Below the pieces are notes generated by a model, which saw only the letters and a program-made list of their open reading frames with translations, was not told the DNA's origin and did not search any database. A program made the translations under genes and the position numbers. This document shows positions 1 through 64,000 of a stretch of 64,000 nt of DNA, piece after piece. The stretch's first letter is position 1. Each line of letters begins with the position of its first letter. Source of the stretch: Somniosus microcephalus (lineage: Eukaryota); NCBI GenBank assembly GCA_052327205.1, contig CM126203.1, positions 303,428,001 to 303,492,000 of the forward strand, written 5' to 3'.

Positions 1-371
1 GTAGAGGACCTTTGTCTTACGGAGTCAGTCAGTCAGTCAGTCAATGCCTGGAGTATGGACTATTTATTGGCCTGACAGCAGAATCAGGACTCAAATGTTT
101 TCCAGTGTTTTTCTTTTAGTTTCCTTGTCATTACCAGAAGTCATTTATCTAGACAATATAATGCATCATTTAATTTTGGTAGAATCATTTCAGACAATGT
201 TCTTATTCTACACACCTCCTCCCTCACAATTTATATCAGGGGCATGTAGGAGAAGAAATGGCATCTGCTTTTTGGTATCCAGTTTACCCTCTCACCCAGT
301 AATTTCCCCTCTACTTCTTTTGACCGCTAGCATGCAGAGGAACTGGCTAATGAAATCTGAAATTATGTTAG

Positions 372-373
<2 letters not shown>

Positions 374-424
<51 letters not shown>
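374..424. repeat. (TG)n microsatellite
   Basis: Uninterrupted TG dinucleotide run. Confidence 0.98.
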
Positions 425-427
<3 letters not shown>

Positions 428-782
428 TGTAAAATATTTATTCCTGTCGTCATTTTTAAAATTCTTTTACTTTCGGTAAAATTTATTTATCTGAGCTGCT
501 GCATCGACATCGACTGCTGCCCAGGAAGGCTAAAATTCTAGTACTGAACCTATATGACTGTTATCATCTCATCAGACATAGGGCTAGGTAGGATTCCAGG
601 CTAATTTGAAGGTTTCAGGTTTGCTTTTGAAATTTGACATTTGATTCAACAGAATTAAGAACAATTCAGACATTCTCTTGGGTAGTAAATGAAATAAAGG
701 ATGCTGCAGATTTGACATGTAATGTAGATACAGTAAAGCTCTGGTGTTTGACTTTCGTTGATTTCTCTTTTTCTCAATGCAG

Positions 783-1000
783 GCAATCGGGACGGCAGCT
801 CTGATACTTTGTATCCTTATCATTGTGGATCCAATGAACAAGCCAGTGCCAACAGGACTGGAGGCCTTTACCATTGGCTTTGTGGTTCTGATAATTGGCT
901 GGTCAATGGGTTCAAATTCCCAGTACTCATTAAATCCTGCCAGAGATATTGGACCTCGCTTGTTTACTGCAATTGCTGGTTGGGGATCTGAAGTTTTCAC
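783..1000 (+). CDS. aqp3: Aquaglyceroporin AQP3-type gene, upstream copy, exon 5 (second NPA box)
   Basis: AG acceptor 781-782 after a pyrimidine tract, GT donor at 1001. Length 218 bp as in mammalian AQP3 exon 5. Encodes [32 protein letters not shown]...[26 protein letters not shown], with the NPARD aquaglyceroporin signature. Confidence 0.93.
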
Positions 1001-1999
1001 GTATGTTTTGTTATCATTTCTTATTAGTAGATATGCTAATAATTCCTTTTCAATTAGAATTACTATTTGTTGACTAGAAAGTATGATTAATATTAACCAT
1101 TAAACGATGATGCACTTTTCTGTACATGTACTCTAAGAAAATTGAACGCCATCGTCAGTAGCCCCCCAGAAGAACTGCTAGAATGGGTTTCTTCCTGAAA
1201 TTTAAGGCATAGTAAAGCTGAGTTAAAGGGCTCCTATATATGCCTATATATATGTAACTGAACAGGGCAGTGAAACTGATGAAATGTTAGCAAAAAGCCA
1301 GTCATCTTGTCAGAATGTCCGAGCACTGTCATTGGTCGTGCATTCAGAGTAAGCCTGATACTTTGTGAGTCCATTGGACTACACAATATTCGACTCTCGG
1401 GCGAGGGGCACTGTTCAAGAGGGTTGTCTTCTTCATTTAGAGGATGATTTTCTTGAGTCAGTTAGAGTATTCTGTCACCAAAATATTCTTGTTTTTGGAG
1501 GGTTTTTTCTTTACTCTGGCTATAGAGCACATTCCATTAGGCAAGGAAAAGCAGTTTCTAGACTTTGTAGTTTGGTTGTCAACTCCTCCTAGATTTTCTA
1601 ACAGCTTGAACAATTTTCTCCTAAAGGAGAAGTTAAAGTTGGTAATCTTGCCACAGATCACTTAGACCGATCTTGGAGATTGACTGGGAGCCATACGCCC
1701 TTTCCAGAAGAAGATGCTTAAGATTCAGTGTGCAAGGAATAGGTTACCAATAGAAAGTACTCCCTTTCAGCCTGACTTGATCATAAAGACTATTACTGTC
1801 AGTAGTGGACAGCATTCCATTGCATATAGCGTGTATAAATCTGAATTCCCTCTCACAACCTAGCAAGGGCAGCAGTTCAGCAGGTCTTGACTATGTTAGG
1901 ATATTAAGGGGAACTTGTTGTTTGTTCATGGGATGTGAGGGACTCTGGCAGGGCCGCATTTATTGTCCATGTCTAGTGTGGGTCATCTTTTTGACCTTG

Positions 2000-2460
2000 T
2001 GCCAGCCGTGGCTCAGTTGGTAGCACCCTCACCTCTGCGTCAGAAGGTTGTGGGTTCAAGTCCCACTCCAGAGACTTGAGCACACAAATCTAGGCTGACA
2101 TTCCAGTGCAGTACTGAGGGAGGGCTGCATTGTCGGAGGTGCTGTTTTTTGGATGAGATGTTAAACCGCGGCCCCGTCTGCTCTCTCAGGTGGATGTAAA
2201 AGATCCTATGGCACTATTTCGAAGAAGAGCAGGTGAGTTATCCCCGGTGTCCTGGCCAATATTTATCCCTCAATCAACATAACAAAAACAGATTATCTGG
2301 CCATTATCACATTGCTGTTTGTGGGAGCTAACTGTGCGCAAATTGGTTGCCGTGTTCCCTACATTACTACACTTCAAAAAGTAGTTCATTGGCGGTAACG
2401 TGCTTTGGGACGTCCGGCGGTCGTGAAAGGTACTATATAAATGCAAGCCTTTCTTTCTTT
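2000..2460 (+). mobile_element. tRNA-derived DeuSINE (SacSINE1/AmnSINE1-like)
   Basis: A box TGGCTCAGTTGG, B box GGTTCAAGTCC, Deu-domain-like core (GATGTAAAAGATCC...GTCCTGGCCAATATTTATCCCTCAA) and L2-type tail ATAAATGCAAG(CTTT)n. Interrupts an older LINE fragment. Confidence 0.8.
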
Positions 2461-2945
2461 ACTGCAATCCTTGTGGTGATGTTGCTCCCATGATGGTATT
2501 AGGTAGGGAGTTCCAGAGACAATGAAAGAATGCTGCTCGATGCCCATGTTAGGATGGTGCACATATTGAAGGGGGCCTTGGTGATGGTGTTCTTGTGATG
2601 TTAGTGGTCTTGTTCTTCACAGTGGTAGAGGTCACATGGTTAGGAGGTGCTGTTGAAGTAAACTTGGTGAGTTGCTGCAGTGCATCTTATAGATAGTACA
2701 TACTGTAGCCATAGTGTGCTGGTGATGAAGGGGTTGAATATTGCATCTAGTGGCAGGTTGCCAAACAAATGGACTGCCTTGGTGTCGAGCTTCTTGAGTG
2801 TTCTTTTAGCTGCACTCGTCCAGATGAGTGGCAAGTTATCCATCGCATTCCTGACTTGATCCTTGTAGATGGTGGCGAGGCTTTAGGGCTTTAGGTGGTA
2901 AGTCACTCGTCAAAGAGTCACTGGCACAGCCCTGTTCTTGTAGCT
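2461..2945 (-). mobile_element. Degenerate CR1-group LINE 3' fragment
   Basis: Resembles the reverse complement of the 3' part of the old LINE at 16390-18340; no intact ORF. Confidence 0.5.
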
Positions 2946-3094
2946 TCAATGTTGATACTCTTGATATGCCACTGAAAATGGAATTGCTAAAATGACACGT
3001 CTATATGCTGAAGTGTATTCTGATAGCATTTTGTCATTTTATTTTATTGATTCACTGTAAAGTCCACCTTTGTCATGTTTCTCTCTTTTTTCAG

Positions 3095-3269
3095 TGCTGG
3101 AAACTATTGGTTTTGGATCCCACTTGTCAGCCCAATCATTGGTGCCATTTTTGGTGTTCTGATGTATCTATTCATTGTTGGATTGCGTGTTGAAGCAAGA
3201 AGCGGCTGCTCACCCAATGCAGAACAAAATGTAAAGTTAATGAGCCAGAAACCAAAGGGGAGGCGCTAA
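3095..3269 (+). CDS. aqp3: AQP3-type gene, upstream copy, terminal coding exon 6
   Basis: TTTTTTCAG acceptor, phase 2 matching exon 5. Encodes AGNYWFWIPLVSPIIGAIFG...EQNVKLMSQKPKGRR-stop; the NVKL C-terminal motif is shared with AQP3. Confidence 0.92.
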
Positions 3270-3564
3270 TGATTAGATAGTGCATGGATTGTGATTTTCT
3301 GAAGAATTTTGTTTTAATAATCTTCATGATATTCACCACTTAATTTGTTTAGTCCAACGCCTTTGAGAATTGCATTTCTTTTCACATTTCTTTTCACATT
3401 TTCAAAATTTGTATATTTTCTATCATTTTATTATCTGCAGAATCAATTTTTTGTGTATTTCTAATACTGGACGAGAGAGAGAAATATGCAAGACAATAGA
3501 TCTTTTCATAATTTTCAATATTTTCTGAATTTGTAAACCATTTTGTATATTTTATTTTGAATTA

Positions 3565-3570
3565 AATAAA
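3565..3570 (+). terminator. Candidate polyadenylation signal of upstream aqp3
   Basis: AATAAA about 300 nt after the stop, in a U-rich 3' UTR. Confidence 0.5.
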
Positions 3571-6500
3571 CTACTGTAGAACTCAAAGGGTCAGTGGCCG
3601 ATAGAGTCTGTATTTCATCAATTTAATTGACTAACCAAAAACAATAAAAGACATAACAACTGCCCAGCAGGCACGTATCCCTAATCACATTTCATTATAT
3701 GAAAGTGCTGGAGTTTCTTTTTATTAATAAACTGATGTTAAGGTCATAGCTCATAATAGAGAACATCACCAAAGTTGAAGATGAGGTGCTGTTCCTTGAG
3801 TTTACGTTGAGCTTCCGTGGAACAATGCAAGAGGCCAAGGGTGGTGAGGTCCGAGTGGGAATGGAGTGGTGAATTAAAATGATAGGCGACCGGAAGCTCA
3901 GGGTCACCCTTCCGGACTGAATGGGGGTGTTCCGCAAAGCGGTCACCCAATGTGCGTTTGGTCTCCCCAATGTAGAAGAGACCGCATCGTGAGCAACGAA
4001 TACAGTATACTAGATTGCAAGAAGTACAAGTAAGTCGCTGTTTCACCTGGAAGGGGTGTTTGGGGCCCTGGACAGTGGGAAGGGGGGAGGTATAGGGGCA
4101 GGTGTTACATCTCCTGCGCTTGCACGGGAAGGTGCCAGGCAAAGGGCAAGGGGTGCTGGGGGTGAAAGAGGAGTGGACTAGGGTGTCTCGGAGGGAGCGG
4201 TCCCTACGGAATGCTGAAAGGGGAGGGGAGGGGAAGATGCGTTTGGTGGTGGGATCACTTTGGTGGTAGCGGAAATGGCGGAGGATGATCCGTTGAATGT
4301 GGAGGCTGGTGGGGTGAAAGGTGAGGACAAGGGGAACCCTATCGTGGTTCCGGGAGGGAGGGGCAGGGGTGAGGGCAGAAGTGCGGGAGATAGAATGGAC
4401 ACGGTCGAGGTCCGTATCAACCACGGTAGAGGGGAATCCTCGGTTGAGGAAAAAGGAAGACATGTCGGAAGCACTGGTGTGGAAAGTGGCATCGTCGGAG
4501 CAGATGCGGCGGAGACAGAGAAACTGGGAGAATGGAATAGAGTCCTTACAGGAGGCAGGGTGGGAGAAAGTGTAGTCCAGGTAGCTGTGGGAGTCAGTGG
4601 GCTTGTAGTGTATATTGGTCAATAACCTATCCCCAGAGATGGAGACGGAGAAGTCGAGGAAGGGAAGGGAAGAGTCAGAGATGGACCATGTGAAGGTGAG
4701 GGAAGGGTGGAAATTGGAGGCAAAGTGAATGAAATTGTCTAGTTCAGTGCGAGAGCAGGAAACGGCACCGATACAGTCATCAATGTATTGGAAAAAGAGG
4801 TGAGGGAGGGGACCTGAGTAGGACTGGAACAAAGAGTGTTCCACGAAAAGGCAGGCATAGCTAGGACCCATGCGGGTACCTATAGCAACACCTTTGATTT
4901 GGAGGAAATGAGTGGAGTTAAAGGAGAAGTTGTTCAATGTAAGAACAAGTTCAGCCAGGCGGAGGAGGATAGTGGTGGATGGGGACTGTTCGGGCCTCTG
5001 TTCAAGGAAGAAGCGGAGTGCCCTCAGGCCATCCTGGTGGGGGATGGAGGTGTAGAGGGATTGTACATCCATGGTGAAAGGAAGCGGTTGGGACCAGGAA
5101 ACTGGAAACTGTTAAAGTGGCGGAGGGCGTCCGAAGAGTCGCGGATGTAGGTGGGAAGAGACTGGACAAGGGGAGAAAAGATAGTGTCGAGATAGGAAGA
5201 GATAAGTTCCGTGGGGCAAGAACAGGCTGAAACGATGGGTCTACCAGGGCAGTCCTGTTTGTGGATCTTGGGAAGGAGGTAGAAGCGGGCTGTGCGGGGT
5301 TGGGGAACTATGAGGTTGGTGGCCATGGAGGGAAGATCTCCAGAAGAGATGAGGTCAGTGACAGTCTTGGAAACGGTGGTTTGATGTTCGGTAGTGGGGC
5401 CATGGTCCAGGTGGAGGTAGGAGGAGGTGTCGGAGAGTTGGCGTTCAGCTTCCGCTAGGTAGAGGTCAGTTCGCCAAACAACAACAGCACCACCCATGTC
5501 AGCAGGTTTAATGACAATGTCAGGGTTTGATCTAAGAGAATGGAGTGCTGCAAGTTCAGAGGGAGGTAGGTTGGAGTGAGTGAGGGGAGCAGAGAAATGG
5601 AGACGGCTGATGTCACGGCGGCAGTTAGCGATGAAAAGATCTAGAGAGGGTAAGAGGCCATGGGGAGGGGTCCAGGTAGAATGGGAATTCTGAAAGCGGG
5701 AGAAAGGGTCAGTCGTGCGGGGGAAGACGCCTGGCCAGAGAAGTGGGCATGGAGACGAAGGCGGCGGAAAAAGAACTCAACATCGTGCCGAGCTCGAAAT
5801 TCATTGAGGTGGGGGCGTAAGGGGATGAAGCTCAGGCCTTTGCTGAGGACTGATCATTCGGGGTCAGAGAGTGGAAGGTCAGAGGGGATAGTGAAAATGC
5901 GGCAGGGGGTGAGATTGGGAGAAGGGGGGTCAGAGGAAAGTGAAGGGGAAGAAGGTTCCGGAGGGGCGTTGGTGTCCAAGAGTTGATGAAGCTTGCGATC
6001 CTTGACATCGGAAAGGAAGAAAAAAAGTTTTTTGTTGAAGCGTCGGATCAGTCGAAGGATGAAATGGAACTGTGGACCCGGACAGCTTTAAGATAGAGTG
6101 CGCCGGTGTTGCTGAAGAGAGAGGTCGAAAGTGTTCATGTGGCGCCGCATGGCGTTGAGCGTGGATCTCAAGATGCGGCGAGAGCAGTAGTTCGAGGAAC
6201 GATGAATGTCTTGGAGATATTTGTAATCCTGGGTGGATCCGAAACACGAAGGGTGGAAGTTTAGTTGGAATCCACGTGGAATAAGTCGGAACCGGAGACA
6301 GTTGCTCAGGAAAATGATGTGGCTGTGAAACCGAGTCTTGGCAGATACCTGATCAAACACGAGAAGGGAAACTGAAAGTAATGAAGATGAACAAGTTTGA
6401 AGAGCCAAACGGCGATCCCGTCGAAGAGAAGAGCAGAACTTCTTCAAGGTAGGCATTCCTAGAAGAGGTGTGGCAGTGAACCAAACACTAGTACGATAGC

Positions 6501-6590
6501 AAAATACTGCAGATGCTGGAAATCCGAAATAACAACAGAAAATGCTGGAAAAACTCAGCAGGCCAGGCAACATCCGTGGAGAGAAATTAG

Positions 6591-6625
6591 AGTCGATGTT
6601 TCGGGTCTAACCCTTTTTCAAAACT
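6591..6625 (-). ncRNA. Minimal type I hammerhead ribozyme motif (U3-A8 variant) in Penelope pLTR
   Basis: Minus strand reads AGTT-TTGAAAA-A-GGGT(TAG)ACCC-GAAA-C-ATC-GACT; the GTC triplet has apparently decayed to ATC at a CpG. Confidence 0.65.
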
Positions 6626-6736
6626 GGAAAGGAAATGAAATAGATCGAAAGGCAGGGCTGAGAGAGAACAAAAGAAGTGAAGAGACATTAAGAGGTATTC
6701 AAAACCAGACAAGTTGGTGATAGGACTAGTGGAGAC

Positions 6737-6900
6737 AAAGATGTGCGGGTTAGGTTGATTGGCTATGATAAAAATTGACCCTTAGTGTTAGGGGGATTAA
6801 ATACGTGGGGTTATGGGGATCGGGTGGAATATGTGTCGGTGCAGGCTTGATGGGCCGAAATGGCCTCTATCTGCACTGTGGGGTTTCTGTGATTCTGTGA
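6737..6900 (+). mobile_element. 5'-truncated HE1-like V-SINE inserted in the Penelope 3' UTR
   Basis: Near-identical to the 3' half of the SINE at 29703-30049; absent from the Penelope copy at 18341-21066. Confidence 0.85.
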
Positions 6901-7558
6901 AAAGACGGCTCAGATTAGGTGTGAAATATTCTGGCAGATTGAGAGCTACCATGTGGGAGAGAGAAAAAAAAAGGAAGGGGCGGGGAGGGAAAAACCAAAA
7001 CAAAGGGGTGGATAAAAAATATAAGTAAAAATGTAATAGGGACCGAGGTTATGATCTGAAATTGTTGAACTCGATATTGAGTCCGGAAGGCTGTAAAGTG
7101 CCTAATCGGAAGATGAGGTGCTGTTCCTCGAGCTTACGTTGAGCTTCCGTGGAACAATGCAAGAGGCCAAGGATGGTGAGGTCCGAGTGGGAATGGAGCG
7201 GTGAATTAAAATGACAGGCGACCGGAAGCTCGGGGTCACCCTTATGGACTGAACGGAGGTGTTCCGCAAAGCGGTCACCCAATCTGCGTTTGGTCTCCCC
7301 AATGTAGAAGAGACCGCACCGTGAGCAGCGAATACAGTATACTAGATTGCAAGAAGTACAAGTAAATCGCTGTTTCACCTGGAAGGGGTGTTTGGGGCCC
7401 TGGACAGTAGGAAGGTTGTCATTAGGCTGGGTGTCAAACATCTGAACCAAAGCACAAGCACCAAGAGATAGCACTGTGCCAACACAAGCTGCCAACACTC
7501 GCACGCTACATAATAGAGGAAATAAGGGTCCGTGTGCGCGACTTAAACATTGTGCTGG

Positions 7559-7787
7559 TGATGTGCCAAATAACTGCCCGAATCCGTGAAGTTAAAGCTT
7601 AAGACTGAAGCCTTTTATTAGATAAGAATCATGGCAGAGTTAACAGAGTTCATCATCGACCGAGCCCTTGGTAGAACATACCAGAAGAGGGGCGGGGCCA
7701 GGGAGGAGCATTAGTGGTTCCCCCGGTGGAACATTCCAGACATTACAAGTACAAGTACAAATATCAGAACACAGTTATTTCATCACA
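7559..7787 (-). mobile_element. Gypsy solo LTR (229 bp)
   Basis: 5-bp TSD GCTGG (7554-7558, 7788-7792). Minus-strand termini TGTGATGAAATA...GGCACATCA match the LTR at 43160-43448; contains AATAAA. Confidence 0.88.
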
Positions 7788-9041
7788 GCTGGGTAATTCA
7801 TTACAACATAGCAAGAGCCCAGCAGTAGATGACAATAGACTGTATTTGATGAACTGTGTACGGAAGTGTAGTTTAGACATAGTTACTTAGCAGATGTGGT
7901 TTGCTCCTTTCAGGGCTGGTGTAGCGCTGGCACTCTTTAAAAGGCAGCAGGAATAAATGCTCGGCACGTCAGGTTTTCCTTGCTGCATTGCTGGTATTAC
8001 TGCAAATTCTTCAGTGGCATTTTCATCCTGTTCTTCATCTCTTGAGCGCATTAACATTCGAGATCCATTTTCAACCTCCAACCATTCTGTTAGTGTTGGG
8101 AAATGTACAGTAAATGAGCACTGTGTTGGCACAATGAGCACTTGATTTCACACAGTGAGGACCCAGGCAGGAGGAAGAGTGTAGGGCTGTATAGAAGCAA
8201 GAGCAGAAGATTCTGAAGACTAATAAAGATGGACGTGTTAGTAAAATAGATAGAGAGAGAGATGGAAAAGTGAAATCGGTGTCAAGATTTTTTGCTTATA
8301 AGAGATGCAGTAAGTGATCTATCTAATGATGGCTATAGGGTGTCAGTTTTCTGAAAACTCTACTTAGGAGTTGGTAATTTTGGTATTACTTAAATACAGG
8401 ATGAATTAACTTTCTATCCCATACTCCAGCAGAACCTGCTGGAGACTACTATGATCACATTATGCAATTGTTAGAGGTCATACAAGGCTTTTTGGTGTAG
8501 AGGACTATGAGGTAATTTTATTTTTCTATTCAAAATGGCAAGTTAAGAGTACATGTATATTGAAGATTAAATCTATCTATATTGACTGCGCTCCAGTCTA
8601 TTTGTATATTTAATGAGGACTGAAAATTTGTGGCCAGAGGCTCAACAGAGCTAACCGAGCCCAGTGACCTATCCAACTTCAGTTCTATTAATATTTTTTG
8701 AACCAATTCTTTTTCTACAGTAATCTCTAACAATTGTTCTATATCCTCCTCTAGTGTACCATAGAAACATAGAAGATAGGAGCAGGAGTAGGCCATTTGG
8801 CCTCTCGAGCCTGCTCCACCATTATATGAGATCATGGCTGATCATCCAAATTCAGTACCCTGTCCCTGCTTTCTCCCCATATCCCTTGATCCCTTTAGCC
8901 TTAAGAAATATATCTACCTCCTTCTTGAATGCATTTAATGAATTGGCCTCTACTGCCTTCTGTGGTAGAGAATTCCACAGGTTCACCACTCTCTGGGTGA
9001 AGAAATTCCTCCTCATCTCTGTCCTAAATGGCTTACCCCTT

Positions 9042-12000
9042 TGTATTGATTTCTTTGTGGGTTCAATGACGAGACATTTATGAAAGAGAATGTCTTTTAA
9101 TCTAAAGTTTGTTCAACTCTGGTTAACAGCCTTACAGGAGACACCATGCTAGAAATCCATCTAAAACGAAACTAAAACTAAAACTGCTTGTCTCTGTCAC
9201 ATGCCCTCTGCTGGTCAGGCATAAGTAATCAATCAGGCAACTATGCTGGTAAGGCATCACAATCAAACAGGCAAATACCATCACTATTTGCTGATATCAT
9301 TACATCTCCCTTTCTTAAAACAAAAGTATTTTACTTTTAACTAACAACATGTTTTCTTTGTATTAATCTGCATTTTAACTGTAACACTTAATGAACTTAC
9401 ATTATCATTATCATGATCAAGGTTTTTTAACCTTGTTTTGTGTTCACATGAAATATGTAAATACACTAGAACTTGAAGAGAGAATAAGATAACATTACTT
9501 CCTTCTATAACAATAGTCCTTAAATTTGCTCAATGAGTCTCTCAGGAGGCTTCACGCGTCTTGAGGATTTTCTGATTGATTGTCCTTGAATCTGAGTTGT
9601 TGCCTCAGATGATTGGTTTTCAGCTGTGTGATCAGGTTGTTCAACAGTATCAGTCTTTTGACTTGCTGTGGCTGGTCCCATGAGAAGATCTCGACGATTT
9701 CTTCGCAGAACAGCACCCTCATCTGTCTGAATGGTGTATGATCTTGGTTGAACTTCATTCAGGACAGTTCCCTCCTGAGTCCATATGTTTGTTTTGTCTT
9801 TGAACCTTACTTGGTCACCAGTGTGGAGTTCAGGGAGGTTTTGTGTTCCTCTGTCATAGTAGTACTTTTGTTGTTCTTTGAACTTCCTCACTTTCTCCCC
9901 CTCTTTTGTTTTCAGGAGGTTCTCCGGGATGGGTAGGTTTGACCTTAGCAGACGTCCCATAAGGAGTTGGGCTGGTGACATACCACACTCGAGCGGCGTT
10001 GTGCGGTATACAAGCATGCTCTGGTGGAAGTCAGTTCCACTGTCTTTTGCCTTGTACATCAGTCTTTTCACTGTCTGGACCGATTTTTCCACTAGACCAT
10101 TGGACTGTGGAAAGTGAGGACTTGACGTTGTGTGGACAAAGTCCCACTCTTTGGCAAAGTGTCGGAAACTTGCATTGTAAAACTGGGGTCCGTTGTCTGT
10201 GAAGACCTCGCTTGCCACGCCATGTCTGGAGAATATGGCTTTCATACATCTTATCACAGCATCTGCAGTCTGCAGTGGTGGTGTACAGTCTACAAACCTC
10301 TGGATACAGGGAGTAATAGTCTGTGACTACAAGATAGTCCTTCCCTTGACATACGAATAGGTCAGCGCCTACCTTCTGGTAAGGTCTGTCTGGTGCTGGG
10401 TGTGGCTTTAGTGGTTCTACCGGATTGCTTGCTCGATATTTCAGGCATATTGTGCAGTTTGACACCTCATTTGTCACATCTTGGTTGATTCGTGGCCAGT
10501 ACATCACCTCTCGTGCTCTTTTCTTACACTTTGATTCCCAGATGTCCTCCATGGATCCTTTTTAGCATCTCTTTTCTCAGACTCTTTGGGATAACTATTT
10601 TACTTCCTTTGTAGATGATGTCTTCGACCACTGATAGTTCCGCCCTGCAGTTCCAGTACTCTGCCATGTCAGGTGAGCAGTCTTGCTTCATGTTGGGCCA
10701 TTCATCCAAGATGCTTTTCCTCAGTCATCTCATTGTTTCATCTTTGTTTGTCTCAGTCTTTATGAGCTCCATTTTTGCATCTGCTATGGGCAGTGCACTT
10801 GTGATCATGTCCACGTAGGCGTTCACTTTTTCATCCATTTTGGTGTTTGCGGGCTCACATGGATCAACAGCTCTGGACAACGTGTCTGCTGTATACGTCA
10901 GCTTACCCGGTGTGTACGCAACATTCAGTGTATAGCGTTGCAGCCTGATCATCATTCTTTGTATTCTAAGCGGACAGCTATTTAGTGGCTTTTGGAACAA
11001 TGCAATCAAAGGCTTATGGTCAGTCTCTACACTGATTGCTTGTCCTGCCACAAACTGGTGAAATCTTTCACAGGCGTATGTGATGCTGAGCAGCTCCTTT
11101 TCTATTTGAGCATATCGCGTCTCCGCGTCTGTCATTGAGCACGATGCATATGCAATAGGTTGCCAGTAGTCATATTTTTGCAGAAGAATGGCACCGAGCC
11201 CACTCTGGTGATGCATCTGATGATATCTTGATGGGTCTCGCTGGGTCATAAAACCTCAGAACTGGTTCCTCTGTGAGCAGTTTCTTTAGATCGCTCCATG
11301 ACTTCTCATGCTCATGATTCCATTCCCATTCTATGTTCTTTTCAGTCAGTCTTCTCAGTGGCGCCATCTTTTCTGAGAGGTTGGATATGAATTTACCCAT
11401 GTAGTTGATCATTCCATTAAACCTCTGCATGTCCTTTTTGCATTGTGGCTTTGGCATATTCTCAATGGCGGACACCTTTCTGGGATCTGGCCTGATGCCC
11501 TCACTGCTAAGGATATCTCCCACGAATGTCAGTTCTGTCACCCTGAGCTGGCATTTCTCTCTATTCAGCTTCAGGTTTGTTTTCCTTGTTGCTTCTAGCA
11601 CTTTTTTCAGTCTCTCGTCATGCTCAGTTCTCGTGGTTCCCCATACTATGATGTCATCCATTGATGTATCAACTCCCTCCAGGTGCTCATAGATCATATG
11701 GATAGTTTTGTGATACACTTCAGGAGCTGAGGCAATGCCAAATGGTAACCTTAGGAATCTGTATCTGCCAAATGGACTGTTGAACGTGCACAGTCTTGAA
11801 CTTGCCTCGTCCAATTTCATCTGCCAAAATCCTGATGATGCATCTAACTTGCTGAAATACTTTGCATTTGCAAACTGTGCCATGATTTCCTCACGTGTAG
11901 GAAGCTTGAAGTGCTCTCTCTTTATTGCTCTGTTTAGATCTCTTGGATCCAGGCAAATTCTGAGCTTTCCATTCTTTTTTGTCCACAACGACAAGGGAAC

Positions 12001-13761
12001 TCACCCACTCAGTTGGCTCATCTATCTTCTGAATCACGTTCAGGCTTTCTATCCTGTCCAACTCTGCCTTCAGTTGCTTTTGAAGAGCAAACGGAACTTT
12101 TCTGCATGGATGTATGACCGTTGGCATACTTTTATCTACTTTGATCGTGTGTTCTCCTGGAAGGCAGCCTAGACCCTGAAATAGGTCGTTGTACTCTTTC
12201 ATGAGTTCATCATAGACTGTCTCTCCTTCGCTTTCCACAACGAGGACTCTCTTTACCAGGTTCAGTCTCTCACAGGCTATTAAACCTAGTATGGCTTGCA
12301 CATCCTTTGGCACCACGATTAATGCTAGCGTGTGCTCTCTGTCCTTGTGTGTCACTTTGACAATGCATCTTCCTTTCACTGGTATATTAGTACCTGAGTA
12401 TCCTGTCACTTTCACTTTTATTCCATGTATCTTTGGTCTGGGTCTAATTTTCTTAAAATCAGTCTCTGATATCACATTAACTTGTGCTCCAGTATCCAAT
12501 TTAAATGGAATGTGTATGTCATTCACTTTTAGTGTCAACATCCGTCTCTTTTTTCTTCTTTGTTTTCAGACACAACATCTACATAGAACTCCTCTATCTC
12601 GCTTTCATCTACTGCATGGACCTTGCTTTGTTGCGCTTGGTTCTTGCAGCAACGGGCATAATGGTTGTTTTTGTTGCAACTATTGCATTTTTTACCATAT
12701 GCTGGACACTTTTTTGGTGGATGCTGTATACCGCATCGACTACATGACTTTCGATTGCCCCTTTCATTTTTGTTTGCTGGCCACGCCTCTTTTTTCACAT
12801 TGGCGCTCTTTTTGTTAAACGGTTTGTGTCCGTTCTTTCTCACTGCATCCACGTTGCAGCTACTGTCACTGAACAGCTCCTTTGCCTGCAACTTCATAGT
12901 CTCTGTAGCCCTACACAGTGCTATGGCTTTTCCCAGGTCTAGATTTTGTTCTCTTAGCAGTCTTTCCCTTAGACCATTATCTGAAATACCACACACCAGT
13001 CTGTCTTTTATCAGCGAGTCTGTCAGTCCCCCAAATTCACATGTTTTGCTTCGGTTTCTCAGTTCAGTCACATACTGATCAATATTCTCTCCCGTTTTCT
13101 GTATACATGTGAAAAATCTGTGCCTCTCAAACGTCACGTTACGTTTAGGTATGCAGTAGGCCTCAAACTGTTCCATTATTTTATCTAGCTTCATTTTGTC
13201 TCCATCAGCAGCGAATGTGAAGTTATTATACACCTCCAGCGCTTCATCACCCACGACATGTAAGAACACTGACGATTTCTTTTTATCACTTTTCTCGTCA
13301 GCTCCGATTGCCGCTAAATTTCAGCCACATTACCTGTCAACTGAAGCTTCGCCGGTGGGTGTAAACCTTCCATTTTTTACTTCGTTAGCTATTCTCCAAT
13401 GGTAAGTAACGATGTTCTCTTTTGGCTTGCTAATATGTGGAGAGCTGATTTAACTTCAGATTTTTCCTCTTCATCTCTTTCAATCACTTCTGACACCATG
13501 TATTGATTTCTTTGTGGGTTCAATGACGAGACATTTATGAAAGAGAATGTCTTTTAATCTAAAGCTTGTTCAACTCTGGTTAACAGCCTTACAGGTGACA
13601 CCATGCTAGAAATCCATCTAAAACAAAACTAAAACTAAAACTGCTTGTCTCTGTCACATGCCCTCTGCTGGTCAGGCATAAGTAATCAATCAGGCAACTA
13701 TGCTGGTAAGGCATCATAATCAAACAGGCAAATACCATCACTATTTGCTGATATCATTACA
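9042..13761 (-). mobile_element. Full-length Gypsy LTR retrotransposon (Mag-like), frameshifted
   Basis: 263-bp LTRs at 9042-9304 and 13499-13761 (4 differences by eye), TSD CCCTT, PPT next to 9304. Fragments encode Gag with Cys/His knuckles, protease DTGA, RT SMDD, RNase H and integrase. Confidence 0.95.
13485..13498 (-). promoter_or_regulatory. tRNA-Leu primer-binding site
   Basis: TGGTGTCAGAAGTG immediately after the 5' LTR, complementary to the 3' end of vertebrate tRNA-Leu(CAA). Confidence 0.85.
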
Positions 13762-15549
13762 CCCTTAACCTTAGACTGTGACCCCTGGTTCTGGACTCAC
13801 CGGCCATCGGGAACATCCTTCCTGCATCTAGTCTGTCTAGTCCTGTTAAAATTTTATAAGTTTCAATGAGATCCCCTCTCATTCTTCTAAACTCCAGTGA
13901 ATATAAGCCCAATCGACCCAATCTCTCCTCATACTGTCATTCCTGCCATCCCAGGTATCAGCCTGGTGAATCTTCGCTGCACTCCCTCCATGGCAAGAAC
14001 ATCCTTCCTCAGATAAGGCGACCAAAACTGCACACAATACTCAAGGTGTGGTCTCACCAAGGCCCTGTACAACTGCAGCAAGACATCCTTGTTCCTGTAC
14101 TGGAACCCTCTCGCTACGAAGGCCAACATACCATTTGCCTTCTTAACCGCCTGCTGCACCTGCATGCTTACCTTCAGCGACTGGTGCACAAGGACAACCA
14201 GGTCTCGTTGCACTTCCCCTTCTCCCAATCTATTGCCATTCAGATAATAATCTGCCCTCCTGCTTTTGACACCAAAGTGGATAACCTCACATTTATCCAC
14301 GTTATAGTGCATCTGCCATGCTTCTGTCCAATCACCCAACCTGCCCAAATCATACTGGAGTTTCTCGGCATCCTCCTCACAGCACACACGCCCACCCAGC
14401 TTTGTGTCGTCTGCAAACTTGGAAATATTACATCTAGTTCCCTCGTCTAGATCATTAATATATATTGTGAATAGCTGGGGTCCTAGGACTGATCCCCATG
14501 GTACCCCACTAGTCACTGCCTGCCACTCGGAAAAAGACCCGTTTGTTCCAACTCTTTGTTTTCTGTCTGCCAACCAGTTCTCTATCCAAGTCAATACCTT
14601 GCCCCCAACCCCATGTGCCTTAACTTTACACGCTAATCTCTTATGTGGGACCTTATCGAATGCCTTCTGAAAGTCCAAATACACCACATCCACTGGTTCT
14701 CCCTTATCTATTTTACCAGTTACATCCTCAAAAAATTCCAGTAGATTAGTCAAGCATGATTTACCTTTTGTAAATCCATGTTGACTTTGTCCAATCCTGT
14801 CACTGTTTTCCAAGTGCTCTGCTATTACATCTTTTATAATGGACTCTAGCATTTTCCCCACTACCGATGTCAGGCTTACCGGTCTATAATTCCCCGTTTT
14901 CTCTCTACCACCTTTTTTGAATAGTGGGGTAACATTAGCTACCCTCCAATCCATGGGTACTGTTCCAGAGTCTATCAAATTTTGGAAGATGACCAGCAAT
15001 GCATCCATTATTTCTAGGGCCACTTCCTTAAGAACCGATGTTCTCACTTCCACTATCATTTGTAAAAACTGATGCACAATATTTATTTAATATCTTTGCC
15101 ATACTTTGATCCTCCACAATTATAAAAGTACTTAATATTTACTTTTATATTTTATGCTAGCCTTTCTCGTATTCTTTTAGCCCTTCTAATCCCCCTTTTC
15201 ACTTCCTTACTATACTTGCTATATTTCTCATAATTATCTTTAATATTGTTAGCTCTAATTTTATCATATATCTTTCTTTTAAATTTCAGGTTAGTTTGAA
15301 TATCTCTATTTATCCGTGGATCTCTATTATCAATGCCCTCTCCTTTTTGCTTTGTATGAATATGTTTATTTTTACTATCCATCTCCTATTTGAAGATCCA
15401 CTGACTGCTGATCTGTTGACCTGTTTTCTAACTTTTCTGCCCAGTTAACTTGGTCCAGATCCCGCATAATCTCAGTGAACTTTGCCTTTTTCCAGTCTAG
15501 CATTCTTATTTTTGAGTGGTAATACCACTGCTATATCTGCCGTAATACG

Positions 15550-15977
15550 ACATGTTCTTGCCATGGAGGGAGTGCCGCGAAGATTCACCAGACTGATACC
15601 TGGGATGGCAGGAATGACGTAGGAGGAGAGATTGGGTCGATTGGGCTTATACTCCCTGGAGTTTAGAAGAATGAGAGGGGATCTCATTGAAACTTATAAA
15701 ATTATAACAGGACTAGACAGACTAGATGCAGGAAGGATGTTCCCGATGAGGAGGAATTTCTTCACCCAGAGAGTGGTGAACTTGTGGAATGCTCTACCAC
15801 AAAAGGCAGTTGAGGCCAATTCATTAAATATATTCAAGAAGGAGTTAGATATATTTCTTAAGGCTAAAGGGATCAAGGGATATGGGGAGAAAGCAGGGAC
15901 AGGGTACTGAATTTGGATGATCAGCCATGATCTCATTAAATGGCGGAGCAGGCTCGAGGGGCTGAATGTTTCTATGT
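15550..15977 (+). mobile_element. CR1 3' fragment, same family as 8757-15035, with internal deletion
   Basis: Near-identical in opposite orientation to the 3' end of the CR1 at 8757-14000; 66 bp are missing between two GATG repeats at about 15748. Confidence 0.85.
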
Positions 15978-16389
15978 AATGATTCCTAGGGCCCTGAAAC
16001 ATGACCTGTAACTACATACAGTAGCTTCTCTGAATAGCACAGTCTTTCATACTCATGTTGAGGGCCTTGTAGATTTTCTTTTTTATCCTCCAATTGTCTT
16101 CTTTCCTCTTTTGAAGATTGTGACCTGTGTGGTGCTAGGTTCCATGAATGTCAGCAGCCCTACAGTACTTCACTGAAGTGACCACTCTTGTATTGTAAGC
16201 CTAGACAGCGAGGCCTGATTTTCGTCTGCTATACTGCCTGCAATCATGACTCAAGTTCCATAAGATCTGGTTGAATCATAATGCCCTCTGAAGTGGCCTA
16301 GCAAGACATTGAGTTGTAAAGCAACGACTACAAAAGGGAAGATTGAACAGAAGAGAAATATTGTACCTACTTAGCGGAAAAGGCCCAGG

Positions 16390-18340
16390 TATCAGATCAG
16401 GACAAGATTCGGGCAATCCCAGTATAGTTGACCCTGCAAAGTCCTCCTCACCAACATCTATGGTCTAGTGCCCTAGTTGATAGAGCTGTTATATAGACTA
16501 GACAAGCAATAGCCTGATATAACCATACTTACATAATCATATCTTTTAGCCAACATCTCAGACACCATCCCTTCGCCACTGCACAGTCTTTTGAAGACAA
16601 ATCTTGTGTTCACAGTGAGGATACCCTCAATTGTGTAGCATAGCACTAACACCATGCTAAGTGGGACAGACTAAGGACAGATCTAGTAGCCTAAAACTGG
16701 GCATCGATGAGGCACTATATGCCATCAACAACAGCAGAATCGTCTACCATCACAATTTGTAACCTCATACCCAGGCACATCTGTCATGCAATCATCATCA
16801 AGCCGGAAGCCAAATATGGTTCAATGTGGAGTGCAGAAGGGTGTGATAGAAGTAGCACCACGCATACCTTCGAATGAGGCATCACCCTCGTGAAGCTACA
16901 ACAGCTACTTGTATGCTAAACACCTAAAGCAGCAGGTTATAGACAAAGATAAGCGGTTACATAATTAATAGATCAGAGCAAAGCTCTGTAGCCCTACTAC
17001 ATTCACTTGACAATAGTGATGTACAATTAGGTGACTAACGGGAGGAGTAGGCTCCTTGAACATCCCCATACTCAACCATGATGGAGTACAGTAAGTGAGT
17101 GTAACAGCTAAGAGTTTGCAAGTGTCTTCATCCAAAAGTGCCAAGTGAATGATCCTACTTTGCCTTCTTCCAAAGTCTCCACCATCATAGATGCCAATGT
17201 CTAGCTAATTCGTTTCTCTCCACGTGACATTAAGATGTGGCTGGGTATACTTGGCACAACAAAGGATATGGGCTTTGATAACATCCCGGCTATAGTGCTG
17301 AAGACCTGTGCACCAGAATTTACCATCCCATAGCCAAGCTATTCCATTGTAGCTATGATCCTGACAGCAGGTTTGTTCTATTCACAAGAAACAAGGAAAA
17401 ACAAATGTGGCCAATTGCTACCCTATTCATCCCCTTCCAATCATCAGCAAAGTGGCGGAAGAAGTAATCAATAGTGCCATCAAGTGCCATCTACTCACCA
17501 ATAATGTTTGCCAATGCTCAGTTCAGATTCTGCTAGCAGCATTTGGCTCCTGACCTTGTCACAACCTGGTCCGGACCTGGATAAAAGTGCTGAATGCCAG
17601 AGGAGAGCTGAGAGTAGCTGCTCTTGACAGTGAGGCAGCATTTGACCGATTATGGCACCAAGGGGCCCTAGCAAAACAGGTCAGTGGGGGCCATGGAAAA
17701 ATCCTCTAGTGGCTGGAGTTATACCTCATATACAGGAAGCTAGTCATGTTTGTTGGAGGCCAATCATCGCAGCCCCAAGACATTGCTGCAGAGTTCCTGA
17801 GGAAAATGCCCTTGGCCCAACCATCTTCAGGTGCTTCATCAGTAATCTTCCCTCTGTCATCAGATTGTTGCTGGGGCTGTTCCCTAATAAGTCTACAGTG
17901 TTCAACTCCATTTGCAATTCCTTCGAAAATGTCAGTCTATAGCAAGACCTGGACAACAACCAGGATTGTGCTGACAAGTAGCAGATAAGTGCCTGGCAAT
18001 GACCATCTCCAACTAGAAAATGTCCAACTGCCTCCTTCTGACTTTCAACAACATCACAATCACTCCCACCATCAGCATTCTGGGCATAACCCTGACCAGA
18101 AGCTTAACCGGACCAGCCATATCAACACCATGGCTGCAAGAGCAGGGTAAAGACTGGATAGTCTGTGACAAGTGGCTCACCTCCTGAACCCTCAAAACTG
18201 AAGTCAGAAGTGTGAAGAAGTATTCATCACTCACCTGGTTGGATCCAGCTGCAAGAACTACTGAAGAAGTTCAACACTGTTCAGGACAGAGAAATTTGCT
18301 TGATCAATGCAACTGCCACCAAACTTAATATTAATCTCCT
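16390..18340 (+). mobile_element. Old degenerate CR1-group LINE (RT remnant)
   Basis: Eroded RT-like motifs (e.g. GCTCTTGAC...GCATTTGAC, ALD..AFD-like) with many stops; resumes briefly after 21083. Confidence 0.6.
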
Positions 18341-21066
18341 AAAAACATTTTTTCTTCCTTTCCGATGTCAAGGATCGCAAGCTTCATCAACTCTTGGACT
18401 TGGACACCAACGCCCCTCCGGAACCTTCTTCCCCTTCACTTTCCTCTGACCCCCCTTCTCCCAATCTCACCCCCTGCTGCGTTTTCACTATCCCCTCTGA
18501 CCTCCCCCTCTCTGACCCCGAACGATCAGTCCTCAGCAAAGGCCTGAGCTTCATCCCCTTACGCCCCCACCTCAATGAATTTTGAGCTCGGCATGATGTT
18601 GAGCTCTTCTTCCGCTGCCTTCATCTCCGTGCCCACTTCTCTGGCCAGGAGTCTTCCCCCCGCACGACTGACCCTTTCTCCCGCTTTCAGAATTCCTGTT
18701 CTACCTGGATCCCTCCCCCTGGCCTCTTACCCTCTCTAGATCTTTTCATCGCTAACTGCTGCCGTGACATCGGCCATCTCCATTTCTCTGCTCCCCTCAC
18801 TCACTCCAACCTACCTCCCTCTGAACTTGCAGCACTCCATTCCCTTAGATCCAACCCTGACATTGTCATTAAACTTGCTGACAAGGGTGGTGCTGTTGTT
18901 GTTTGGCGAACTGACCTCTACCTAGCGGAAGCTGAACGCCAACTCTCTGACACCTCCTCCTACCTCCACCTGGACCATGAACCCACTACCGAACATCAAA
19001 CCACCGTTTCCAAGACTGTCACTGGCCTCATCTCCTCTGGAGATCTCCCCCCCGCGGCCACCAACCTCATAGTTCCCCAACCCTGTACAGCCCGCTTCTA
19101 CCTCCTTCCCAAGATCCACAAACAGGACTGCCCTGGTAGACCCATCGTTTCAGCCTGTTCTTGCCCCACGGAACTTATCTCTTCCTATCTCGACTCTATC
19201 TTTTCTCCCCTTGTCCAGTCTCTTCCCACCTACATCCACGACACTTCGGACGCCCCCCGCCACTTTAACAGTTTCCAGTTTCCTGGCCCCAACCGCTTCC
19301 TTTTCACCATGGACGTACAATCCCTCTACACCTCCATCCCCCACCAGGATGGCCTGAGGGTGCTCCGCTTCTTCCTTGAACAGAGGCCCGACCAGTCCCC
19401 ATCCACCACTATCCTCCTCCGCCTGGCTGAACTTGTTCTCACATTGAACAACTTCTCCTTTAACTCCACTCATTTCCTCCAAATCAAAGGTGTTGCTATG
19501 GGTACCCGCATGGGTCCTAGCTATGCCTGCCTTTTCGTGGGATATGTGGAACACTCTTTGTTCCAGTCCTACTCAGGTCCCCTTCCTCACCTCTTTTTCC
19601 GATACATTGATGACTGTATCGGTGCCGTTTCCTGCTCTCGCCCTGAACTAGACAATTTCATTCACTTTGCCTCCAATTTCCACCCTTCCCTCACCTTCAC
19701 ATGGTCCATCTCTGACTCTTCCCTTCCCTTCCTCGACTTCTCCGTCTCCATCTCTGGGGATAGGTTATCGACCAATATTCAATACAAGCCCACTGACTCC
19801 CACAGCTACCTGGACTACACTTCCTCCCACCCCGCCTCCTGTAAGGACTCTATTCCATTCTCCCAGTTTCTCCGTCTCCGCCGCATCTGCTCCGACGATG
19901 CCACCTTCCACACCAGTGTTTCCGAGATGTCTTCCTTTTTCCTCAACTGAGGATTCCCCTCTACCGTGGTTGACACGGCCCGCGACCGTGTCCGTTCTAT
20001 CTCCCGCACTTCTGCCCTCACCCCTGCCCCTCCCTCCCGGAACCACGATATGGTTCCCCTTGTCCTCACCTTTCACCCCACCAGCCTCCACATTCAACGG
20101 ATCATCCTCCGCCATTTCCGCTACCTCCAAAGTGATCCCACCACCAAACGCATCTTCCCCTCCCCTCCCCTTTCAGCATTCTGTAGGGACCGCTCCCTCC
20201 GAGACACCCTAGTCCACTCCACTATCACCCCCAGCACCCCTTCCCCTTCGCCTGGCACCTTCCTGTGCAAGCGCAGGAGATGTAACACCTGCCCCTGTAC
20301 CTCCCCCCTTCCCACTGTCCAGGGCCCCAAACACCCCTTCCAGGTGAAACAGCGATTTACTTGTACTTCTTGCAATCTAGTATACTGTATTCGCTGCTCA
20401 CGATGCAGTCTCTTCTACATTGGGGAGACCAAACGCAGATTGGGTGACCGCTTTGCGTAACACCTCTGTTCAGTCCGTAAGGGTGACCCCAAGCTTCCGG
20501 TCGCCTGTCATTTTAATTCACCGCCCCATTCCCACTCGAACACATCATCCTTGGCCTCTTGCATTGTTCCACGGAAGCTCAAAGTAAACTCGAGGAACAG
20601 CACCTCATCTTCCGATTAGGCACTTTACAGCCTTCCGGACTCAATATCGAGTTCAACAATTTCAGATCATAACCTCGGCCCCTATTACATTTTTACTTAT
20701 ATTTTTTATCCACCCCTTTGTTTTGGTTTTTCCCCCCTCCCCCCTTTCCTTTTTTTTCTCTCTCCCACATGGCAGCTGTCTCTCATTCTGCCAGAACATG
20801 TCACACCTTATCTGAGCTGGCTTTTGTCTCCACTAGTCCTATCACCATCTCGTCTCGTTTTGAATACCTCTTAATGTCTCTTCACTTCTTTTGTTCTCTC
20901 CCAGCCCTGCCTTTCAATCTATTTCATTTCCTTTCCAGTTTTGAAAAAGGGTTAGACCCGAAACGTCGACTCTAATTTCTCTCCATGGATGTTGCCTGAC
21001 CTGCTGAGTTTTTCCAGCATTTTCTGTTGTTATTTCGGATTTCCAGCATCTGCAGTATTTTGCTAT
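18341..21066 (+). mobile_element. 5'-truncated Neptune-type Penelope element
   Basis: Same family as 3777-7415: RT YIDD, GIY-YIG, stop near 20672, 3' UTR. Flanked by a 17-bp TSD CTTAATATTAATCTCCT (18324-18340, 21067-21083). Confidence 0.93.
20937..20971 (+). ncRNA. Minimal type I hammerhead ribozyme (U3-A8 variant)
   Basis: AGTT-TTGAAAA-A-GGGT(TAG)ACCC-GAAA-C-GTC-GACT: stem I AGTT/GACT, stem II GGGT/ACCC, GUC cleavage triplet. Confidence 0.72.
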
Positions 21067-21139
21067 CTTAATATTAATCTCCTTCAGCACTGTGGCTACG
21101 TGAAGTCGAGCAAATGATCAAAATTCCTTCAAAAGCCCC

Positions 21140-21940
21140 ATTGAGCCTTGACACTTTGTGGGCAAAGGTAATAAGACTGGGGAAGGAAAATAAACAATGG
21201 GAATATCAACTAAATGGCCCTTGTCTACAGGACGTAACACAAGAGAGGGACCTTGTTTTTTGGTGAATAACTCAGTGAAGCTGACAGCGCCATGTGTGGC
21301 AGCAGGAAGTAACACTAATCGATCTTGAGCTGCCAGAGGAATAGTGCACACTCCCAGGAAACGATAATGAATGTGTACAAAGCACTGGTATAGTCACACC
21401 TGGTGTACTGCGTAAAACTTTAGTTGCTGTACTACTGCAAATATACCCAGGCTTTTGAGGCAATGCAGAAAAAGGCGAACTAACTGATTCCTAGGCTAAA
21501 GCATCTGAGCTATGAGGAGAGGTTGAAGATCCTGGGATTGTTTACTCAGAGAAGAGATATTATTCAAACATTCAAGATTCTTAAGAGATTAAATAAACTG
21601 AATTCTAGATAAAAGTGGAGGTTTTCCTTCCCTTTTAAATGAATGGAAGGAAAATTGGGTGGGTTCCTTTACAAGCCTGAGCTCCAACTCATCTGATTTA
21701 CTGATATTCGCTGCACCCATGCGATCCAGTGCTAGGAAAATTTCCCCTAATATGTCTGAGATTGTTACTAATTCTTTAATTAGGGAAGATGGGCTTAAAC
21801 TTAGATGTGGAAAGGTGCACAGAGAGTTTAGACTTAGCTATTTTACACAGAAGGTGGTGAATGTGTGGAGGAGACTGCCCAGGGAGGTAGTGAAGGCAGA
21901 TGTTGTCAAAAAGTTAAAGGGAGAATTGGATAGCTCTTAG
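21140..21940 (+). mobile_element. Old CR1 LINE 3' remnant
   Basis: Eroded CR1 ORF2 C-terminal motifs (SYEERL, FTQKVVNVW..LP). Confidence 0.6.
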
Positions 21941-22038
21941 AGTATGCCGTCATACCGCCTTTGAAATTGACCGTAAGTTCGGGATTTCTGTATGTGCTTG
22001 CGCAGGCGCTAAATCCCAAACGTGCAATCTGTCAAGTT

Positions 22039-22538
22039 CCGACATCAATCAAATTTTAAATTAAGCGGTGTGCATATTTATTTGACAAGTGCAGTACTTG
22101 GTTTTAAAATGCACAGAGAATACTTTGGAGTAAGTACAGTTATTTGCTGGAAGACTCCGCTGTGACTGTCAAATCCTCATTGCTGGTGAGAAGTTGGGCT
22201 AATTGCCCACCAACTGCACAGCAATTACGCTGGAAATTTTTTTATGGCTGGTGCAAACAGGTGCAGGAGCCTGTTTGCATAGCATAAGGGGAGGGGTGAT
22301 GAAAAAAATGTATTAATAAATTAATAATGAACGTATAGAAGCACGTGTATCAACCTACCAGGCAGCTGTAAAGACTTGGTTTGAGGGATGAGATGTTTTT
22401 TGCTTTTTTTAATCTTGCAGAGTCTTCCAGTAAATAACTATACTTACTCCAAAGTATTCTCTGTGCATTTTAAAACCAAGTACTGCACTTGTCAAATAAA
22501 TATTCACACCGCTTAATTTAAAATTTGATTGATGTCGG
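22039..22538. repeat. 122-bp inverted repeat with 256-bp spacer
   Basis: Arms at 22039-22160 and 22417-22538 are reverse complements with about 4 mismatches. Confidence 0.9.
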
Positions 22539-23189
22539 GCATCGGCGATTTCTGCTTCCTGATTGGCTAGTGAAAGGAACACCGCCCCATATGATCCCAG
22601 GTATGCTTATGCACAAATGTGCGTCCCTGGGATCCATGGGCAACTCCTAAGCATTTCAAAGCAAGTTTTCGTTTGGGGCCTTGTACCAGGTAAGTGCGGA
22701 TTTAGTTCAGATGTCGGCGGTGTATCCCTCAGCTACACCGCCGACCACAATTTCAGGGCCATTAGTTTTTGGGATTGGCCACATGGACTACAGGTTCTTT
22801 CCTGTCCTGCATTTACCTTTAGTCCCATGTAATCTGATGTGAATAATAGAAAATGTATGAAGTGATAACATAAGACATTGTACATTTGTTTAGGGCTGAA
22901 CAGGGAAGCAAAGCAAGATTTTGATAGACTGCAGATTAGTAGCTGGAATTATTCCCTGTGATGTCTGACCACTTGGTGGTGCCGTCACAATGTTTATTCT
23001 GTTCATTTTGGGCTTCTTTGTGTGAAAGTATAAGGGTATGTTGAAATGACAGAAAATCAATGTTAATCACAATTTAGAGAAGTTTAAGTTTAACTGCTTT
23101 GTTAACTGAATGCACTCTGGGAGTATACTGTCAAACAAATACTATGGGGTATTCTTTCAAAGTTTTGCTGCCAGCACAAATAACAGAAC

Positions 23190-23680
23190 AAACTTGTTTT
23201 ACATAGCACCTTACCACATCTTCAGGATGTTCTAAAGCACTTTACAACCAATTAAGTATTTTTTTAATGTAGTCATTGTCATGTTGGTAAACACAGCAGC
23301 CAATTTTCACATAGCAAGGTCCCGCAAACAGCAACAAAGTAAGTAAACACTTCATCTGTTTTAGTGATGAGGGAGAAAGCAAAGAAGGATCTGCAATTAT
23401 TATATTTAGATATAAAGTAGGCTGGGGGAGGCTCATGGGGAGCATAAACTCCGGCATAGGCCACTTGGGCCAAATGGCTTGTTTCTATACTGTAAATATT
23501 ATGTAATTTTGATGGAGGGATAAATATTGGCCAGGACACCAGGCAGTTTGGGCCTCTGTTTAATGCACTGTCTGAAAGAGAGCAACTCTAACAATGCAGC
23601 ACTCCACTGGAGTGGGGCTTGAACTCGTATCCATCATGACTCAGGGGCAAGAGGGTTAACCACTGAGCCAAGGCTGACAA
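23190..23680 (-). mobile_element. Degenerate DeuSINE with an inserted CR1-type tail
   Basis: Reverse complement of the SINE at 2000-2460 (AAATATTGGCCAGGACACC, CACTGAGCCAAGGCTGAC). Confidence 0.65.
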
Positions 23681-23893
23681 AGACTTCAGTAGTGGCAAAC
23701 ATTTTAGTGGGGATAGGGCTACACCGTGGGCCCATTTAAAAAAAAAACATGCTGGCTGCTAACAAGGCTCTTTGCCAGAAGTGAAGCCTTGCAAAATGAC
23801 GCCCTATATGACAGACGGGACTAGAGAAAAGTAATGGTGTTCAATCATTAAAGGAGAATGTAACTACAGTGCCCCATATCATTTCAAACTATA

Positions 23894-24145
23894 CAGGTTG
23901 AGCGTCCCAAATCCGAAGTTCCGGAATCTGGACTTGGTGACGATTGGTGACACGGGTCCAGAATCCGTAAAATGTTCTGGAATCTGGATACCCTGAGGGA
24001 GGCTTACCAAAAACCGGAAATAGCGCAACCTGGGCCCAGGCGTTTCCGGATTTCGAACACCAGAAACACGTTCCGAAGTCCGGAACAATGGGAAAAATCG
24101 GCTCGGCCTCAGCCCAAGGCTGCCAGATTCGGGACGCTCAACCTG
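23894..24145. mobile_element. pogo/Tigger-like (Tc1/mariner) MITE
   Basis: TIRs CAGGTTGAGCGTCCC / GGGACGCTCAACCTG with TA on both flanks. Confidence 0.88.
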
Positions 24146-24686
24146 TATTTATTTTTCACAAATTTGTATTTGAAGGGTTCTCTGGGGGTCTACTGCAGAA
24201 GTTTTCCTATTCCTAGTGGTCTGAATCTGATTCCTTACTCCTGGGGTACACATTAATATTTACTGCTGGTCTAGTAGTGAGGAGAACATTTTTTGTTTGT
24301 GGAGGTTCAGTTCCTCATGATCTGATGACAGTGCATTCCAAATGTGCCTCTCGTGTTCTGAAGGATTTGACTTTGATTTGACTAATCAAAGATTTGTACT
24401 TTGGGCCTTCAGGAGCTAAAAAAACTTTAAATCCCATTTCTACTGGACTGACTGCTAACTTTTTGAAAGCTGGATTGTAGAGTCATTTTCAGTTTTTTGT
24501 GTGATCATCAAAGTAAGAGATTTTAATGCTGGGAATTGCAGTACTTGCCATTTTGGGAACTAGTGTCAGCATCAAGCATTCCTAGATCAGGTGTAGCACA
24601 GTTAGGTACAAAGTAACAAAATCAGAACATGTTGGAAACCCTCAGCAGGTGAGGCAGTATCAGTAGAGAGAACAGAGCAATTAACA

Positions 24687-24933
24687 CAATAGCAAAATAC
24701 TGCGGAACAACGGAAAATGCTGGAAACGCTCAGCAGGCCAGGCAGTATCCATGGAGAGAGAAACAGAGTTAATGTTTCAGGTCTGTGACCCTTCGTCAGA
24801 ACTGGGAAAAGTTAGAGATGTAACAGGTTTTAAGCAGGTGCAGAGGCAGAGAAAGTGATGGGGGGGGGGCGGGGGTGGTGGTGGGGGTGGTGGGAAGGAA
24901 TACAAGGGATGGTCTCTGCCTGATGGAAGGCAG
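24687..24933 (-). mobile_element. Short Penelope 3'-end (pLTR) insertion nested in an older Penelope tail
   Basis: 12-bp TSD GAGCAATTAACA (24675-24686, 24934-24945); tail homologous to 20972-21066. Confidence 0.8.
24767..24803 (-). ncRNA. Minimal hammerhead ribozyme motif (canonical C3-G8 core)
   Basis: Minus strand reads AGTT-CTGACGA-A-GGGTC(ACA)GACCT-GAAA-C-ATT-AACT. Confidence 0.7.
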
Positions 24934-25289
24934 GAGCAATTAACATTTTGGGTATTTTGGGTATGGACCATTTGTCAAAACTGAATTACTAATGTACTGA
25001 GCTGCGGCAATACATTCTGTTTCCAAAACCAGGCCCTTTCCTAAATTCTATCACTTCCTTTATCTGTATACTCTGTGCAAACTTAAAAGAGTATATATGT
25101 TCTGATTGGCAAAATTCTCATTTAATTTTTTTTAAATTCTGGCCTAAAAATAGAGCCCAGAATGATGTAGTATGAACAGGCTAAACATTTGTACCTGAAC
25201 TTCGCCAATTGGAAAACATACTTTAAAATCGCCAATTGGAAAACATATTTTAAAATACTGTCATTTACCCAGAACACATAGGATCAAAC

Positions 25290-26160
25290 ACAACAACAAC
25301 TTGCATTTATCTAGCACCTTTAACATAGTAAAAACATCCCAAGGCGCTTCACAGGAACATTATCAAACAAAATTTGACACCGAGCCACATAAAGACATAT
25401 TAGGATAGGTAACCAAAAGCTTGGTCAAAGAGGTAGGCTTTAAGGAGCGCTTTAAAGAAGGGCAGAGAGGTAGCGAGGTGGAGAGGTTTAGGGAGGGAAT
25501 TCCAGAAATTAGGGCCTAGGCAGCTGAAGGCACGGCTGCCAATGGTAGAGTGATAAAAACTGGGGATGCGCAGAGGCCAGAATTGGAGGAGCGCAGAGAT
25601 CTTGGAGGGTTGTGGGGCTGGAGGAGGTTACAGAGATAGGGAGGGCCGAGGCCAAGGAGGGATTTTAACAAAAGGATGAGAATTATAAAATCGAGGTGTT
25701 GCCGGACCGGGAGCACAGACGTGATGGGTGAACGGGACTTGGTGCGAGTTAGGACATGGGCAGCAGAATTTTGGATGAACTCAAGTTTATGGAGGGGGGA
25801 AGGTTGGAGGCTGGCCAGGAGAGCATTGAAATAGTCATGTCTAGAGGTAACAAAGGCATGGATGAGGGTTTCAGCAACTGATGAGCTGAGGCAGGGGTGG
25901 GGAAGGACGATATTATGGAGGTGGAAGTAGGCGGTCTTGGTGATGGAGAGGATATGGAGTCGCAAGCTCAGCTCAGGGTTAAATAGAATAGCAAGGTTGC
26001 GAACTGTCTGGTTTAGCCTCATTGAGTGGCCAGGGAAGGGGATGGAGTCAGAGGCTAGGGAACAGAGCTTGTGGCAGGGACCGAAGACAATGGCTTCGGT
26101 CTTCCCAATATTTAATTGAAAGAAATTTCTGGTCATCCAATATTGGATGTCAGACAAACA
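25290..26160 (-). mobile_element. L2 LINE 3' fragment
   Basis: ORF 25516-26157 (LNIGKTEAIVF, ETLIHAFVTSR.DY.N) is typical of the L2 ORF2 C-terminus; (GTT)n tail. Confidence 0.85.
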
Positions 26161-29100
26161 TAAACTTGGTATTTGTTTTTAAGATTTCTGGAAGATTTTG
26201 GTATTTTCTCCCCTTCCCTCGTTAGTTGTCCTTGCTGCATGCATTATACTGGGAAAATAGTTAGATGACCAGCTCATTTGGCAGGCACCAGTGACCTTAC
26301 CGCTGGGAGTTGCAAATACGTGACCTAAGCTGTTGAGTCCGAGTTTTCCAAATGTAGTTATGCTGAATAACTGGACACAGACAACAGAATACTTAAACAG
26401 GTCTTTAGTAATTGCGGGTCAGGGCTGAACTGAAATACAAACTGCTCCACAGGGTTTATATACCGGTGTGGTCACCACCGGTACTACAATATACAGGAGC
26501 CATCAGAAAGTAGTTCATCACCTTAAGGTAGTCTCTTAAGGTGGTACAGGTTACATACACTACAATTCCTCCCCTTTTAGCTTAACAGTGTACACCCCAA
26601 TTTAAACATAACATGGATAACATATATACAACTTTCATACAAAACTGTTCAAAGATTCAGTCTCCGAGGAGGCCTCCTGATCCGGGCCGGATAACGCCTT
26701 TCAGGGGTCTCTGGTTCTCGTTGCTGGGGTGACTCATCCATTGGATCTCTTATGGATTGAACATCATCATGTACGTTCGAGTCTGAGGTAGATGCTACAG
26801 GCTCAATAACTTCTTCAACTGGTGTCTCTGCCGTAGACATGGGGTCGACCCTTGTTCTCGATTCCACAAGTTGGTCAGCATGACGTCGTATTACGTTCTC
26901 ACCAACGTCTACCGTGTACATCAAGGGTCCTTGTCGGGCACGAATTGTTCCGGATTGCCATTTATCATTCCTATAGTCCCTGGTCAACACTGGTTGTCCT
27001 ATTTCGAAACTCCGAGTGCCCTTGTTATTTACGTGCTGGAATTGTTTGTTTTCGACTTCCCTACGCACATTGGGTTTTAACAAATCCAATCGGGACCGCA
27101 ACCTCCTGTTATAGAACATTATGGCAGGGCTTTGATTTGTCACTGCATGCGTGGCGTTTCGATATGCCATCAGGAAATTGTTCACCTTGTGTTGTAGTGG
27201 AATATGGTCTTCGCTCATAGCCTTTATCGCCTTTTTGAACGTTTGTACAAATCTCTCGGCCAACCCATTTGTAGCCGGATGATATGGGGCAGATGTATAG
27301 TGTTTCACCCCATTCTTCTTCATGAATTTCTGGAATTCTTCTGACACGAACTGTGGTCCGTTGTCTGAACATATTTGTTCCGGCAGCCCATTCCTTGCAA
27401 ATATGGTTCTTAGAACTGCGATCGTCTTTTCAGAGGTAGTGGTCGACATCTTAATCACTTCTGGCCATTTAGAATGTGCGTCTACCGCTATCAAAAACAT
27501 GGAATCCATGAATGGACCTGCAAAGTCGATATGCACACGTTGCCATGGGGTTGAAGGCCATTCCCACGGATGCAGCGGTGCAATTGGAGGTGCATTTTGA
27601 ACTTTTTGGCACCCTGAGCAGCTTTTAGTCAGATCCTCTATTTGTTTGTCGATACCTGGCCACCACACAAGCCCTAGCAAGGCCTTTCATCTTGACTCCC
27701 CCCAGATGACCTTCATGCAGTTCCTTCAGAACTCTCTCCCTTAATTTAGGAGGAATAATCACCCTTGTTCCATACATCAATGTTCCTTGACAGACGGACA
27801 GCTGCTCTCGTCTGGCTGAGAATGCCGGTAACAGTGGTTCGCCATGTGTTGGCCATCCCTTCACTGTCAAATCGTAGACCCGAGACAGTGTCGGGTCATT
27901 TCTGGTCTCTCTCTCAATACTCGCATTGGTGACTGGTAAGCATTCGATGATGGTCGAGTGAAATATCTCGACAGGGTCAACTGCCGGTGCCTCTTCCGCT
28001 GCAGGTAGTGGCAGGCGCGACAGCCCATCAGCATTACCATGTTGCTTTGTACCTTTGAATTCGATATCATATTGATGTGCCCCTAGGAAAAGGGACCATC
28101 TCTGAAGCCTCTGCGCCGTCATAACCGGAACACCCTTCTTAGGGTTAAAGATGGAAACCAACGGCTGGTGATCTGTCAGCAGCGTAAACCTTTGGCCTTG
28201 CAGGTAATGGTTAAATTTCTTAACTCCCCACACGAGGCTGAGAGCCTCCCTATCTATCTGAGCATAGTTGCGCTCAGCGGAGGTCAATGATCTGGATGTG
28301 AACGCGACTGGCCTTTCCAAGCCATTTGGCAACTTATGTGAAAGCACTGCCCCGATAACATATGGAGAAGCATCACAAGCTAAACGAATAGGCAGCGTTG
28401 GGTTAAAGTGAGCCGACACTTCCTTAGAGGTGATCAGTGCCTTACTTTTTGAAAAGCCCGCTTACAGTCCTCGCTCCACTTCCATGGTACTCCCATTTGC
28501 AAAAGAGTGTTCAGCGGGTGTAACACCGTGGATAAATTTGGAAGAGACTTGTGGTAATAGTTAATCAACCCAAGGAACGACCTCAACTGGGATACATTTT
28601 CCGGAGCGGGAGCTTTCACAACAGCTTCGATCTTGTCAGGTGACTTATGAAGCCCCTCCTGGTCAATGATGTGACCGCAGTACGAGATTCGCTTCTGAAA
28701 GAACTCACATTTCTGGCGATTAACTCTGAGTCCATATTCTTTCAATCTGGTGAGCACCTGCTCCAAATTCGCGAGGTGTTCCTTATCATCATCTCCTGTA
28801 ATCAGAATGTCGCCCAGGTAGCATTGTGTGCCTGGAATTCCCTGTAATACCTGCTCCATGGCCCTTTGCCAAATCGCTGGAGCCGATGCCACTCCAAAAA
28901 CCAGTCTATTATACCGATATAAGCCCTTATGTGTGTTGATCGTGAGATACTGGCGTGACGCTTCATCAACTTCCATCTGTAAGTACGCCTGTGCCAGGTC
29001 TATCTTGGTGAAGTGTTTCCCGCCAGAGAGCGAAGCGAAGATATCCTCAATCCGCGGAAGTGGATATTGCACCGTGTGAAGAACCGGATTAACAGTGATC

Positions 29101-29702
29101 TTGAAATCGCCACAGATGCGAACCTTCCCAGGTTCCCCCGGCTTGTTGCTCAACGAACGCTTCATGACGGGAACAATGGGCGTGGCCCATTCGCTCCAGT
29201 CCACCTTTGATAGTACTCCTGAATGTTCTAGCCCTTCCAGCTCTGCTTCCACAGCAGGTCGTATCGCATAAGGTACCGGTCTGGCTTTGAAAAATTTTGG
29301 GTTTGCATGTTCTTCAACCTTGATGTTTGCCATAATTCCTTTCAGTGTTCCCAGTCCCTGTTGGAACACCTCCTTAGCATCGTCCAATATTTTGGACAGT
29401 CGTTTAGGTTTGACGTCGTCCTCTTTACAGGAATCTACAGTTAGTGCTTGTAAGGAATGCCAGTCCATATTTATTCTCCAGATCCATTCCCGTCCCAGTA
29501 GTGGTGGACCTCCCTCAGGTAACACATACAAGTCCATTCCCTGACTTTCTTTACCATTGTAGACCACGTTTACCTTTATCTTTCCGATGGGGTATACTCT
29601 TTGCCCCGTGTATGTTTTCAATACAATCTCCGTATCCCTCAGGGGAATGTGTGAGAATAACCTTTTGTACTCTTGCTTATTCATGACTGTCAATGCCGAT
29701 CC

Positions 29703-30049
29703 AGTGGCATAGTGGTTAGCACTGTTGCCTCACAGCGCCAGGGACCCGGGTTCGAATCCAGCCCCGGGCAACTGTCTGTGTGGAGTTTGCATATTCTCCC
29801 CGTGTTTGCGTGGGTTTTCTCTGGGTGCTCCGGTTTCCTCCCACAGTCCAAAGATGTGCGGGTTAGGTTGATTGGCTATGATAAATTGACCCTTAGTGTT
29901 AGGGGGATTAAATACGTGGGGTTACAGGGATAGGGTGGGATATGTGTTGGTGTAGGGGTTACAGGGATCGGGTGGGATATGTGTCGGTGCAGGCTCGATG
30001 GGCCGAAATGGCCTCTATCTGCACTGTGGGGTTTCTGTGATTCTGTGAT
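29703..30049 (+). mobile_element. Near full-length HE1-like V-SINE
   Basis: A box TGGCATAGTGG, B box GGTTCGAATCC (29749-29759), V-domain GTGTGGAGTTTGC..TTCTCCCCGTG, CR1-like tail (TTCTGTGA)n. Confidence 0.88.
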
Positions 30050-30086
30050 CCTGCTATCCGAAGCATGACCCAGATAGTTTGGTGGT

Positions 30087-33000
30087 TGAAATAAAGAATA
30101 GATTTGCCTTCCAAAGCTAGGCTTTATTAACTTTAAAATCTGCAGCACATCTTCCCACATCCAGTCCCAACCAAAGCTGGAAAAGAACTGAATTTAAGGT
30201 GGCCACAACACATCATGTGATCATCAACTACCAATGAGATTACAACATATATCCCAAGGCAGTTAACAAACAACCAATCACAATACTTTTACTAAACAAG
30301 GAATAATCACCACATTCACCCCTCCTTTTAAAATATACTCCAACCTAAATAACCTTTACAATTTATAATTAATTATTTACAACTAAAACTATGCACAACA
30401 AGAATAAAACTGTTCACATGACACAATACTAAATGAACAACAACAAATAGTAACATTGCACATAAGTATTAAGTATCTCTCAACTAAAACAATATACTAT
30501 AATATTTCAACAATTTTAAAACATTACTATCAATTTAAAAGTCCATTTTCAATCGGTCGACCGGATATCTTGTTCGTGTCGACCTTCTTAACCTTGGTGA
30601 AATTCCTTGCCCTCCCACACCAGAAGGCACAGAAGTATCTTCAGCAGGAAGGCTATCCATATCCCGATTTTCCACGGTTTCCGGATTAGAAATCCCATCA
30701 GAAGGTAAACTGGGACGGTCATAAACATCTATCAAGGGCTGACTAAGAGAAGTATAATTATCTGCAATCGGATTGGAAATATTCGTAGTATCTGTAACAG
30801 CATCCACATTATCTGAATCATGACTATTGTTAATATCCTCAGAAGAGGGCTGGCCCCCACAAGGAGCCAAGTCTTTAATTGAAACAGTACTTTCTTTCCC
30901 ATCTTGGAATCGAATATGAGCATATTGGGAATTTGCCTCCAACAGCTCCACCTCCTCCACCAAAGGATCATATTTTGACAATCTAACATGGCGTCGAAGC
31001 AGCACAGGTCCCTGCATAGTAAGCCATGAAGGTACCGAATATCCCGTAGTAGATCTCCACGGATAGTTAAAGAGCCATTCATGGGGGGTCACATTAGTAG
31101 CCGTTGAAAGCAATGATCTAATGGAATGCAGGGCATCAGGCAGTACCATTTCCCACTGTGTATTCTTAAGGTTCCGGGATGTCAAAGCCAACATAACTGC
31201 CTTCCAGATCACCCCATTGTATCGTTCGCACTGTCCATTACCCTGGGGATTATACAGGGTAGTTCTACTAGTAGAAATTCCCCGACTCTGAAGGTATTCC
31301 TTCAACTGGGAAGACATAAAAGAACTTCCCTGATCCGATATACGCAGGCATCCCAAAGATGACAAAAAGTTGAGTCAGACATTTAATAACTGTAGCAGCT
31401 GATACATCTGCACAAGGAAAAGCAAAAGGGAACCTTGAAAACTCATCCACAACAGTAAATATATATCGGTTTTGAGTAGTTGAAGGAAGAGGCCCCTTAA
31501 AATCGACGCTCAAACGTTCAAAAGGAGAAGTAGCCTTTATAAGATGAGCTCGTTGAGGCTTAAAGAAATTCGGTTTACACCGAGCACAGATAAAACATGA
31601 TGAAGTCATCCGCTTGACGTCTTCAACTGAAAAAGGCAAGTTCTTACTGCGTACAAAGTGTATCATCCTCGTAACCCCAGGATGACATAAGGCATTGTGA
31701 AGATTAATAAGCGTATCTCCGTGAATCACAGAACAATAAGCCCTCGACAGTGCATCAGCAGCAACATTATCCTTCCCCGGACGATAAACTATGTCAAAAT
31801 GGTAACATGTCAACTCAATCCTCCATCTCATTATTTTATCATTTTTGATCTTTCCAAAATGTTTAACATCAAACATAAAGGACACAGATTTTTGATCAGC
31901 TACCAACGTGAAATGTCGCCCCGATAAATAATGTCTCCATTTACGCAATGCTTCTACTATTGCGTATGCCTCTTTATTGAAGAATGTCTTTTTTCACTAT
32001 TGTTCAAAGTACGTGAGAAAAAGGCCACAGGTCTTCCATTTTGGTTCAGAGTAGCCCCAATTGCAAAATCCGAAGCATTCGTCTCGATCACAAAGGGAAC
32101 CTGCTCATCAATAGAATGCACAACTGCTCCTAAAATATCCTTTTTAAAATTCTCAAAACATGTCCTGGCCTCCCATGATAGAGGATATGTTGTAACCCGA
32201 ATAAGAGGCCGGATCTTCCGTGAAAAATTTGCAATCCAATTAGAATAATAAGAAAACAGTCCAACAACTCGTTGCAAAGCCTTAGAATTAGTAGGACAAG
32301 GTAAATCAATCAATGGTCGCAGACGTTCTGGATCTGGTTTAATCTTGTTTCCCGAGATAATATACCCCAATAGATTTACCTCAGTAGTCGAAAAGATACA
32401 TTTCTCTTTGTTAAAAGTTAAACCAACTTTTTCCGCAGCTTGAAGGAATCTTTTAAAATTAGAATCATGCTCCACCCTTGATTTGCCACACACTGATGTC
32501 ATCTAAGTATGAAAAGGTGTCAGAGAGGGAGTTATCACTTATAAAAGCATCCATTGCCCGTTGAAAACAAGCAACACCATTAGTAACACCAAATGGTATT
32601 CGGCAAAACTGATACAGCTTTCCACCAGCCTCAAAGGCCGTATATGGTTGATCCTTCTTAACAATAGGAATCTGATGATAAGCACTCTTTAAATCAATAG
32701 TGCTAAAAACCTTATACTGAGATACTTTGTTGATAAGCTCATCAATCTTAGGCAAAGGGTACGCATCTAATTGAGTATACCTATTAATAGTTTGGGAATA
32801 GTCTGTCACCATTTGTTTCTTGTGTCTCTCGTTAGTCGTGACAACTACCTGTGCTCGCCAAGGCGAACAACTAGGTTCAATGATTCCTTCCAATAAGAGA
32901 CGTTGAACTTCAGAATTAATAAATTCTCTATCCTGACTACTATATCTTCTTGACTTGATAGCAATTGGCTTATAATCCGACATCAAATTGGAAAAAAGTG

Positions 33001-34514
33001 ATAATGGAGAAATAGATAAAGAGGTTAATCCACAAATAGATAAAGGTGGCTTAGTCCCTCCAAATGAAAGACTAAGAGACTCGTGTAACTGAAGCACATC
33101 ATGTCCAATCAAAATATCCGCACAGAGATTAGGCAAAACAGATAGGCGTATATCAGTATATGTATTACCTAGAAGAATCATTTTCACAAAGCAACAACCA
33201 GCTATTTGTGAAGTAAGGGTCGTCTGAGCCATACACACCTGATACGTAACAGGCGAAATTTTCAAATGCTTCTCCTTCGCAAACTGAAGACTTATAAAAC
33301 TCAGTACTGCCCGTATCTATAAGGGCCTTCACTTCCAACCCATTAACTTGAGCCGTAACTATAGCTTTGTTTAGGCCATGAGCAAATGCAGCAGAAATTG
33401 ATGCAATAAACGCCCTATCTAAAGGCTGAATAGTCACAGAGGAGGTAGTGAAGGAGGACCCTCCCACACCAGGAGAGGAGGAGGTAATTGAACCTGATGA
33501 TTTGCACACACGTGCATAATGACCTCTCTTGCTGCATTTACTACACACAGCCTCCCGAGCAGGACACTTCAGACGAGGGTGCCGGATATTCCCACAAAAA
33601 TAACACTTCTGAATCCTAGAGGCAACAGCCGCCGAAGTAGAAACTGTTTCAGAATCTAGTAAACCACTCCCATTAAGTCCACATAATTCCTTTTCATCCG
33701 AAACTGCCAAAACCATAGTCGCAGGCCGATTAAAAAGAGCATAAGAATCCGAACTTCTCTGAGCCACATCCAATGTAGAAGCTTGCTCAAAAGCACTTTT
33801 AAGATCCAAAGCCTTATTTTCTAACAACCGCTGACGAATTGATCTAGACAGTAATCCATTAATAAAAGCATCCCGTACCGATTCTTCCTTATATTCTTCA
33901 GCCGTCACGGCCTTATAATTACAGTTAACACTAAGGCACCGAAGTGCTTGTAAATAAGTATCCAAAGATTCTCCCACCTGCTGCCTACGGGCAGATAGAA
34001 GGTGACGTGCAAATACCTCATTCTTTGGTTTAACAAAAATCTTTTCCAATGTAGAAATAGCCACTTCATAAGTTTTACAGTCCAAAATATATTTATATAC
34101 ATCCGGAGCAATGTAGTTGATCAGCATATTCAGCTTATTTAGAGACTCTTGATCCAACACGCCCAAAAAGTTTTTAAATGTACAATACCAATGTTTCCAT
34201 TTATCATCCACTCCAGCAGAATTGGGGTCAGCCTTGAATCGTTCTGGTTGAAGATATCGCTCCATTCTAACATAAAGTTAATAAATTGAAATAAAGAATA
34301 GATTTGCCTTCCAAAGCTAGGCTTTATTAACTTTAAAATCTGCAGCACATCTTCCCACATCCAGTCCCAACCAAAGCTGGAAAAGAACTGAATTTAAGGT
34401 GGCCACAACACATCATGTGATCATCAACTACCAATGAGATTACAACATATATCCCAAGGCAGTTAACAAACAACCAATCACAATACTTTTACTAAACAAG
34501 GAATAATCACCACA
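30087..34514 (-). mobile_element. Nested Gypsy element with identical LTRs, no tRNA PBS, frameshifted gag-pol
   Basis: 228-bp LTRs at 30087-30314 and 34287-34514, TSD GTGGT, PPT next to 30314. Five ORF pieces (34265 to 30535) are homologous to the ORF at 43475-47248. Confidence 0.95.
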
Positions 34515-36809
34515 GTGGTCTGCTGTGTTACCCACATTATGTATTTTTAGACAACCCGGTTCCTTACTGCTGGAGTCTGAATCCGTCTTTTGTTCATCCG
34601 AACTGTTCTCTGTCACCTTGTGTACTTTCTTGTACTTCTCCTGCGGCGACTTTTTGTTGCTGGTCTTCTTTCCTGACCGGCATACTTTCGCTATGTGACC
34701 AAGTCTGCCACATTTCCTGCATTCTTTATCTTTGAACCAGCACTGGTTCTGACCATGCGCTGTCCTTCCGCAACGATAACACTTTACTGCACCCAATGCC
34801 ATTTCATTGGTGCTGAATTCCGATGGCCTTTGCTGCATTTCCGCAGTGCCTCGTGCTGCTGCCTCGTGCGATGCTGCAATGCTGAAAGCTTTGTCCAGCG
34901 TAAGATCCTTTTCCTCTAGCAGTCGCTTCTGGGTTCCTTCCTTTAGTAGCCCACACACGAACTTATCTCTCAGAGCGTCTGCTAGTCCTGTACCGAACTG
35001 ACAGTACTTTGATAACTTGCGCAGTTCGATTAAGAATTCAGCGTTGCTTTCCTCTTTAAGCTGAGTTCTTTTGTAAAATTTAAATCGTTCCGCTATCAGC
35101 AGCGGCGTGGGGTTTAAATGCTCTTGCAGGATAGTAACAATCTCCGCGAAACTCTTTCCTACCGGTTTATCTGGTGTTACAAGGTGCCTTAATAACCCGT
35201 ACGTCTTCGCACCCATCGAGTTTAATATGGTTAGTGCTTTCTTATCCGCCAGTACCTCATTCGCTGTACAGTAAACTTTAACGCGTTCCACATAAGTGGC
35301 CCAATCTTCTACATCGCTATCAAAAGCAGTGATGTTACCCGTTTTTGGCATCTTGTTGAGTTTCCTTTATTTTATTTATTTTTCCAAAATGGCGGCTTCC
35401 CGCGCTTGGTGGCTTTTCCCGTGCTTATCTTCTTCCCCCGCCGACTAAAATGGCGATTACCGCGCTGTTGCCGTTCTCGCCTCCCAGCTGTCCTTATTTC
35501 CCCCGACGCTGCTGCTCTTGTTCCCCGCCGCTCCCGCGATCCTCGTGGACATTAACGCTTTTCTGGCTGCTGCGCGTCTCTGCCCGGTTGCAGTCCGGCC
35601 CTTTTCACCGGCTGCGGTCGTGTTCTCCGCCCTTTTCTTCGGTTTCCCTCCCCTTCTCCCACTGACAACTCGGCCGACTTTCTCTCCGTGTCGCTAGATT
35701 GGGCTTACCCGCCGCTGTCGTAGAAGGGATGATCACTGCCTGTTGCTGATGGTGGACTTCGTGGCCAGCAATTCCAAACCGGGTTCTCGATGCCTCCCGT
35801 GCGATGCGGTGCTCAGCAGGATGATGAGGGCGGATGCCCCTTTTCGACGCCCGTTCTGAGGACGAAGCTTCCTTGGATGCAAAACTGCCGCTAGGTACGA
35901 TCAGACTCATCGCCACTGTTGAGTCTGTGTTTTCCAAATGTAGTTATGCTGAATAACTGGACACAGACAACAGAATACTTAAACAGGTCTTTAGTAATTG
36001 AGGGTCAGGGCTGAACTGAAATACAAACTGCTCCACAGGGTTTATATACTGGTGTGGTCACCACCGGTACTACAATATACAGGAGCCATCAGAAAGTAGT
36101 TCATCACCTTAAGGTAGTCTCTTAAGGTGGTACAGGTTACATACACTACATAAGCTGACTCTCCTTCTGGTTCCCTTTCTTGGGGATAAGCTTATGGCTA
36201 GGGGATGTGACTTGTCTCTATTAGAACCAATCAGAAACCTGAATTTTTACTGCCTCCAGGACTTTTTTGTGCAAACTTGTGATATTTGGATCGCAAATTA
36301 AGTCACAGAGATAAAACTGGGAAATGAAGCTTGCCACGTGGGAAATGGAAGATAGAAGCCGAAGAAAGACCGCTGTTGATAGGCTCACTGAGACTTCTGA
36401 TGTTCTGTTCTTCCATGCTGTGTTTTTATTATTTTAATGTATCTCATAACCGTAAAGAGTTCTTTCAAAGGATGGTGGAAGTGACAGTTTGTAAACCAGT
36501 CTATGTACAACATGAATTCATGACATAGCTTTGAGATTCATCAGTGCTTAGATCTTTGAAAAAGAGCTGCTTCCTTTGGAATTACAATTTCGGTCTATAG
36601 ACTATAAACATAAATACTCTGAAGTCTAGCAGACACTATAGCAATTTGAAAAGATATGATTGCATTAATATGTTATGAACAAACTGTTTAGTGAATGGAA
36701 TATTATTTGTCAAATGGTTTGGTTATGTGTTATGTACATTCCAAACCCTCTTGCTTTAAAAACTGTGTTTGTCTGGTGATGCCTGAGGCTGTCCACAGGA
36801 CTTTGAGGG

Positions 36810-36817
36810 TATTTAAA
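36810..36817 (+). promoter_or_regulatory. Candidate TATA box of downstream aqp3
   Basis: TATTTAAA about 90 nt upstream of the exon-1 ATG. Confidence 0.5.
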
Positions 36818-36901
36818 GGCAAACAGCAGAGCTCCAGTAATTTGCAATTGCACTGGCTGCACCAACATTAATCCGTCAAAACCTCAATTCCACAATTCAA
36901 A

Positions 36902-37009
36902 ATGGGAAAACAAAAAGCAATAATCAGAAAAATTGAAGATTCATTCAGAATAAAAAATCTGTTGGTAAGACAATGTCTTGCTGAATGTTTAGGAACGTTG
37001 ATTCTTGTG
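36902..37009 (+). CDS. aqp3: AQP3-type gene, downstream copy, exon 1 (missed by ORF track)
   Basis: 108 coding nt, MGKQKAIIRKIEDSFRIKNLLVRQCLAECLGTLILV, then a GTAAGT donor. Same length and C-terminal half as human AQP3 exon 1 (MGRQKE...RQALAECLGTLILV). Confidence 0.93.
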
Positions 37010-40000
37010 GTAAGTATTTCATTTTAAGTTTTTTATGTTACTACTGTCGAGCACTTTATGTACATACATTTGATAGATCTTTTGCAAAATATTATTTGAT
37101 ACTGTTTGTTGCAAAGTAAAAATGGCTACAAATGGAGATTAAAAAGTAATGTAGAAACAATTTTATTGTAGAAATCAATTTTAATTGTGTAACCTGTCTG
37201 TGTTTTTCAAATGCCCATAAGCAAGTTTTAATTTTAAAAATGAATGAAGCAACTATTTGTTAGAACTGAAACACTGAAAAATGTTTAATGTCTCCTTAAA
37301 GTTTGTGATCATTTTATGCTCATCATCTCTTTCTTAGTTCTCCAGATTATTAACAATCTGTTCTTAAAAGAAAAATGTTCCCTAAAATTTGATCTCAGCT
37401 GTTGCATTGTTCAAGTCTCAGCATTTGTGAAAAAGTTTATTAATTTTTGTTAAGATTTGGTGTAGATTTGAATGGTTTAAAGTGACAAAATCTGTCATTA
37501 TAATTCAAATTGAAAGAAGATTTGTGTTAAACTGTGTGTGGAAAGATATAAGGCAGCCAGTGAAGGGCGAGCAGGTTTTGAAATAGCGCTTATCTGAATT
37601 TTGGTTCTTCTGTGTATTTACATGACATTCCACCTCAACCGCTTGAGAAAGGTATCAGTAACCAAGTAAATTTATTACACTGTTGAAAATTTTTGGAAGT
37701 TCTTCACAAATATCACCATGTTGTGACCTCCTCTCAAAACCTTGCACTAACATCTTCCTCAGATTATATTCCACCTCATTCAATCCAATCTGAAATACAT
37801 TTTGTTAAAATAAGTTGAAGGACTATAAAACATTATCAGATACTGTAATGCTTTAAAAGTACATCTTCAGTTTTCACATATAAATGAGCTGTCACTGATG
37901 AAAGATTTGGGAAATGCTTAAAATAAACTAATGTTCTCTAGCATTGCAAACAAATTATAATTCTAACTGCATCTGATAACCAGTTTTACAAAACCCTTGT
38001 ACAAATATTTGTCTCTTAGGGCGGGCAAATCTCTGGGTTAACATGGTCTGACTAGTTCAACTAAGTTCAACTATTCATAGTTCGTTGAACTTAAAAAAAA
38101 TAGTTGTTTCTAACAGTTACTGTTCATTTATTGAATGTGGACCTATTGTAAAAAGCTTCCTTGATGTGAATTGATCATTTCTCTTACAGCACAGAAGGGG
38201 GCCAGCAGCCCATTAAATGTGCTGGCTGTTTGCGAGAGCAATCCAAAACTAATCCCACTCCCCACTCTCTCACCTAACTCTTCCTCTGTTTCAAATATTT
38301 ATCCAATTTTTCCTTAAAAAAGATGCAGTGGTTTCTACCTAAACCACTCCCATGCTCCAACAACCCTTGGTGTAAAGAAATTTCTTCAAACCTCTCTCCT
38401 CACTCTCTTAATGATAATTTTAAATTGATGACTCCTCGTCGTTGATTCTCCAACCTGAGGAAAAATTTATTCTGTTAAATTCCTTCATAGTTTTAAAAAC
38501 CGCTATTAAATCTCTTGGCGTTATCTGCTCCGGTAGAAATGGTCTCTCCTGATAACCATTTATAAAGAACTTTCGCCCAGTAGATTCTGAGTGGGTGCGA
38601 GAGGCCAAGGTAGAGATTATACATTGTCTGTGGAAAGACTAGGCTTGATGGGCTGAAAATTTCCTTTTCTCATTTCATGTTCCTATGGGGTTAATAATGC
38701 ATGTCTGGGCACCGTAGTTCCAGGATTGCTGCTCTTCGGACGCTATGTGCACCTGCAGTGCATTGAGCTCAAATCGTGCCATAATGCAAAGTCAGCTCAG
38801 TAACGCACAATACCCCTGACCAACAGCACTTGATTTGCTGGCAGCGCACCATGTGAGGCAATTTCAAATCAGATGCAGCAGATCTTGCTTCAGAACAGAA
38901 GGGTAAATCACTGGAGCGAGGCACTGAAGTGTAACTATTCCACTCAATGAAGCAACTTTGGAGCTACTGCTGGCAGAGACCCTGGAAAGAAGGGTGTTCC
39001 TTTCTGCAGCTAAAGGTTGCGCTTCCAATGAAGAACAGTGCCAGAGCAGCCTAGATGGAGGTGGAGATAAAAGATTAAATGCTGCATGTTCACACACTCA
39101 CATAAGATGGCTGCTGGTCTGAATTGACACATATCTTCTCATACTCCTTAAGTGTGATTCCAAGATTTGGTCTAGCAGGGAATGATGCTGACAGGGAAAG
39201 CACCGTGGGAAATCACAAGCACACAGCGCATGATTTTCGGCCCATTATGAATGGGAAATGACGGTCTGCACACCTATGATTTTCCTAGATGTGTTCCCAA
39301 TAGGAGCAAAGCTCGTGAGATCTCTTATTCCAACATATACTTTATCTACTTGTAGGAGACAATATAACAATCACCTAGACTCCTTATGAAGAGATCCTGG
39401 TCATGGAGGCAACAGGCAGAATGGGGGAGGGAGAAGTCAGAGGCCCTCCCCGAGCTCTTGGCTATTGTCTTACTTTGCTTTTTGCAGGGGTCAGTGGGGT
39501 GGGGGGGGGGGGGGTTGTGGTGGTGTAGCAGCGTTCTTAGTGAGTTGTAGGAGGGATCTTTTCATGAAGAATGGAACAAAATTGAGGTGAGGGCCAGTGA
39601 GGCTGGAATAGGAACAGCTTCGAGCTGCTGGCTGGTGGGTTGGCTACAGGGTTCCCTCAACTACTGTGCGAAGGGAGTTGAATTTCACAGGGCTTGCCTA
39701 AAAACACAGCATCATGCAGTCATTTGAGAGTTCATGCAGCCTGTACAACTTGGGGACATCTATGGAGGAGTCTACAACCTGCATCTGTGTGGCGCTGAAT
39801 GAAGGTTTGATTGAACTGCAGACTACCACGGAAAGCCCGGCCACCCTACAGTGAAGTCCTCCTTCCCCACCCAGCCCTAACCTCAGCTATAGCATCCTTA
39901 ATGAATATTATGACTGATGTTTCGGAGATTTTGGTCTCTGACCTAAACAGTCTGCAATTTCTGCATTCAAAATATTGTTGAACCAGATAATGCCTCATTA

Positions 40001-42179
40001 ATGCTAAGTGGTCTGCTTTAGTCATGCTGGGAGAGTACCCAGCAGCATGGGAATGGCAGGAACTGGGATGATCATACAGGTGGCTGTCAAGTTGAAGCCG
40101 CATCTTTATCTCCATGGCCTCACTCCTCCTTACAAATGCCAAAACTCTCCATTCCTCTGACTCCAGTCCGTTGTGCACCCCCTCTCTTCACCCCACTATT
40201 GCAGCTGCCTCGCCCCCATGCTCTATAATTCTCTCCCTTAACCACTCCACCTCTGTCCTTCCCTCTTCTCCTTTAAGACAGTCCTTAAAACCCACCTCTT
40301 TAACAAAGTTTTTTGTTACCCCTCCTTCTTCGGTCCAGCGTTTACTTTTTCCTTACATCTCTGTGAAATGGCTTGAGATATTTTCCTGCATTATAAGTTG
40401 TTGTCATCATCCTTAGGATGTGAACGGCACTATAAATTATTACTGTAGAGTGGCCCATAGGTGGCGATAGAGTTACTTGTGTTATGCAAGGCCTTTTCCG
40501 TATTGTAAAGAAACTTTAAGGGGCGAACTATTTCTAGTACTCAGTGACTCCAAAATGTAAACTTTAAAACAGCACCTGATTCTCCTCAGATAGTCCCACT
40601 AAAAAGGACGCTTCAGTAGGCAGGTCCGTAGTATTCCAGGTTGCTGTTCATGATTGACCAGCCAGTTGGGCTCATTAATGGGTGCCTGGAAGGGTAGATT
40701 TGTCACAAGCACCAAGATTCTTTCCACTCTGCTCCAGATATCCTTGCAAGTCAATTCCCCAAAGGGAATGGTTGTCCTAGCTGCAGGAAGCTTATGAGTG
40801 TTCTCTGTTGGTGACCGCAAGGTTTTGCTGATTAAAGTACATCACTACCTTTGGGCTTCATTTTACTCAAAATTAATGGCTATTTTCAGGCAATTTATGG
40901 GCAGGAGTAGGAAGTGTTTGGACGTGTAGATCAAATGAAAAATTAATGACAAGAATATGTCAACTGGCATATTTCCTGTCGTTAATCTTGGAACGTTCAG
41001 CATCAGGAACACAGTGGAACTTCTGGCGCCCAGATTTGCTGGAGCGGCTGAGCAGGGTTTCACAGTAAAGGGCTACCTTGCCTGGTGTAGTATGCAAAAC
41101 GAGAGTTTTGGAATTTTCTTACAGCTGGGACTGCCAGCCACGTTATATTGTGACAGGCGCGGCAGTCATTTTCCAACCAACCCACTGAGGTGAGCGACTT
41201 TGTGGCAGCAGAAATATTAGTATGTTGGTGGCGGCTCCTGGCAAAAACTTGACGGTGGAAGGATCGCCGGGATCAGAGTCGATGGAGAGATGGGTAGGGG
41301 AAATCCCGCCCTGAACCACTTCTAGCGAGAATCTCGCCGCACAGGAAAGTTTAGGCTTCTACGTCTTGGCTTTTGCCAACCTGTACCTGAGCTATCTGGC
41401 TTTGGGTGGTGGAGCTGGGGCTGGGGGGGTAGTGGGTGGAGTTTCGTACATGAGACAGTCTGCATTCCACATCAGGTGCACAATATCTTTGTGGATTTTT
41501 CAGCACATTGGATTGGAGACTCTTAAACATGATGCTGGGCTTCCAGGCTTAGTCAGCTACCTTGCTGATTTAAAATATAGGAGCCTGGATTTTCCGCTTT
41601 TGCAGAAGCTGGAAGCATCATTGGTGTTAAGGGAGTTCCACCCACCACACAAAGATGTACCTCTGCCCTTAGTTGATTTTCCAGGGTCAGGGTAATTCAG
41701 TGGGCTGCCCCGCACCTTGCAAGGCAAAGAGGAAACTCCCAGAAACTGTGGAGACCAAGCGCAGCTGGGTTAATGCTGTTTTCCGGGAGTGGCAGGGTGG
41801 GCGGGGGAGGGTGGTTCTGTCAGTCTGACACTGGAGTTACCGCAGGAGACTGGTGAAGCTTTAGTGGAATTTTGGCTCCATGATGTTAATATGCACAAAT
41901 AGCACCCTCCATATCAGGTATGGGAGTTAGATGCAGTTAAATATCAAAGCTTCTTCCAAAAGAACACAGGCTTTTAGTCAATTTTGGAGACAGTAAACTA
42001 GCTTTAAGAAATCTACTTTCTCAGGCCGGGCCAGGGCACTAGTGATGTGCTGGGCGAAGCTTACCCAAATATTGTGAATTTCAGCCTGGGACTTCATTAC
42101 TTCACAGACAGGCTGATGGCGATTTGCAGCCCAGTTTACTTTGACCTTTTTTTGTGCGTCTGTGCAAACCCACAATTAT

Positions 42180-42612
42180 AAAGAAAAAGAAAGACTTGCA
42201 TTTATATAGCACCTTTCACGACTAACTCGAAGTGCTTTACAGCCAGTGAAGTACTTTTGAAGTGTAGCCACTGTTGTAATGTGGCAGCCAATCTTGCACA
42301 CAGCAAGCTCCCACAAACAGCAATGTGATAATGACCAGATAATCTGTGATGTTGATTGAGAGGTAAATATTGGCAAAGACACCAGGGATAACTTCCCTAC
42401 TCTTCTATTGAAATAGTGCCACAGGATCTTTCCACATCTACTTGAGAGAGCAGACAGGGTCTTGGTTTAATATCTCATCTGAAAGACAGCACCTCCAACA
42501 GTGCAGCACTCCTTCAGCAATGCACTGGAGTGTCAGCCTAGATTTCTGTGGGAGTGGGGTTTGAACCCACAACCTTCTGACTCAGAGGCAACCACTGAGC
42601 CACAGCTGACAC
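42180..42612 (-). mobile_element. DeuSINE (SacSINE1-like)
   Basis: Reverse-complement homolog of 2000-2460 including the tRNA head and (CTTT)n tail. Confidence 0.82.
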
Positions 42613-43022
42613 AGTTATGACCTCACCTACTCATGTCAAGGCACTGCAACAACAGTGGAGCCTTGCAATTTGAGGTTATAGTTCCACAGATACCAGCCAT
42701 CTTCCAGTACCTTGTTTAAGTGACCACTTTTCAATTGTACACCTAGACAGTGTGGGCATGATATTAAGCTGTTAGCTATATCGCAATCGTGCATAATCCC
42801 TTCCATAGAGGTAGTATCATCATGATCTTTAATAGGCTCTGCTAAGTCCTATAAAGATATTCCAGTGTCCTGGGATAGTACCAGATGTGTCTCTTTCTCT
42901 TTTCATCCCTCTGCATCTATGCCTCTGTTATTTTTTGTTCTTATAATTACCCGCTTGAGCTTTATTATGCCTATAATCTCTCCCCACTCTTGACTTAGTG
43001 TCACCAACTTACTATTTCTTCC

Positions 43023-43130
43023 TCACAGAATCACAGAATCACAGAAACCCCACAGTGCAGATAGAGGCCATTTCGGCCCATCGAGCCTGCACCGACACAT
43101 ATCCCACCCGATCCCCGTAACCCCTACACC
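43023..43130 (-). mobile_element. HE1-like SINE 3' fragment
   Basis: Reverse complement of about 29950-30049 with (TCACAGAA)3 tail. Confidence 0.85.
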
Positions 43131-43159
43131 TCTTTTATTCGTTCAACCTTGGTGGTTCC

Positions 43160-46100
43160 TGTGATGAAATATATTCCATTCATCACTGCCTGTTTTCTGT
43201 GTCTTCTAACTGCCTGCTTTCTGTGTCTTTTCCCTTCCCCCAGTCCTCATGTATTATGCATTGGAATGTGCTGGAACTGGTTGTGTGCAGGGCTCCGCCC
43301 ATACCTGGCTCCTTTGTAATCTAACTTCAGTCCGGCATCAGCCTCCTGAAGGTAGACATCTCTCTATTTTACGTGTTATGTTCTGAGTTAATAAAAGCCT
43401 TACTTTTGTTCTGCTAACTTCGAGTCTCGGAATAATTGAGGCACATCAATTTTATTAACTCAATTTTCAACACTATGGATCAACTCCTGAAACCCGAACG
43501 TTTGGATTTGGATCAACATGCTCCGGACGCATCAGCACGCTTCGGACACTGGTTTGACTGTATGGAATTCTTCCTGGACAATTCCGCAGCCGTCAAAGAC
43601 GCTACAGACACTGCGAAGATGAGACTCGGAATGCTACGGAATTGGGTAAGCCACCGGGTTTACCCCCTCATCCAAGACGCCGATACGTACCTGGCCGCCT
43701 GCAACACCTTAAAGGCGCATTACCAGCAGCCTACGAATGAGGTGTATGCTAGGCATCTACTCGCTACTCGCGCACAGCGACCTGGGGAATCGGTGGAGGA
43801 GTTCCTAAGCATCCTGAAAAAGCTTGGCAAGGACTGTAAGTGCCGAGATGTAAAAGCCGCAGTGTACACCGACGAGCTTGTTCGCGATGCCTTTATCACA
43901 GGCCTCAGCTCCACTCACATCCGGCAAAGACTGCTGGAAAAAACGGGGTTGGACCTGAAACAGGCTGCGGACACCGCGCGGTCCCTGGAGATGGCCCAGA
44001 GAAACTCGGACGCCTACTCTTCAGCCCGCGCCGCCCACGCCGCCACGTGTGCGCCGAGGGCGCCGCCATCTTGGAAGGCATCTTCCCCGCCCGGCAGCCC
44101 GACACCGGCGGGGCCCAGCTCTCCCCCCAGAAGCCCTACGACAGCCGCGACGCGTCAAGGACCCAACTGCTACTTCTGCGGGCAGCCAAAGCACACCAGA
44201 AACCTGTGCCCGGCGAAAGGCACCACCTGCTTTAAGTGCGGTAAGAAGGGGCACTTCGGGAAGGTGTGCAGAGGGAACCCCGCCGGAAAACCAACCGCCG
44301 GAAAACCCGCCACCGCCGCGTGTGCGCCGTGGGAGCGGCCATCTTGGACGCCATCTTGCCCGACCTCGTGGGGTCCGCCATCTTATGAGCAGACAGCGTG
44401 GACGCCATCTTGTCTCGATCAGGGCCCTACAGTGGCATCGGTCACAGTGGACCAGACCAGGCCGCATCCGCTATCCAAATCAATGGTGGACATCGAGGTA
44501 AACGGGTGCCGGGTTAAATGCTTAATTGACAGTGGAAGCACGGAGAGTTTTATCCACCCTGAACTGGCACAACAACTCTCCCTAAAGGTGGTCCCTGCTC
44601 AGGGTACCATCTCTATGGCCGATAAAACCCAGACATCGACCATTCTGGGTTACTGCACGGTACAATTGTGCGTTAACGGAACTGTGTATGATAATTTTAA
44701 AGTATTAATCATGAAGAATCTATGTGCGAGCGTGATCTTGGGTTTGGATTTCCAGTGCAACCACCAAAGCATCACGCTCAAGTACGGTGGGTCCCAGCCG
44801 CCCCTCACAGTGTGCGGTCTGGCTACCCTGAAGGTAAAGCCGCCTTCGCTATTCGCGAACCTTACCCCTAACTGCCGGCCAATAGCGACCAAAAGCAGGA
44901 GGTACAGCTGGGAGGACAGGCGGTTTATCGCGACCGAGGTAGACAGGCTTCTGAAAGAGCACATTATTGAACACAGCAACAGCCCGTGGCGCGCCCAAGT
45001 GGTAGTGGTAAGGGGTAGCGAGAAGAAACGGATGGTGATCGACTATAGTCAAACGATCAACAGGTACACCCTACTAGACGCCTACCCGCTACCCCGCATA
45101 TCAGAAATGGTGAACCAAATCGCCCAATACCGGGTGTTCTCCACCATCGACCTCAAGTCAGCGTACCACCAGCTCCCTATCAGACCAGAGGACCGCCCGT
45201 ACACCGCCTTCGAGGCGAACGGACGCCTCTACCAATTCCTCAGAGTCCCCTTTGGGGTGACGAACGGGGTCTCGGTCTTTCAGAGGGAGATGGATCGCAT
45301 GGTCGATGACCACCACTTGCAGGCAACCTTCCCCTACCTCGACAACGTCACCATCTGCGGTCACAACCAGCAGGATCACGACTCGAACCTCGAGAGGTTC
45401 CTGAAAACCGCACAAAAACTCAACCTCACCTATAACGAGGACAAGTGCGTTTTCAACACCACGCGCCTCTGCATACTGGGCAGCGTGGTGGAGAATGGGG
45501 AAATCGGACCAGACCCCGACCGATTGCGCCCCCTACGGGAGCTGCCCCTGCCCAACACTCCCAAAGCCCTGAAAAGGTGCCTGGGGTTATTTTCTTACTA
45601 TTCCCAATGGGTCCCCAACTACTCCGACAAAGCCCGCCCCCTCTTGAAAGCATCCTCTTTTCCGCTCTCTGCTGAGGCCCACGCCGCCTTCAAAAGCATT
45701 AAGCAGGATATTGAGCGGGCCACGCTACAGGCAGTGGACGAGAACACTCCATTTCAAGTGGAAAGTGATGCGTCCGACTTCGCCTTGGCGGCCACCCTCA
45801 ACCAGGCGGGGCGGCCCGTAGCTTTCTTCTCGAGGACCCTCCAAGGCCCCGAGATCAGACACTCCTCCGTGGAGAAGGAGGCCCAAGCCATCGTGGAGGC
45901 AGTGCGCCACTGGCGCCACTACCTAGCCGGCAAACGCTTCACCCTACTTACCGACCAGCGATCGGTAGCGTTTATGTTCAACAATAAACAGAGGGGGAAG
46001 ATTAAAAATGATAAGATTCTTAGGTGGCGGATCGAGCTCTCCACTTTCGAGTACGACATCATTTACCGGCCAGGGGCCCTTAACGAATCCCCTGACGCCC

Positions 46101-47547
46101 TCTCACGAGGGATGTGTGCCAGCGCCACCGAGGATCGGCTACAGACCCTCCACAACGACCTCTGCCACCCAGGGGTCATGCGGCTGTTCCACTTCATAAA
46201 GTCCCGTAACTTACCCTACTCGATTGAGGAAGTTCGGTCTCTGACCAGGAACTGCCGCACTTGCGCTGAGTGCAAGCCTCGGTTCTACCGCCCAGATAGA
46301 GCCCACTTAATCAAAGCTACACGGCCCTTCGAGCGGCTCAGCTTAGATTTCAAGGGCCCCCTCCCGTCCGTCGACCGCAATGTTTACTTCCTGAACATTG
46401 TGGACGAATACTCCCGTTTCCCATTCGCCTTCCCCTGCCCAGACATGACCAGCGCCACGGTCATTAAATGCCTCAACAGCCTGTTCTGCCTGTTCGGTAT
46501 GCCGAGCTATATCCACACGGATAGGGGGGCGTCCTTCATGAGTGAAGAGCTACGCCAGTACATGCTGTCCAAGGGGATCGCCACGAGCCGTACCACCAGC
46601 TACAACCCCCGGGGTAACGGCCAGGTGGAGCGAGAGAACGGGACAGTGTGGAAAGCAGTCACTCTAGCTCTAAGGACCAAGGGCCTCCCTATCTCCCGCT
46701 GGCAGGAAGTCCTCTCGGATGTGCTCCATTCGATACGGTCGCTATTGTGTACGGTCACTAATACCACGCCTCATGAACGAATGTTTGTCTTTCCCCGGAA
46801 ATCCACCTCGGGCGTATCCATGCCGTCATGGCTCTCCACCCCTGGTCCGGTACTCGTGCGAAGGCATGTGAGGGGCCACAAGACGGACCCTCTCGTGGAG
46901 CCAGTACACCTACTCCACGCCAACCCCCAATACGCATATGTCCGGCACGCCGACGGAAGGGAGGACACCGTGTCCATAAAAGACGTCGCCCCAGCCGGCA
47001 TCAACAACAACCACGGCAATAGCAGCGACGACGATCACAGCAACCCTTACCCACCTACTATTCTTTCATCACCCCCGGAAGAACATCGACCAACGGCACC
47101 CCCACCAACTACCCCTTCAACAACCCCGGCGGCACCCCCGGCAGAGACCCAGGAGGCTACCGGGGACACCCAGCCGACACCCGCGGCACCACAACAGCCA
47201 CGTCGGTCGCAGAGGACTATCAAACCCCCGAACAGACTAAATCTATAGAAGGGGTGAATGTGATGAAATATATTCCATTCATCACTGCCTGTTTTCTGTG
47301 TCTTCTAACTGCCTGCTTTCTGTGTCTTTTCCCTTCCCCCAGTCCTCATGTATTATGCATTGGAATGTGCTGGAACTGGTTGTGTGCAGGGCTCCGCCCA
47401 TACCTGGCTCCTTTGTAATCTAACTTCAGTCCGGCATCAGCCTCCTGAAGGTAGACATCTCTCTATTTTACGTGTTATGTTCTGAGTTAATAAAAGCCTT
47501 ACTTTTGTTCTGCTAACTTCGAGTCTCGGAATAATTGAGGCACATCA
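43160..47547 (+). mobile_element. Intact Gypsy LTR retrotransposon in aqp3 intron 1
   Basis: 289-bp LTRs at 43160-43448 and 47259-47547, identical by eye. TSD GTTCC, PPT AGAAGGGGTGAA (47247-47258), single uninterrupted ORF, no tRNA PBS. Confidence 0.97.
43475..47248 (+). CDS. Gag-Pol polyprotein (1257 aa)
   Basis: First ATG after the LTR. Two CCHC knuckles, protease DSGS, RT (YLDN), RNase H (DASD...EKE...TD), integrase HHCC and D,D,E; no chromodomain or env. Confidence 0.95.
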   Translation: MDQLLKPERLDLDQHAPDASARFGHWFDCMEFFLDNSAAVKDATDTAKMRLGMLRNWVSHRVYPLIQDADTYLAACNTLKAHYQQPTNEVYARHLLATRAQRPGESVEEFLSILKKLGKDCKCRDVKAAVYTDELVRDAFITGLSSTHIRQRLLEKTGLDLKQAADTARSLEMAQRNSDAYSSARAAHAATCAPRAPPSWKASSPPGSPTPAGPSSPPRSPTTAATRQGPNCYFCGQPKHTRNLCPAKGTTCFKCGKKGHFGKVCRGNPAGKPTAGKPATAACAPWERPSWTPSCPTSWGPPSYEQTAWTPSCLDQGPTVASVTVDQTRPHPLSKSMVDIEVNGCRVKCLIDSGSTESFIHPELAQQLSLKVVPAQGTISMADKTQTSTILGYCTVQLCVNGTVYDNFKVLIMKNLCASVILGLDFQCNHQSITLKYGGSQPPLTVCGLATLKVKPPSLFANLTPNCRPIATKSRRYSWEDRRFIATEVDRLLKEHIIEHSNSPWRAQVVVVRGSEKKRMVIDYSQTINRYTLLDAYPLPRISEMVNQIAQYRVFSTIDLKSAYHQLPIRPEDRPYTAFEANGRLYQFLRVPFGVTNGVSVFQREMDRMVDDHHLQATFPYLDNVTICGHNQQDHDSNLERFLKTAQKLNLTYNEDKCVFNTTRLCILGSVVENGEIGPDPDRLRPLRELPLPNTPKALKRCLGLFSYYSQWVPNYSDKARPLLKASSFPLSAEAHAAFKSIKQDIERATLQAVDENTPFQVESDASDFALAATLNQAGRPVAFFSRTLQGPEIRHSSVEKEAQAIVEAVRHWRHYLAGKRFTLLTDQRSVAFMFNNKQRGKIKNDKILRWRIELSTFEYDIIYRPGALNESPDALSRGMCASATEDRLQTLHNDLCHPGVMRLFHFIKSRNLPYSIEEVRSLTRNCRTCAECKPRFYRPDRAHLIKATRPFERLSLDFKGPLPSVDRNVYFLNIVDEYSRFPFAFPCPDMTSATVIKCLNSLFCLFGMPSYIHTDRGASFMSEELRQYMLSKGIATSRTTSYNPRGNGQVERENGTVWKAVTLALRTKGLPISRWQEVLSDVLHSIRSLLCTVTNTTPHERMFVFPRKSTSGVSMPSWLSTPGPVLVRRHVRGHKTDPLVEPVHLLHANPQYAYVRHADGREDTVSIKDVAPAGINNNHGNSSDDDHSNPYPPTILSSPPEEHRPTAPPPTTPSTTPAAPPAETQEATGDTQPTPAAPQQPRRSQRTIKPPNRLNL

Positions 47548-48059
47548 GTTCCTATACTATGGGCCCTGGCCACTACCTTGGTTTCTCAATTTAAAAAGCC
47601 TTGTGAAACTTTGACTTTCCAGAACTTCAACATTTTTTAATGCTTTTACATCACTGAGCCCAACAGGCTTAAGATGCAATATTAATTAACTGACTGTTTC
47701 AGAGTTCCCAGAATTACTGGGATTGGGGAGGGAAGTTTGCTGGTGCCCTGGCACCAGGGGCAGGGATAGGGATGGAATTTGCAGCTATACTACAGAACAT
47801 ACGAAAAATGACGGGTCAGGAAAAGACCTACTGGTCTATCCACCCTGTCCCATACAGTTGTGAAGCATTAGAGGACCCTCCTCCATGGATGTGAAAGACC
47901 CTGATGTTTTTAACTCTCCCTTTTCGCAGAAGAAACCTACTTTTATTTACTTTCCTCACTATCACAACTTTAGGTAACAATATCCCTGGCTTTGTAGCTA
48001 CTAGATTCTATTCTTAGTGATCATCATGTATAAAGAACGCTTTAATGTTGTCTGTGGAG

Positions 48060-49920
48060 TGCAGCAAGCTAGAGTTTAGTAGTGGGAGATATGAGGATAG
48101 ATAAATGTTCTGGACTTTTCGTAATTACTTGCTTTACACCATTCGAATCAGGGAATAATTCGGACAGAGTACCAACAATACGCACTCTGCCACACATCCT
48201 ATCATGGAGTTATTTTAGAACCGACAACAACTTCTCCAGACAACCAAATTTCCTCGTAAATGTCCACACTCCAGGCTGACTGAGAGCTTTGAAAGCTTTG
48301 ATTAAGTCAACAAATGCCAAACATAGGTCTTAATTTTGCTCCTTGCACTTCTCCTGAATTTGGTGAACAATGAAGATCATGGCCATAGTCCCTCAGCTAT
48401 CCTGAAGCTGCATTGCGATTCCAGAAGCCTCTTGTCCACTATATTCAGGAGCAGGTGATCAAGAGGAATCTGACTCAGAATGTTGCAAGTTATAGATAGA
48501 AGTGAGAATCCCTGATAGTTACTGCAGTCAGATTTCCCTCCTGTGTTCTTGTATATCTTGATGATGATTGCATCCTTTAGATTCTGTGGAACTTTCTGCT
48601 TTCTCCATATTAGGCAGAACAGCTTATGCAGGTGCTCAGTAAGAGCTCTACATATAATCTTGTAAATCTCTCTTTGAATGCCATAAGATCTAGTGCTTTG
48701 CCATTCTTCATAGACCTCGTGGCTGCCTCCATTTCCCAGATGGTTGGTGGAGCAACCAAGATGTCATCATCGGCCTCAAGCGAAATGTGGTCCAAGACTT
48801 CCTCAGCAACAGACAACTCAGTGTTGAGCAACTGCTCAAAGTCTAGAACCCATTGTCGGCATATTACCTCTCGATCTATTATCAGCGACCCACCATCTCT
48901 GCTTTTCACTGGCACCATCACATTGTGCCGTGGACCATAGACAACCTTCAATTCTGTGTACAGCTGTCTCATGTGATGCCTGCCGGAAAATCCCTGCAAC
49001 TCCGCTGCCTTAGCTTGCCACCATCGATATTACATTTGCCGTAGTTTGATCTTCACTTTGTGGAAAAGTCTCTATAAGTAGCCTTCTTGATCATTGAACC
49101 ATGGTCAGCAAATAAATTTTGATGTGCTCTCCTCTTTCTATCAAGCAGAAGTTGGATGGATTTGTCATTTTCATTAAACCAATCTTGGTGGCCTCTAGAT
49201 ATGAATCCAATAGTCTACTCGGTCGCCTGAGATACCACATTCTTGATTTCCATTCATTGCATGTCGATATCAGTGTTATCCAGAGGCGTACTGGAGTTCA
49301 AAAGCGCTTCCATGATTTTCTCACAGAGTTCTGCTTGAACATCATCGTTCTTCCATCTTTCAACATTTAATCTCCTTATCAGCTTCGCTGCTACCATGTG
49401 CCAGCTTGGCACCACCACTAAGGACAGCTTTGAGCGTATCATTCAATGATAAGTTCAGCAGTCAGATCTACGCATGGCAGAGATTATCCTGACATCACGA
49501 TGGTCCCTTTGATGCACATTGACATAGTCCATCAGGTGCCATTGCCAGGACCTTGGGTGTAGCACAATGCATTCTTCTTATCTGGCTGTCGAGATACAGT
49601 GTTTGTGATAACCAGTCCACTCCCAGCATACAAATCAAGGAAGACAGAACCATTCCTATTTACAGCACTAGTCGCATACCTACCTAAAACGTATTGCCAG
49701 GTCACAACATCCCCTCCTACATGTGCATTAAAGTCTCCCATAATAATTAGCTTATTAGAATTGGAGGTTGCAGTAATCAGCTCATCGAATTCGCTATAGA
49801 ACGTTTCCCTTTCCTCTTCTGGGTTTATCATAGTTGATGTGTAAAGACTCATGTTTGTAGCAAAGCATTCCAGTGCACAGGATGCAGCTGGACAGAAGGT
49901 CACTACTGGAAGATTCATAA
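48060..49920 (-). mobile_element. Degenerate RTE-clade LINE
   Basis: APE remnants (ETFYSE..LIIMGDFNAHVG, LVITNT) and RT N-terminal remnants (MKNGKA, FVDLIKAF) with many lesions. Confidence 0.75.
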
Positions 49921-51687
49921 GATATGCTCATCTAAATTTTCTAATCCCCTATGCCCACTTTATGACTGAGTAACAGGTGGAGCTAATGAGAAAATCTACC
50001 CTATTACCTATGCAGCAGTTTAAATTAAAAAAAAATAAATTTAAAGGGGTAAAGTTTCATCTTTAGCACTTATGGAGCGCAGTAGCATTCTGGTTGTTCA
50101 CCCTGGAGTGTGTGACAGCTCTTATGCACATCTACAGTGGAAGCTCTCGTTCATCAAAGCACAGACTGCTGTCAGAGAGGTGTGGGGTTTAGATTGGAGA
50201 CAGCTGTCGCTTCCAGCCTGGGACTGTGCTGCAGATAAGCTTTGCTGATCTCTTTTCCCCACAGATCAGTGGCCAATACTCGTGACATGGCAGGAATGGG
50301 CATGTATGATGCTCCTGTCTTTCAAGATGGCAGCAAATGTGTACTCTCCCATCAGTTCCTTCCAGTGCCTGCTCATGTGGCAGAAAGGATGCAGGCCAGG
50401 TTGCCTAGTCAGCAGCACGATGTGCAGCCTGCAGCATCCCTCTTAGGGTTTAGCTGCTGTAAAATAAGGGCCACCTCAATTCAGAGGCTCCTATTGGAAT
50501 GCACTCCAGCCACTCAGGTAGCACCTAGAAAAAGCACAAGGCTAGAAATATTAGTTCACACATCACATACTGGCATCAAGGGGAAGTACAGTGGTAAGAA
50601 GCACAAGGTACACACTCAGCATGGGATTTCATTAAAATTATCTTTGCACTAAAGTTGTTGCTTGTGCCAATATTGTTTTTTTGGCAACATTTGAGGTTGC
50701 TTTCATCAGGTGCCATGAATTGGATCCAGTGAGTTACTATGTACAGAGAAGAGTCTGTAGATGATGGTATATAAGTGGTGGGACAGGGGAGACTGTTGAT
50801 GCAGTGGCCAGATGTGGCAGCCTAGCGAAGACGATTTCTTGTAGCTGGCAATGAGTAGCTGCAATATCCCAGGCAGCTACTACTGCTCTTCTTCCTGAAC
50901 CCCTTGTTGCCAATGGCAGCTTTGTCCTTGGTGTCTCCATGAGGAGACCTCTTAGGAAGGCAAAGTGTGCATCACGCAGCACACCACTATGATCCTTAAG
51001 ACCATAGCTGGACTGAATTACCGCACACTCGAGATAGGTCCAGTACAACGGCTATTGTTAGAGCAGTGCCTTTGATAGCAGTGCTCTGCAGCATTTGGTA
51101 TAACTCGGGGATGGAAAAATAACCTTTGGAAAAATGTAGGCACTGTTGCTTGGTCAAGTTCAGGTATCAGTGCCTCTGCCTATATATTCTGGTGTGGGGT
51201 GCCGCCAGGTGAGTGTCATAAAAACAGAAAATTCTGCCAACACTCAGCAGGCCAGGCAGAAAATTGAGGCTTAAGTGTACTTTTGCTGGGCAGGACTAAT
51301 TGTGATTTCTTGCTGAGTTGGAGCATTCAGGAATTGCCCAATGCGCCACTCAGAGATTTGATACAATGAGAAAATCTCAATTGATGAGGAGCAACTGAGA
51401 TCACTGTCAGTTGGAGCTGGGGTTTAAGCTCAGTCTCTTTAATGCTGAGTCCAGTGCTTGCCACTAATACTTTTAGAATCTATTTGCATAAACATGCAGC
51501 AATAATACCATTGCAGTGACATTAAGTTATGTCTTGACAGTATTAGTACCATAAAATATACCTGAAACCCATGATTTGGATTCTTCCACTCTCATGCTGG
51601 AAGGAGGTCAAGAGAAAAATATTGGAAGCAAAAATATTAATGACAACTATAGAATGTATTTATTCTTGCCATTTCTTTTCCTTACAG

Positions 51688-51814
51688 TTGTTTGGCTGTG
51701 GAGCATTGGCACAAATTACCCTCAGCAGGGGTACACATGGACAGTTTTTGACTGTTAATTTTGCCTTCGGATTTGCAGTGATGCTCGGTGTACTCCTGGC
51801 TGGCCAAGTCTCAG
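51688..51814 (+). CDS. aqp3: AQP3-type gene, downstream copy, exon 2
   Basis: TTACAG acceptor, GT donor at 51815, 127 bp. Encodes [42 protein letters not shown]. Confidence 0.93.
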
Positions 51815-52546
51815 GTATATCTACACATAAGCATGCAGTACTAAACAGCTTTAAAAACATTTCACATGTAATTCTGGGTAAAGCAGCCTTTTATAGAAAA
51901 ATAATTACCTTTGGATCAGAGAAAATGTCACCATGGGATTAGTGACGGTGAAAGTGCACAGTACTTCCCTGAAAAGCTCAGCGATAAACTGCTACACCTC
52001 ATGATTTTTCCCATGTTGAGTCTTTAAAGTTTCACATCAGAATGGTTATCTGACCTCTTTAACCCTTTTTAACATTTTGTCAATTAGTGGCATTTAAGGA
52101 GTCACGGATCACTGTCCCATTTCTCTCTGCCTGCCCAAATAGCACTACAAAATCAGGCAGAGGGCAACAGAAAATCTTGGAGGACTGGGTGGTACAATGG
52201 GTTGGAAGCCTCACCTTTCATTAGAATCCAGCTTCGACTAATGGGATGAAGTCTACTCCTTCTGTAGTGACCATAAGTCAAATGAGTTTAAATCTAGTTC
52301 CATGGAAATATTTGCAGGGCTATGGGGAAAAGGCAGGTGACTGGGACTAATTGGATAGCTCTTTCAAAGAGGCACAGGTACAATGGGCCGAATGGCCTCC
52401 TTCTGTGCTGTATCATTCTATGATTCTATGATTCTAGTGCCAGATGAAGATTGGAGGAGGAGAGAGTCTCTGTGAAAAGGTAGGAAGTTGGATGTGATAC
52501 ATTATCTCTGTGAACATAAAGCAAGGGTTGGATGCGGAAGAGTGAC

Positions 52547-53245
52547 TGTGTTAAATTTCATCTGCCATTTGTCTGCCAATTTCACTAGTCTGTCTATGTT
52601 CTCCTGAAGTCTGCTACTATCCTCCTCACTGTTTACTGCTTTTCCGAGTTTCATGTCATCTGCAAACTTTGAAATTATGCCCTGTATACCCAAGTCTAGG
52701 TCATTAATATATTTATATATATATATCAAAAAGAGCAGTGGTCCTAATACCGACCCCTGGGAGACGCCACTGTATACTTTCCTCCAGTCTGAAAAACAAT
52801 CGTCCCCCACTACTCACTGCTTTCTGTCCCTTAGCTAATTTTGTATCCATGCTGCCGCTGCCCCTTTAATCTCATGGGCTTAGATTTTGCTGGCAAATCT
52901 ATTATGTGGTGTTTTTTCAAACGCCTTTTGAATGTCCATATACACAATATGAACTGCACTACCCTCATCAAACCTCTCGGTTACTTCATTAAAGAAATCA
53001 ATCAAGCTAGTCAAACACAACTTGCCTTTAACAAATCTGTGCTGGCTGTCAATGATTTACCCATGTTTTTCCAAGTGGCAATTAATTTTGTCTTGGATTA
53101 TTGTCTCTAAATGTTTCCCTACTACTGACATTTTGCTGACTGGCCTGTAGTTACCTGATTTAGCCCTCTCCCCTTTTTTGAACAGGGATGTAACATTTGT
53201 AACCCCCCAGTCCTCTGGCTCCACTTCCATATCTAAGGAGGATTA
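52547..53245 (-). mobile_element. CR1 LINE RT fragment
   Basis: SGVSQGSVLGPLLF...SKFADD in ORF 52502-52810. Confidence 0.8.
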
Positions 53246-53589
53246 TGTCAGTATGAAAATTACTAGAACAACAACAATTTGCATTTATATACTGTCTCGA
53301 GCGGTGATGCAAAACAGAAGGTATAGGATCGGCCACCCATTATACACAGCACCTGATACTCAGTTCCATTGACTGCCTTTTAACATTGAAAAACATTGCA
53401 AGAAGCTTCACAGAGGCGTAATCAAAAAAATGGTTGCCAAGCCAAAGAAGGAAATATTAGGGATGAGCATAAGCTTGGCCAAAGAGGTGTGTTTTAAGGA
53501 GGATTTTAAAGGAGGAGAGTGAGGTAGAGAGGTGGCGAGGTTTAGGGAGTGAATTCCAGAGCATGGGGCCTGGGCAGCTAAAAGAATAA

Positions 53590-54380
53590 TGGAAAGTATG
53601 ACAACAGGGTAGATGTTGGTTATATCAACTTCAAAAAAACATTTGATGAAATTCTGCATAATAAATTGGTTGTGAAAATTAAGATCGCTGCATAAAATGG
53701 TAAGTGGCGGTATGGATAGAGGGAGAGATAGATGCAGATAGCAAAGGGTTGTTCTGATGGGCAGGATATGGCTAATAGAGTTCCCTAGGGTCATGAGGGT
53801 TCAGTACAAAACACTATTTCTCCCACAATTGGGACACTGTGCACAGTTTTGGCTCTTCACTTTAATAGCCCTGTAGAAAGTGAAGTACAAATGTATTAGG
53901 ATTATACCAGAGATAGGGAGTCTGAGCTGCAAAGAAAGGATGGAGCAATTAAGTCTATATTCTCTCAAACTGAGAAGTTTTAAGGGAGCATTGGATAGAG
54001 GTGTTGAAAATGATAAAAGGAATAAGGTAACCATAGATTATTTTCATTGGTACATAAATTGAAGACTTAAGACCATGATCCCAAGTATTAGGTACATAAA
54101 GAGAGAGATTAGAAAACCCTTTTTCACACAAAGAGTTATCAGACTATAAAATGCTTTGCCACAAGTAGTAATCAATGCTAAATTGATTGTAACATTCAAA
54201 AAGGTACTGGGTTATTACTTAAGAAGAATATAAAACAGCATGAGGAAAAATCAGGAAAATGAGATTCGTTTGGGGAGAAAGTAAGAAACTGGGACTGTGT
54301 AAAAGCAGTCCCTGAGACAAGCCTGAAGTCAGCGCAGGCAAGAACAGCTGAATGGTGTTCTACCGTGGTAAAATGTCTAT
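53590..54380 (+). mobile_element. Old CR1 LINE remnant
   Basis: Eroded CR1 ORF2 and 3' end motifs (e.g. TTCACACAAAGAGTT). Confidence 0.5.
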
Positions 54381-54703
54381 GGCCGGGGATTTCCCCGGAG
54401 CTCCTGGTCTGTCACCGTAACTTCACTGGAATTTCTGCCATACTTGGTAGAGTGGGAGCAGCTCCAAGGAAATTCTCAGCCTATGTTTCTATGTAGAGTC
54501 AATCCATGCCATGAACTCATGTTGTATGATGAGTAACAATTTAATTGCCCTTTTAAAATAAATAGCATAATATCTTTATTAAAATAGCAGACAAAACTAT
54601 TACAAATGAGTCTATTTAGGAGGCTCAATACTAATTTTGCACCGTCCAATTTCGAAGCACAAAAGTTCATTTATTCATTGTGATTCTTTTGTTCCTTGTA
54701 CAG

Positions 54704-54841
54704 GAGCGCACTTGAATCCTGCCGTGACCTTTGCTATGTGCTTACTTGCTCGCGAACCCTGGTTAAAATTTCCCCTTTACTCTTTGGCACAAATACTAGG
54801 CGGCTTCCTTGGATCTGGTATCATTTTCGGTTTGTATTTTG
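54704..54841 (+). CDS. aqp3: AQP3-type gene, downstream copy, exon 3 (first NPA box)
   Basis: TACAG acceptor, GTAAGT donor, 138 bp. Encodes (G)[45 protein letters not shown]. Confidence 0.94.
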
Positions 54842-55750
54842 GTAAGTAACAAAGCTATTTTCTTTCTTAATTAAATTGTTGTACATAGTAACTTTCCTCG
54901 CAAGAGGGATACAACATAAATAAAAACAGAACATGCTGGAAACACTCAGCAGGTCAGGCAGCATGTGTGGAGACAGAAAGAGTTAATTTTCAGGTTAGTA
55001 AGCTGCACTCACCCAGAAGTTTATTTAATGTTTTTACGCAATAGATTTATTACATAAGTAGTAATGGTTGAGTTTATTGCTGATTAAGATACAAAGCTCC
55101 TTTACCATTTGTGAGGAAGCTTCAATCTTTTGCCAGAGGTGTTTGAACTGTTTTGGAAATCACCTAAATTAGGATTTAGACAATGAGAGGTGAGCAATTA
55201 CAGTCCCAGACATATAAAATGGCCCCGATTTTCCTGGAGCCGTCAGGCGGGGTTTCAGGCGGGCAGGGGCTGAAAATCGCAGAAATAGGGGGTCGCGACC
55301 CCCCCCCCGCCCGATTCCCCGCCCCGCCCGACTTTCGCCCCGGTGTTTCAGCACGACCCGAATCAGTCCTGCCCGCAGCAGGCGGGACTGGTCGGCGGGA
55401 GCCTAATGATCAATAATTGGCATCTGTAATCGTATTTTAAGGGGCCCTTGGAATTTTCAGCCTTTCCCTACGTAAACCACGCTTGGTGGGAACACCGCTG
55501 ATGAAACCTGGCATGAACAATGTCGGCTTGCTTGCTTTCAGCTGCAGGTCAATCAGGAATGAAGAGATTTAATCAGCCAGCATTTGTAGGCTGCAGGAAC
55601 TTGTTGCTCAAGGCTTGGGGCAACTTGTTGAAGGCTTAGGCACAGCTGTGGAAGGTTGGAGCTTCACACACTTCTCCAGTGTGAGCTCCTGGGAAGCCCC
55701 TCTCACCACCCTAACTCAGCGCCTCCTCAGCGGAGGCATCTGCCAGAAGC

Positions 55751-58497
55751 ATGGGAGGCCTTTTGTTCCTTCCCTTCTTGGCATTAAAGGATCTCCAACA
55801 GCAGAGGAGGCTGCAGCAGATCCAGCAACAACAGCAGATCCAGCAACAACAGCAGATCCAGCAACAACAGCAGCACCAGCAACAGCAGCACCAGCAGGAG
55901 CAACAGGCTGCGGCTCAGCCACCTGAGGCAGCACAGGCCAGAAGGGGCCGGCGCATGGAAGGCTGTCGGCGCAGGAGATACCCCCCAAACAGGGTCTACA
56001 GACACAGGGTGAGCTACCTCAACATGACTGAGCAGCAGTGCCAAAGGCGGCTCCGACTTTCGCGAGAGGTAGTGACTGACATCTGCGCAATGCTACAGCA
56101 AGACCTGGAGCCCAGAGCACCAGGTCGACACTCCTTACCAGTGGCCATCAAAGTCACCACCGCACTCAACTTTTATGCCTCAGGCTCCTTCCAGGGATCA
56201 GCAGCAGACATCAGCGGCATCTCCCAGGCGGCCGCACACACTTGCATCAAACAGGTCACCGATGGCCTCTTTGCCCTTGCACAGCATCACATCCATTTCA
56301 CCCGGGATCGCGCAAGTGTGAGGGCGCGAGCGCGTGGATTAGCTCAGCTGGCAGACTTTCCAAGGGTGCAGGGCATCATTGACTGCACACATGTGGCCCT
56401 TAGGGCACCCCATCGCAATCCAGGAGTTTTTGTCAACCGCAAGGGCTTCCACTCCCTTACCGTTCAGCTGGTGTGTGACCACAAGAAGGAGATTTTGCAT
56501 GTTTGTGCCAAGTACCCTGGCAGCTGCCATGACTCCCTCATACTGCGCCAGTCTACTGTGCCTCCGCTATTCAGTCCGCCACACCAACTTAACGGATGGC
56601 TACTTGGAGACAAGGGCTATCCCCTGCTGTGGGGGGGTGGCAGGTGTGGCGCGTGCCCCTGACTGTTTGTGATTGGTTCGAATCGCTCCCACGCCCCTGG
56701 GTTCTAGACACTGGACTTAGGTACAGGCGGCGATACAGAAAAACTCGAGTAGACAAGTGGTTTGGATGTAAGAAAACCAAGATTTTATTGAACAGGAAAC
56801 ATTGATACAGTCTTAAAAAGAAGTTACCACTATAACATTACAGGCAAATGCACTTAACTACACTTACGCAGGGAATGGGGAACACACGGCACATCGAGGG
56901 AAAACAACTATCTTAACAATCCCCTTATCCTTATCCCACCCCCTATACCTAACTAGATTAAGCTATGAGGGGTCGGAATCTATGCTCACCAATCGAAAAC
57001 AGGGTTTGCTCAATTCAAAACAGCGGTGGGGTTCGGGGTTCGCTCTTGGTGCTCTCTGGAGCCTGCCGTTGTCACGTGGTCTCCAGGTGCTGCAAGGGCG
57101 TTGTCCAGGTTCGAGTACCTCAATGTCTCTGTTTGGGTACTTTACCTTGCAGGGATGATTCTTTGTCGACAGCTGCCAGTTTGAGTTAGTGTGCAGATAT
57201 TCGAAGGTCGGCCGAGGCTGAAGGCCCGATGATTCGAAACCTCCCCTCATTTGGTCTTCTCCAGCCGGTTTGCCCCTCGGTGGGTTTCCCTTCTCCCCTC
57301 GTTGCTTCCCGCCTCACCTGGCCTGAATCTGTCTGTGTCTGCCCGACCCGGTGCTGGGGCAGTTCCAGATGGAGTGGGAAAAGGGCACGGGCAGAGGCCA
57401 GAAGGGAAGCGCGGGGCGGGGAAAGAGCGGCAGCCACGAGAGCGAGGGACCCGAGGAGCAGCACCAGCACACCAACCAACGAACTCTACGGACCTCCTCC
57501 GAGCGAACGAAATAGCTGCCCTAACTCAATGCTACCCGGGGCCTTCAATTATACCTTCGTCGAAAAACCTTATCTTCGCGCCAAATCAGGTTAGTTCTTT
57601 GTCTTAAACTTGGCGGGCTAGTTTAAACAATGGTAGCAATGTATACTGACGGTTTTTAGATGGCCGGTAATCGCATCTACCGGCCCGATAATTGACTTGT
57701 ATTGTCCTGAAAGTTCCTTGATGGGCTTGTCCAACCTCGATGGCTGTGTTAATCTGTTTCTGATAATGTATGCAGACTGTTTGATGGCCTTAACTATAGG
57801 TCTAAACTGCAATTAGATCCGTCTCCAATTCAGTCTAATGCATAATTCAGAGTCCTATATCGTTCCAAAACACAAAGTTTCTCTTCACAGAAAACCTGAA
57901 GCCTTAGTTTCGATTTCTCCCAAGCTGTCTGCACTGCAGAATCCATTTTGGAATCCCACAGGCTTTCTGCCACGAGGCACGGACGCCATCTTGGGTACCC
58001 CTTTTAATTTAAAATGTCCATGCAGGGTCCCTTATTAATAATAACCTTCGGGGAGATGCAGAAATTTTGTAAATCTTACACTGCAGAGTTGGCTAATGAC
58101 GCCGGTGGGGAGACCAGCCAACGAAGCTGAGGAGCGCTACAACTCCAGCCACATTTCCACCAGATGCATTATCGAGCAAGCCATCAGATTGCTAAAGATG
58201 CACTTCAGATGCCTCGATAGATCAGGTGGAGCCCTACAGTACTCATCAGCCAGGGTCTCCAAAATCGTTGTGGTATGCTGTGTGCTTCACAACATGGCAC
58301 AGCCTCGTGGCTTGCCGATTCCGCAGGACCAAGAGGCTCCTCACAGAGCCGCCTCGGATGAGGATGATGCTGAGGAGGAGGAGGAGGAGGACGGAAACGA
58401 GCATCCTGCAGAGGCCCGTCAACCAGCGGCACCAGTGCGCGAGAACATTGCTGGGCAGAATGCAAGGAACGCACTCATCCTGGCCAGATTTGCGTAG
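55751..58497 (+). pseudogene. Harbinger transposase (HARBI1-like) split by a solo LTR
   Basis: IDCTH, NRKG, PGSCHD, GDKGYP|L then QSWLMTP...IIEQAI. Joining 55751-56627 to 58085-58497 restores a 429-aa frame. Confidence 0.9.
56628..58080 (-). mobile_element. 1453-bp probable solo LTR
   Basis: TGT...ACA termini, 4-bp TSD CTGC (56624-56627, 58081-58084), no recognisable ORF. Strand inferred from a minus-strand AATAAA near 56785. Confidence 0.75.
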
Positions 58498-58750
58498 CCT
58501 GGTACCTCAAACACTGTAGCCTCACTGCTTCTTAACTGACCATGGACAGTGGCCCATCCCTGCGCATTTCTACCTATTGGACCAGCTTGCTGACATCTGC
58601 AAGTAATCCTAAGGCCTCAATGTGAAATCCCCATTTGCCAAATGACAGACGCCACAACTGCAGCAGTTGCCACCAGATTTTTTATGTACAAGAAACTGAT
58701 GGCATTAAAACTATATACAAGACTTTTCACCCAAGTGACTACCCTTGTGA

Positions 58751-60798
58751 TTAGTGGTGCTTTATTTTTCTCTTACGCGTGCTCCTACGTTGTGGTACCC
58801 CTGTGGCTTCAGCAGATGTGGAGGTCCCTTGCTCACATTCCTGCTGCTCCTGTCTCGACACCTTTGGCGGGCGTCCTCTGGGGTGGCGAGCCTGTGAGGG
58901 CTCGCCAGCAGTCTGCTGCTCCTGCGGCTGTGCAGAGGTTGAGATTCCTATCTCACTTGGGTGTGGACTCCGGCGGGGCTCTGACCGAGGGCTCTGAAGT
59001 GGCATGGAAGTGTGAGCGCGTGGAGAGGAGCCCCCAGTTCCTTGAGGTGTGCCAACAACCTCCCTCTCATGGGTCAGCTCCCCCTCAGTGCCTGCAAGTG
59101 GCTGGAGAGCACCTTGCTGCACATCAGGGGGGCTATGGGGACCCGTATCTGCACTGGAAGTCCTGCTCAGAGGGACTTCCATGAAGGTCTGGTTTCGGTG
59201 CTCAATTGATGCCCATCGCTCCTCAAGAGATGTCATTCTATTCTGAGCACTCACCATGTTTTTGATACCCTGGCGACTAAGCTCCTCCATGGCCGTAGCC
59301 TTCCTCTCCTCGGCCGCAGCCCTGCTCTCCTCGGCCGCAGCCCTCCTCTCCTCAGCTGCAGCCCTCCTCTCCTCGGCTGCAGCCAGCCTTACCATGGAGG
59401 TAGCCATCCTTTCCGTGGTGATGCTTTCATGCGCCAATGACTCCAATAAGGCTCTGCTCATGCTCGCCATGGACTCCTCCATTCGCTCCACACTCGCAGC
59501 GACCCTGGAGACAAAACCTGCCAGAGACTCCTGCATCTGTGCATGGAGATCCATCACCTCCTCTCTTGCGGATGGACCCAGAGGCATAGGGTTGAAATGC
59601 AGCTGAGCTGAGCTGGCAGATGCCTGCGCCCTCCGACGAGGACTCTCCACTGCTGTCCCTGTCTCCACAATCTGCTGATGCTCACTTGTGAGCTGTGATA
59701 CACCAGGTGACAACACTACTCTATCTCGCTAAGGCCCCACCGAGGTGTGAGTGTCTGCGCTGGTGCTGGGTGCGCTGAATTCTGCTGACGCTGCGCCCTC
59801 AGAGGTTGGAGCTTCCTCTGAGGTGTCTGGCTGCTCAGCCTCTTCCTCCTCCACAGTGGGGATGGGGGATTTGGATGGTCCTGTGGGGGAGTGAAGGAAA
59901 GAGTTAGAGATGTGATGCCAAGGTTACATGCACATTGGATTTTGCAGATGATCATAAGGCCAAATGATGTAGCTTCAGATTCGTTACAGCGACTCATGCT
60001 ATGTCAATGAGAGAGATGGAAAACTATTCTGTCGCCAGCTTGCGGGCTTGCTCCTGTCTCTCCTTCCCCAGCTTCCGGAGCAACGTCACCCCCAACAATC
60101 TCCATCACTGCTTCCTCCCAGGGGGTCAGGTGTGCGATTGAGGGTGGCCCTCCACCAGTCCTGGCTTGCTCTCTCCTGTTGTGAGCTCTCTTTTCCTGCA
60201 ATGAGGGAGACAAGTGGAGTTTGAGTGAGAGTGCAGGAGTGAGTGTAGAGATTGTATAGCATAGATACTTAGAAGGAGACAAAGATGGTGTGAGGCTGCA
60301 AGACCAAGGGCCCTCCCTGTGTGTTGTCAGTTGTGTTCCAAGCATCAGAGTGAGAGGCAGTGTGAGGGCTGCATGGTGGAATAGTTGTGTGAATGTGAGC
60401 ATAGAGAGATAGGGAATGGGTAAGAGTGCATGGATGTGACTGTGAAGTGGGATGTGGAGGAAGAGATTGCTGAAGCTGAGTGCTGTTGGGGAAAGGCAAT
60501 GGGGATCAGGTTGAGGGTGATGGAAACTTCATACTTACTTTTCCTGTACGGTGAAGGTCATGGAAGCGCTTCCTGCACTGCATCCAGGTCCGGCGGGTGA
60601 CTCCCTGAGAGTTGACCTCTGCAGTCACCTCCATGCAGCCCTGGTCTCTTTGGGAGGCCTCTTCCTCCCTGTGCTAGGGAAGAGGGCCTCCCTGTGGGCC
60701 CTAACCCCATCCACCAATGTCTGCAGTGACGTCTCATCAAATTTGGCGGCAGCTCGGCCTCTGCTGCTGGCAGCAGCTGGTGCAGGCTCCTCTGCCAT
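58751..60798 (-). pseudogene. Harbinger Myb/SANT-like (trihelix) DNA-binding gene, probably 3 exons, disrupted
   Basis: MAEEP...KFDETSLQTLVDGV...AW..V...RTWMQCRKRFHDL, GTAAGT donor at 60538, then exon EKRAHNRRE..TGGG from 60195 and a last exon from 59880. Frameshift near 60628. Confidence 0.8.
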
Positions 60799-62189
60799 TC
60801 TGTACGACTGGTTGGGAAGCCTGCAGAGGTTGAAAAGCTTGCTGGCCACTTTAAAAGCACCACGAATGATGACATCATACTGTGGGGCTTTCTGACTGGA
60901 AATGGACAATTAGCAAGGGTGTCCACACGCTGGAAATAAATTGGCCAATTGAGGGTAAATTGCGTGCAGCTGGCTGACCCATTTAGATTCGGGTCGGAAC
61001 CCGACATTCGGGGAACCCGACAATTTCCCGCACCTTTGGGAAAATTGGGGCCATAGCGTTTTTACAAATGATCACAAAAGTAGTAACTGGCATCCAGTTC
61101 AAAGAAAATTGCAAATGAGCTGAGCATAGCTCTCTATAACATGCGGGGTGATGTTAGCAGGCAGCGGGTTCCACCCATCAGATGCAGTCACCAGGAGGCC
61201 CTATCAATTTTCGTGGTCAGGCCTCATTTGAATTAAATCCGTCAGCTGCCAGCATTAATCACGTTCCTTATAGGCAGCTATTGGGAGGGTGGGAAAGCCA
61301 ATGGAAACAAAAATCGGATGAGATGTAAAACGGGCTGCCAACTCGCTATCACCCGTTTTACACATCGCACCAGTTAGTTAGAGGGATCCGCACTGGGTGA
61401 TTCACCGAGCACAAGTGAACAGGAGCAGGTGCAGGTGGAAAAGGCAGCCGAGGAAACAGCTCCACGGAGTGCAAGCTTGTTTTGCTGAAAAGGAGAGAGA
61501 TGCAGACTTTAGGGTCTCGGCCTTTAAAAGAAAGATGCTTTTTGTACACCAGCAATTGCACTGCCTGCCACGGAGCTTCTGCAACATGCTGGAGAGTATG
61601 AAGGAGTCTACTACCAACCTATGTGGGGTTTCGGTGCCTGGCATCAACACTCTGGAGTCATCCATGGAGCACTTCAATGGATACTAGAAACATAGAACAT
61701 AGAAAAACATAGAAAAATAGGAGCAGGAGTAGGCCCTTCGAGCTTGCTCCGTCATTCATGGCTGATCCTCTATCTCAATACCATATTCCCGCTCTCTCCA
61801 CATATCCCTTGATGCCTTTTGTGTCTAGAAATCTATTATACTGCAGCTGGGCCCACCTTGCGAGAGTCTGTGACATCAGTAATACTAGCTCTGAAGGATG
61901 CTCTTAATGGAGCCATACAGGCTCTGGGCTCCGCTATATCTTCCACCTGGGACAAGCTGGGAGAGCGAATGGATGGGGCTTCAGTCAGATCACGTTAGTT
62001 TGTTAATACCCAACAAGAGGCATGTGTATTAACAAACTAACCATAGAGATAACTAGATCTCAGAACATCGGGTCCTTGGAGAAATATAGATCAAACAAAG
62101 AAATAAAATAGTAGCACAACCTAAATTTTGTTCATTTTGTTTCAATATCAGGGTCAGGTACAATGCCAAAAGTAATAATGAGCCTTTCT

Positions 62190-63315
62190 CATTTGATACT
62201 TTCAAAGGCCTTCAATAAGGTACCACATAGTAGAACATGACTAAGGTCAGAACATGTGGAATCCGAAGACAGGAAGCAGAATGGGAAAGCAAGCTGGCTA
62301 CAAAACAGAAAACGGAGAATAGTGGTTAAAGACAGTTACTCAGACTGGCAAAAGGCAGGAAGTGGTGTTCCACAAGGATCAGTACTGGGACCACTGTTGT
62401 TCACATTTACATAAACGATTTGGACTCGGGAATTGGAAGTACAATTTCAAGATTTGCGGATGTCACCAAATTGGAGAGGGTATAGTTAACACAGAGGTAG
62501 ATTGTGATAAAATACAAGTAGACGTTAATAAACTTGCAGAATGGGCATGTAACTGGAAAATTCAATATAGATAAGTGTGAGGTGGTGCATTTTGGTAGGA
62601 GGACTAAGGAGGCCACATACTTGGAAAATAAGACTCTAAATGGGATAGAGGAGCAAAGGGATCTAGGAGTACAGATACACAGATCATTAAAAGTAGTAAC
62701 ACAGGTAAATAAGGCCATAAAAATGCAAACAAAGTACTGGGGTTAATTTCTAGAGGAATAGAATTGAAAAGCAGAAAAATTATGCTAAAACTATATAGAA
62801 CCTTGGTTTGATCACACTTAGAATACTGTGACAGTTCTGGTCTCTATTATAAAAGGACATAGAGGCACTGGAGAAGGTGCAAAAAAGCTTTACAAGGATG
62901 ATACCAGAACTGAGAGGTTAGAACGACTAGGAAAGATTAAACAGGCTGGGGCACTCTTCTCTAGAAAAGAGAAGGCTGAGTGGTGACCTGATAGAGGTCT
63001 TTATAATTATGAAGGGGTTTGATAGGGTACACGTAGAGAAGATATTTCCACTTGTCGGTGAGTCCAAACCTGGGGTCATAAATATAAGATATTCACTAAT
63101 AAATCCATTAGAAGTTCAGAAAAACTTGCTACCACATGGAGTAGTTGAGGCAAATAGCATAGGTGCATTTAAAGAGAAGCTAGATAAGTGTATGATGGAG
63201 AAGGATATGCTGACAGGGTTAGATGAAGAAGAGTAGGAGATATCTCGTGTGGAGCATAGACCAATTGGGCCGAATGACCTGTTTCTGTGCTGTAAATTCT
63301 ATATAATTCTTTGTA
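62190..63315 (+). mobile_element. CR1 LINE 3' fragment
   Basis: SGVPQGSVLGP, FNIDKCEVVHFG and a CR1-type 3' tail. Confidence 0.8.
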
Positions 63316-63530
63316 ATCTGGAGTTAAGTGTAATGTCATAATAAGTACCTCTCTTTTGACAAAGATCATCTACAATTGGGAAAATGAGTGAGACCATGGG
63401 ATATTCCCACTGTCATTGAGTTTTTCCATTGAAGCAGATCCCAATGAGACCTAACTGAAACTGAAGGATTACTTTTTGATACTAAAAGTACACTAATTGA
63501 AAAAAGCAAGTTGTTTGTTGCGGACATTTA

Positions 63531-64000
63531 GGCTGGAATTTTCTGTACCTGGGCGGGTTGGGTGCGGGCGGTCGGCGTGGTGGGTCGCGACCCCGTTGCT
63601 GCTTCCATCCCGCTGCAGAAAGCGACTTTCCGATAATGGGGCCTATTAAGCCCGCCCTGCGCGTTATCTGGCCCAATTAAATTGTGCAGGTCTAATGATA
63701 TCTTCCATGATGCGTTTTCAGCCGGTATATTTAAAGGAGCCATAGCCACTTTGCATTTGAAGGTTCATCTAGGACTGTACAGACAGCACACTGGAGGTAT
63801 TGATTGCTCCAAGCAGTTGGAGAGATGGCTGCTCAGAGGCAGAGGACTGCACCCAGGCTCTCCGATGACTCCCTCCATATCCTTGTGGAGGGAATCAGAG
63901 CACACAGGGAGGTCCTCTTCCCTTCCAATGGGTGGAAGAGACCTCCTCAGGAGACAAAAAGAGCCTGGCTCCAAATTATAGAGGAGGCCAACAGCAGGGA
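63531..64000 (+). mobile_element. Start of a second Harbinger element with Myb/SANT ORF from 63825
   Basis: TTA followed by TIR-like GGCTGGAATTTT. MAAQRQRTAPRLSDDSLHILVEGIRAHREVLFPS..KRPPQETKRAW is homologous to the first Myb exon near 60540-60798. Confidence 0.8.

Follow-up and report, generated by a model that had tools for sequence, protein, structure and literature searches.

Minimal hammerhead ribozymes of Penelope-like elements (PLEs) cut poorly even as dimers (PMC4209133), and the role of the hammerhead in Penelope elements is stated as open (PMC8557442, PMC11167929). U3-A8 cores are reported for the PLE hammerheads of Schistosoma, with about 1,300 hits, and among the Cercyon PLEs of Schistosoma mansoni the supplementary row S. 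mansoni(4) carries the core UUGAAAAA (PMC4209133). The same supplementary alignment holds a U3...G8 core, UUGAAGAA, in row (1), a PLE hammerhead of Saccoglossus kowalevskii; it is a single row, uncommented in the alignment, with no copy number, age or activity given there (PMC4209133). Natural U3-A8 hammerheads were also described as active by Perreault et al. (2011), who called the same covariation compensatory; the section concerned does not tie it to a PLE lineage or describe a wobble successor (PMC3088659). The U3-A8 variant itself is therefore already published and is not new (PMC4209133, PMC3088659). We have found no paper on a natural U3·G8 PLE lineage; earlier kinetics or a mention of U3·G8 may exist.

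Poseidon PAc of Anolis carolinensis has its hammerhead at the junction of pLTR and ORF (PMC11167929). This ribozyme cuts only with the protein: C3G and G8C mutants are inactive, combining the two partly restores cutting, and mutants with a dead ribozyme can still insert in vitro. Insertion ends of PAc lie away from the cut site, and two internal reverse-transcription starts give a 30-40-nt tail (PMC11167929). When mutants of one type III hammerhead were scanned, the G3-C8 swap alone rescued activity, the other single and double mutants of the motif being low (PMC9901934), and in viral 5' UTRs hammerhead cutting has been linked to translation start (PMC13725137).

The window (the whole 64,000-nucleotide stretch of Somniosus microcephalus DNA that was analysed) contains two Penelope-like elements with hammerheads and a short third copy, annotated as follows.

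18324..18339, plus strand: left copy of a 16-bp target-site duplication, identical to 21067-21082
18340..21066, plus strand: element B, Penelope-like and 5'-truncated, with a broken ORF (RT, Cx4CxxC linker, GIY-YIG), 3' UTR, hammerhead and tail; ends set from the target-site duplication
20937..20971, plus strand: minimal type I hammerhead with U3-A8 core and GUC triplet, predicted cut between 20967/20968; matches the min-HHR consensus of PMC4209133
20937-20940, plus strand: 5' strand of stem I
20941-20947, plus strand: core TTGAAAA, U3 being 20941 and A8 20946
20948, plus strand: extra unpaired A between 9 and 10.1
20949-20952/20956-20959, plus strand: stem II, 4 bp with a 3-nt loop
20960-20963, plus strand: GAAA
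20964-20967, plus strand: C15.2-G16.2-U16.1-C17, with an ACGU palindrome at 15.2-16.2 in place of helix III
20968-20971, plus strand: 3' strand of stem I
20968..21066, plus strand: sequence after the predicted cut, that is, the next unit's ORF start and the PLE 'tail'
21067..21082, plus strand: right copy of the 16-bp target-site duplication
3777..7415, minus strand: element A, Penelope-like, a partial tandem of EN end, UTR, hammerhead and then a broken ORF from the ATG at 6573-6571, ending in the EN region
6591..6625, minus strand: second U3-A8 hammerhead, core as in 20937-20971; G16.2 decayed to A, which breaks the palindromic dimer helix
24767..24803, minus strand: short copy of an older subfamily with the C3-G8 core CTGACGA; G10.1·U11.1, A16.2 decay and an AUU triplet

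The copy at 20937-20971 has the features by which a minimal hammerhead is recognized: a core that is CUGANGA or the described U3-A8 variant, GAAA, an unpaired base after position 9, stem II closed by G10.1-C11.1 (G-C in 26 of 27 in-register loci), a palindromic 15.2-16.2, an NUH site and a short stem I of 4 bp, three Watson-Crick pairs and one U·G. A loose descriptor returns five candidates in the 64-kb window, three being the copies listed above, and the exact 34-mer of the motif has 974 genome matches against 0 for its reversed control, so that the motif is not a product of chance. Rfam detects no hammerhead, whether the window or the surroundings of the motif are searched. The minimum free energy fold of the monomer retains stem II and favours another outer helix by 0.3 kcal/mol, while an unconstrained cofold of two copies pairs them through a longer palindrome, not as the catalytic dimer; these energies are blind to the tertiary pair. 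On its anatomy we regard 20937-20971 as confirmed to be a minimal type I hammerhead of a Penelope-like element with an inherited U3-A8 core, its cleavage being predicted. An earlier note on this DNA had read a Penelope minimal hammerhead here, the TTGAAAA core in both long copies and CTGACGA in the tail at 24767-24803, and had pointed out that a CUGANGA search is blind to the TTGAAAA core; all of this stands.

The host elements have the organization of EN+ Penelope-like elements: a single ORF with RT plus GIY-YIG at the C terminus, partial tandems (element A), inverted junctions and two peaks of 3' ends. The domain matches in the window fall just under the cut-offs (RVT_1 in the ORF of element B, Pfam E 9.7e-6, below the curated cut-off; GIY-YIG in element A, E 3.1e-4, also below) and the ORF is intact in a relative elsewhere in the genome, L458. 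The Cx4CxxC linker is found in the window ORFs and in L458; a Cx2-5CxxC linker between RT and EN is shared by Neptune and Nematis (PMC8557442). The lineage would thus be Neptune-type, a name given for the linker and for Neptune's reported presence in vertebrates. A non-LTR retrozyme was ruled out, as the units are ~3.15 kb long and coding, not short non-coding repeats. With only one motif in element B and G16.2 lost in element A, neither window copy is likely to be an actor itself. Element B ends ~99 nt beyond the predicted cut, where the second of the two 3'-end peaks has its edge.

Short tail pieces from older subfamilies, none with a complete hammerhead, lie at 24618-24671, 51220-51273 and 54922-54975. 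A short repeat in the UTR of element A (near 6740-6900) is unrelated to the element and recurs beside two LTR-type elements, at 29849-30053 and 43026-43130. The window also holds four Gypsy-type LTR retrotransposons, assigned on ORF motifs, at 9042-13761, 26330-36150, 30086-34514 (nested within the preceding one) and 43160-47550, the last with two LTRs of 292 bp that are identical and an open frame of 1,270 aa. The ORFs at 55715-61061, accompanied by short tandem repeats, resemble a Harbinger/PIF transposase and its partner, and a minus-strand ORF at 51547-51942 contains an apparent aquaglyceroporin exon, suggesting an intronic region.

Compared with the described systems, the hammerhead at 20937-20971 shares with the Cercyon PLEs an identical core in the S. 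mansoni(4) row, the extra base after A9, G10.1-C11.1, the palindromic 15.2-16.2, the short stem I and the pLTR location (PMC4209133). It differs in belonging to a vertebrate Neptune-type lineage, in which the order of core states is resolved and the U3-A8 copies have a younger and larger U·G successor. With PAc it has in common the position at the pLTR-ORF junction, ends that lie away from the cut site and, set against the 30-40-nt tail of that element, 3'-end peaks ~35 nt apart; PAc, however, has a C3-G8 core and its ATG inside the ribozyme (PMC11167929), whereas here the ATG lies 21 nt past the cut and the linker is of the Neptune type.

Exact matching in one fixed context on both strands yields, genome-wide, 21,266 C3-G8, 13,412 U3·G8, 4,570 U3-A8 and 1,496 C3·A8 copies, with 0 for the reversed controls of all four; these counts are lower bounds that omit copies mutated elsewhere or with other stem II starts. 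The 4,570 copies make U3-A8 at 20937-20971 an inherited state, not decay. U·G cores are about three times as numerous as U-A cores and form uniform subfamilies with their own loops, which argues against decay as their source too. C·A is a different matter. C7 is missing in just 126 of the 1,496 C·A copies, the 100 of these among the matches listed showing mixed loops; the other 1,370 are in CpG context, and the C·A share of C7 parents is, by eye, roughly 10%, resembling CpG decay at G16.2 (~13 of 100 among the matches listed). Given the CpG context and this similar share, C·A copies are explained by post-insertion CpG decay plus point mutation. No amplified C·A subfamily was found, an absence that rests on one lineage with few state changes.

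Samples anchored on the flanks, with the core left free, give the same division. In the window's own grade 25 of 30 loci are U-A, with one C·A, one U·G and three out of register, and ~95 of the first 100 among the matches listed in this grade are U-A by eye; in the young family 27 of 30 are U·G, with one U-A and two out of register. Defined by flanks, the window's U-A grade comprises 3,736 copies and the young U·G family 11,527, and a small side group with a U·G core occurs among 164 copies with U-A-type flanks. A C3-G8 core in the U3-A8-type upstream context has 0 matches.

The order of the states was read from trees (103 and 124 rows) that cover the EN end, the UTR and the tail and in which positions 3 and 8 were masked. 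They omit tandem or duplicated copies and those whose homologous upstream DNA is shorter than 200-300 nt; the samples are non-random, mostly first-listed copies of contig 1 with some hand-picked, and subfamily recombination could distort the order. The C-G copies branch at the base, next comes a grade of U-A copies, and the young U·G copies are one clade nested within that grade, with support of 99/77 (103 rows) and 98/88 (124 rows, where the bootstrap was not fully settled) and a 100/99 stem shared with one U-A copy. In EN-coding DNA alone (41 rows) the U·G clade has 100/96 and short tips. Monophyly of U-A is rejected with p-AU 4.8e-6 in 60 rows (31 of 52 U-A, 16 of 28 young U·G and 12 C-G together with L232, those with C·A or from the side U·G group being excluded), the test group having been named after the earlier tree was seen. 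On average, pairs of copies differ in the 58-nt tail by 0.047-0.099 (C-G groups), 0.040-0.042 (U-A) and 0.013-0.027 (U·G). In the 124-row tree C·A copies scatter (10 rows, 8 changes), and the second, small U·G group is positioned elsewhere within the U-A grade; A8 has thus changed to G at least twice in amplified branches, in the young clade (11,527 copies) and in the side group among 164.

The core pair has therefore passed from C-G to U-A to U·G, and the wobble clade is both the youngest and the larger. That branch went on spreading after the change to U·G, so that elements can spread without a perfect core pair. The first step may have been less direct: copy L232, in which U3, C7 and G8 occur together with the older GUU site, branches as sister to the remaining U3 copies (100/98), and this one locus hints at a route from C-G through U·G to U-A. 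The combination U3, C7, G8 was seen in 2 of 20 copies examined, one of them L232.

Changes within the motif look as if the fold were under selection, in that those of amplified subfamilies keep it. In these subfamilies a constant stem II bears many different forms of loop II, and pair 2.1-1.1 is U-A or U·G. Pair 10.1-11.1, a second pair to change stepwise, is A-U or G·U in old subfamilies (L433-L442) and G-C in later ones, and the cleavage site triplet goes from GUU to GUC across the series. The loss of one base on both strands of stem I is found in 129 exact copies, against 52 and 4 with each loss alone; this paired deletion (L317, L443-L457) marks a side branch of the U-A grade with a 3-bp stem and the core still in register. 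Catalytic letters, NUH site and ACGU palindrome are unchanged in all amplified subfamilies seen, a comparison that is partly circular because one copy set was found by patterns; in the flank-anchored samples G5, A6, A9, G12-A14 and U16.1 vary in scattered copies only. With hand-summed path lengths, the 15 other core positions unchanged since C3U give P ~0.08 at 0.166 changes/site, not significant alone, and the 13 positions unchanged over the whole series give P ~4e-4. The 58-nt coding tail is slow as well, with 5% between U-A and young U·G copies.

In all six tandem regions that were read, two motifs lie 3,133-3,176 bp apart around the RT-EN ORF, and the first ATG comes 21 nt after the predicted cut. 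One of the six, L458 (C1:17550800-17555200), which is one of five U·G units, carries an unbroken ORF of 955 aa flanked by two U·G motifs, so that the U·G branch looks autonomous. Insertion ends are not gathered at the cut site. The 3' ends fall 54-115 nt past the predicted cut in 153 of 154 distinct U-A and U·G copies, in two peaks ~35 nt apart, and the remaining copy continues past the cut into the ORF. The 5' ends show no pile-up at the predicted cut, with 48 there against 24 (+4) and 40 (-2) at neighbouring positions by exact patterns in the young family only; among the loci inspected at these three positions 26 of 30, 15 of 24 and 26 of 30 were true boundaries. A cleavage footprint in the insertion ends is rejected on these counts. 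Among sequencing runs recorded as RNA none contains the stretch, and contigs from four runs presumed to be RNA match mainly the shared tail.

On balance we favour the reading that the motif is a weak cutter aided by a second copy or by the element's protein, in which the fold and a pairable pyrimidine-purine 3-8 are probably kept, Watson-Crick pairing at 3-8 being dispensable. Two motifs of one tandem transcript would join by the ACGU palindrome, or a single motif would be folded by the RT-EN protein. Motifs paired or folded in this way would cleave some of the RNAs after GUC and so shorten the message to a point just before the start codon, and uncut RNA would be the template for insertion. 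That only pairable states were amplified, despite 1,370 CpG-made C·A copies, would fit selection for a pairable 3-8. With an ATG 21 nt past the predicted cut, a link to translation start, as in the viral case, may be regarded as a lead only. A more far-reaching version we put forward tentatively, as a possibility that we do not expect to hold: Penelope hammerheads might be deliberately weak, protein-gated switches before the start codon, not cutters that make ends, with the C-G, U-A, U·G series a matter of tuning and the weakest-paired core in the most successful recent autonomous branch.

The main alternative, conceivable though in our view unlikely, is a ribozyme that has had no catalytic activity since C3U, the fold being kept as a protein-binding or translation-start element before the ATG or merely riding with master copies. 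The wobble core of the most successful young clade would fit such a history, as would insertion ends that ignore the cut on both sides. So would the in vitro insertion of dead Anolis mutants (PMC11167929), the spread of Naiad PLEs without hammerheads (PMC8557442) and the low activity of core variants other than G-C in one type III scan, by which U-A and U·G may be nearly dead (PMC9901934). A dead fold, however, would leave unexplained why catalytic letters, NUH site and palindrome have not changed in amplified subfamilies, why C·A was never amplified from so many available copies, and why the paired deletion in stem I preserves the register of the core.

Distinctly less probable is what the earlier note had proposed, that the family-fixed C3U+G8A is a compensatory swap implying selection for cleavage, taken here in the strict form in which efficient cutting depends on a Watson-Crick 3-8. 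In its favour, U3-A8 is fixed in an amplified grade numbering about 4,600 copies (25 of 30 loci anchored on the flanks), C·A failed to amplify, natural U3-A8 hammerheads have been described as compensatory and active (PMC3088659), and basal L232 fits a route via wobble. Against it, A8 reverted to G in amplified branches on at least two occasions, and the young U·G clade, which descended from U-A and outnumbers it ~3:1, holds an intact ORF. If U·G counts as a mismatch, mismatched cores are at least as common as paired ones in young copies, at 27 of 30 loci, an outcome by which the note itself said its reading would be refuted. Watson-Crick pairing of 3-8 as a requirement is thus largely refuted.

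Directly before the motif, at 20915-20938, runs a pyrimidine tract ending in CAG, a possible splice acceptor that is kept in most subfamilies; a splice acceptor has been described for Penelope of Drosophila virilis. That the changes at 3 and 8 are synonymous in a reading frame through the motif, or are due to such an acceptor upstream, is very improbable: in some subfamilies the frame from position 3 is open into the ATG, with the changes on Leu and Lys codons, and most loci have the pyrimidine-rich run and CAG (249 of 285 at >=80% pyrimidine), but the entire UTR is pyrimidine-rich, no conserved donor site was seen by eye, and a reading-frame constraint is excluded since the offset of the frame is 0, 1 or 2 depending on the subfamily, and in that of the window loop II contains an in-frame stop.

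Taken by itself the U3-A8 motif contributes little, and the main value lies in the natural series: one genome offers a dated succession in which a single lineage has had three core pairs, every one of them represented by thousands of copies. Its largest young class, the 13,412 U3·G8 copies, would escape descriptors that admit C3-G8 or U3-A8 alone. Together with the intact, autonomous-looking unit with a wobble core, the series provides natural material in which cleavage, assistance by the protein and the start of translation can be compared.
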